From a virus, in IMG/VR virus record IMGVR_UViG_3300017613_000305: a stretch of DNA of 31,708 nt. One strand, written 5' to 3'. Below the pieces are notes generated by a model that searched no databases, was not told where the DNA came from, and saw nothing but the letters and a program-made list of their open reading frames with translations. How positions within the stretch are numbered: the first letter of the stretch is position 1; every line of letters starts with the position of its first letter. This document shows positions 1-31,708 of this stretch, piece after piece. The translations under genes were made by a program, and so were the position numbers.

Positions 1-121
1 AACAATACCAACAAGCAAAGGATAGAGTATTGTTTGAGGGGTGGGAGGGTAAATCATACTGTGATTACCTTGTGATTAATGACAATCAAACAATAAGAAT
101 TAATGATGATTGTATTTATGT
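1..121. repeat. Left copy of the 121-bp exact direct terminal repeat (identical to 31588..31708)
   Basis: Read directly: the string aacaataccaacaagcaaagg...gattgtatttatgt occurs at both window ends. Confidence 0.95.
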
Positions 122-200
122 ATATCCTAACAGTGAGGCTATTATGGTTGAAACAATCGAGCAAGCAATTAACGCAGGAGTGAAACTAATAATTAAATAG
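1..200 (+). CDS. C-terminal part of a hypothetical protein (same ORF as 31347..31708, wrapping through the repeat)
   Basis: Frame with codon starts at 3,6,9... is open from position 1 to TAG 198-200 and is in phase with the ORF starting at ATG 31347. The joined product is about 146 aa. Confidence 0.7.
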   Translation, partial: QYQQAKDRVLFEGWEGKSYCDYLVINDNQTIRINDDCIYVYPNSEAIMVETIEQAINAGVKLIIK

Positions 201-247
201 ATTATGAAAGCACAAGGTTAAAGACTATTCTTAAAATGGTTAGGTTG

Positions 248-276
248 GGCGTACTGGAAACGGTGCGCCTTTTTTT
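248..276 (+). terminator. Rho-independent terminator ending the early operon
   Basis: Stem GGCGTAC(248-254)/GTGCGCC(263-269) with one G-T wobble, an 8-nt loop, then T7 (270-276). Confidence 0.7.
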
Positions 277-291
277 GTTCCGAAATAATTG

Positions 292-299
292 TATATTTG
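292..299 (+). promoter_or_regulatory. Bacteroidetes-type -7 box TATATTTG (TAnnTTTG)
   Basis: Exact consensus match just after the terminator and only 5 nt before ATG 305. Confidence 0.5.
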
Positions 300-304
300 T
301 TCAC

Positions 305-547
305 ATGATAGAGGAATATACATTAGCATTAAAGATATTTTTGTCTGCTTGGTTCGTTACTAACTTTGATCCCATCGTTGCGGTGGTGTATGTGATCGAA
401 CAAAAGCTACCCGAACGAATAGCACCGATACTGTACCCTATACAATGCTTTAAATGCCTTACCTTTTGGAGTACGTTAATAATCACACAAGACATTTGGG
501 TATCACTTGCATCATCTTTAATTGCATCGTTGTATGATGGAGATTAG
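305..547 (+). CDS. Small integral membrane protein (DUF1360-like CxxC..FW motif)
   Basis: 80 aa from the internal ATG of track ORF 236..547. Upstream codons overlap the terminator and promoter. Hydrophobic segments and the motif CFKCLTFWSTLI are present. Confidence 0.55.
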   Translation: MIEEYTLALKIFLSAWFVTNFDPIVAVVYVIEQKLPERIAPILYPIQCFKCLTFWSTLIITQDIWVSLASSLIASLYDGD

Positions 548-743
548 CCAATCAGATATCGAGGTGTTCGAAGCGTCCAAACAGGACACACTATATTCTA
601 AGGCATCACTTAAAAAGTTGGCACGATCTTACAACAAATATGTGGAACCAAAAGATGTGATTTCCTATTGTATGTGCAACAAGGTTCGACGAAAAATATA
701 TCACAACCTAATCATTGATTGGTATGCACAAAACAGCAATTGA
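534..743 (+). CDS. Hypothetical protein (69 aa)
   Basis: ATG 534 (or 537) overlaps the upstream stop by 14 nt. Composition is like neighbouring genes. Confidence 0.5.
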   Translation: MMEISQSDIEVFEASKQDTLYSKASLKKLARSYNKYVEPKDVISYCMCNKVRRKIYHNLIIDWYAQNSN

Positions 744-1227
744 TAAACAACTGCCAACGCTGTATCCTGCACTACTTGACACTTCCACCCGAATGTGTTA
801 CAAATACCGACGAACATACCCACCAGAGGAAGTGATTAATATCGCTTATCTATACATCATTAAGATCAAGCACAAGGTGGAAGACGATGACATGCTACGT
901 AGATACCTTACTGCAAAAATATGTCAGGAAATCGCATTAACACAGTCCGAAACCAACAGGAAACTAAACACCAGGCATTGCGATCTAAACGAAAACACAG
1001 CAATTGAATACGAACCATACAAAGACCCATACGAATACGAAGTAAAAGCACTAGACAAGTATCGTGAAGTTCCAGACCGTGTGAAGCGTAGAGTCTTCGA
1101 AGTGTATTTCGACAAAGGGGAAAACACATGCAGGAAAATGGCAAAGTATTTCAACATAGACACAAAGAGCGCGATGAACTTAATACGTGAAATGAAGGAA
1201 GACCTTCAACAAATAGCTGAACAATAA
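724..1227 (+). CDS. Sigma-70 region-4-like HTH protein (putative phage sigma factor or transcription regulator)
   Basis: The C-terminus ALDKYREVPDRVKRRVFEVYFDKGENTCRKMAKYFNIDTKSAMNLIREMKEDL fits the ECF sigma region-4 pattern (LP..R.VF......G.S..EIA..L.IS..TV). The first ATG is at 724; the track start 715 is TTG. Confidence 0.4.
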   Translation: MHKTAIDKQLPTLYPALLDTSTRMCYKYRRTYPPEEVINIAYLYIIKIKHKVEDDDMLRRYLTAKICQEIALTQSETNRKLNTRHCDLNENTAIEYEPYKDPYEYEVKALDKYREVPDRVKRRVFEVYFDKGENTCRKMAKYFNIDTKSAMNLIREMKEDLQQIAEQ

Positions 1228-1260
1228 CTATATTTATATAATTAACTAATAAACAAAGAC

Positions 1261-1626
1261 ATGGCAAAAGTATTTAAAGAAGAGTATCAAAACTGTACGG
1301 TAACAGTACGAACACAGTTTGGAAGAAAGGTAAACATAGACACTGCAACGGCAGACCCGAATGCATGGATCAAGCTTGAAGAATTTGCTTTCCTATTTGA
1401 AGACGAAGGTACACTAGCACCAAAGAAAGTGAAGAAAGCTGCACCAGTTGCGACGAAAACAACACCGACTGAAACACCAGAGGAAAAGCACGAAGAAATC
1501 GCTAAGGAAGTAGCAAAGGAAAACAGTGTTGAACTATCCGATCTATCACTAAAAGAACTAAGAGCAAAGTTTCCTGACATTAAAGACACATCGAAAGCTG
1601 GATTCTTAAAACAACTAGGACAATAG
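1261..1626 (+). CDS. Hypothetical protein with a C-terminal HeH/SAP-like motif
   Basis: 121 aa. The C-terminus LSDLSLKELRAKFPDIKDTSKAGFLKQL resembles HeH/SAP DNA-binding motifs, preceded by a K/E/T/P-rich linker. Confidence 0.5.
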   Translation: MAKVFKEEYQNCTVTVRTQFGRKVNIDTATADPNAWIKLEEFAFLFEDEGTLAPKKVKKAAPVATKTTPTETPEEKHEEIAKEVAKENSVELSDLSLKELRAKFPDIKDTSKAGFLKQLGQ

Positions 1627-1627
1627 T

Positions 1628-2053
1628 ATGCCTGTTCCTAATATTAAAAACGTCGATCACATGTTACAATTGTGGTCGGCGTATAAGGAGTCATTAACCG
1701 ACGAAGCAAAGAAGTGGGAACAAATACAATACGTAGGAAAGGACGGTGACAGAAGAACAGACTATCCCAAACTTCCACTAACACTAGAGGGTTTCAAGAC
1801 GTATTGCCACAATGAAAAGATAGGCTATATCCATCAGTACTTCGATAATAAAGACGAATTGTACAACGATTACGTGGTTGTCTGTACGCGCATACGTGAG
1901 GAAATACGCCACGACCAGATCACTGGAGGGTTGTTAGGGTTCTACAATTCAAGCATTACACAACGTCTTAACGGCTTAGTAGACAAGAAACAAACCGAAC
2001 ACAAAGGTGAACCTAGAGTGTTTAATTTACCCGACGACGACACAGAGGAATAA
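1628..2053 (+). CDS. terS: Terminase small subunit (gp3-type packaging protein)
   Basis: 141 aa immediately upstream of terL. The pattern PLTLEGF..Y.......Y....F......I...I....I.GGLLG......ITQRLNGLVDKKQ matches the P.T.EG...L...F.LKN.FGW.DK architecture of gp3-like small terminases. Confidence 0.65.
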   Translation: MPVPNIKNVDHMLQLWSAYKESLTDEAKKWEQIQYVGKDGDRRTDYPKLPLTLEGFKTYCHNEKIGYIHQYFDNKDELYNDYVVVCTRIREEIRHDQITGGLLGFYNSSITQRLNGLVDKKQTEHKGEPRVFNLPDDDTEE

Positions 2054-2113
2054 AAGGGTATCCACCGCGTGGAGTAAGTAGACTCACTCACTAATAATCA
2101 AGCACTTACAAAA

Positions 2114-3304
2114 ATGGCTTTTCAACTCACCACGGCAGTAGTTAAGATTCTAAGAATGAAAGCCCGTAAAAAGGTTATTCAAGGTTCAACATCATCTGGT
2201 AAGACATACGGGATAGTTCCGATAGTATACGACAAATGTCTGGCAAAGGATAGGATCAAAGCAACGATAACAGCGGAGACACTTAGCTCACTAAAAGATG
2301 GTGCTATCGACATCTTCAAGAACTTCATGATGGACGAAGGTCGCTGGGATGATAACCGCTGGAATGCCACAGACTTTGTGTACACACTTGGCAATGGTTC
2401 AAAGCTACAATTCAAGACATTCGACACAGTAGGAAAAGCGAAAGCAGCAGGTAAGCGTGATCTGTTATTTATCAATGAAGCGAACCATGTACCGTATGAT
2501 ATTGCCGATACTCTAATCATTCGATCTAAAGAAGTGTATTTGGACTTTAATGCAGATGAAGAATTCTGGGCGCATACCGAGGTGCTTACATCGCCAAACA
2601 GTGAGTTCTTAAAATTGACTTACCACGACAACGAAGCACTACCCAAAGAAACCTTGGAAGACTTAATGGAAAAGAAGCGCAAAGCAGACTTGGAAGAAGC
2701 AGCTGGTGTAAAGGGTTATTGGTGGAACTGGTGGCAAGTGTACGGACTTGGTGAAACAGGGCAACGACAAGAACTTGTATTTGCACCGTGGGAAATTCTC
2801 AAAGAAAAACCTGCACGATTCACTCGATACGTGTATGGTATAGATTTCGGATATCAACACCCCACGGCATTGATTAAAGTTTGGTATCACGAAGATGAAC
2901 GATACTTGGAGGAAGTGATATACAACCCTCTTTTAAGTTCACCTAAGTTATTGGACAAGATGGAAACCAAGAACGTATCAAGGGAAATCGAAATGATTGC
3001 AGACCATGCACGACCCGAAATGATCACCGACCTTCGAGACAAAGGATATTATGTACTGAATGCAGACAAATCTGTGGACGCTGGAATTGAAGATTTAAGA
3101 AAGTGTAAAGTGTACGTTGACGAAAAAGCCGTCAATATAATCCGAGAAAATAAGAAATACAAATACAAGAAGATCAACGGACTGATTACTGACACGATTC
3201 ACAAGATCAACGACGATGCAATGGATGCAGTGAGATACGCCAACAGGTGGATAAGTAAATACTCGGTCGACTCAATGGATGAAACTATCTCTATTAATCT
3301 TTAG
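2114..3304 (+). CDS. terL: Terminase large subunit
   Basis: 396 aa. Walker A is IQGSTSSGKTYG and the Walker B-like motif is DLLFINEA. The C-terminal RNaseH-like nuclease motifs are YGIDFG and NDDAMDAVRY. Confidence 0.9.
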   Translation: MAFQLTTAVVKILRMKARKKVIQGSTSSGKTYGIVPIVYDKCLAKDRIKATITAETLSSLKDGAIDIFKNFMMDEGRWDDNRWNATDFVYTLGNGSKLQFKTFDTVGKAKAAGKRDLLFINEANHVPYDIADTLIIRSKEVYLDFNADEEFWAHTEVLTSPNSEFLKLTYHDNEALPKETLEDLMEKKRKADLEEAAGVKGYWWNWWQVYGLGETGQRQELVFAPWEILKEKPARFTRYVYGIDFGYQHPTALIKVWYHEDERYLEEVIYNPLLSSPKLLDKMETKNVSREIEMIADHARPEMITDLRDKGYYVLNADKSVDAGIEDLRKCKVYVDEKAVNIIRENKKYKYKKINGLITDTIHKINDDAMDAVRYANRWISKYSVDSMDETISINL

Positions 3305-3336
3305 TTAACGACAAACGAACACCGTACTATACAAGT

Positions 3337-4758
3337 ATGGCAATAACACTTAAAGCAAAACCATTTGTAATATCACCAGCGTTCAACGAACTGCGTTTCA
3401 TATACGACAGCACGAATAAGAACAACACTGGATTCAAATATATCTTTGATATTTACGAAGCAGGAACAGCGACCAAGATAGCAGAGCGCAAGATATCACC
3501 ACAGTATTCAACAGGATATGGTGATCAAGATGTATCTAAGTTAATTCAAGGATTCTTGTCTGGTGATTTCACACCATCAAATTCGACGACATTCGACGCG
3601 ACGAAATCCTATTATAGTTATGATGTAAAGATCGGTGAAGAATATGTCGCCGAATATAATTATACATCTGCCTTAGTACAGAATGGTTCATACGTAAAGA
3701 TAACGGTCACACATGCCTTTGAAGTAGGTGATGCTGTTGTCATAGCACAAGATGATGGTGGAGCAGCCAACCCTGGTCTTGAAGGGCTGTTCGTTGTAAC
3801 GGCAATAAATGGAACGACAGACTTTACTATCAATTCGCTATGGTCAGAAGTAACGGACATAAACATTGATGGAACCGCAAAGTACAGCGATAATAGAAAG
3901 ACGATAACACGAGACATTACTACATCACTAGCAAACTTTGTCTTCAACGGTGCGTTTAGTTTCCTTAACTGGATAGCATACGACCAAGCACAATATGAAT
4001 TGACTGACTCGACGACGAAGATGTTAACCGACCTACCCGACGAATTCAGCATATTCGAAGGGCAAGACAATTGGGTGAACGTATTATCTGAAACAGACGC
4101 GACAAACTTCATGTACTTCGAAAACAGTACAGGCGATATATTTAAAAAGGCTATAACATCGGGTGGATTCATTGATCAGATTCTAGTCAGTGGTGAGGAC
4201 TTACAGGCAGGACTAACACTTGTCAGTGGTTCGGGTGATCTAGTTGAGGACGATGTGGAGTACTACCAGTTCTGGATGCAGACAAGTGCAACATTAGAAT
4301 TAACACAACGCTATCAATTCAATATAGATAAACGTTGCAAGATAAACGACTATCAACTGGCTTTCCGAGATCGTAAAGGTTCGATGTTGTCCTATGGTTT
4401 CCAATTGCACGATGTAGAAAGTGGAACGGTCAAACGAACGACATACAACAAGGAAGTGGTAGGTGCGATATCAAGCTCTAAATGGACATACGAAAGCCAT
4501 GAACGTGGAATGAAGCAGGTAGATATTACCAAGGACGAAACACTTACTTTAAGAAGTAACTATATCCGAACACAAGAAGACTTGGACTTGTTCGAACGCT
4601 TGGTAACTTCACCAGACGTATACATCAAGATCGGTGATGATTGGTTGGCTGTAACGGTACAGGATAATTCATACACTAATCCAAGACTAAGACAGAGCAG
4701 ATTACACAAGAAGGAAATCAAAGTCAAATTGGCAAATCAAGACATCATCAATGGCTAA
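3337..4758 (+). CDS. Virion structural protein (tail/baseplate-like, function unknown)
   Basis: 473-aa ORF that is beta-rich and N/T/S/D-rich. It is translationally coupled (8-nt overlap) to the 911-aa ORF. Confidence 0.45.
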   Translation: MAITLKAKPFVISPAFNELRFIYDSTNKNNTGFKYIFDIYEAGTATKIAERKISPQYSTGYGDQDVSKLIQGFLSGDFTPSNSTTFDATKSYYSYDVKIGEEYVAEYNYTSALVQNGSYVKITVTHAFEVGDAVVIAQDDGGAANPGLEGLFVVTAINGTTDFTINSLWSEVTDINIDGTAKYSDNRKTITRDITTSLANFVFNGAFSFLNWIAYDQAQYELTDSTTKMLTDLPDEFSIFEGQDNWVNVLSETDATNFMYFENSTGDIFKKAITSGGFIDQILVSGEDLQAGLTLVSGSGDLVEDDVEYYQFWMQTSATLELTQRYQFNIDKRCKINDYQLAFRDRKGSMLSYGFQLHDVESGTVKRTTYNKEVVGAISSSKWTYESHERGMKQVDITKDETLTLRSNYIRTQEDLDLFERLVTSPDVYIKIGDDWLAVTVQDNSYTNPRLRQSRLHKKEIKVKLANQDIING

Positions 4759-7486
4759 TAATACAACGGCATACATAAAGACTAGCAACGGCAACATCCA
4801 ACTAATTGAGGGTACAAGCTGTTCGTTGAATTTTGGTATAGCAGATATCCGTGATCTATCTAGTCGGGGTGGTACATTCTCGAAGCAATTGAATGCTGTG
4901 TGGAGTGATGAGAACCACAGGATACTTGGACAACTATTTGACATCAATGCAACAACGTTCGAATATAATTTCAATGAGCGTGTCGAATGTGAGGTGATAC
5001 AGAACGGTCTTGTGATAGTCTCGGATGCTTACTTGCAACTAATCGAGATAAACGAATCACAATCAACGAACGCACAACAAGCGAACGGTAGCTATTCAAT
5101 TCTTGTTAAGTCTGCACAACGCGACCTATTTGCCAAGATGGGATCAAAGGAATTAACGGACTTAGATTTCACATATCTCAATCACACCTATACAGCTGCA
5201 AACGTTGTTAGTTCATTTACGAACGACTACACCGATGGATATGTGTATCCGATGGGTATTAATGACACGGCAGACTTTTTGCTCACAGACTTTAGTCCAG
5301 CGATATATGTTAAACACTACTTCGACCAGATACATGCAACGAATGGATTTAGTTATGAAGTGCAAGATTGGGATGTGTTCGACAAACTCATTATACCATT
5401 CAACAATGATAAACCAGTAGTTGACAATACAGACTTTTTAGTTGAAGCGACGAAGAGTAGTTTTTCCAGTGGAGTGGGAGCGATAACAAACTGGACAGAG
5501 GTATCCGACAATGAAAGCCTATTCAATCCGACAACAGGAATATATGATGTACCTGTGTGCCTAACAGGTGGACAAGCGATAAATGCCAACATTGTAATTG
5601 ATTTCGACCTAGTACTAGATAATTCTTCTGGAGCAAATGCGTATCTAGTCGATATCCAAAACACTGCATATGATAGAAGTGTACGATACAAGGGATTCTT
5701 CCGAATACTAAAGAACGGAGTATTTTACATGGGTGGAAACTTTGTACCACCAACGAATGGAGGAACACAAGGACACGAATTCTTCGAAAGTGACACACCA
5801 GTATCAAATGGTGATACAATCATACTATCCGACAACAATACGATTAACGTACCAGCAGGAAACTTACTTCCAACGGATACGCTATCCTTTGAGATAATAG
5901 TCCAAGCACATGCAGGAAATGCACTCCCTGCGTTTATGAAGTGGAAGGATTCAGCACTATCAACTGCCAACGATGTAACGGTCACACCACGAATTGATAT
6001 AAACGATGTGACGATCAAATTAGAATTAACAGCCAATTCGATAGGGTACAACTCCGAACAGGATATGAACAACTATATACCGACGAAGATTAAACAAAAG
6101 AACTTCGTGAAATCGGTGTGTAACATGGCACAGTTAATGGCATATCCCGACCCCGACAATAGTAACAAAATAATATACCAACCTCGTGATGCATATTTAG
6201 ATGCAGGACAAGAAAAGGATTGGAGGGAAAAATTAATCAAGGACGAAAACCAATTGGTGCGGTTCTTACCGGAACTTGCTGCAAAGCGTAAAATCTTCAC
6301 GTACAAAGAAGATAAAGATGTGTACAACGTTTCCTATAAAGGAGCGACGAATGAGGTGTATGGTCAAGCTGAATTCATATTTGATACAGAGTTCAGACAA
6401 AACATTGAAACACTGGAGTTGGTTTTCTCACCTACACCAATGGCACAGATAGCAATCGGTGCGATAGTTCCAACATTCATTGGAGGTGCGCCAAATGTGA
6501 ACATTAGGATACTAATTCACAACGGTACGCAAGTATGTAATCAGTTCAATATATACGATTATGCATCAACAGGTTCGACAGGTGTCGTAGACTATCCGAT
6601 GGTAAGCCATTTCGATGATCATTACAATCCGACTGTTGACATCAATTTCGCTGTATGTGACTACTATTTCTATCAAGGCATAAACCTCACGAATAACAAC
6701 CTGTACAATTTACATTGGCGAAGAACAATGGCACAAATGAATAGTGGTAAGATGCTCACAGCCATGTTTGATTTGAGTGTTGCAGATATCGCCAATCTAA
6801 AGATGAACGATAAGGTGTACACAAAGAACGCTTGGTGGAACTTCAATAGGGTGATTGATTACAATGCTAATGGAAACCAAAACACGAAGGTTGAACTATT
6901 AAGCATCGACGACGAACTCGATCTACCTACAACCCGAAAAGCAGGACAACCAACTGACCTTCCTATTAGTACACCATCTGCACTTCCTTCTGGTTCGGAT
7001 AATCCAATCAAGGGATTACTAGAAGAACTATACACAGAAAACAACGTGAACCTATCCGATGGTGCTACAACGGTAAAAGGTACAGGTAATGTGATAGGGC
7101 AAAACGTTCGTGGATTCATCGTTGGTAACAACCAAATTATTGAAGAGTCGGGATATTGGATTAACGGTAAAAACATCGGTGATGGTTCGGACTTCTTCGA
7201 AGCGGTTGAATACTATTCTATCAATATTGATTCAGACTATACGGTTGACCCAACGGCACAAGCAGTGATTTATTTAACAGCAAGTGGCTTGACGATCACC
7301 TTACCAGACCCAGACGATTACACAGACACAAAGATATACATCAAGAACAAATCCACAGGATCAAACACAATAAGCGTTGAATTGGTTTCACCACCTGCAA
7401 CAATTGATGGAATGGCAACGGTGAAACTAAAGAAATTAGAATCATTAACACTTCATGCAAATGAAGGAATTTGGAGCATACTATGA
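4751..7486 (+). CDS. Large tail/baseplate or host-specificity protein
   Basis: 911 aa, the largest ORF in the genome, with N/T/S-rich beta-type composition. It lies between structural ORFs, with an ATGA overlap to the next gene. Confidence 0.5.
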   Translation: MANNTTAYIKTSNGNIQLIEGTSCSLNFGIADIRDLSSRGGTFSKQLNAVWSDENHRILGQLFDINATTFEYNFNERVECEVIQNGLVIVSDAYLQLIEINESQSTNAQQANGSYSILVKSAQRDLFAKMGSKELTDLDFTYLNHTYTAANVVSSFTNDYTDGYVYPMGINDTADFLLTDFSPAIYVKHYFDQIHATNGFSYEVQDWDVFDKLIIPFNNDKPVVDNTDFLVEATKSSFSSGVGAITNWTEVSDNESLFNPTTGIYDVPVCLTGGQAINANIVIDFDLVLDNSSGANAYLVDIQNTAYDRSVRYKGFFRILKNGVFYMGGNFVPPTNGGTQGHEFFESDTPVSNGDTIILSDNNTINVPAGNLLPTDTLSFEIIVQAHAGNALPAFMKWKDSALSTANDVTVTPRIDINDVTIKLELTANSIGYNSEQDMNNYIPTKIKQKNFVKSVCNMAQLMAYPDPDNSNKIIYQPRDAYLDAGQEKDWREKLIKDENQLVRFLPELAAKRKIFTYKEDKDVYNVSYKGATNEVYGQAEFIFDTEFRQNIETLELVFSPTPMAQIAIGAIVPTFIGGAPNVNIRILIHNGTQVCNQFNIYDYASTGSTGVVDYPMVSHFDDHYNPTVDINFAVCDYYFYQGINLTNNNLYNLHWRRTMAQMNSGKMLTAMFDLSVADIANLKMNDKVYTKNAWWNFNRVIDYNANGNQNTKVELLSIDDELDLPTTRKAGQPTDLPISTPSALPSGSDNPIKGLLEELYTENNVNLSDGATTVKGTGNVIGQNVRGFIVGNNQIIEESGYWINGKNIGDGSDFFEAVEYYSINIDSDYTVDPTAQAVIYLTASGLTITLPDPDDYTDTKIYIKNKSTGSNTISVELVSPPATIDGMATVKLKKLESLTLHANEGIWSIL

Positions 7487-8511
7487 CATACATATCAAAC
7501 AATAACTTCTTACTTGAAACTGCACGAAAAAACAATGCAGGTGTATCGCCGTATAATAAATTTGGATCAAATAGTGACATTGACACAGGAAGCGCACCAG
7601 AAGACATTTGTGGATACCCTGGGCTTTATACAGGCTTTGATGCAACGGCAGGTGAAGCAATAGGTGTAAGAAGCACAGGAGCAGGAAGTGGAAACGACAC
7701 AGGTTCACTAGTAACATCTGGAACATCAACAGGAGGAAGCGACACAACACTTGAAGATACAGGTACAAATTTTATTGTGGCTAGTGTTTCAGTTGGTGAT
7801 ATGATACTGAACGATACAGACCAATTCCACGGTGTAGTGACGGCAGTAACTAGTGCAACCGTTTTAACTGTTATCGCGTTTGATAATGGCGATGCAGAAA
7901 ATCCACCATCTTTTGAAACTGGCAAAACGTACAGGATCGTTCAACCATCTGGAAGTGGTGCATGTGTTGTAAAGGTAATAAAAGCCTTAGAAACTGATTA
8001 CGCAGAATACAAAAGTGAATATGTAATCATGAACGGTTCAACGGAAGTTGATACGGTTGGAACGGACTATATACGATGCTCACGTGCTAAGGTTGTTTTG
8101 TGGGGTAGTGGTGGAACAACGGATGGAACAATCGTTGGAAGACAAACCACAACCACGGCAAATGTATTTTGGGAAATCGAATCAGACCACGACCAAACAC
8201 TGGTTGCATGTGATACAATACCAGCAGGACACACGCTATACATAACAGGGATATCTGCAAAAATGGCAAGAGCAAACGGTTCGGCAGGTTCGGCAGAGGT
8301 GGATTTCAAAACCCGACAAGTAAACACCACAGGGTTCAACACTAAGATACACGAATACATAAGCCATGGTGCGCCCTTTGATCCTGCTATTGATTACATA
8401 TTAGCAGTCACACAATTCAGTGATTTCAAATGGTCGTGTAATGATGTAAGCGATAACAACACACAGATATCCGCACAGATTAACGGGTTTTTAGTAGCAA
8501 ATAATTCTTAA
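7483..8511 (+). CDS. Virion structural protein with a G/S/T-rich tract
   Basis: ATG 7483 overlaps the upstream TGA (ATGA); the track start 7471 is TTG. 342 aa, with the tract GAGSGNDTGSLVTSGTSTGGSDTT. Confidence 0.45.
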   Translation: MTYISNNNFLLETARKNNAGVSPYNKFGSNSDIDTGSAPEDICGYPGLYTGFDATAGEAIGVRSTGAGSGNDTGSLVTSGTSTGGSDTTLEDTGTNFIVASVSVGDMILNDTDQFHGVVTAVTSATVLTVIAFDNGDAENPPSFETGKTYRIVQPSGSGACVVKVIKALETDYAEYKSEYVIMNGSTEVDTVGTDYIRCSRAKVVLWGSGGTTDGTIVGRQTTTTANVFWEIESDHDQTLVACDTIPAGHTLYITGISAKMARANGSAGSAEVDFKTRQVNTTGFNTKIHEYISHGAPFDPAIDYILAVTQFSDFKWSCNDVSDNNTQISAQINGFLVANNS

Positions 8512-8551
8512 CAAATGGCGAACGTAGTAATAACAGCATTATTATAAACTC

Positions 8552-10939
8552 ATGGCAAGTAAAAAGAAAATAATCAACGTTGAGATCAAACCAGAATTAT
8601 CTGGGATAAGAAATCTAAACAACGAAATATCCAAGATGCGTTCAGAGTTGGACGAAGCGACAGATGCAAAGCATATTGACAAGCTCAACAAAGAACTCGG
8701 CAAGACCGAGAAGCAAGTTGTGGATATCAACGAAGCAGTTAAGAAGGTTGGTATCGGTAAGAAGTTCGAAGACGCATTTGATGACCTTGCACCACTATCT
8801 TCACGACTCGGTGAACTTGAAGATCAAATGTATGAATTAGCATTTGCAGGAAAAGCCGATAGTGAAGCCTTTCGTGAATTACAACAGGAGGCGGTGAAGA
8901 TGCGCCAAACCATTATCGAGACTGATAAGCAAGTGGACATCCTAGCAGACAACAAAGGCATGTCAGTCTTTAGTGATGGTATTGGACAAGTCGGTGCATC
9001 AATGGCACGTTTGGACTTTGAGACAGCAAGTAAACAAGCGACAAGTTTAGCAGGTGCAGCTGGAAAGATTTCTTTTGGTTCAGCAATGAAATCAATGAAG
9101 CAATTTGGTAGTACGATTATGCAACTAGGAAAAGCGATCTTAATGAATCCGTTGTTTTTACTTGCAGCCGTTATTGCAGCCGTTGGATATGCAGTATATA
9201 AACTGCTCGATGCGCTTGGTGTGATCAAGGTAATATTTGAAGCAGTAGGAAAAGCCATTGGATGGGTTGTGCAACAACTTAAAAACTTCTTGGATTGGTT
9301 GGGCTTAACGAACTATGCAGAACAAGACGCAGCGGAAAAGAGCGCGAAGTCTGCCGAACGTAGAGCGAAAGCATACGAGACAGCAAGTAAACGAATCACA
9401 CAAGCACTGGACACTGAAATCAAGTTAGCAGAACTTGCTGGTGAATCTACCGAAGCACTAGAAAAGAAGAAGCTGGAAGTTACAGAAGCGACAACAGAAA
9501 AACAGGTTGAAGCATTACGTGCAAGATTCAAAGCCGAAAAGATAAAGCAGGAAATGACACACGAGGAAATGGTCGAACTGCGCCAACAACTAGAGGAAAA
9601 GAAACTACTCCACAAGAAGAGTATCGACGATTTAAAGATATTCGGAGCAGAAGAAGCAGCCGAACGTCGTGATGCGATCATAAGAGACAAGAAAGCCAAA
9701 GCAGAACTAGCAGGTGATACGATTAAAGCACAGACGATCCAATTAAAAAAGGAGCGTGATCTAGCACTAAGAAATGAGAAGTTAACACAGAACGAGATTT
9801 TACTCATAAAGAAACAATTCAATGACGAGGTTGCAGAACTCGAAGAGGCAGACAGAGCAGAACGATATGCAAAGTGGAAAGCATGGAAGGACAACCGTGT
9901 GAGTACTGAACGTTTGATCCAAGACATTGAAACGGATTTATTGGAAGATGGTATCGACAAGGAACTCCAAGCGAACAATTACAAATTCGACAGGTTAATT
10001 GAAGACACCAAGCGTGATGAAACGATAAACCAAAAGGAGCGATTAAGATTAGTCGAACTATATGGTAAACAACGAACAGAAGCAGAAGCACAACTACGTG
10101 AGAAGAACCGACTAGCAGAAGCAGATGCGAAACTAAAGGAGAAAGAACAAGCACAAACCGACCTTGATAAATTGACAGCATGGTACGCTAAAAAGGACGC
10201 ACTGGAACGTTCGTTGATACAAGACCAATACGAAAAGGAAAAAGCAGAACGTACAGCACAATTCGAAGACCGTATAGCAACACTCGAAGCAGAAGGATTG
10301 CTAACCAATGCGATTGAGTTGAAAATAAAAAAGAAGTTGCAGAACGATCTGGACGCGATAGACAAGAAAGCGAACGACGAAAAGAAAGCAGCGGATGCGA
10401 AATCAATTGCAGACGCGAAATCATTAAGTGAAGCCAAGGCAAACATGGCAGTACAAGGATTGCAACTTGTTGCTAGTGTAGCAGAGTTATTTGCAGATAA
10501 GAGTGAAACGGCTGCGCGTGTTGCGTTCAATGTCCAAAAGGCTGCAAGTATAGCACAGGCAACAATGGATGGATATAAGGCTGTGATAAGTACATACGCG
10601 AATGCACCTGGTGGAGTTGTATTAAAGGGTATTCAAGCAGGTATAGCTGGAGCGTTCGCAGCTGTTCAGATTGCTAACATAGCCAAAACAAAATTCGAAG
10701 GTGGTGGAGCAGGTGCAAGTGGTGTTGCATCGGCAGGTTCATCTGCTGTTGGTGGTGGTGGCGCACAACAAGCACAAACACCAAACTTGGAATTGTTCGG
10801 ACAAGCGAATAACTTAAATACATTTTTCCAACCCGAAGGACAGGAACAAGGACAAACGGTACAGGCTGTTATATCATTAGATCAGTTAAGTACGTCACAG
10901 GACAAAGCGTCACAAATATTTGAAAGCGGTCTATTGTGA
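8552..10939 (+). CDS. Tape-measure-like protein (or internal/ejection protein)
   Basis: 795 aa. It has a hydrophobic segment (NPLFLLAAVIAAVGYAVYKLL), about 400 aa of K/E/A coiled coil, and a Gly-rich C-terminus (GGGAGASGVASAGSSAVGGGG). Confidence 0.6.
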   Translation: MASKKKIINVEIKPELSGIRNLNNEISKMRSELDEATDAKHIDKLNKELGKTEKQVVDINEAVKKVGIGKKFEDAFDDLAPLSSRLGELEDQMYELAFAGKADSEAFRELQQEAVKMRQTIIETDKQVDILADNKGMSVFSDGIGQVGASMARLDFETASKQATSLAGAAGKISFGSAMKSMKQFGSTIMQLGKAILMNPLFLLAAVIAAVGYAVYKLLDALGVIKVIFEAVGKAIGWVVQQLKNFLDWLGLTNYAEQDAAEKSAKSAERRAKAYETASKRITQALDTEIKLAELAGESTEALEKKKLEVTEATTEKQVEALRARFKAEKIKQEMTHEEMVELRQQLEEKKLLHKKSIDDLKIFGAEEAAERRDAIIRDKKAKAELAGDTIKAQTIQLKKERDLALRNEKLTQNEILLIKKQFNDEVAELEEADRAERYAKWKAWKDNRVSTERLIQDIETDLLEDGIDKELQANNYKFDRLIEDTKRDETINQKERLRLVELYGKQRTEAEAQLREKNRLAEADAKLKEKEQAQTDLDKLTAWYAKKDALERSLIQDQYEKEKAERTAQFEDRIATLEAEGLLTNAIELKIKKKLQNDLDAIDKKANDEKKAADAKSIADAKSLSEAKANMAVQGLQLVASVAELFADKSETAARVAFNVQKAASIAQATMDGYKAVISTYANAPGGVVLKGIQAGIAGAFAAVQIANIAKTKFEGGGAGASGVASAGSSAVGGGGAQQAQTPNLELFGQANNLNTFFQPEGQEQGQTVQAVISLDQLSTSQDKASQIFESGLL

Positions 10940-11271
10940 GTGCAAAACATTTATTCATATCACAATTAGGTGCTTGTACTAGAACGATCAACGCAGAGAT
11001 AAAGAAGCAAATTATAGAAGTTGGTGCGGTAGACACAGGACGAATGAAGAACAACACCAAGGTGAAAGTTGGCTATATCTTCAACCGCGATGTGTTTACC
11101 ATCCAATCTATAAACACCACAGATTATTATATCTTTGTTGATAAGGGTACGATTTATATCAAGGCTCGTGAGATCACCGACAAAACCCTTGACCGTAAAA
11201 GAGTACAGGACGCACTGGACAAAGTATACGACAAATGGATAGATTACATGATAGATAGACAATTCGACTAA
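10936..11271 (+). CDS. HK97 gp10-like virion component
   Basis: The GTG start overlaps the TMP stop. The motifs VDTGRMKNN and YYIFVDKGT resemble the gp10 family (DTG.L..S ... YA..VE.GT). Confidence 0.45.
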   Translation: MSAKHLFISQLGACTRTINAEIKKQIIEVGAVDTGRMKNNTKVKVGYIFNRDVFTIQSINTTDYYIFVDKGTIYIKAREITDKTLDRKRVQDALDKVYDKWIDYMIDRQFD

Positions 11272-11648
11272 TGGCATTTAAAACACCTTCCAGCATAGAT
11301 AGAGACTTCACCCGAAAGTTCAAAGCAGATATACGTAAAAAGGATTTGATTGACACATGGGCGTTGTATAAGTCGATAGATGTAACAGCAGAAATTGATT
11401 TGAATTTCGGTACGTTCATGAGTGCAAACTATACATTCAGCGTACAAGTATATGCAGAACCTTATTTGGTGTATTTGGACGAACGGTTCCAAGTAACCAA
11501 CGATTTCATTAATAGTCGATCATTTAGAAATACCACCGATAAGTTCCGTTTGTTTTTTACTGCATATTTGCAGAATGAATATCCTTTGCTTAGATTTGAT
11601 AATGTGACGCTTGAATTAAGCACGATCACATTAATGAATCAACCATGA
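11271..11648 (+). CDS. Hypothetical virion-associated protein
   Basis: 125 aa, coupled by TAATG to the upstream gene and ATGA to the downstream gene. Confidence 0.5.
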   Translation: MAFKTPSSIDRDFTRKFKADIRKKDLIDTWALYKSIDVTAEIDLNFGTFMSANYTFSVQVYAEPYLVYLDERFQVTNDFINSRSFRNTTDKFRLFFTAYLQNEYPLLRFDNVTLELSTITLMNQP

Positions 11649-11998
11649 AAATAATACTATTTATATTCCTTTCACTAGGAGCTACGGCACAAGAAACCAA
11701 GATACATGGCTTTCCAGAATTCGCAACGGTAACACGTTACATTGAACACAATGATACAAGTTATGTTCTAACATTCAAGGATCAACAATACAGCTTACTT
11801 GATATCCACGAAAGCGTAATCATTGACCCTACGCAAGTACTCAACAACTGTAACAAAGTACTTGAAACAGGTGAACCGATAAAGACATCCGAATACACCA
11901 TATACAAAGTCGGTAAGAAAGGGTTGTCTTTTTACGTTGGGAATAGTTACTTTTATCCAACACTTAGATTTTTTCAAAAGACATGCGACAAAAGGTAA
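11645..11998 (+). CDS. Secreted protein (signal peptide)
   Basis: The N-terminus MKIILFIFLSLGATAQE is a typical Sec signal with an A-x-A cleavage site. 117 aa. Confidence 0.6.
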   Translation: MKIILFIFLSLGATAQETKIHGFPEFATVTRYIEHNDTSYVLTFKDQQYSLLDIHESVIIDPTQVLNNCNKVLETGEPIKTSEYTIYKVGKKGLSFYVGNSYFYPTLRFFQKTCDKR

Positions 11999-12591
11999 GT
12001 ATCATAATACCCTATGACATTGATCGTGGATGGTTGAACGAAGCTATTGAATCAGTCAACGCACAAACATATCCAAACATTGAGTTGATTATCTCACAAT
12101 CAGACAAGGGTGTAAGCTACAATCTAAACGATGGTATCATGAAAGCCACAGGAACTTATGTCAAGTATCTATGTGAAGACGACAAACTCACACCGCGATC
12201 TATCGAACTATCGGTACAAGCAATGAAAGGAAACGACCTTATCCACGGTAATAGTTTAATACTAGGACACACTGGTAAATTAAGTTTGTTCGTACCACTC
12301 GACAAACACCCAACACTCACACAAATGATTCACAACAACCGAATACATGGTGGAACATTAATGTATCGCCGTGATGTGTTTGAACGTTTCGGATACTTTG
12401 ATGAATCATTGTGGACAGGTGAAGAGTATGATTTCAATATGATGCTACTATCCAAGGGTGCGAAGTTAGGATATTGCGGTGCAGCCTTATATGTTTACCG
12501 ACGACACGAACAACAAAAGAGTCTTGGACGTAAAGCCAACCAAACGAAAAGAAAACAAGCGATCAAGGAAATTAGACAACGATATGTATAA
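11983..12591 (+). CDS. Family 2 glycosyltransferase (GT-A)
   Basis: VSIIIPYDIDRGWLNEAIESVNAQTYPNIELII followed by NDGIMKATGTYVKYLCEDDKL shows the classic GT2 N-terminal and DxD signatures. Confidence 0.8.
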   Translation: MRQKVSIIIPYDIDRGWLNEAIESVNAQTYPNIELIISQSDKGVSYNLNDGIMKATGTYVKYLCEDDKLTPRSIELSVQAMKGNDLIHGNSLILGHTGKLSLFVPLDKHPTLTQMIHNNRIHGGTLMYRRDVFERFGYFDESLWTGEEYDFNMMLLSKGAKLGYCGAALYVYRRHEQQKSLGRKANQTKRKQAIKEIRQRYV

Positions 12592-13228
12592 ACACTTTAT
12601 ATTCTGCCGTTACAACTTAGAGCTATTCAATAGCAACCCATACAAGGTGTCTAATCCTGACCAATGGATGGTTGAGCGCATACCGATGTTTAGACGACTT
12701 CTAAGATCACTTAAATACCAAACGAACAAAGACTATACTTTCGTCGTGGGAATGGACAAGAATACACCGCGTGAGCATTTATACATGGTAGCGAAAACAC
12801 TGGAGGAATTCGATATCAATTATGTTGTTGTGTTTGGTGATCCACGTACACACATTGCAGAACAATCTGAATTCGTCGAGTGGATTATAACAAGTCGTAT
12901 TGACAACGATGATGAATATAGACCAGAGTTTGTTGAAGCGATACAAAGCAACTTCCAAGAAAAGACAGAACTGTTGGATGTGATCGGAGTGCAACACGAT
13001 GGTAAACGATTTTATACATCTGGACGACCAACACCAAACAGTCCATTTATTACATTGATTGAAAAGTGGGATAAACCCAAAACTGTATTGCATAGACCAC
13101 ACTCGATCATGAACGGTGAGTATCTTGCAAGGTACGCAAGTCTCGACCCTTTGACGATTCAACACATACACACATCGAACGCAGCGAATAGAATAATAGG
13201 CAAACCAATCAACCCGATATGGAAATAG
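12584..13228 (+). CDS. Glycosyltransferase, putative rhamnosyltransferase-like
   Basis: ATG 12584 overlaps the upstream stop by 8 nt; the track ORF starts earlier, inside the GT2 gene. The FIFCRYNL start and the TSRIDNDDEY motif resemble the Rhamno_transf family (T.RLD.DD). Confidence 0.55.
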   Translation: MYKHFIFCRYNLELFNSNPYKVSNPDQWMVERIPMFRRLLRSLKYQTNKDYTFVVGMDKNTPREHLYMVAKTLEEFDINYVVVFGDPRTHIAEQSEFVEWIITSRIDNDDEYRPEFVEAIQSNFQEKTELLDVIGVQHDGKRFYTSGRPTPNSPFITLIEKWDKPKTVLHRPHSIMNGEYLARYASLDPLTIQHIHTSNAANRIIGKPINPIWK

Positions 13229-13866
13229 TAGTAGCAATCGCAACAATGCCTGGTCGTGAGAAGTTCCTAGCAAAGACAATCAAATCACTGGCAGGACAAT
13301 GTGATCAACTACGGATATATGACAATGGTGTCCGTGATGTTGATTTAACCGACAATGGAAAGTTTTATTTTCTAAAGGAATACACCGAACCAGTTTATTA
13401 TCTGACTTGTGACGACGATATCATATACCCACCTAATTACGTGAAGGACATGGTGAAAGCCATAGACCGCACAGAGGGAATAGTAACACATCACGGTCGC
13501 ATACTCACAAGGAAAAACGTATCATACTATCGTGGAAGACACAAGACGTTCAGATGCAACGGATGGGTGAATAGAGAAAAACAAATCCACGTTGGTGGTT
13601 CTGGTGTAATGGGTTGGCGCACTGATCAATTTAATCCTGTTGAGATTTACGCAAGTGAAAACAAACGAATGTCTGATCTAGTCGTGGCACTTAAAGCTGC
13701 ACAAAGCGGTGTCAAGATTACCGTACTAGAACACCCTGTGAACTATGTGATAGTGCAACCTGTACCAAACGAACAAACCATATTTGGAGCAGATAGACAC
13801 GAGGATACTATTCAGTCACAGATTGCGAACGAGGTTTTACAGATTCTGACAAAGCGAACCAATTAA
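13219..13866 (+). CDS. Glycosyltransferase (GT-A-like, DDD motif)
   Basis: IVVAIATMPGREKFLAKTIKSLAGQ plus YYLTCDDDIIYPPNYV form a GT-A nucleotide-sugar binding pattern. Confidence 0.55.
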   Translation: MEIVVAIATMPGREKFLAKTIKSLAGQCDQLRIYDNGVRDVDLTDNGKFYFLKEYTEPVYYLTCDDDIIYPPNYVKDMVKAIDRTEGIVTHHGRILTRKNVSYYRGRHKTFRCNGWVNREKQIHVGGSGVMGWRTDQFNPVEIYASENKRMSDLVVALKAAQSGVKITVLEHPVNYVIVQPVPNEQTIFGADRHEDTIQSQIANEVLQILTKRTN

Positions 13867-14482
13867 AAACTAGGATGTGTGGCAATCCCATCACATGGCT
13901 ATATTTAGTGAGATCACCCTTTGTAATCACAAATATAGTACGCATCCATGCCGTTGCTGGATCAACCTTAACCACCTCTTCGTCTTCTTCATACTCTTCG
14001 TCTTCCTCACCTGAATCAAATAGATTAGGATATTTCTTGAATACGTCTGCACGATATTGGGTGTAATTCTCGACCGCACGATATACGTCTGTGATTTTCT
14101 TGTCGTATACATCTTCACCAAGACCGTACAACAATTGCGCGACCTTTGGCAATGCATCGACAAAACTATTGGACACTAGGATAACATCGAGATCAATAAA
14201 CAACGCAATGGATAGCTTGTTGAATGGCTTTAACCCTTCGTCCTTTAGTGTGCATGATATAGGTTTCGCAATAAACGAAATGCACTTCTTTACCTTCCTC
14301 AACTCACGGTCTGTGATATCTTCGTCCAAATCCAAGAACACATCACCGACTTCTAATATGAATTCTGTCGGTGTTATGTCCTTGTTGGAGATTAGTTCTT
14401 GCAACTCCATGAATTGTTCCACAGAGCAGTCTGACCAGTTAAGCGGTTTCTGTTCCATCTTTGGATTCGTCAGTGGATTCAT
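13808..14482 (-). CDS. Acidic hypothetical protein (second gene of the minus-strand cassette)
   Basis: Long minus-strand ORF with normal composition, whereas the plus-strand alternatives are Ser-rich junk. Candidate ATGs are at 14482 and 14458; the track start 14494 is TTG. It has an acidic run, SGEEDEEYEEDEE. Confidence 0.6.
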   Translation of the reverse strand: MNPLTNPKMEQKPLNWSDCSVEQFMELQELISNKDITPTEFILEVGDVFLDLDEDITDRELRKVKKCISFIAKPISCTLKDEGLKPFNKLSIALFIDLDVILVSNSFVDALPKVAQLLYGLGEDVYDKKITDVYRAVENYTQYRADVFKKYPNLFDSGEEDEEYEEDEEVVKVDPATAWMRTIFVITKGDLTKYSHVMGLPHILVFNWFALSESVKPRSQSVTE

Positions 14483-15014
14483 TAAGCTCTGCAAGTTGTC
14501 TACGCATCACACGAACCATGAATGGTGCAGCTACATCAGACTTCAATTGCTTTCTGAATAGTTCTGCTTTGTGCTTGATATGATTCCAATCACGGTGTTC
14601 GGTGTTTGTTAAATCCACATCTTTGAATAAGATAGCAACCACCCAACTAGGGAAATGTCCATCATACTTTAATTGTGCCTGTTCGATTAACGATATATCC
14701 CTCGCTTTGAATTCGAATTCCACACCCTCGAATGATTTGTAAGTCCTACCGTTCACAACAATTTCATCTGGAACGTCCTTTGGTAGTTCGTAGTCATTAA
14801 ACGAACGCACCGTGTCAAGGAATTCTTTTTGGTTTAAACTATCCAGTACATCGTTGGGTACTTTCAACATTTCGAAAACTTCGAAATACTTACTTACTAC
14901 ATCGTTGCCTTGTCTGTTTACTATCGAAAAAATAGTATCGAACTCATTCAACGTCAATTCATCGGGGGCGTTTCTAAGTTCGTAAACTTTGTCACCATAA
15001 TTAATTTCTAACAT
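14439..15014 (-). CDS. Acidic hypothetical protein (first gene of the minus-strand cassette; TAC-like N-terminus)
   Basis: Start MLEINYGDKVYELRN at ATG 15014, downstream of a minus-strand TAnnTTTG box. The longer track ORF (to 15143) would begin upstream of that promoter and overlap gene 15061. Confidence 0.6.
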   Translation of the reverse strand: MLEINYGDKVYELRNAPDELTLNEFDTIFSIVNRQGNDVVSKYFEVFEMLKVPNDVLDSLNQKEFLDTVRSFNDYELPKDVPDEIVVNGRTYKSFEGVEFEFKARDISLIEQAQLKYDGHFPSWVVAILFKDVDLTNTEHRDWNHIKHKAELFRKQLKSDVAAPFMVRVMRRQLAELNESTDESKDGTETA

Positions 15015-15041
15015 ATACAATTCTTTTACAACAAAAATACA

Positions 15042-15049
15042 CAAATTTA
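15042..15049 (-). promoter_or_regulatory. Bacteroidetes-type -7 box TAAATTTG on the minus strand
   Basis: Plus strand reads CAAATTTA at 15042-15049, 27 nt upstream of the minus-strand ATG 15014. Confidence 0.5.
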
Positions 15050-15060
15050 CTATACGGATA

Positions 15061-16146
15061 ATGTTACCAGAATACACATTATCTATCGACCCATCATTAG
15101 CCGAAAACGGTGAAGAGTTGGGTATCTTTGAAATAGCGAACACCGCGACCCCTGCAATTATGTTGAAGGGTGTTGCATTCTCTAGTCAAGAAACGAAAGC
15201 GATCTACTTTGCAGATAACAAAAAATACAGGATTGCAGCTCCAGTTGTAACGCCTGGTAAGATATACCGCAAAGACCCCGAAACAGAAGAAGAATACTAC
15301 GCGAAAGTGACACCCGAATATATCGAAAGTGTATATGTTGACTTCATGGCAAAACGAATAGGTGGTGAAGTATTCAACGAGGAACACAACGAAAAGGTTA
15401 AACCACCATCATACATATTGGAAACATGGTTAGTGGAAAACCCAAAGACCGACAAAGCACAAACAGTTTATGGTCTTGATGTTCCAAAGGGTACATGGTT
15501 CGCGGTTCAACAATTCACGGATAAAGAAGTTTATAATGATTACGTCGAACGTGGTCTCACAGGTTTTTCAATACATGGACATTCAGCAATGTTGTTGATG
15601 TCCGAACAAAACAAAACAGAAATGGAAAAGGAAGAAAACAAAGAAGTTGAAGCAATGGAAACAATGCAAGACGGTGCGAAGTTCATGATAGGCGATAAGT
15701 ACTATGAAGTGAAAGACGGCGTACCAGTTGAAGTTGTTGAGGTTGTCGAAGAAACTGAAATGGCAGAAGACGACAAAACCGAAGAAACGGAAATGAACGA
15801 AGAAGAGTCTAAGACAGATGAAACTGAAATGATGGACGAATCAGAGGAAAAGGAAACAGAGTTAGCAGAAGAGGAAACAAAGGAAACGGAAATGGCTGAC
15901 GAAGAGGGAACAGAAGAGACTGAAATGGCAGACGATGCAACTGGTGAGTACTACTCGAAGGAAGAGGTGGACGCTAAGTTCAGCGAAGTGTTTGACATGT
16001 TAGCAGACTTGAAAAAAGAAGAAGAAACAACAGAGGAAGTTGAAGATGTACCAAGTGTACAGATGTCAAAACAGCCAAAGAGTAGAGTGCAAAACATGCG
16101 CGAAAAACTGGATAAATTCGGAACGTTTAGCCCGAACAACAAATAA
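15061..16146 (+). CDS. XkdF-like prohead protease fused to an acidic scaffold-like domain
   Basis: The N-terminal roughly 185 aa (VTPEYIESVYVDFMAKR..NEEHN...ETWLVE...GTWFAVQQFTDKEVYNDYVERGLTGFSIHG) fits the XkdF/S78_2 pattern. The C-terminus is E/T/M-rich with ETEM repeats. It lies directly upstream of the MCP. Confidence 0.65.
   Translation: MLPEYTLSIDPSLAENGEELGIFEIANTATPAIMLKGVAFSSQETKAIYFADNKKYRIAAPVVTPGKIYRKDPETEEEYYAKVTPEYIESVYVDFMAKRIGGEVFNEEHNEKVKPPSYILETWLVENPKTDKAQTVYGLDVPKGTWFAVQQFTDKEVYNDYVERGLTGFSIHGHSAMLLMSEQNKTEMEKEENKEVEAMETMQDGAKFMIGDKYYEVKDGVPVEVVEVVEETEMAEDDKTEETEMNEEESKTDETEMMDESEEKETELAEEETKETEMADEEGTEETEMADDATGEYYSKEEVDAKFSEVFDMLADLKKEEETTEEVEDVPSVQMSKQPKSRVQNMREKLDKFGTFSPNNK
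15751..15927 (+). repeat. Tandem in-frame repeats of about 33 nt (core GAAAC[TG]GAAATG, encoding ETEM)
   Basis: Cores at 15751, 15784, 15820, 15853 (an ETEL variant), 15883 and 15916, spaced 30-36 nt apart. Confidence 0.85.
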
Positions 16147-16172
16147 AATAACAACAATAAAACAAAGCAAAA

Positions 16173-17150
16173 ATGGCAACAAGAGAATTAAGAATGTCAA
16201 TGAATGTAGCTACGGATGCGCTTTTAGAAGTGAATCCAAAAGAGTTCTACACACAAGCGTTGTTAGAAAACCGTTCATCGGCTTACTTTCGACAAGTATT
16301 AAACATTAAAGAAAAAACAAAGATCGGTTCTTTGTCTTTCGGTACATTGCTTTTTCCAGCAGACTGTGCTTACCAAGGAGGTGATAGCACACTAGGAGCA
16401 AAGGAAATGGAACCATGTAAAATCCAAATCGGTACGGACTTATGTATGTACGAAATGGAAACTTCTTTCTTAGCGGATTGGATGAACGCAGGATCAAACG
16501 GTGATTGGATGCCAGCGGAGTATGCAACATTCATGTTTGGTGAGTTATCGCGTGAAGTGTCTGACCTTTTAGAGGTTCTAACATGGCAAGGTGATACTGA
16601 TGTAACATTTGACGAAGAAGACCCAGCTACGTTCATCGGATTATGTGATGGATTAGAGAAGCAACTATGTGGTGCAAACATACCAGCAGCTCAAAGGGTG
16701 TCAGGAACATCGATAACTTCAACGAATGTTATTGCAGAAATGACAAAAGTATACAACGCTATCCCAACGAAGGTGAAACAAAACAAGGCAGATGTATCTT
16801 GGTTCGTATCACAAAACGTTGCAGATGCGTACGTGTTAGCAGTTGCGTTGCAATCGGCAGAGGTGTACACTAGAGACAATCCAGAATTAACTTTCTTAGG
16901 ATACAAGTTGATGGTTGGTGCAGGAATGTCTGACAATGTGATGACACTTTCGAAAGCAAACAACTATGTATTCCTTGCGGATTTAGTTAGCGACCCAGAA
17001 GATTTGAATGTGATTGATTTGTCTAAAACGACAGGCGACAAAACAATCCGTGTTCGTTCTGACTTCAAAGTTGGATTTAACTACTTGAATGATACAGATG
17101 GACCAGGTGATAACGAATGGGTTACTTACGGATTATCTTGCGCATCATAA
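16173..17150 (+). CDS. Major capsid protein (HK97-fold type)
   Basis: 325 aa immediately after the protease/scaffold gene and followed by a strong terminator. Size and position are typical. Confidence 0.75.
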   Translation: MATRELRMSMNVATDALLEVNPKEFYTQALLENRSSAYFRQVLNIKEKTKIGSLSFGTLLFPADCAYQGGDSTLGAKEMEPCKIQIGTDLCMYEMETSFLADWMNAGSNGDWMPAEYATFMFGELSREVSDLLEVLTWQGDTDVTFDEEDPATFIGLCDGLEKQLCGANIPAAQRVSGTSITSTNVIAEMTKVYNAIPTKVKQNKADVSWFVSQNVADAYVLAVALQSAEVYTRDNPELTFLGYKLMVGAGMSDNVMTLSKANNYVFLADLVSDPEDLNVIDLSKTTGDKTIRVRSDFKVGFNYLNDTDGPGDNEWVTYGLSCAS

Positions 17151-17164
17151 GCATTGAGAACATC

Positions 17165-17194
17165 GGGGTGGGTTTTGGACTCACCCCTTATTAT
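17165..17194 (+). terminator. Rho-independent terminator after the MCP
   Basis: 9-bp stem GGGGTGGGT(17165-17173)/ACTCACCCC(17179-17187) including one G-T wobble, a 5-nt loop, then TTATTAT. Confidence 0.6.
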
Positions 17195-17215
17195 AAATAA
17201 TTAAAAACACACACA

Positions 17216-17740
17216 ATGGCAGATCAAAATTGTACAGCATTGGAAGAGGTTGTAATCGGATGTCCTAGGAATTCGGGTGGTATCTCTGATATCATAGTTG
17301 GTGATATGGAGGATGTTGCTAGTGTTGTTGCAGATGATGCGACATGGGCGTTAACAACGTTCACTGTTGACGTTGCACCGATCACTATCAATGTTAAGCG
17401 CAGACATTCAGACTATACAGAAGAGGAAACGAACGACTTTGCAAACGGTTCGGTAAAGGTAGCGAGAACAGTTAACGCGAAACTACCAAGACGTGAAGCA
17501 GCGAAATCAAGATCACTCAAAATCATGGGTGATGGACAAAGATACTTATACACACTTGCGAAAGACTTGAATGGTATTTGGTGGTATTTCCCTTATTCAC
17601 AACTTCAAACAGTTGGTGGTGGTTCTGGTAGAGAACGAGAAGATGGATCGAGTTATGACGTAGTAATGTACGGTGAAGATTCACAACTTGCATACGAGAT
17701 ACCAACAGCACTTGTTGAAGCAGCGTTGGCAGTATCATAA
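17216..17740 (+). CDS. Abundant virion protein (major tail tube or head decoration candidate)
   Basis: 174 aa, a single gene bracketed by two intrinsic terminators next to the MCP. Confidence 0.4.
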   Translation: MADQNCTALEEVVIGCPRNSGGISDIIVGDMEDVASVVADDATWALTTFTVDVAPITINVKRRHSDYTEEETNDFANGSVKVARTVNAKLPRREAAKSRSLKIMGDGQRYLYTLAKDLNGIWWYFPYSQLQTVGGGSGREREDGSSYDVVMYGEDSQLAYEIPTALVEAALAVS

Positions 17741-17765
17741 ACTAACAACAATCTAACATAAATCA

Positions 17766-17792
17766 GGGTGACTTAACGGTCGCCCTTTTTTT
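17766..17792 (+). terminator. Rho-independent terminator
   Basis: GGGTGAC(17766-17772)/GTCGCCC(17779-17785) with one T-G wobble, then T7 (17786-17792). Confidence 0.75.
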
Positions 17793-17814
17793 GTTTTGAA
17801 ACGTGACTAAATCC

Positions 17815-18159
17815 ATGCACTATACTAGTATGATTAAGGTCGAAAAAGATATAGCCACAGATGTTGCAGTAACGTTTGCAGAATTGACAACAATATCACC
17901 TGTGTACTACTTGATACAAGTAATGAATTACATGGACGAGGTTGTGCAATCAATAACACCCACAGAAACGTCTGGTTCAATAGAAAGGTATAACTTATTC
18001 GAAATCACTTCAACACTACCAGCAGGTGAATACGCATACGAAGCATATCAATCTAGTACGATTAACCCTACCATCAATGATGTCGTTGGTGATCCTGTTG
18101 AATACGGTCTATTTATAGTAACAACAACGGAAGACGTTGAAGATAACATATATACATGA
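17815..18159 (+). CDS. Hypothetical protein
   Basis: First ATG of track ORF 17803 (which starts at GTG). ATGA overlap with the portal gene. Confidence 0.5.
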   Translation: MHYTSMIKVEKDIATDVAVTFAELTTISPVYYLIQVMNYMDEVVQSITPTETSGSIERYNLFEITSTLPAGEYAYEAYQSSTINPTINDVVGDPVEYGLFIVTTTEDVEDNIYT

Positions 18160-19517
18160 AAATATTTGGAATTAATTTTAGCGTACCGAGCAAGTCGCAG
18201 GTAGTACGAACAGAACCACAAGCGTACAATACACCGTTCTTGAAAATAGGCAAGGGTAATTTGTCTCTTCCTTACATACAGTCCAACACAACAAAGGCTG
18301 GTGTAATTTACTTCGGTGATTCAAACCTATTTCCGCAAATACTGAATCAAATGTATTTTACAAGTCCGTTGCATTCGGCAATTGTTGACTTTACAGGCAA
18401 TGCAGTGATGGGTGGAGGTGTTACAATTGACCTAAAGGACAAGACAGCTTCGAATGAAGTGGACGCGCGTGTGTTCATGTCTAAGATCGGTGGACAAAAG
18501 GCGTTCAGATTGTTAGAACGTGATTACTATTTACATCGTCGGTGTCACATGGTTATAAAGTTTTCGACAAGTGGTAAATTGCTAAAGGCTGAACGTGTTG
18601 ACCCTTCACAAATTAGATACCGATTCGATGGTAACTATGAGTACTGTGAAGATTGGGCGACATATAGAGGGCGACGAACGATAAGACCATACAATCCTGC
18701 TGGAAACATCGGTGAAGTGCTATACACTAAGCAAGATGAATCACCAGGACAAGATCATTATCCGATACCAGCGTATAGTGCAGCGTTGAATTGGTGCTAC
18801 TTGGACGGCGAACAGTCTCTTTTGCACAAAAGCAACATACAAAACTCGATATTCCCATCGGTTTACATTAGACGACCGAAACGATTTAGTAATAAAAAAG
18901 AAATTGATGATTTCATTGATGGATTAAAAGGAAATCAAGGTAGTGAGAACGCTGGAAAAGTCGGTGTACTTTCGGGTGATGGATTCGAAAACACTCCAGA
19001 GGTTGTACAAGTAAGTGCGAATAACAATGATAAGCTATTCACCGAGACATCTAAAAGCATACAGGATAATATTTGTTTCGCTCACAAGATCAACCCGTCA
19101 ATTATGGGTATCAAAGTGGCTGGTTCACTTGGTAATGCACAAGAACTTGAAATGTCCTACGCTATATGGGAAAAGAACGTAGTAATGCCAGAACGTCAAA
19201 TAATAGAGGAAATTGGAAAGGAACTTCTTCATATCGGTGATGTGGAAGGTACGTTAACAGTGAACGGATACAAATTACTCGGTGAAGAAATCTTGGACGA
19301 TGTGGATACAGTTAATAAAACTGCAGAAGTATTGAGTGCAATGAGTCCACTACTTGCTAACAAGATACTTGAAGCGATGACAATCAACCAAATATTGGAC
19401 TTGGTTGGACTTCCTAAAGTTGAAGATGGTGATAAGCGACCAAGTGAAACATCACCAGGTACAGAGGCTGCGAGATTCTCTAAGTTAGTAATGGGACAAG
19501 TAAAAATAAAAGAGTAA
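18156..19517 (+). CDS. Portal protein
   Basis: 453 aa with the portal-like motif ICFAHKINPSIMGIKVAGSLGNAQE. It is coupled to a connector-like gene. Confidence 0.65.
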   Translation: MKIFGINFSVPSKSQVVRTEPQAYNTPFLKIGKGNLSLPYIQSNTTKAGVIYFGDSNLFPQILNQMYFTSPLHSAIVDFTGNAVMGGGVTIDLKDKTASNEVDARVFMSKIGGQKAFRLLERDYYLHRRCHMVIKFSTSGKLLKAERVDPSQIRYRFDGNYEYCEDWATYRGRRTIRPYNPAGNIGEVLYTKQDESPGQDHYPIPAYSAALNWCYLDGEQSLLHKSNIQNSIFPSVYIRRPKRFSNKKEIDDFIDGLKGNQGSENAGKVGVLSGDGFENTPEVVQVSANNNDKLFTETSKSIQDNICFAHKINPSIMGIKVAGSLGNAQELEMSYAIWEKNVVMPERQIIEEIGKELLHIGDVEGTLTVNGYKLLGEEILDDVDTVNKTAEVLSAMSPLLANKILEAMTINQILDLVGLPKVEDGDKRPSETSPGTEAARFSKLVMGQVKIKE

Positions 19518-20026
19518 TGGCAACAGTTTATTTTGTAACAGAAAACTATATTAAACAGACGACAGCGTTAACAAAGAACGTTGACGCGAACGAGATAATG
19601 CCGTTTATTTCCACAGCTGCACAGACATGGATGCAGTCGATACTGGGTACATACTTCTTCGATGCTTTAGTTGTGAAGTTTAATGACCAAACATTAAGCG
19701 CAGACGAAGAGGTGTTGGTAGCGAAGATTCAACCTGCCGTTGCGTGGAGGGCTGCATCTGATTGTGTATTGGAACTTACTTACCAACTAAAGAATAAAGG
19801 ACTACAAAAACAAAGTGGTGACAATTCAGAAGCGGTTGAGCTTAGTGAAATGGGATTCGTCAAAACACATTATGAAAACAAAGCAGAATTCTTCGAATCG
19901 TTCGTGGTGGAATACTTGAAACTCAATAACGACTTGTTCGCAGAGTTCACAGATACGTTGAACAAGTCTGGAGTGATTAAACCACAAGACGACGACAATT
20001 TTAACAGTGATATTCTATTCGTATGA
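19517..20026 (+). CDS. Head-tail connector/adaptor (gp6-like)
   Basis: 169 aa. The N-terminus VTENYIKQTT...NEIMPFISTAAQTWMQSILG resembles gp6-like adaptor N-termini. It follows the portal gene. Confidence 0.4.
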   Translation: MATVYFVTENYIKQTTALTKNVDANEIMPFISTAAQTWMQSILGTYFFDALVVKFNDQTLSADEEVLVAKIQPAVAWRAASDCVLELTYQLKNKGLQKQSGDNSEAVELSEMGFVKTHYENKAEFFESFVVEYLKLNNDLFAEFTDTLNKSGVIKPQDDDNFNSDILFV

Positions 20027-21615
20027 TTTCATATAATGAGATTCTAACAGTAATTGAAACCTTTGTGGATGGTCACAAGTTTGACCTTCGTTTTGAAGCA
20101 GAGTTTTATGAACAACTCCCGAACCTATCCACAGAAGACTTGGTTTTCCCTATCGTCTTTGTCGAACCCTTAGATGGTGACACAGGAAACAACACGGATG
20201 TAACGGAAATAAATGTGTATTGTCTTGACCGATTACGCAAAGACCGTAAAAACACCAACGATGTAATAAGCGATACTAAACAAATACTATCGCAGGACTT
20301 GACACGATGGTTGGAGGAAGGACAACAAGACATCGAGATAGATCGAAGTTATCCAGCGACCCCCCACAATAATTATCTACTTGATTACACTGCTGGGTGG
20401 TCTATGCGTATACGAGTACAGAATGAAAGGATATCTATTTGTGAAGTGCCGTATGAAGGTAGTGAACCGACACCAGTTGAGTGTGATCCTGTTACCGTTG
20501 AGAATTCAGACAGTGATATACTCGGAACACCTGCAAGTGGCTCAACGTTCACTGTGGGCGATTCTGTGATCACTTTGGATGATTCTGATGGAAATACACT
20601 AAACACGACAAATGTACCAGCAGAAGACACGGAAACGATTGTGGCGGGTGATACGAATGTACAAAACAGTGATGGGTCATATAATGTTGATGTACTTGCG
20701 GAAGGTTCATTGGTTGTTCCCGATTTGAATGTATCTAATTCGGACGACTCGTACAGTGTTAATGTACCAGCGACAATTGACCACGAAGTACCAGACACAT
20801 CTGTACGAAGTTATAATAGCTTGATAAATGTCATTGATTCATCATTTTATCCAAGTGCTGTAAATGGACAAGTAACAATCGGAGATTCAGAAATCACTTT
20901 AAATAGTAGTGCGTTTCTTGATGTTCCTGCAACCGTTACACAGGACATTGAATTACTAGACCAGAACACAGACCCGATTGTACCAGATTCGGTTGTTGGT
21001 AATGTTATCACGGTAGACATCCCAGAGGGTGGCGCACAATCTACCATGTTAATGGGTACAGGCTTACAAACTTCGTACAGAACAGGTGATGATAAAGATA
21101 TAAATGCAGGGCGTGAAAATGGTAGTTTTTATGTATTATCTAGTAATAACCCGTTTGGAAACACTGACAGGTTTACCGATACTTTAGGGGGTCAAACATA
21201 CGCGAACGATATTGTAATAGATTGGGCGCATAGGGATTACACGGCAGGAACGGTATTAAGTTACTATCGAGTGTTAAGAGTTGCCACTAGCTGGAATGAT
21301 GCGATTGATACGGCATTGGCTTTAAGTATTACAGGATTTACAACAGGATGGTATTTGCCAAATATGGTAGAGCTAAACAATTTGATACAGGTTTCGACAG
21401 ATGCAACGGTTATTTTATACCCTCTGAATTATGCACCTTTTAACTTTACAAATAACCTTAATTATTGGACTTCAACAACACGACCTATATCAACGCCACA
21501 GGCTATTAAGTTCTTTAATAATTCGGCATACGCTAACAATACAGCAGCGAAGACAACAGCAGGTTATTCACACTTTTACGCAAGGCATACATTATTAACT
21601 GAATTAGGACTATAA
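20023..21615 (+). CDS. Tail fibre / receptor-binding protein with a C-terminal DUF1566 (Lcl-like) domain
   Basis: 530 aa. The central region has V.NSD.SY.V.V-type repeats. The C-terminus (GTGLQTSYRTGDD...RFTD...TSWNDAIDTALALSITGFTTGWYLPNMVELNNL...NYWTST) matches the DUF1566 signature (W.LP...EL..L ... YWSS). Confidence 0.65.
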   Translation: MISYNEILTVIETFVDGHKFDLRFEAEFYEQLPNLSTEDLVFPIVFVEPLDGDTGNNTDVTEINVYCLDRLRKDRKNTNDVISDTKQILSQDLTRWLEEGQQDIEIDRSYPATPHNNYLLDYTAGWSMRIRVQNERISICEVPYEGSEPTPVECDPVTVENSDSDILGTPASGSTFTVGDSVITLDDSDGNTLNTTNVPAEDTETIVAGDTNVQNSDGSYNVDVLAEGSLVVPDLNVSNSDDSYSVNVPATIDHEVPDTSVRSYNSLINVIDSSFYPSAVNGQVTIGDSEITLNSSAFLDVPATVTQDIELLDQNTDPIVPDSVVGNVITVDIPEGGAQSTMLMGTGLQTSYRTGDDKDINAGRENGSFYVLSSNNPFGNTDRFTDTLGGQTYANDIVIDWAHRDYTAGTVLSYYRVLRVATSWNDAIDTALALSITGFTTGWYLPNMVELNNLIQVSTDATVILYPLNYAPFNFTNNLNYWTSTTRPISTPQAIKFFNNSAYANNTAAKTTAGYSHFYARHTLLTELGL

Positions 21616-21625
21616 ACACAAAACC

Positions 21626-21874
21626 ATGAAATACAAATTTCCATCTTTTGAAACTGTATTTACAGACCCAACAATAACTATTAATGGGGAAGTAGGAACG
21701 CGAATAAATAACAACGTTCCCGAAGACACGGCATATTGTGATATATTAATCACAACACCACAAACAAGTAACTCTTCATTCAGATTAGAGGGTTCACCTA
21801 CACCGATTGATTGGACAATGGAAAGTCTATCAAAGTGGGTAGCACAACAATTGAAACAATACGAAGTTAAATAA
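21626..21874 (+). CDS. Hypothetical protein
   Basis: 82-aa ORF between the fibre and holin genes. Confidence 0.5.
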   Translation: MKYKFPSFETVFTDPTITINGEVGTRINNNVPEDTAYCDILITTPQTSNSSFRLEGSPTPIDWTMESLSKWVAQQLKQYEVK

Positions 21875-21879
21875 ACACC

Positions 21880-22377
21880 ATGCCACAAAACACAGTTCAA
21901 TATCACTTTGTACATTACGCATCATTAGTACTTGCGTTCTTTTCACCTATTTATATGCTTATGCTTATTGTAGGGCTTACCATTTTGTTCGACACGGTTG
22001 CTGGTCGATGGTGCGCTAAACACCAAGCGATCAAACAAGGCAAGGAACCACGGTTGGAAGTAACAAGCAATAAGACACGAACAGGTGCGATTAATAAGAT
22101 CATAATGTACAATCTTACTGTGATCACTTTGTATTTGGTCGATTACTCGATGATCAACGAAGCGGTAATGATGTGGTTGAAGTCCCCAGTGTTTACATAC
22201 CTATTAACAAAATTAACTGTGTTGTTCTTAATATGGATTGAATTCGATTCGATAGATGAAAAGTACTACAAAGTGAAAGGTGTGCGTATAAAGGATAAAA
22301 TAGGCGTATTCTTTTCGGGTGCAAAAATGATTGTTGAAAAAATCTTTACCTTTAGGAACAAATCAAAAAAAGACTAA
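21880..22377 (+). CDS. Holin (phage_holin_4_1 / LL-H-like)
   Basis: Multiple TM segments. FDTVAGRW......TSNKTRTGAINKI resembles the D..TG...A....SSK.G..G..KK holin motif. It lies directly upstream of the lysis candidate. Confidence 0.55.
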   Translation: MPQNTVQYHFVHYASLVLAFFSPIYMLMLIVGLTILFDTVAGRWCAKHQAIKQGKEPRLEVTSNKTRTGAINKIIMYNLTVITLYLVDYSMINEAVMMWLKSPVFTYLLTKLTVLFLIWIEFDSIDEKYYKVKGVRIKDKIGVFFSGAKMIVEKIFTFRNKSKKD

Positions 22378-22378
22378 C

Positions 22379-22867
22379 ATGTTATTAGAGTTAAAACGAT
22401 TCGTTGATGATGGTGATACAACAGGCGGTGCATTGTTCATTAATGGTGTATTTGAATGTTTTATTGTAGAGGACCAGGAGCAAACAAAAAAAGTGTGGGG
22501 TGAAATGCGTGTACCATGTGGAATGTATGATATCACATTTCGAACGGTTGGTGGATTTCACAACCGCTATACAAATAAGTTTGGTTCGATGCATAAGGGT
22601 ATGTTGCAACTAACAAACTGCACACCAACATCTGCATCAAAAATAGTTGTTGGTGATATTCATTTTAAGTATGTATTGATCCACATAGGTAATACGGATG
22701 ATGACACGGCAGGGTGTTTGTTGCCAAACGAAACATTGAACAGTACATCAATGCGTGGTGCAGGATCAACGAACGCTTACAAACGTATGTATCCAAAGGT
22801 TGCCAAAGCAGTTGAAGCAGGTGACAAAGTACGCATACACATCACCGATATTGAAACAGGAATATAA
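22379..22867 (+). CDS. DUF5675-like protein, candidate endolysin
   Basis: Start ATG 22379, 1 nt after the holin stop. MLLELKRF..GDTTGGALFINGVFECFIVED ... VLIHIGNTDDDTAGCLLP matches the DUF5675 pattern (L.R...TG.L..NG.F.C...E ... ILIH.GN...DT.GCI). Confidence 0.55.
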   Translation: MLLELKRFVDDGDTTGGALFINGVFECFIVEDQEQTKKVWGEMRVPCGMYDITFRTVGGFHNRYTNKFGSMHKGMLQLTNCTPTSASKIVVGDIHFKYVLIHIGNTDDDTAGCLLPNETLNSTSMRGAGSTNAYKRMYPKVAKAVEAGDKVRIHITDIETGI

Positions 22868-22881
22868 ACACCAACATAATT

Positions 22882-23211
22882 ATGGAAAACAAAGGAGTAA
22901 ACGCACTGACAATTTTTGTGCAGGAAGGATTTGAACTAATCCACGAAATCAAGGAAAGCAAAAACGACGATGGTAAGATCAGACTATTCGAATGGATCGG
23001 TATAGTAAAAGAATCAACCGATGTATTGAATGCAGTGAGGGATTTAAAGGGCATTGACTTGTCGGATGCAACGGATAGTGATATCGCGAACCTTGCAAAC
23101 TTAATAATGGACAGCATCCAACGTGAAGTGAAATTCACTAGAAACGATGTAATTGATTTATTGAACATTGCAAAGTCTGTTGTATCAATAACGACACGCA
23201 AACGAAAATAA
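22882..23211 (+). CDS. Hypothetical protein (last gene of the late region)
   Basis: 109-aa ORF followed by the terminator hub. Confidence 0.55.
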   Translation: MENKGVNALTIFVQEGFELIHEIKESKNDDGKIRLFEWIGIVKESTDVLNAVRDLKGIDLSDATDSDIANLANLIMDSIQREVKFTRNDVIDLLNIAKSVVSITTRKRK

Positions 23212-23272
23212 TTTGTATATTGCGCCCTTTAGTGGTTCATTCTACATTTTTTTAAAGTTTAGGTAAAAGAAA

Positions 23273-23299
23273 GGGTAGTCCGTGAGGTCGCCCTTTTTT
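23273..23299 (+). terminator. Rho-independent terminator T1
   Basis: Imperfect stem GGGTAGTCC/GGTCGCCC around a GTGA tetraloop, then T6. The 3' arm plus T-tract is nearly identical to the terminator at 17779-17792. Confidence 0.55.
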
Positions 23300-23301
23300 A
23301 G

Positions 23302-23309
23302 TATATTTG
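23302..23309 (+). promoter_or_regulatory. -7 box TATATTTG with no ORF downstream before the next terminator
   Basis: Exact TAnnTTTG 2 nt after T1. The next terminator is about 65 nt downstream. Confidence 0.45.
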
Positions 23310-23329
23310 TTTTAACAATATTGAAAAGT

Positions 23330-23350
23330 GGTTGACTGAAACGGTTGACT
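23330..23350 (+). repeat. Direct repeat GGTTGACT x2 (13-nt period); a related GGTTCATT sits at 23234-23241
   Basis: GGTTGACT at 23330-23337 and 23343-23350. Confidence 0.8.
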
Positions 23351-23371
23351 TATGTATGTCATAACAATAAA

Positions 23372-23401
23372 GGGTAGATGTTCGTAGCACTACCCTTTTT
23401 T
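23372..23401 (+). terminator. Rho-independent terminator T2
   Basis: GGGTAG(23372-23377)/CTACCC(23390-23395), then T6. Confidence 0.6.
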
Positions 23402-23428
23402 AATGCCCTATAAATAATATTATAATAA

Positions 23429-23436
23429 TATATTTG
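23429..23436 (+). promoter_or_regulatory. Early promoter -7 box TATATTTG
   Basis: Exact TAnnTTTG in an AT-rich context shared with 29890-29897 (AATAATATATTTGTATAT). Confidence 0.55.
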
Positions 23437-23455
23437 TATATGCCATTATTATGAT

Positions 23456-23463
23456 TAGATTTG
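23456..23463 (+). promoter_or_regulatory. Early promoter -7 box TAGATTTG plus conserved leader AACTTTAAAACAATAACAG-ATG
   Basis: Exact TAnnTTTG 23 nt before ATG 23487. The leader is nearly identical to the one at 29909-29930. Confidence 0.55.
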
Positions 23464-23486
23464 TATAAACTTTAAAACAATAACAG

Positions 23487-23666
23487 ATGGACAACACTAA
23501 CAAATTGCTGGATGCATTTTTCAATCGTTGTAAGAACGAAACACAAGAAGACAATGTATACACACCACCCGAAGGATTAAACGGTCTTAAAATAGCGCAT
23601 ACAACGATGCCTGACAAACCGTATGGATTCAATGAGGTATTCGAAAACACAATCAAATCAAAGTAA
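23487..23666 (+). CDS. Small hypothetical protein (59 aa, below the track cutoff)
   Basis: ATG 23487 follows the conserved promoter/leader cassette. The frame is open to TAA 23664-23666, 2 nt before the next ATG. Product: MDNTNKLLDAFFNRCKNETQEDNVYTPPEGLNGLKIAHTTMPDKPYGFNEVFENTIKSK. Confidence 0.5.
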   Translation: MDNTNKLLDAFFNRCKNETQEDNVYTPPEGLNGLKIAHTTMPDKPYGFNEVFENTIKSK

Positions 23667-23668
23667 CT

Positions 23669-24004
23669 ATGAATAAATTAAATTCTCGCGTAGTATTAAC
23701 GCACGACGACCCGATAGAAATAACTTCACGAAGTAAGATAATAGACATTCGTGCAGACTACGGAAACAACGAAACAGAAGTGATTGCATGTGTATATCAT
23801 GAGTCAGACCAGGCAGCTTTGTCGATTGCCAAACATATTTGTATGATCCCAGACATGGTAGGTGCATTGGAATTATTCAAACAGATGCAGAACCATCAAG
23901 CGTTGGATGTTGCCGATTTGAGAATGTTATCGGCTAAGTATATCGACAAGATGAATTCAATCAATAAAACATTGTACGATGGGGAAGACAACACCAGCGC
24001 ATAA
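23669..24004 (+). CDS. Hypothetical early protein
   Basis: 111-aa ORF. Confidence 0.6.
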   Translation: MNKLNSRVVLTHDDPIEITSRSKIIDIRADYGNNETEVIACVYHESDQAALSIAKHICMIPDMVGALELFKQMQNHQALDVADLRMLSAKYIDKMNSINKTLYDGEDNTSA

Positions 24005-24266
24005 AATAAGGGCGGTTAATAAAGACCTTGCAACGAATAGGTATAACATATCAGAGATAGCCAAACGAAACGATGTTGGATATACTGTTGCCCTTCGTTT
24101 ACATGCTATTTTTATGTGTCGTCCAAAGACACAAGAAGTATCTATGATGTACAACGGTAAGACAGAAGCATATCAAACAGAAGACCAAGCACTATCTTGT
24201 CCACTCTACAATGCAACCAACAAAGAACTAATTACACCGATTCGAAAGGATTGGAAACTGTATTGA
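23979..24266 (+). CDS. Hypothetical protein with a possible HTH (NISEIAKRNDVGYTVALRL)
   Basis: 95-aa ORF overlapping the upstream gene by 26 nt. Confidence 0.4.
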   Translation: MGKTTPAHKIRAVNKDLATNRYNISEIAKRNDVGYTVALRLHAIFMCRPKTQEVSMMYNGKTEAYQTEDQALSCPLYNATNKELITPIRKDWKLY

Positions 24267-24303
24267 TACAACTTTTAGAGTGTTGTAAAACATTTAAAAA
24301 AAC

Positions 24304-24738
24304 ATGGAAAAATATAACATAACACAGCATCAAACATCTATTGATATTGATTTTGATAAATTATCAAAAGAACAGATAATAATTAGAGCTAAAGAAATTG
24401 AAAAAGAAGGAGAAAAAAAGACATGTAAAAGATGTCTAAAACAAAAATTGTTTAACAAGTATAGGTTAAGAACAGAAAGAAGAGGAGTGAAAGGTATTTA
24501 TTATGATGCAACGTGTAAAGATTGCCATGCAAGAACAAGAGGAACCAAAGAAATAGGGAAATTGAGTTATGCAAAAACTTTATTTGATAAAGGTTTTAGA
24601 AGGTGTACGACTTGCAAAGAAACAAAGCCACTAACTGAATACTATGGCAATAAGGCATCACCCACTAAAGTAGATAATACGTGTAAAATATGCTCTATTA
24701 AAATAACATGTCGGAAATATCACGACTCGAAGAAGTAG
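24304..24738 (+). CDS. Zinc-ribbon protein (two CxxC...CxxC modules)
   Basis: CKRCLKQK...CKDCHAR and CTTCKETKPLTEYY...CKICS. The KPL.E(F/Y)Y zinc-ribbon module is often found fused to HNH or endonuclease VII nucleases. The segment is visibly more AT-rich than its neighbours. Confidence 0.55.
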   Translation: MEKYNITQHQTSIDIDFDKLSKEQIIIRAKEIEKEGEKKTCKRCLKQKLFNKYRLRTERRGVKGIYYDATCKDCHARTRGTKEIGKLSYAKTLFDKGFRRCTTCKETKPLTEYYGNKASPTKVDNTCKICSIKITCRKYHDSKK

Positions 24739-24762
24739 TATTGGCGGTTAAATAAATTATAC

Positions 24763-24770
24763 TATCTTTG
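24763..24770 (+). promoter_or_regulatory. -7 box TATCTTTG upstream of the replication genes
   Basis: Exact TAnnTTTG, 94 nt before ATG 24865. Confidence 0.4.
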
Positions 24771-24772
24771 TC

Positions 24773-24841
24773 AGAAGAGGTTGCTTAGTTTAGCGACTGC
24801 GTAAAAGGTTTACACGCTTCCTTTCCTCTTCTATTTTTTTT
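24773..24841 (+). terminator. Long hairpin plus T8 (terminator of the zinc-ribbon gene and/or leader attenuator)
   Basis: AGAAGAGG(24773-24780)/CCTCTTCT(24825-24832) enclosing a structured 44-nt loop, then T8 (24834-24841). Confidence 0.5.
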
Positions 24842-24864
24842 AAGCGTGTGTAAAAAGCGACATT

Positions 24865-25512
24865 ATGAAAAAATCATTTGTATTACATCGTGATAGCTTG
24901 GTAGTTCTGGACGAACTAACTGATGAACAAGCAGGTAAATTATTTAAGGCAATACGATCATACCATGAAGGTGATGTTATCGACTTGGATTTCGCTATGA
25001 AAATGGCATTTCTACCATTCAAGAATCAATTCGAACGTGACCAAGAAACCTATCAAAAGATCGTGGAACGTAACCGTAGTAACGGACGCAAGGGTGGTGC
25101 GCCAACTAAACCCAAGACAACCCAAAAAACCCAGTCGGTTATTCAAGAACCCAAAAAAGCCGATAGTGATAGTGATAGTGTAAATGATAGTGATAATGAA
25201 AAAGAAGATAAGAGTACATCGACTAAAGTCGAAGGGTTTGATTGGGATAGTTTACGTTTACTAATCAACAAGACGTTTGGCAGAGAATTCAAGACCATAA
25301 ACAAAGACGTACGCAAAAAATACAATGCACGACTAAAAGATGGTTACACAAAAAAGGATGTACTTAATGCCATAAACAACTGTAAGAACGACAAGTTCCA
25401 CATTGACCTAAATTTCCACCACTGTACACCCGAATATTTCAGCCGATCCAATACCCTCGATTTGCACAGTACGACCAAAGCCACGAACAAACCATATAAC
25501 GCTCACTCATGA
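24865..25512 (+). CDS. Replication initiator / replisome organizer (N-terminal DNA-binding domain plus conserved phage C-terminal domain)
   Basis: N-terminus FVLHRDSLVVLDELTDEQAGKLFKAI..Y. C-terminus RLKDGYTKKDVLNAINNCKNDKFH resembles the phg_TIGR02220 C-terminal domain. It is coupled (ATGA) to the DnaB gene. Confidence 0.6.
   Translation: MKKSFVLHRDSLVVLDELTDEQAGKLFKAIRSYHEGDVIDLDFAMKMAFLPFKNQFERDQETYQKIVERNRSNGRKGGAPTKPKTTQKTQSVIQEPKKADSDSDSVNDSDNEKEDKSTSTKVEGFDWDSLRLLINKTFGREFKTINKDVRKKYNARLKDGYTKKDVLNAINNCKNDKFHIDLNFHHCTPEYFSRSNTLDLHSTTKATNKPYNAHS
25109..25197 (+). repeat. Iteron-like AACCCA x4 followed by (GATAGT)n hexamer repeats, inside the initiator linker
   Basis: AACCCA at 25109, 25119, 25128 and 25148. 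(GATAGT)3 at 25162-25179, then GATAGT-GATAAT at 25186-25197. Confidence 0.8.
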
Positions 25513-26864
25513 GAACACCACAGCACGAAATATTTAACAGACTAATAAACAGTCAAGGCGGTGAAGCTATCACGATGATATCTAAGTGTTCAGACTACAC
25601 ATTCCACACGGGTGATGATCGTATCATATTCGAAGCGGTTAAGCAATGCGTATCACAAGGAATGCAACCACATCCTGTTGCTATCATAAGAGTAATGAAG
25701 GAACAAAAGACGTTTGAACGTAGGTTTGTTTCTATGCTTAGTGAGTTAACGACCACCGACATGGATAACACCTTACCATTTGATAGTGTTTGTTCACAAG
25801 CGAGGGAGGAAACAAATGAGTACATGATACGAAACTTCACAGGTAACGTGTTGAACAGTTTGAACCAAGGAACATTCACACTGGATGGATATTTAGACCA
25901 GGCAAAACAGCTTGAAACAAGTGTGACACTAGAATCAAAACAAGAGCGTACATCTAAAGACGTAATCAAAACACTAGTAACACGTCACGACAAAGCAAAG
26001 GCGGGTGACATCACAGGATTAAGTCTTGGATTTATGAACCTATCCAAATACATAATACTAGAACCTGTTGATGTTATGTTGGTGGCTGCACGACCTGCAA
26101 TGGGTAAGAGTGCGTTTGCCGTTTCATGTATCAAAAGACTTTGTTTTCAACAGAACTTGAAGGTGGCTTTGTTTTCCCTTGAAATGTCAACCGAACAGAT
26201 ACACCGTAGACTTGTTGCAGAACTTACTGACATTGGAATGAACCGACAAAAGGAAGGACGATGTAGCAAAACAGAGATACAACAGATCGAAGCGTTAACG
26301 AACAAGAAGGAACTGGACAATCTCACAGTGTTCGAAGGAACACACACCAATACCGACATCCGGCGAAAGGTTACAGAACTAAAATACACTAAAGGCGTCG
26401 ACGTTTTTATTGTTGACTACATCCAAAAGATCAAACCGAATAAGAGCTCAAACAGTTATGAGGAAATCACAGAAGTATCTGGAGCATTAAAAGAAACTTG
26501 TCAAAATCTCAAAGTACCATGTATTGCACTGGCTCAACTATCAAGAAATTCAGAGCAACGTGGTGGTGATAAACGTCCAGTACTGTCTGACCTTAAAGGT
26601 TCGGGATCATTAGAACAAGATGCGTCTGTTGTTGGCTTTCTACATCGCCCAGAATATTACGGTATCATGCAGGACGAAGAAGGAAATTCTAATGCAGGAC
26701 TTGGTGAGTTCATAATCGCAAAGAATCGAGAAGGTGAATGTGGATTGATTAATTTTAAGGTTGAACTAGGACTATCACGATGGACTGAACAAAACGAAAC
26801 GATAATATCCAACAACAGCATAACACAAAACATTGATTTCGACACAGAGGAAACACCGTTCTGA
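25509..26864 (+). CDS. dnaB: Replicative DNA helicase (DnaB family)
   Basis: ARPAMGKSAF (Walker A), LFSLEMS, VFIVDYIQ (Walker B), ALAQLSR, SDLKGSGSLEQDASVV. Confidence 0.9.
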   Translation: MRTPQHEIFNRLINSQGGEAITMISKCSDYTFHTGDDRIIFEAVKQCVSQGMQPHPVAIIRVMKEQKTFERRFVSMLSELTTTDMDNTLPFDSVCSQAREETNEYMIRNFTGNVLNSLNQGTFTLDGYLDQAKQLETSVTLESKQERTSKDVIKTLVTRHDKAKAGDITGLSLGFMNLSKYIILEPVDVMLVAARPAMGKSAFAVSCIKRLCFQQNLKVALFSLEMSTEQIHRRLVAELTDIGMNRQKEGRCSKTEIQQIEALTNKKELDNLTVFEGTHTNTDIRRKVTELKYTKGVDVFIVDYIQKIKPNKSSNSYEEITEVSGALKETCQNLKVPCIALAQLSRNSEQRGGDKRPVLSDLKGSGSLEQDASVVGFLHRPEYYGIMQDEEGNSNAGLGEFIIAKNREGECGLINFKVELGLSRWTEQNETIISNNSITQNIDFDTEETPF

Positions 26865-27118
26865 TGCTAACATACAAGAAAACCGACAACAATACCACCT
26901 TGATCTTCGACAAAGACACACAGGTTGGCACGATAGAAATACGACAAGACAAGTTTATCATTGGATTGTGTGAATATACTATCACGATACCAGTAAAGCG
27001 ACGACAGGCAGTTAAACAATGCTTAGAGAATCACTACAAAGCGATCTTGGAAATGCGAGAGTGGGAAACAGAAAGCGAACTCACCGCGATGCGTAGAGGA
27101 TTCACAATTAAAAAATAA
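26864..27118 (+). CDS. Hypothetical protein
   Basis: 84 aa, coupled to dnaB by TGATG. Confidence 0.55.
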   Translation: MLTYKKTDNNTTLIFDKDTQVGTIEIRQDKFIIGLCEYTITIPVKRRQAVKQCLENHYKAILEMREWETESELTAMRRGFTIKK

Positions 27119-27154
27119 TTATTCTAATATATTGATATACTAATATATTATACA

Positions 27155-27162
27155 TATATTTG
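27155..27162 (+). promoter_or_regulatory. Early promoter -7 box TATATTTG with the AACTTTAAAA leader
   Basis: Exact TAnnTTTG. TTG at 27132-27134 is a possible -33 element. TAATATATT direct repeats at 27125 and 27141. The leader AACTTTAAAAG sits at 27166-27176. Confidence 0.55.
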
Positions 27163-27187
27163 AAGAACTTTAAAAGATAAGCACAGA

Positions 27188-27460
27188 ATGAACAAGGCAT
27201 CACAGGCAGATATCAAATTCTATAAGGGTGTGTTGTTGGTGAAAATCCACGACAAACTGACATCAGACAAAACATACATGAGTATCGACGAACTTGATAC
27301 GTTCTTAAAGTCATACGCAGATTTGAATGAACTATCATGTGGTGAAATGACACACGAACAGATGCAGATACTAAAAGAATATTCGAAGCAATTTGCATCT
27401 AGCATTGGAATGGGTGTTGATGCATTCGACAAAGACAACGAAATCAATTTTAATTTTTAA
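27188..27460 (+). CDS. Hypothetical protein
   Basis: 90-aa ORF after the promoter cassette. Confidence 0.6.
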   Translation: MNKASQADIKFYKGVLLVKIHDKLTSDKTYMSIDELDTFLKSYADLNELSCGEMTHEQMQILKEYSKQFASSIGMGVDAFDKDNEINFNF

Positions 27461-27470
27461 TCATAAACAA

Positions 27471-28028
27471 ATGGCAGGAAGTCGTGAAGATAGAGAACGC
27501 TGGGATATGGAATACGAACACAACAAAACCATAACCCACGATTCGACAATGAAGCAAGGCAACCACCCACTAAAACAAATCAAAATGGAAGTTAAGTTAA
27601 ATCAAGCAGTACAAGGAAAAGTGAAAAGTGTAACAGGATCGGGAACATACAAAGACATGTTCTCATTTGAATACACATTTGAAGATGGTGTTATCATGAA
27701 AGCGAACCACAAGACAGATGCACCACGATTTGCACCTGGTGATGATGTTGAATACACCGTGAAGTTTTCGAACGCTTATGGAAATCTAGGAAGTATCGAC
27801 AAACCACAAGACCAACAACGAAGTGGTGGACATTCTACACCTCAACCATCCCACGGCATAAACACAAATGATTCGATACTGTATCAAGTGAGTTTGAAAA
27901 TTGCTAGTGATGTTCTGATCAATGGGTACAATCCAGCGTTTGAAAACACGTTCCCAACAGGACAATCAATTAACGACCTAGCACTGGACATCGCGACAAA
28001 GGCAAAGGAAAACATTACCAAACTCTAA
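27471..28028 (+). CDS. Hypothetical protein (possibly OB-fold/ssDNA-binding; unverified)
   Basis: ATG 27471 follows the upstream stop (27460); the track start 27393 overlaps the previous gene. It has a beta-rich N-terminal half, a Q/S/G/P linker and a helical C-terminus. Confidence 0.5.
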   Translation: MAGSREDRERWDMEYEHNKTITHDSTMKQGNHPLKQIKMEVKLNQAVQGKVKSVTGSGTYKDMFSFEYTFEDGVIMKANHKTDAPRFAPGDDVEYTVKFSNAYGNLGSIDKPQDQQRSGGHSTPQPSHGINTNDSILYQVSLKIASDVLINGYNPAFENTFPTGQSINDLALDIATKAKENITKL

Positions 28029-28031
28029 ACA

Positions 28032-28265
28032 ATGGACTATGCACTTGCTAAACGCATAAACAAACGGTTCATACTTAAATGCACAACCTGCACTGGTCAA
28101 AAAAAACTGATCGGTGCAGGTCAATTGCATAAGTTCATAGGAATAGGTGGTGAACAGGTAGCGGTTGAATTGTATGTGTATGCACTACAACGAACAGGAA
28201 ACAACTTTGAAATCAAATTGGATAGAGGCATAACCATCCGATTCAACAAAAGACAAATCAAATGA
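28032..28265 (+). CDS. Hypothetical protein
   Basis: 77-aa ORF with an ATGA overlap to the downstream gene. Confidence 0.55.
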   Translation: MDYALAKRINKRFILKCTTCTGQKKLIGAGQLHKFIGIGGEQVAVELYVYALQRTGNNFEIKLDRGITIRFNKRQIK

Positions 28266-28855
28266 AAAATTACACAACAGAAGAAGTAAACGGGTTCCTA
28301 GATGAACTAAAAATGAAATTCTACACTTGTAATACACCGATGCAAATAGCAATCGAACAATTCAAACGCGACAAAGGCTTACTACCTACACTAGAGGTTG
28401 GAAAGTGGTATAAAACAACACGAGGCTATGAACGTTTGTTGTGTTGTATAACGGAAATTCAAGGCAATAGATTTATTTACTATGGGTTCAATGTTTGTGG
28501 TCACTGGAAAGACGAAGACTATTACCCATTAGAAGATATAGACACCGAAGCAACCCCCCAAGAAGTAGAAACCGCTTTAATAGCAGAAGCAAAGAAAAGA
28601 GGGTTTAAAGAGGGTGTTAGCTTTTGTAGAAGTAAGGATTTATTGTTATCAGCTTTTCTACACCCATCAGTAAACACAGAAGCTGTTGTTACAACCCCGT
28701 TAATCTTAGGTGATAATAATAACTTATGGACAAAGGATGGGTGTATTATATTTAGTAAGGGGATTTGGGCTACTATAACCGAAGATAACAAACTAAACGA
28801 ACTAGAGAAGAAGTACGAAGAGTTAGGAAAGGAAATACAAAGACTAAAGAAATAG
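28262..28855 (+). CDS. Hypothetical protein (C-terminal coiled coil)
   Basis: 197-aa ORF. Confidence 0.6.
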   Translation: MKNYTTEEVNGFLDELKMKFYTCNTPMQIAIEQFKRDKGLLPTLEVGKWYKTTRGYERLLCCITEIQGNRFIYYGFNVCGHWKDEDYYPLEDIDTEATPQEVETALIAEAKKRGFKEGVSFCRSKDLLLSAFLHPSVNTEAVVTTPLILGDNNNLWTKDGCIIFSKGIWATITEDNKLNELEKKYEELGKEIQRLKK

Positions 28856-28859
28856 AGCA

Positions 28860-29069
28860 ATGGCAAATAGAAAAGTACTAGATGGAAACATCACCAAGGA
28901 CGCACGAGTCCAAATTGAGGCATTAATAAAAAAGGGAATCACACCGTATAGAATCTGCAAAGGTTCTGGAGTGAACCAACTAACATTGGACAGGTTTCGC
29001 AAAGGCAAAAGAATCACAAGTGAACAACTAGACAAAATAGGAACATGGATCAAGGACGAAAAGCATTAA
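28860..29069 (+). CDS. Small putative HTH DNA-binding protein
   Basis: 69 aa. GITPYRICKGSGVNQLTLDRFRKG is HTH-like. Confidence 0.45.
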   Translation: MANRKVLDGNITKDARVQIEALIKKGITPYRICKGSGVNQLTLDRFRKGKRITSEQLDKIGTWIKDEKH

Positions 29070-29206
29070 GATTTATCATTAAAATCATCGTGGCTAGTGT
29101 TGCATCTTACATGATATACAAGTGTCTTGTGATTTACGCAAAGTCCAACCATAAAGAACCACAACCCAAAGGATGGAAGGTATCGAACCCCGACCACAAT
29201 TTTTGA
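29045..29206 (+). CDS. Possible small single-pass membrane protein (53 aa, not in the track)
   Basis: ATG 29045 to TGA 29204-29206. Product: MDQGRKALRFIIKIIVASVASYMIYKCLVIYAKSNHKEPQPKGWKVSNPDHNF. It fills an otherwise non-coding 140-nt gap and overlaps the upstream gene by 25 nt. Confidence 0.35.
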   Translation: MDQGRKALRFIIKIIVASVASYMIYKCLVIYAKSNHKEPQPKGWKVSNPDHNF

Positions 29207-29209
29207 CAC

Positions 29210-29872
29210 ATGAAACGTGAACCCAAACTAAAAGACTGTGCCAACGAACTATGCACAAATGAATTCAAGCAGTACAAAAGTACTGTGAAGGTTTGTTCAA
29301 TGGGTTGTGCGATAGCATACGCCAAACAGAAGAACCAAAAGGATGCGATCAGACAAGCAGAACGCGACAAAGCCAAACACACAATCGAACGAATGACAAC
29401 CGACAAGTACAGGGCGGTCAAAATTCAACCATTGATGAATCTGTTAGCACGTATAATCGACAACGGTCAACCATGTATCGCCACAGGAAACCACGAAGGA
29501 AAAATGGCAGGAGGACACAGACATTCAGTAGGTAGTGCGCGAAACTTATCTTTGAACCTTCACAACATCCACATCCAATCATGGCAAAGCAACGACAAGC
29601 AAGGAGGCGACCACGTAAGATATCGCGCTGGACTCATAGAAATCTATGGAAGGAAGTACGCAAACTTTATCGACGAGGATTTAATGCAGTGTCCTTCGAA
29701 GCTATGGACTAAAGACGACCTTGTAGAGCTACGCCTACGTCTTCAAAAGATCGTTAACGACTACAAACACCTAAACAAGATTTACACCCCCTTAGAACGT
29801 ATTAAAATACGTAATCAATTGAATGTTGAATTGGGGATGTATCCAAAAGAATTTGCAGTGTTTGAAAAATAA
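29210..29872 (+). CDS. ninG: NinG/Rap-like recombination endonuclease homologue
   Basis: N-terminal zinc ribbon C..C...C..C (CANELC...CSMGC), then PCIATGN...GGHRHSVG...NLHNIHIQSWQSNDKQGGD...YRAGLIEIYG. As I recall the lambda NinG sequence, this is collinear with PCISCG...AGHY...NIHKQCVVCNQHKSGN...YR.ELI.RIG. Confidence 0.65.
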   Translation: MKREPKLKDCANELCTNEFKQYKSTVKVCSMGCAIAYAKQKNQKDAIRQAERDKAKHTIERMTTDKYRAVKIQPLMNLLARIIDNGQPCIATGNHEGKMAGGHRHSVGSARNLSLNLHNIHIQSWQSNDKQGGDHVRYRAGLIEIYGRKYANFIDEDLMQCPSKLWTKDDLVELRLRLQKIVNDYKHLNKIYTPLERIKIRNQLNVELGMYPKEFAVFEK

Positions 29873-29889
29873 ACATTGTAATACAATAA

Positions 29890-29897
29890 TATATTTG
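29890..29897 (+). promoter_or_regulatory. Early promoter -7 box TATATTTG plus conserved leader AACTTTAAAAAATAACAAG-ATG
   Basis: Exact TAnnTTTG, with flanks matching 23421-23445 and a leader matching 23467-23489. Confidence 0.55.
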
Positions 29898-29927
29898 TAT
29901 ATTGCACTAACTTTAAAAAATAACAAG

Positions 29928-30209
29928 ATGAAAAAAGAACAACCAAACGGAATGCCTCAACAATGTATTGATACAGGTGAGGCACTAGTCCAAGCGTACG
30001 GATATGACAACGCTATTAAGAACATTGAAGACAACGTAAAGACATTACGAACAGTCCACGACATAATGAAGGAACACGCACCCGAACAAATCGAAGAACG
30101 GTTAAAAATTGCTTTAATGTCTGATTTTTGGGATCAAACATTGCAATCACTCGAAGTTCCAAAGACATTGCCACGTTCATTCATGGCAGGATTAAACCCA
30201 AACGGATAA
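29928..30209 (+). CDS. Hypothetical protein
   Basis: The internal ATG 29928 follows the conserved leader; the track start 29823 lies inside ninG and the promoter. Confidence 0.6.
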   Translation: MKKEQPNGMPQQCIDTGEALVQAYGYDNAIKNIEDNVKTLRTVHDIMKEHAPEQIEERLKIALMSDFWDQTLQSLEVPKTLPRSFMAGLNPNG

Positions 30210-31027
30210 TGGAAAATTTGCTAATAACAGTATCGGGTGGTCGATCATCTGCACGAATGGCACGACACATCCAGACAAGCCCAAAATATAAAGACTATAA
30301 CAAGCTATATGTGTTTTGTAATACAGGACATGAACGCCCCGAAACAATCGACTTTTTGAAGAACATTGTAAACGTTTGGGGAATACCTCTAAACATAATC
30401 GAAGGCGTTTATAGTAATGAAAAAGGTGTTGGTGTACGTCATAGGATAGTAGACTTTGACACACTGGACATGGAGGGGCGTGTGTTTTCTGAATGTATAG
30501 ATGAACTGCAAAAGATTAAATGGACAGGTGTGCCTAATATGGCAGTACCATATTGTTCTGACCGCTTAAAAGTTAGACCAGCACACCATTTTGCCAAAAC
30601 TATATTTGAAACCACCAAATACATCAAAGCGGTTGGCTACAGAAAGGAAGACTTATATACTAGGACATCACTAACTGAAATTAAAGCCAAAAAAAACATC
30701 ATTGCACCACTTGTATTTGACTTTCACCCACAGATTGGGAACATTGAACTGAATGAATTCTATGATGCACAGCCGTTCAAACTAGAGATACACAATAAGC
30801 TAGGGAACTGTGAACTATGTTGGAAGAAGTCCGACCAGAACCTGATTGAAATAATACAACACGGAACACGGTTTGTTGATTGGCATATAAACGAAGAAAA
30901 CAAACACGGAAATACATTCTTTCGTGGTGACAGAAGTATCAAGGAGCTAGTTAAACTAGCAGAATCTGGTGAGCAGTTAGAAATGTTCGACGATACTGGT
31001 GATGCATGTGTGTGCGAATTTGACTAA
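30209..31027 (+). CDS. PAPS reductase-like PP-loop ATP pyrophosphatase family protein
   Basis: Start MENLL at ATG 30209 (TAATG coupling). The PP-loop is LITVSGGRSS (SGGxDS-like). YCSDRLKVRP matches the CC..RKV.P motif. The C-terminal Cys pairs are CELC and CVC. Confidence 0.7.
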   Translation: MENLLITVSGGRSSARMARHIQTSPKYKDYNKLYVFCNTGHERPETIDFLKNIVNVWGIPLNIIEGVYSNEKGVGVRHRIVDFDTLDMEGRVFSECIDELQKIKWTGVPNMAVPYCSDRLKVRPAHHFAKTIFETTKYIKAVGYRKEDLYTRTSLTEIKAKKNIIAPLVFDFHPQIGNIELNEFYDAQPFKLEIHNKLGNCELCWKKSDQNLIEIIQHGTRFVDWHINEENKHGNTFFRGDRSIKELVKLAESGEQLEMFDDTGDACVCEFD

Positions 31028-31049
31028 ACAATATTAACACTTTAGAGAA

Positions 31050-31325
31050 ATGAAAGAACAAACACCAATAGAGGAAATATTAAAAAGGGATAGTGAAATA
31101 CTTGATGTTTTAAAGAAAAAAGGATTTGTTAAATCTGATTTAGATGGTAATCATTTAACGATTAGAACGGTAACAAGTTTAATTGACTTTGTTATTGAAC
31201 TCCAAGCCCAACACGAAGCAGAGTTAAAAGCTAAAGACGATAAAATCCACTTTCTAACTGAAATGATTCACAACGGTTTAGGATGGGAAGATTTAGAAGA
31301 TGACAGCAAACCAATGGATAGTTAA
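31050..31325 (+). CDS. Hypothetical protein
   Basis: 91-aa ORF. Confidence 0.55.
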   Translation: MKEQTPIEEILKRDSEILDVLKKKGFVKSDLDGNHLTIRTVTSLIDFVIELQAQHEAELKAKDDKIHFLTEMIHNGLGWEDLEDDSKPMDS

Positions 31326-31346
31326 CACCACTAAACACGAAACAGA

Positions 31347-31708
31347 ATGAAAGCAATTTTAAAAGAATTAGGATTTGAACACTTGCCGATGCTTAGTGAG
31401 TTTTGGAAGAAATTGAGAAACCATAAAGAGGGATTCGAACCTTCATATATCACAATAGAGTATAATTCATTTGTAGAGTTTGTTACTCAACCCCTCACAA
31501 AAGGAATGTTTATACCTTGTGATGAAGCGGGAAATGTATTGGAAAAATCTTTGGCGTGTTTAAATGGCGATAATTGCCCTATTTGCGAACAATACCAACA
31601 AGCAAAGGATAGAGTATTGTTTGAGGGGTGGGAGGGTAAATCATACTGTGATTACCTTGTGATTAATGACAATCAAACAATAAGAATTAATGATGATTGT
31701 ATTTATGT
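31347..31708 (+). CDS. Hypothetical protein, N-terminal part (continues into 1..200 via the repeat)
   Basis: ATG 31347, open to the window end and in phase with the ORF ending at 200. It contains CPICEQ. Confidence 0.7.
   Translation, partial: MKAILKELGFEHLPMLSEFWKKLRNHKEGFEPSYITIEYNSFVEFVTQPLTKGMFIPCDEAGNVLEKSLACLNGDNCPICEQYQQAKDRVLFEGWEGKSYCDYLVINDNQTIRINDDCIY
31588..31708. repeat. Right copy of the 121-bp exact direct terminal repeat
   Basis: Identical to 1..121. It could be a circular-assembly overlap or a true DTR. Confidence 0.95.

Follow-up and report, generated by a model that had tools for sequence, protein, structure and literature searches.

Few kinds of unexplained phage cargo gene are as common as glycosyltransferases, whose documented targets fall into three classes: host surface glycans, virion proteins, and DNA. 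Cytoplasmic glycosyltransferases can modify lipid A-core or Und-PP-linked units, with export by the host's MsbA or Wzx. The chlorovirus hyaluronan and chitin synthases are membrane-integrated, processive GT2 enzymes; they extrude the polymer, and genes for precursor synthesis often come with them. Chloroviruses also glycosylate virion proteins. In 2023, Freeman et al. reportedly described virion glycosylation in actinobacteriophages (Che8, Corndog, and Myrna). In two reports, actinobacteriophage sets of glycosyltransferases and methyltransferases are read as virion glycosylation (PMC13313380, PMC12363180). Terminase-adjacent phage GT-A and GT-B enzymes place mono- to trisaccharides on 5hmC (bioRxiv 10.1101/2023.12.21.572611). 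Glycosyltransferase-containing neighborhoods of 5mYOX (TET/JBP) genes carry PF00535 and CAZy GT45 annotations, and terminases co-occur in 19% of these neighborhoods (bioRxiv 10.1101/2025.08.14.668559).

We analyzed a 31,708-nucleotide stretch of viral DNA (IMG/VR record IMGVR_UViG_3300017613_000305, hereafter the window) in which three glycosyltransferase genes follow the tail genes. With a probability of about 0.8, we regard this cassette as a glycan-building module that combines a GT2-family with a GT45-type enzyme. The KfiA/PmHS-type GT45 enzyme is an added family: tblastn found no match to it among 50,697 GenBank phage records, yet 348 related stretches in IMG/VR show that it is common in viromes. 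If the cassette remodels LOS or capsule or decorates the virion, it would be a tractable and clearly optional module, and near-isogenic natural relatives without it would permit a direct test of the value of the cargo to an apparently virulent phage.

Layout and genomic setting of the cassette

The first and last 121 nt of the window (1-121 and 31588-31708) are identical, and because of these terminal repeats we regard the window as a complete genome of ~31,587 bp (~31.6 kb). Four co-directional ORFs had been predicted at 11645-13866, and all four are found there on the plus strand. The first (11645-11998), recognized from the ORF list and by reading the sequence, encodes a 117-aa secreted protein with a signal peptide (sp117). 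It is followed by a soluble, 202-aa GT-A glycosyltransferase of the GT2 family (11983-12591; PF00535), here called GT2; a 214-aa GT-A enzyme of the PF11316 "putative rhamnosyltransferase" family (12584-13228); and a 215-aa GT-A enzyme (13219-13866), here called GT3, which profile and fold comparisons place with KfiA and PmHS2 (CAZy GT45-type). Neighboring ORFs share 4 to 16 nt (ATGA at 11645, 11983/11998, 12584/12591, and 13219/13228), and the cassette is translationally coupled to the upstream tail genes through overlapping stop and start codons.

The setting between tail and head modules, as given in the original prediction, also stands. The upstream tail genes (8552-11648, plus strand) encode a tape-measure-like protein (8552-10939; phrog_9483), a tail-completion-like protein (10936-11271; phrog_5), and a 125-aa ORF. 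Downstream, the head module starts (15061-17150, plus strand) with an S78_2 prohead protease (15061-16146; PF14550, E=2.5e-9) and a capsid-like protein (16173-17150; phrog_1623/11320), and the portal gene lies at 18156-19517. Two acidic ORFs (228 and 234 aa) on the minus strand (13808-15143), convergent with the cassette, stand between it and the head genes; they had no family match in Pfam, PHROG, and NCBIfam searches. The original prediction left this pair out.

A motif scan returned a tentative, Bacteroidota-type promoter-like candidate (TTTG-N20-TAGATTTG) at 11567-11598 on the plus strand, with the first cargo gene ~47 nt downstream. The motif has four matches in the window versus 1.6 expected, which overall is not significant; the sole other plus-strand match (23433-23463) falls in AT-rich intergenic DNA of an early region. 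Tentatively, the cassette may have its own promoter.

Pfam searches with all sizeable ORFs of the complete genome found no integrase, flippase, thymidylate-synthase-like protein, Tet_JBP, or DNA methylase, and the earlier claim that integrase, Gtr-type flippase, and base-hypermodification genes are absent holds genome-wide. Neither a lysogeny module nor Gtr-type membrane components nor export and priming genes are present in the complete genome, which does contain one small Cro/C1-type HTH ORF. The genome appears virulent. The phage most likely infects a member of the Bacteroidota: the closest TerL sequences are from Elizabethkingia and Flavobacterium phages, the closest match in the genome collection, a 9.7-kb contig, had been assigned to a Bacteroidetes MAG, and the cellular homologs of the PF11316 enzyme, which come from Bacteroidota, support the same assignment.

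The cassette closes the tail-gene operon as optional, horizontally mobile cargo. About 60 relatives without the glycosyltransferases share the gene order TerS-TerL-w473-w911-TMP-<r228-<r234-protease-MCP. The minus-strand ORF pair is kept in these syntenic relatives, as well as in loci L001 and L003, and marks the slot into which the cassette is inserted. In most of 85 related loci, the cassette separates TerL from the structural genes or the tail module from the head module, and in many relatives it lies directly downstream of TerL. It is found after TerL in L004, L034, and L036, before TerS in L065 and L077, and amid the small early-type ORFs of a 63-kb phage (L165/166); on a 412-kb contig (L164), the cassette GT2 occurs within a region that resembles a prophage. 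Relatives have added tailoring genes for a GT-B enzyme, a SAM methyltransferase, and a hexapeptide acyltransferase. Whether homologous phages keep the cluster in one position had been raised as a check: most syntenic relatives have no cassette, and elsewhere it sits in other modules.

The cassette enzymes

The original prediction had described the last enzyme as a third GT-A glycosyltransferase. The GT-A fold is retained, but the generic label is not, since the GT3 family profile (A1), compared to PDB, matched PmHS2 residues 301-526 with E=9e-35 (profile positions 3-202 of 213), and the PmHS2 GlcNAc-T domain is the nearest fold, with a TMq of 0.87 (1e-16). The profile also matched KfiA (E=4e-21), and GT3 alone had only below-threshold matches in Pfam (PF00535, PF13506). 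In the Foldseek search with the AF2 model of GT3 (pLDDT 96), ranks 1-9 were all PmHS2 or KfiA (E 1e-16 to 1e-14); EXTL2 and EXT1/2 at 1e-6 and TarP-like proteins at 1e-5 followed. Foldseek also gave weaker matches to glycosyltransferases of giant viruses. GT3 has the motifs DNGKF, CDDDIIYP, HG, GTG, and M-x-D in common with PmHS2. In 35 phage homologs, K48/F49, DDD65-67, HGR92-94, M151/D153, and H172 are invariant, and N46/G47 of DNGKF nearly so. Profile and model place GT3 among the KfiA/PmHS2-like (CAZy GT45-type) enzymes, and it is predicted to be a retaining alpha-HexNAc transferase; the activity typical of that family is retaining alpha-1,4 transfer of GlcNAc from UDP-GlcNAc onto an acceptor that ends in GlcA. 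Cellular GT45-like domains usually occur within multidomain, polymerase-like proteins of 400-900 aa.

GT2 matches PF00535 with E=5e-8 and 33.4 bits (cut-off 23.3), and its family has the invariant residues R15, D66-D67, and E147-E148; this gathering-score match and the acidic motifs confirm the predicted family. The best PDB match of the GT2 profile (A2) is the A2 domain of the chondroitin polymerase K4CP (1e-11), which we take to be its GlcA-transferase domain. Other, generic GT2s follow at ~1e-9 and the PmHS2 N-domain at 7e-7. By these scores, GT2 appears to favor GlcA-transferase domains over generic GT2s by a small margin, with no specific alliance.

GT2 and GT3 homologs are adjacent or fused in 45 of the 85 related viral loci, as separate neighboring genes in 24 and as a fusion of ~410 aa in 21. 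The order in the fusions, with GT2 N-terminal and GT45 C-terminal, is that of the bifunctional heparosan synthases (PmHS1/2); a fused homolog of 412 aa is present in BFVD (A0A6J5MS10). In the window, the two are separate genes with the PF11316 gene between them. This pairing or fusion of GT3 with GT2 indicates a capsule-polymerase-like module. The pair is, however, not obligatory, because 36 of the 85 loci have a GT45-like gene without a neighboring GT2 of the same family. Other divergent GT-like ORFs adjoin the GT45-like gene in loci without this GT2. All three glycosyltransferases of the cassette have negative GRAVY values and no hydrophobic segments, as expected of soluble proteins.

For the PF11316 enzyme, the match to Rhamno_transf (E=3e-10, 40.4 bits; cut-off 23) and the GT-A fold of the AF2 model (pLDDT 92) agree with the predicted "rhamnosyltransferase-like" enzyme, where the family name is itself putative and does not imply the donor sugar. 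Foldseek returned generic GT2 neighbors only (TM ~0.55), Listeria RmlT among them. In the DNDD motif, D107, D109, and D110 are invariant and N108 is nearly invariant. Being present in 9 of the 85 loci, this enzyme is an optional third transferase. Cellular homologs (~30% identical) occur in Winogradskyella, Algibacter, and Cnuella, and one of them, from Winogradskyella, sits in a GT9+GT2+GT4 cluster.

The N-terminus of sp117 (MKIILFIFLSLGATA|QE) reads, by eye and without a predictor, as a typical SPase-I signal peptide. The protein has no Pfam or NCBIfam match, and 1.84 billion representatives contained four small homologs (114-125 aa) and two weak repeat matches in giant proteins. As sp117 is absent from L001 and every other relative compared, it is lineage-specific cargo that was co-inserted and is not conserved with the glycosyltransferases, and the four proteins do not form a conserved unit.

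Candidate acceptors and alternative readings

For the acceptor, we favor a lipid-linked precursor of a host envelope glycan, at somewhat less than even odds; lipid A-core/LOS, an Und-PP-linked unit, or a capsule-like chain would be the candidates. The enzymes would act in the cytoplasm on host UDP-sugars. GT3 would add an alpha-linked HexNAc, most likely GlcNAc, and GT2 an alternating beta-linked sugar, for which GlcA is a possibility by comparison with heparosan and chondroitin polymerases. The PF11316 enzyme would add one further residue. The product would be a short, possibly repeating, Hex(A)-HexNAc glycan that is assembled on the cytoplasmic face and exported via host machinery. The surface of the infected cell would thereby be remodeled, which could mask receptors, exclude superinfecting phages, or reduce the loss of progeny on debris. 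The nearest characterized or cellular relatives (KfiA/PmHS2, K4CP, and the Winogradskyella GT9/GT2/GT4 cluster) are all envelope-glycan enzymes, and a cassette that functions after its moves between modules and phages suggests an acceptor supplied by the host, not a particular virion protein. The tailoring genes gained by relatives and the lack of a cassette-linked feature in the compared head proteins point the same way, and the co-inserted sp117 and the possible promoter are traits of cargo. Envelope remodeling and virion glycosylation were the two options left by the original prediction, and both still lead; the accompanying "no flippase" argument is weak, however, because host MsbA or Wzx could export modified units. 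Since the genome has no lysogeny module, any surface benefit must come during lytic or carrier-state infection.

Coupling to the late tail genes and, in most relatives, neighboring terminase or structural genes suit a target in virion or DNA more than remodeling of the surface early in infection. The glycosyltransferases could be synthesized alongside the structural proteins and attach sugars to capsid or tail proteins in the cytoplasm, either ahead of assembly or while it proceeds; the glycan would change the surface properties of the particle, such as stability, stickiness, or recognition. We rate virion glycosylation second in likelihood, somewhat below the envelope reading. Coupling to the tail genes and the position of the cassette between TerL and structural genes or between tail and head modules in most of the 85 loci are in its favor, as are soluble enzymes in a genome without membrane, export, or lysogeny genes, the methyltransferase and extra glycosyltransferases of relatives, and the weaker matches to giant-virus enzymes. 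The head proteins compared, however, do not separate relatives with and without the cassette: in MCP, w174, w169, and protease, no C-terminal extension, systematic difference in length, or other consistent feature tracks it, and the one difference is a 6-residue insertion in the MCP of the window and L001. The S/T/G-rich tract that had been proposed as acceptor does exist (48% S/T over 25 residues), but nothing links it to glycosylation. It belongs to a variable distal-tail protein (7471-8511), and the closest relative, L001, has a different protein in this slot. No protein glycosylation is known for GT45/KfiA-type or PF11316 enzymes, and the movement of the cassette between unrelated phage backbones is harder to reconcile with a specific virion acceptor.

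That the split or fused GT2+GT45 pair of these uncultured phages, probably of Bacteroidota, makes a GAG-like Hex(A)-GlcNAc chain during infection, be it free, on the cell surface, or on the virion, we consider improbable. If true, it would be a phage counterpart of chlorovirus hyaluronan synthesis and would provide new compact GAG-backbone polymerases (~200 + 215 aa, or ~410 aa fused); should a GlcNAc-containing chain be polymerized, phages would be seen to make glycosaminoglycan-like material, and these would be very small enzymes for chemoenzymatic heparosan-type synthesis. Slightly more doubtful is the proposal that the pair is a split heparosan-like copolymerase and that infected cells thereby make a glycosaminoglycan-like polysaccharide, free or bound to a primer, which leaves them at lysis or through host export systems, in analogy to chlorovirus hyaluronan. 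It draws on the PmHS1/2-like domain composition and order with fusions in 21 loci, the strong similarity of GT3 to the PmHS2 GlcNAc-T domain, K4CP A2 as the top PDB match of the GT2 profile, and the mostly multidomain, polymerase-like context of cellular GT45 domains. Yet GT2 is barely nearer to GlcA-transferase domains than to generic GT2s, and many relatives have the GT45-like gene without this GT2. Genes for kps-type priming and export and for UDP-GlcA dehydrogenase were not found by Pfam in the complete genome, and such genes are also missing from the listed families of neighbors in the 85 related loci. The third glycosyltransferase and the tailoring enzymes speak for an oligosaccharide of mixed composition more than for a simple copolymer.

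Lower still we place the glycosylation of a hydroxylated base (5hmC, 5hmU, or 5hoC) in phage DNA shortly before packaging, as protection from restriction and CRISPR. The published terminase-adjacent and 5mYOX/GT45 neighborhoods are precedents, many relatives have the cassette directly after TerL, and GT2 and GT3 are mildly basic (pI 9.2 and 8.3). The original argument against DNA glycosylation nevertheless stands. At Pfam sensitivity, the complete genome has no thymidylate-synthase homolog, Tet_JBP/2OG oxygenase, or C5-methyltransferase, and the HxD iron-binding motif is absent from unassigned ORFs of suitable size; without a recognizable hydroxylated-base enzyme, the known routes to DNA sugar hypermodification are disfavored. 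Neither Tet_JBP nor thymidylate synthase is among the families listed by Pfam for the neighbor-gene clusters of the 85 loci. The closest fold neighbors of GT3 are polysaccharide GlcNAc transferases (1e-16), with TarP-like proteins reaching only 1e-5. Moreover, 65% of glycosyltransferase contigs have no 5mYOX or ThyS, and the authors of that preprint judge a DNA role less likely for these contigs (bioRxiv 10.1101/2023.12.21.572611).

Gtr-type lysogenic O-antigen conversion, already not an obvious explanation in the original prediction, is disfavored, as the complete genome has no integrase or lysogeny module, GtrA, GtrB, or membrane glycosyltransferase.

Comparison with known systems

The DNA-hypermodification clusters (Pyle et al. 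2023, O'Toole et al. 2025, Lee et al. 2026) resemble this locus in having small GT-A enzymes beside the terminase, sometimes methyltransferases, and modular second and third glycosyltransferases on uncultured phage contigs. They combine a 5mYOX/TET or ThyA homolog with GT-A/GT-B enzymes, whereas no hydroxylated-base enzyme is found here, and the structural neighbors here are capsule GlcNAc transferases, not JGT or TarP.

The actinobacteriophage cassettes (Che8, Corndog, and Myrna) are likewise accessory glycosyltransferase sets found in only some related phages. They too include methyltransferases, which here occur in relatives, and capsid or tail proteins are their possible targets. The glycosyltransferase families and the host phylum differ from those reported there, and in the present case no glycosylated virion protein or acceptor extension is evident in the head proteins compared.

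The prophage GtrABC systems and TarP of S. aureus prophages are phage-borne glycosyltransferase cargo through which the surface glycans of the host and its susceptibility to phages change, and TarP is a weak structural neighbor of GT3 (1e-5). In contrast to these prophages, the present genome has no integrase, GtrA, GtrB, or membrane GT-C, and the cassette is part of a late operon. The chlorovirus synthases offer a parallel as virus-encoded, glycosaminoglycan-type enzymes that use host UDP-sugars during lytic infection, as the phage pair would. Here, however, the GT2 and GT45 enzymes are soluble and no precursor genes accompany them.

Compared to PmHS2 of Pasteurella multocida and KfiA of E. 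coli K5, the enzymes in the window are separate (202 + 215 aa), about 23% identical to PmHS2, and phage-encoded, without kps-type export or priming genes, and the GT2 half is not specifically PmHS-like (7e-7 versus 1e-11 for K4CP). GT3, in contrast, is homologous to KfiA and PmHS2 along its whole length, and the fused GT2-GT3 proteins of relatives follow the domain order of PmHS, while GT2 otherwise is an adjacent partner.

The four-gene block and its phage

The original prediction had placed a secreted protein and three glycosyltransferases between the tail and head modules, and all four ORFs were confirmed on the + strand. The placement was borne out by the tape-measure-like and tail-completion-like proteins encoded upstream, and by the S78_2 prohead protease, capsid-like protein, and portal encoded downstream, beyond two reverse-strand ORFs. 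From the tape-measure gene to the last glycosyltransferase, each gene shares 4 to 16 nt with the next, which argues for translational coupling between the block and the tail operon. The first gene (11645-11998) encodes a 117-aa protein, sp117, with a textbook SPase-I N-terminus, MKIILFIFLSLGATA|QE, as read from the sequence. The GT2 assignment of the second gene (11983-12591; PF00535, E = 5e-8) and the rhamnosyltransferase-like assignment of the third (12584-13228; PF11316 'Rhamno_transf', E = 3e-10) both held above the curated Pfam thresholds. The last gene (13219-13866, hereafter GT3) had GT2 and GT21 matches in Pfam, all sub-threshold. PHROGs and NCBIfam returned either nothing or generic 'glycosyltransferase' labels for the region. 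A Bacteroidota-type promoter motif 5' of the sp117 gene (11567-11598) is suggestive, not significant, and scans for sigma-70-type promoters and terminators were at or below chance.

The two reverse-strand ORFs, r228 (13808-14494) and r234 (14439-15143), encode acidic proteins (pI 4.6 and 4.8, respectively) with no family match in Pfam, PHROGs, or NCBIfam. They are kept at the tail-head junction in about 60 syntenic relatives, with the glycosyltransferase cassette present or absent.

Bases 1-121 are identical to bases 31588-31708. This exact repeat at both contig ends indicates that the phage genome is complete at about 31,587 bp and was either assembled as a circle or is terminally redundant. 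As predicted, Pfam scans of all sizeable ORFs revealed no integrase or flippase. They also gave no DNA methyltransferase, no Tet_JBP/2OG oxygenase, and no homologue of thymidylate synthase, and no unassigned ORF of sufficient length carries the HxD motif with which 2OG dioxygenases bind iron. The genome also encodes one small Cro/C1-type HTH ORF, a DnaB helicase, NinG, and a PAPS-reductase-like protein (30128-31027, 299 aa; phrog_424, E = 4.5e-32) whose likeness to DndC is very weak. Genes of the latter kind are common yet unexplained in phages, and this one has no visible connection to the glycosyltransferases.

The module order (1628-21615) is unusual: TerS, TerL, tail-like proteins of 473 and 911 aa, tape measure, protease, capsid, and then portal. 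The gene for a 530-aa protein with an Lcl_C domain comes after the portal block in this genome, whereas relatives have it after the tape measure. Tandem-like acidic 'E-T-E-M' repeats (15748-15935), spaced 33-63 nt apart, lie in the C-terminal part of the protease/scaffold-like protein. A 40-nt AT-rich element occurs twice (23409-23448 and 29870-29909, 78% identical); the first copy overlaps an intergenic Bacteroidota-type promoter motif (23433-23463), and the elements are possibly early promoters.

Against GenBank phages, blastn with the region gave no match, the phage having no nucleotide-level relative there. Similarly, tblastn gave none for GT3, the PF11316 enzyme, or the capsid protein, and at most 26% identity for the GT2; no cultured relative is thus available to supply annotation. 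A Bacteroidota host is suggested on four grounds: the closest relatives of the large terminase are in phages of Elizabethkingia (41.6%) and Flavobacterium (35%); the PF11316 enzyme has its nearest cellular homologues in Winogradskyella, Algibacter, and Cnuella; the closest match to GT3 in genome collections is a contig of 9.7 kb that belongs to a Bacteroidetes MAG bin; and the sp117 signal peptide is of a type common in Bacteroidota.

Relationships of the encoded proteins

A profile was built for GT3 from 35 aligned homologues, out of 177 found in metagenomes, nearly all on contigs of 50 kb or less. Searched against the PDB, it matched the C-terminal GlcNAc-transferase domain of Pasteurella multocida heparosan synthase 2, PmHS2 (residues 301-526, E = 9e-35), and KfiA of E. 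coli K5 (E = 4e-21), and nothing else at E ≤ 1. GT3 and PmHS2 have the motifs DNGKF, CDDDIIYP, HG, GTG, and M-x-D in common, and no key residue varies within the phage family. The nine best PDB neighbors of the AlphaFold2 model (pLDDT 96) are all PmHS2 or KfiA structures (E 1e-16 to 1e-14, TM up to 0.87), followed by the eukaryotic heparan-sulfate GlcNAc transferases EXTL2 and EXT1/2; matches to TarP, SpsA, and the STIV A197 glycosyltransferase are weaker by ten orders of magnitude. Together, profile matches, common motifs, and model neighbors identify GT3 as a KfiA/PmHS-type (CAZy GT45-like), predicted retaining GT-A transferase. The GT-A label of the original prediction holds, but the enzyme is more specific than a generic GT-A. 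In bacterial genomes, the GT45-like domain is at most 37% identical and mostly lies inside multidomain proteins of 400-900 aa.

The best match of the GT2 profile was the A2 domain of the chondroitin polymerase K4CP (1e-11), followed by other GT2s (about 1e-9) and the N-terminal domain of PmHS2 (7e-7); in NCBIfam, it had only a far-sub-threshold likeness to PglI and TuaG. On these profile matches, we treat it as a generic, presumably inverting GT2 with a mild lean towards glycosaminoglycan-polymerase domains. The PF11316 enzyme has a GT-A fold in its AlphaFold2 model (pLDDT 92). Its profile had no match among PDB sequences, and its structural neighbors are generic (Leptospira GT, TarS, Listeria RmlT, and SpsA; TM about 0.55), so that no donor sugar can be assigned. 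The Winogradskyella homologue is clustered with a GT9 heptosyltransferase-family gene, three GT2s, and two GT4s, in what looks like an LPS-core or LOS locus.

Effectively, sp117 is an orphan. It had no family match in Pfam or NCBIfam and was found in 0 of the 85 related loci examined, and a search of 1.84 billion protein representatives yielded only four small homologues (114-125 aa). Two giant LRR/Ig surface-type proteins gave weak, repeat-based matches, which were set aside as uninformative.

Distribution and arrangement of the cassette

About 70 relatives were gathered by a search with the lineage-specific 473-aa structural protein (w473). Their common synteny is TerS-TerL-w473-w911-TMP-w530-r228-r234-protease-MCP, with r228 and r234 reversed. 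Almost all had none of the three glycosyltransferases within the roughly 20 kb examined, and in these the tail genes and r228 are separated only by an ORF of about 156 aa and one of about 257 aa. The cassette as a lineage core gene was accordingly rejected. It occupies the slot between the tail genes and r228 in three groups only: the window, L001/L168, and a few others (L003, L028, L058, L061, and L066). The check proposed with the original prediction, whether homologous phages keep the cluster in place, came out positive for these loci and negative elsewhere: the cassette lies directly after TerL in L004, L034, and L036, before TerS in L065 and L077, and among small early-type ORFs in a 63-kb phage (L165/166), and the cassette GT2 is found in a prophage-like part of contig L164 (412 kb). 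Its absence from most relatives and its varied positions argue that the cassette is accessory, mobile cargo. Both GC and GC3 of the cassette agree with those of the genome, with no compositional signs of recent transfer, which argues that the acquisition was not recent.

L001/L168 is the closest relative (glycosyltransferases 53-69% identical to those of the window), with a gene set of GT2, a 137-aa insert, PF11316 enzyme, and GT3. The insert (L001:9595-10008) is an unrelated ORF between the GT2 and PF11316 genes, and sp117 is absent; the cassette itself attracts small insertions. The capsid-like proteins (16173-17150 in the window) of the two phages with all three glycosyltransferases, the window and L001, carry a six-residue DGPG(D/E)N insertion near the C-terminus (residues ~305-315); neither the cassette-less relatives nor L003, which has GT2 and GT3 only, have this insertion.

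GT3 relatives are encoded in 348 IMG/VR stretches. We surveyed domains in 85 loci, comprising 80 of these stretches plus L001 and L004-L007 from earlier searches. GT2 and GT3 were fused into one protein of about 410 aa (N-terminal GT2, C-terminal GT45) in 21 of the 85 loci and were separate genes at most 1.5 kb apart in 24; in four, the GT3 domain was part of a longer ORF with another N-terminal domain. BFVD contains one such GT2-GT45 fusion, from an uncultured Caudovirales phage. A GT2 of the window's family was not seen in 36 loci, where adjoining ORFs of about 200 aa include at least one weak GT-like protein; hhalign comparisons of neighbor clusters from these loci with the three glycosyltransferase profiles were mostly negative, and one cluster was contaminated by overlapping ORFs. 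The PF11316 gene occurred in only 9 of the 85 loci.

The fusion is usually preceded by a GT-B and a SAM methyltransferase, which makes for a larger cassette of glycan-building and tailoring functions directly 3' of the terminase; a hexapeptide acyltransferase occurs in other loci. Examples are a 302-aa GT-B-like protein (Glyco_trans_1_2; L073:7966-8871) and a 176-aa SAM methyltransferase (L071:5090-5617), with about 20 similar loci. The gene immediately 3' of the GT45-like gene encodes, in one group of relatives, an ECF-type sigma-70 factor (TIGR02937; L062:10615-11049) that resembles the Bacteroidetes subfamily.

Candidate acceptors and comparison with known synthases

We tentatively favor a host envelope glycan precursor as the acceptor, at a probability of roughly 40%. 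The characterized or cellular relatives all act on envelope polysaccharides, and the plug-and-play behavior of the cargo is consistent with a host-supplied acceptor. The secreted protein alongside the cassette, possibly with a promoter of its own (not significant), points the same way. In LPS assembly, lipid A-core or Und-PP-linked units can be modified in the cytoplasm without a phage flippase, so the absence of one fits an envelope acceptor as well. The missing lysogeny module and the late-operon position argue against it.

Glycosylation of virion proteins appears somewhat unlikely. It would suit the coupling of the cassette to structural genes and has a reported precedent in actinobacteriophages (PMC12363180, PMC13313380). 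However, the capsid-like protein, the neighboring head proteins w174 and w169, and the protease show no C-terminal extension or other consistent feature that tracks cassette presence, and the portability of the cassette between unrelated backbones sits uneasily with an acceptor specific to the virion. The S/T/G-rich tract put forward as an acceptor candidate belongs to a variable distal-tail protein, which counts against it. The original interpretation is supported in part: its virion and envelope options are the two leading candidates. Synthesis of a free heparosan-like polymer, which overlaps with an envelope acceptor, seems quite improbable.

To our knowledge, every DNA-glycosylation route needs an enzyme that creates a hydroxylated base, and DNA is a very unlikely acceptor in a complete genome that has none. 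Among the matches listed (top 25 Pfam families of neighbor-cluster representatives), no TET/JBP or thymidylate-synthase genes appeared near the 85 loci. Phage GT-A and GT-B enzymes beside terminases do glycosylate 5hmC (bioRxiv 10.1101/2023.12.21.572611), annotations in GT-containing TET/JBP neighborhoods include CAZy GT45 (bioRxiv 10.1101/2025.08.14.668559), and 5-hydroxycytosine arabinosylation requires a ThyA homologue (PMC13326640).

A phage glycosaminoglycan-like copolymerase would, if true, be of high interest; we consider it unlikely. Glycosyltransferase cargo as such is well known in phages. What is new is the recognition in phages of the KfiA/PmHS-type family, of which tblastn with GT3 found no member in 50,697 GenBank phage records, and its carriage as optional cargo by a complete genome that lacks both an integrase and a base-hydroxylating enzyme. 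Also new is the frequent fusion to a GT2 in the domain order of heparosan synthases. Capsule polymerases embed the GT45-like domain in multidomain proteins, as most of the bacterial homologues do, and the domain order of PmHS1/2 is the same as that of the phage GT2-GT45 fusions.

Follow-up and report, generated by a model that had tools for sequence, protein, structure and literature searches.

The window, by which is meant the whole 31,708-nucleotide stretch of viral DNA analyzed here (IMG/VR virus record IMGVR_UViG_3300017613_000305), has a pair of overlapping minus-strand genes, ORF1 and ORF2, which are proposed to encode one morphogenetic protein in two versions, short (S) and long (L), as tandem overlapping paralogs, a task like that of the tail assembly chaperones (TACs) being the most likely one for them. 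The probability of this reading is put at roughly 55%. Sister phages, including the cultured Nonlabens phage P12024S (genes 38/39), have one homologous gene after the large terminase gene (TerL), possessing a run of nine T residues (T9) and an extension in the -1 frame, and recoding of this gene to S and L forms is predicted for P12024S. The clade to which the window belongs (the window clade), in contrast, appears from its gene sequences to encode the short and long products as two paralogous genes.

Organization of the gene pair and its surroundings

The whole genome is circular, approximately 31.6 kb in size and one-directional apart from the minus-strand pair. The features of relevance are the following:

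8552..10939, plus strand: tape measure protein gene, 795 aa (PHROG 9483, tape measure, E-value 4e-12)
13219-13866, plus strand: last glycosyltransferase gene, convergent with ORF2
13808..13866, no strand assigned: convergent overlap (59 nt) of the 3′ ends of ORF2 and the last glycosyltransferase gene
13808..14458, minus strand: ORF2, ATG at 14458, 216 aa, putative long form (L) protein
13808..14068, minus strand: L-specific C-terminal part of ORF2 (approximately residues 131-216), homologous on profile alignment to the -1 frame peptide of the sister phages
13976..14014, minus strand: acidic linker SGEEDEEYEEDEE, ORF2 residues 149-161, predicted to be disordered and variable in sequence
14069..14458, minus strand: N-terminal domain of ORF2 (approximately residues 1-130), a diverged paralog of the N-terminal domain of ORF1
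14439..14458, minus strand: ORF1/ORF2 overlap (20 nt), where the ORF2 ATG falls within the ORF1 3′ end, in an A-rich context and in the +1 frame
14439..15014, minus strand: ORF1, ATG at 15014, 191 aa, putative short form (S) protein
15032..15039, minus strand: conserved Bacteroidota-type -7 promoter box TATTTTTG, 17 nt before the ORF1 ATG
15042..15049, minus strand: second exact TAnnTTTG box TAAATTTG, cited in the first-pass annotation and not conserved in relatives
15061..16146, plus strand: XkdF-type prohead protease/scaffold gene (Pfam PF14550, E-value 2.5e-9; phrog_24921)

Both ORF1 and ORF2 are confirmed by sequence comparison as real genes. ORF1 has an N-terminal domain common to ORF2 and to the putatively recoded gene of the sister phages, after which comes a short tail peculiar to ORF1. 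The first-pass annotation, which was made from the letters of the window, read ORF1 as 15014->14439 and ended the ORF2 frame at 13808. Both readings were confirmed, as were the +1 position of the ORF2 frame relative to ORF1, open only from 14506, and the 59 nt by which ORF2 runs into the convergent glycosyltransferase gene. It had started ORF2 at an upstream ATG at 14482, with an overlap of about 44 nt; this alternative start has no homolog support, while homology and gene callers favor the ATG at 14458 and with it the overlap of 20 nt. Its description of the pair as the only minus-strand cassette is right for all sizeable genes, but two small minus-strand ORFs (22842-23201 and 23420-23656) are present besides. 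These overlap plus-strand ORFs of similar size, and a homology test of the coding strand of the small ORFs at 22.8-23.7 kb was uninformative owing to antisense "shadow" conservation. Both GC and AT skew change sign within 14001-15000.

A distance of 2.9 kb separates the tape measure gene from the pair, which is downstream of it and on the opposite strand. The tape measure protein is rich in coiled coils, has a hydrophobic segment and ends in a glycine-rich C-terminus, and the genes immediately upstream of its own code for beta-rich, Gly/Thr-rich proteins and not for a chaperone. The protease/scaffold gene is divergent from ORF1, with a start-to-start distance of 46 nt, and is found in this neighboring position in the loci for which a gene map was inspected (L001-L007).

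Conservation of the pair among relatives

An ORF1 homolog directly followed by an ORF2 homolog is present in the same slot in 88/88 related loci, where the pair is the sole clear opposite-strand unit among up to 25 neighbors. Homologs of both ORFs extend down to 25-50% identity, with the ORF1 family forming 356 clusters at 50% identity and the ORF2 family having more than 468 proteins. As the slot is the same in every locus, the pair is considered to be core rather than accessory, and on these comparisons it is a conserved core unit of a large group of uncultured Flavobacteriia phages. The convergent overlap with the glycosyltransferase gene is also found in relatives (21-68 nt). No DNA or protein match to the region, to either ORF, to the capsid protein or to a distant ORF2 homolog was found in 50,697 GenBank phage records.

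When only distinct loci are counted, ORF2 is in the +1 frame in all 72 and overlaps ORF1 in 71 of them, by 11-71 nt (41 nt being commonest), with a gap in the remaining locus. Such an arrangement would suit the fusion of ORF1 to ORF2 by a programmed +1 frameshift within the 20-68 nt over which the frame of ORF2 stays open. However, ORF2 has a conserved ATG of its own (69/72 loci) in an A-rich initiation context, the 20 nt before the start being 52% A, and in many relatives its frame closes 0-12 nt upstream of this ATG. ORF2 also already possesses a complete N-terminal domain, meaning that a fusion would bear the domain twice, and a constant +1 frame is to be expected where an overlap is simply inherited. 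A +1 fusion is therefore regarded as highly improbable, and no ORF1-ORF2 fusion peptide is expected.

Proteins encoded by ORF1 and ORF2

Judged by profile alignment, ORF1 and ORF2 are paralogous, the two families matching each other in hhalign at 93.5% (E-value 2.3e-7, 118 columns), with the common N-terminal domain having diverged to about 10-20% identity. An internal duplication within the N-terminal domain of ORF1 is weakly supported (hhalign E-value 4e-4, probability 35%). The AlphaFold model of ORF1 has a pLDDT of 86 and a pTM of 0.81, while that of ORF2 has a pLDDT of 85, falling below 50 for residues 151-158 in the acidic linker, whose sequence differs between homologs.

Neither protein of the window had a match in Pfam or PHROGs. 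With the ORF1 family (101 members) nothing consistent was obtained from Pfam and PHROGs, and no chaperone family appeared in Pfam up to an E-value of 5; the ORF2 family (54 members), compared with PHROGs only, had no match. Sequence profiles of the PDB returned noise only. Foldseek comparison of both models with the PDB gave nothing below an E-value of 0.8, and with BFVD (predicted viral protein structures) the matches were all 'uncharacterized', chaperone-annotated entries occurring only at E-values of at least 0.5.

The first-pass annotation had described both products as strongly acidic and had offered, as one reading of the pair, an early-expressed moron such as a DNA-mimic anti-restriction or anti-defense system of the Ocr/ArdA type. 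The acidity is as described (pI 4.76 for ORF1 and 4.53 for ORF2), but it is not distinctive, being proteome-wide, with most proteins of the same phage at 4.0-5.5. DNA mimicry would agree with this acidity, with the poly-Glu/Asp run of ORF2 and with the possession of a host-type promoter by the pair. Nevertheless, the acidic run is a disordered and variable linker in proteins of average acidity for the phage, and the confident AlphaFold models match no PDB fold, whether of Ocr, ArdA or a TAC. Morons are of sporadic presence with their own promoter and terminator, whereas the pair has the same slot in 88/88 loci and possesses a promoter box but no terminator-like site. Its homolog in the sister phages is moreover a late gene with predicted recoding, situated inside the late operon near TerL and the neck and tail genes. 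The DNA-mimic reading is as such largely refuted and is given very little weight.

A putatively recoded homolog in sister phages

Gene 38 of P12024S is an ORF1 homolog (hmmsearch E-value 1.2e-5), and the ORF1 model matches the P12024S protein I6R9M9 in Foldseek with an E-value of 1.4e-6. The -1 frame of gene 38 opens just before T TTT TTT at position 23579 of its locus (L008) and runs through the annotated gene 39. T9 (T10 in one case) followed by ATCATTTAGG is present in 59/59 complete relatives, with the 0-frame reading FFYHLGNDL and the -1 frame FFLSFRxRL at this site. Across these sequences, whose median pairwise identity is 59%, the 28 nt around the T-run have 98% identity per column compared with 70-72% in the flanks. 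Conservation of the slip site is shown by these figures; that of the promoter box before ORF1 is shown by the counts given below.

The frameshift-fused L forms match the ORF2 family in hhalign at 99.5% (E-value 2.3e-23, 239 columns), the alignment being full length and passing across the slip site to the C-terminus. An HMM built from the -1 extensions only matched ORF2 alone among 516 six-frame segments of the window (E-value 1.3e-7, the next best being 0.68). ORF2 thus contains the L-specific C-terminal domain, whose pattern is FxSFRxRL...Y..LF, a linker and then KWGWY...GDI..., and its N-terminal domain can be aligned, starting at residue 1-4, with the beginning of the sister-phage protein. 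By these alignments ORF2 is homologous to the -1 fused product of the sister phages. The S forms match both the ORF2 family (96.8%, E-value 2.5e-10) and the ORF1 family (96.7%, E-value 4e-10), with the alignment to the latter stopping at the position of the slip site. In the homologous region of ORF1 of the window there is no T-run, slippery heptamer or -1 ORF, and in all 88 loci of the window clade the two-gene arrangement replaces the T9 slip site.

The S/L gene of the sister phages is co-directional with TerL, overlaps it and precedes Neck1-like genes, heading a block of neck and tail genes and lying several genes away from the tape measure gene. The uncultured relatives of P12024S fall within 'group 1', a set of putative Flavobacteriaceae phages described by Nishimura et al. 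(2017; PMC5332604).

Promoter box and transcription context

The first-pass annotation had assigned the pair a host-type promoter of its own on account of a TAnnTTTG box at 15042-15049. This exact box exists, but the conserved one is its neighbor at 15032-15039. A TAnnTTTG box is found 14-18 nt upstream of the ORF1 ATG in 71/72 distinct loci, including those of relatives approximately 25% identical in protein, so that a promoter of this type is supported by conservation, though at the neighboring box and not at the one cited. The case rests on this conservation and not on the motif count in the window, which is not significantly above expectation (45 boxes, with 34.6 ± 6.2 expected).

The consensus of Bacteroidota sigma-A promoters, as in Bacteroides and Flavobacterium, consists of a -33 TTTG and a -7 TAnnTTTG element. 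The upstream region of the pair resembles these in having an exact -7 box at a conserved distance from the ORF1 ATG and differs from them in that no clear -33 TTTG was seen at the expected spacing (~19-21 nt upstream of the -7 box). What is found instead is a conserved CCTATATTA-like element that abuts the start of the divergent protease gene. The -7 box is followed by a short A-rich leader without a Shine-Dalgarno sequence. For a late assembly factor, a host-type promoter, which is probably early or constitutive, would not be expected. A search of 12500-16500 gave no terminator-like sites, and no intrinsic terminator was detected between the convergent genes. An invertible segment of the Mu G-segment type was ruled out, there being no flanking inverted repeats.

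The conserved host-type -7 box could also be taken to suggest that ORF1 and ORF2 encode early regulatory or host-takeover proteins, for example an RNA-polymerase-binding late-gene switch, produced from a host promoter before the flanking late operons are expressed. No TAnnTTTG box lies upstream of these flanking late genes, the slot between two late operons with head-on transcription could serve as a timing device, and the equivalent slot of P12024S holds ten small minus-strand early-type genes. However, the S/L gene of the sister phages is co-directional with and overlaps TerL and would therefore be co-transcribed with the late genes. In addition, no DNA-binding or known regulator domain was found in the pair, and we know of no phage transcription factor with short/long recoding as a feature. 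An early regulatory role is accordingly thought quite unlikely.

A related suggestion would be that the S/L family is not a tape measure chaperone but a new class of recoded phage protein. In the window clade it would then have been relocated to an antisense position under a host-type promoter, between the tail operon, whose end it overlaps, and the head operon, from which it diverges, and this arrangement would act as a transcriptional-interference timer, coupling early host-polymerase transcription to the onset of late-gene expression. This is considered unlikely.

Evidence for and against a possible chaperone function

Short and long products with a common N-terminus, generated by -1 recoding, are the signature of TACs, lambda gpG/gpGT being the example. 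The resemblance of the pair to a G/GT system that the first-pass annotation had remarked upon can be retained in so far as the pair is homologous to a sister-phage gene with a -1 slip site, but similarity to known TACs is lacking. None was found by sequence or fold on comparison with the Pfam Phage_TAC_* families, the chaperone families of PHROGs and PDB entry 2ob9, the HK97 chaperone (2ob9_B) giving a Foldseek E-value of 6.2 and TM-scores of 0.19-0.28. When lambda G, HK97 gp13 and P2 E were compared by hhalign, the probabilities stayed below 1%, and an hmmsearch that included lambda T as well yielded nothing significant; with single-sequence targets, both are weak tests. Known chaperone families are mutually very divergent, and for this reason the failed comparisons lower the case for membership without excluding it.

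Three objections to a TAC were also raised in the first-pass annotation, namely the orientation of the pair, its distance from the tape measure gene and its +1 frame relationship with no slippery heptamer. All three are correct as facts, and they are explained if L is now encoded separately, starting at its own ATG and including a second copy of the N-terminal domain. The -1 slip site itself is absent from the window but is present, at the level of sequence, in the homologous gene of the sister phages. In neither the window nor the sister phages is the gene found between the tail tube and tape measure genes. The genome does have a tape measure protein, and no other chaperone was found in it. 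Given an S/L pair associated with -1 recoding, a tape measure protein and no other chaperone candidate, a chaperone job is the most likely one, and a TAC-like role for the pair is the best inference, at about even odds.

Nevertheless, -1 recoding is not unique to chaperones, as it is known too in some capsid and tail tube genes. The S/L pair might instead be a morphogenetic or packaging accessory factor, taking part for example in neck or head-completion assembly or in association with the terminase. The position of the sister-phage gene directly after TerL and before the Neck1-like genes, away from the tape measure gene, is consistent with such a factor, as are the divergence of the window pair from the protease/scaffold and capsid genes and the lack of similarity to known TACs. 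This would, however, leave the 795-aa tape measure protein with no other chaperone candidate. The known recoded capsid and tail tube proteins are beta-rich structural proteins, unlike the acidic helical pair, and, to our knowledge, short/long forms with a common N-terminus produced by -1 recoding have been described mainly for TACs. An accessory role of this kind is judged rather unlikely.

Proposed origin and function of the S/L pair

For the preferred reading, that of S and L forms with a TAC-like task, the following scheme is put forward; the chaperone function of the pair, the timing of its expression and the setting of its ratio are what we infer. In the sister lineages, a single gene just after the large terminase gene would yield both S and L, with normal translation giving S and a -1 shift at the nine-T run, by ribosomal or transcriptional slippage, giving L. 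The latter would consist of the N-terminal domain of S and a C-terminal domain of approximately 85 residues. In the window clade, ORF2 would be L turned into an independent gene, bearing a diverged N-terminal domain of its own and an ATG, in an A-rich context, within the ORF1 3′ end, and the S-to-L ratio would be set by translation initiation or coupling and not by recoding. The unit would also have been relocated to the junction of the tail and head modules and inverted, and a Bacteroidota host-type promoter belonging to it alone (-7 box TAnnTTTG) would drive it. In function, the pair may coat the tape measure protein, with the L-specific domain recruiting the tail tube.

Such a scheme offers a clue to the function of two large hypothetical protein families (356 clusters for ORF1 and >468 proteins for ORF2), both of which are core in a Flavobacteriia phage group that is abundant and has marine and freshwater members. 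It also exposes an unannotated and very strongly conserved putative -1 recoding site (T9), present in the cultured phage P12024S among others. The two clades may be viewed as a natural experiment, in which the same short/long pair would be produced by recoding in one and by two overlapping genes in the other, and the comparison is of relevance to the question of why the frameshift of tail chaperones has been so widely kept and to that of other ways in which the ratio may be set. For annotation, it serves as a warning that chaperone-like pairs can be a long way from the tape measure gene and need not share its strand.

Comparison with known systems

P12024S (JQ823122) is of the same phage type as that of the window, with a genome of ~30-36 kb and genes for an XkdF-type protease/scaffold, portal, TerL and tape measure protein. 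Its gene 38 is the counterpart of ORF1 as well as of the ORF2 N-terminal domain, while the -1 extension, which includes gene 39, corresponds to the C-terminal part of ORF2. These two genes (phrog_32199 and phrog_38404, both of 'unknown function') are annotated as two unrelated hypothetical proteins with no frameshift noted. P12024S differs in having one gene, predicted to be recoded, directly after TerL and on the same strand as all others, whereas the window clade has two genes which are relocated and inverted and lack the T9 slip site.

TACs of the lambda gpG/gpGT type are cited as having a conserved -1 frameshift (Xu, Hendrix and Duda 2004, Mol Cell 16:11, via PMC10274946 and PMC12859696). 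Like these, the pair comprises two acidic, largely helical products with a common N-terminal domain, the longer of which has an extra C-terminal domain, in a genome with a tape measure protein. The long form of the sister phages would likewise arise by a -1 shift on a U-rich slippery run. In contrast to lambda, the products of the window are encoded by separate genes, with ORF2 in the +1 frame and having its own ATG, and the pair lies on the opposite strand under its own promoter and not between the tube and tape measure genes. It also differs from lambda G/T, HK97 gp13 and P2 E in having no detectable sequence or fold similarity to them.

The T4-like phages belong to another lineage, being large myoviruses of Proteobacteria, and are likened to the window clade by gene arrangement and not by homology; the two papers through which their TACs are cited here mention no inversion or separate host-type promoter. 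Poly-T slippery motifs have been reported in related chaperone genes (PMC12846349). As cited there, T4-like phages can have one gene for the short and another for the long chaperone form (Vladimirov, Gautam and Davidson 2022, Virology 566:9, via PMC10274946), and the TACs of some of these phages would thus share the genetic solution of ORF1 and ORF2.

Genome organisation and predicted host

The first and last 121 nt of the window (1-121 and 31588-31708) are identical, and it is therefore a complete genome of about 31.6 kb, which is circularly closed or terminally redundant. Every sizeable gene lies on the + strand with the exception of the ORF1/ORF2 pair, at which the signs of both GC and AT skew flip.

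Main features of the window
1628, +, TerS
2114, +, TerL
between TerL and the tape measure gene, +, three large beta-rich proteins
8552-10939, +, tape measure protein, 795 aa (PHROG tape measure match)
+, Neck1-like protein, 111 aa
11983-13866, +, three glycosyltransferases
14458->13808, -, ORF2, 216 aa, 20-nt overlap with ORF1
15014->14439, -, ORF1, 191 aa
15061, +, XkdF-type protease/scaffold, past the pair
16173, +, capsid protein
18156, +, portal
downstream of the portal, +, DUF6712, lysis genes and replication genes
25509, +, DnaB (replication)
29210, +, NinG (replication)

The host is probably a member of the Flavobacteriales, given the Bacteroidota-type promoter, the closest cultured relative (Nonlabens phage P12024S) having Nonlabens as its host, and one homologue being carried by a contig from a Crocinitomicaceae genome bin. 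Both Persicivirga phages belong to 'group 1', a large assemblage described as putative Flavobacteriaceae phages (Nishimura et al., 2017, PMC5332604).

The glycosyltransferase-like trio at the end of the tail module (11983-13866; GT2-like, rhamnosyltransferase-like and GT2/GT21-like) may be involved in virion glycosylation or host-surface modification; in relatives this position is filled by two or three genes of this kind or by a methyltransferase. There is also a 117-aa protein with a signal-peptide-like N-terminus (MKIILFIFLSLGATAQ) at 11645-11998, while Flavobacterium phage 6H has a 184-aa signal-peptide protein directly upstream of its tape measure gene; both may be secreted or lipoprotein morons (accessory insertions) within the tail module. 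The C-terminal half of the protease/scaffold protein (15633-15939) contains six imperfect acidic repeats spaced at 33-36 nt (peptide ...E-ETEMA-D/E...). Two small minus-strand ORFs with TTG starts, 22842-23201 (119 aa) and 23420-23656 (78 aa), are overlapped by + strand ORFs of like size (22882-23211 and 23487-23666), and a search for homologues in either frame found none.

Conservation and products of the ORF1/ORF2 pair

Profile searches matched 356 clusters at 50% identity for ORF1 (among 1.84 billion representatives) and more than 468 proteins for ORF2, mostly of 260 aa and on contigs of about 29-35 kb. The locus set comprised 7 metagenomic and 80 IMG/VR contigs (87 loci) together with the window. 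In every locus an ORF2 homologue directly follows an ORF1 homologue on the same strand, the two being the sole unit clearly on the opposite strand within a neighbourhood of up to 25 genes, and in the seven metagenomic contigs, whose flanks were read, the pair has the end of the tail module on one side and the protease/scaffold gene on the other. It is thus a conserved core unit and not a moron.

ORF2 lies in the +1 frame, open from 14506, and extends 59 nt into the convergent glycosyltransferase gene, both as recorded in the first-pass annotation; its start, formerly placed at 14482, is replaced by the ATG at 14458, which homologues and gene callers favor. The +1 frame was found in 72/72 distinct loci and an ATG start in 69 of the 72, with an overlap of 11-71 nt (commonest 41) in 71 and a gap in one. 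The context of the ORF2 ATG is A-rich (52% A over the 20 nt upstream). No inverted repeats flanking the pair and no terminator-like site at it were found.

Searches of Pfam, PHROGs and PDB sequences gave no match for either product. AlphaFold produced confident models (ORF1, pLDDT 86, pTM 0.81; ORF2, pLDDT 85, pTM 0.79), with no PDB fold matching either. The acidic run noted earlier in ORF2 is present and forms a low-confidence linker in the model, but acidity is not a special trait of the pair, as the proteins have pI values of 4.76 (ORF1) and 4.53 (ORF2) in a proteome mostly of pI 4.0-5.5. The favored suggestion of the first-pass annotation, an early moron or DNA-mimic anti-defence pair, is contradicted by distribution, composition and fold alike and is now highly improbable.

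Comparison of deep profiles by hhalign shows ORF1 and ORF2 to be homologous over their N-terminal 120 or so residues (93.5%, E 2.3e-7). Fusion of the two by +1 frameshifting fails on gene structure, as the product would hold this domain twice and the ORF2 frame is closed within 0-12 nt 5′ of its ATG in many relatives; such an event is neither needed nor likely, and its probability is very small.

A predicted recoded short/long gene in sister phages

Foldseek matches in BFVD (predicted viral-protein structures) were all to uncharacterized proteins, including I6R9M9 of P12024S (E 1.4e-6). This is gene 38, which follows TerL immediately and shares the strand used by the rest of that genome. Genes 38 and 39 (JQ823122, 23136-23830) are annotated as two separate hypothetical proteins, with no frameshift annotation at them in the GenBank record. 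The -1 frame opens at 23571, just 5′ of a T9 run (23578-23586) giving T TTT TTT in the gene 38 frame at 23579, and continues through the 55-aa gene 39 to 23830, so that the two look like one -1 recoded gene.

The set of IMG/VR relatives of gene 38 numbered 63 (25-99% identity), 59 of these loci having the complete gene. All 59 possess the T9 run (T10 in one) followed by ATCATTTAGG. Here the 0-frame reads ...FFYHLGNDL... and leads to a short form of 167-248 aa, while the -1 frame reads ...FFLSFR(E/Q/K)RL... and leads to a fused long form of 231-269 aa. Among 39 distinct sequences (median pairwise identity 59%), per-column identity is 98% over the 28 nt around the T run and 70-72% in the flanks, a pattern expected of a dual-coding recoding signal. 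The T9 run suits ribosomal -1 slippage and, as an A or T tract of at least nine, transcriptional slippage too. The gene order, on a single strand, is TerL, the short/long gene, two small neck-like genes and large tail proteins.

In most loci of one subgroup (L122-L150, e.g., L123 5992-6761) the two forms are almost equally long (short 248 aa, long 256 aa), so that about 100 codons are read in two frames, both conserved. One locus (L128, 3834-5798) has a TerL-like ORF of 654 aa, compared with about 386 aa elsewhere; the extra length could come from an insertion, perhaps an intein or a homing element, or from fusion to the gene upstream.

Phage 6H (KC959568; 10044-10927, minus strand) has a weak homolog of the short form (191 aa; HMM E 0.002-0.005, Foldseek E 0.02), followed by a 300-nt unannotated gap holding a -1 frame ORF similar to the domain specific to the long form. 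The homolog belongs to PHROG profile phrog_25418, whose 293 positions suggest that its relatives encode the long form as one ORF. The 418-nt gap directly 5′ of the 1198-aa tape measure-like gene of 6H has no coding-strand ORF of at least 35 aa.

The alignment of the fused long forms to the ORF2 family runs through the slip site to the C-terminus (hhalign 99.5%, E 2.3e-23, 239 columns). For the short forms, the match to the ORF1 family ends where the slip site lies (96.7%, E 4e-10), and a second match covers the N-terminal part of ORF2 (96.8%, E 2.5e-10). An HMM of the -1 extensions alone had ORF2 as its sole match (E 1.3e-7) among 516 six-frame segments of the window, the next best being 0.68. 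From these alignments, ORF1 is very probably the counterpart of the short form and ORF2 that of the long form; as judged from sequence, the window's clade encodes the long form as a separate gene, which starts at an ATG of its own and has a diverged N-terminal domain to itself.

Promoter and transcription

An exact TAnnTTTG box does exist at 15042-15049, where the promoter had been placed; the box conserved in relatives is a second exact one at 15032-15039. It lies 14-18 nt 5′ of the ORF1 ATG in 71/72 distinct loci, distances having been re-anchored for loci with apparent ORF1 TTG starts, which are artefacts since that TTG belongs to the box. Transcription is predicted to start near 15025-15027, with a leader of about 12 nt, and presumably meets the end of the tail operon head-on. 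Between this box and the divergent protease/scaffold start codon, 3-6 nt from the latter, there is a conserved CCTATATTA-like element (15049-15057; CCGTATAGT on the minus strand), which also occurs at equivalent positions in L009-L088 (IMG/VR contigs carrying the pair). It could serve the head operon as a late-promoter or translation-initiation element, or else belong to the ORF1 promoter as an upstream element.

The + strand TAnnTTTG boxes precede early-type genes. They cluster in the largest intergenic region (23.2-23.67 kb; 23302-23309, 23429-23436, 23456-23463), with another at 27155-27162 upstream of the gene at 27188, and are probably host-type early promoters. As no such box is found on the + strand immediately 5′ of the head genes at 15061, late operons presumably use some other signal. 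The promoter of the pair would agree with its encoding early regulatory proteins, but the sister-phage homolog occupies a late-operon position and this role is unlikely.

In P12024S the slot between the tape measure and protease/scaffold genes, taken by ORF1/ORF2 in the window's clade, holds ten small minus-strand genes (32360-35572), including a DNA methyltransferase. It appears to be a long-standing site of an opposite-strand transcription unit.

Possible function and comparison with known systems

The inverted pair is thus a genuine and conserved feature that can now be explained for the most part: it is very probably the relocated, inverted counterpart, in two genes, of a short/long gene that sister phages are predicted to recode by a -1 shift, and that gene is probably chaperone-like. 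A chaperone-like role is the most likely reading by analogy, with a probability of about 0.5. It draws on the window having a true tape measure protein (many coiled coils, a hydrophobic segment, a glycine-rich end), whose gene is adjoined by genes for fibre-like products and not by a chaperone, on the precedent for two-gene chaperones, and on the poly-T slip motifs reported in related chaperone genes (PMC12846349). The N-terminal domains would coat the tape measure protein and the domain specific to the long form would recruit the tail tube. A non-chaperone morphogenetic or packaging factor is a lesser possibility; no similarity of the pair to lambda G/T, HK97 gp13 (PDB 2ob9) or P2 E was detected by sequence or fold. 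With an unannotated T9 recoding site in a cultured phage, the proposal is directly testable.

Compared with known tail assembly chaperones, the gene position of the pair is atypical, and a promoter of host type would not be expected for a late function. A shared N-terminus with a longer product made by -1 recoding, as predicted for the sister phages, is the hallmark of lambda gpG/gpGT-type chaperones (Xu et al., 2004; PMC10274946, PMC12859696). Some T4-like phages reportedly have separate genes for the short and the long chaperone form (Vladimirov et al., 2022, cited in PMC10274946), an arrangement like that of ORF1 and ORF2.
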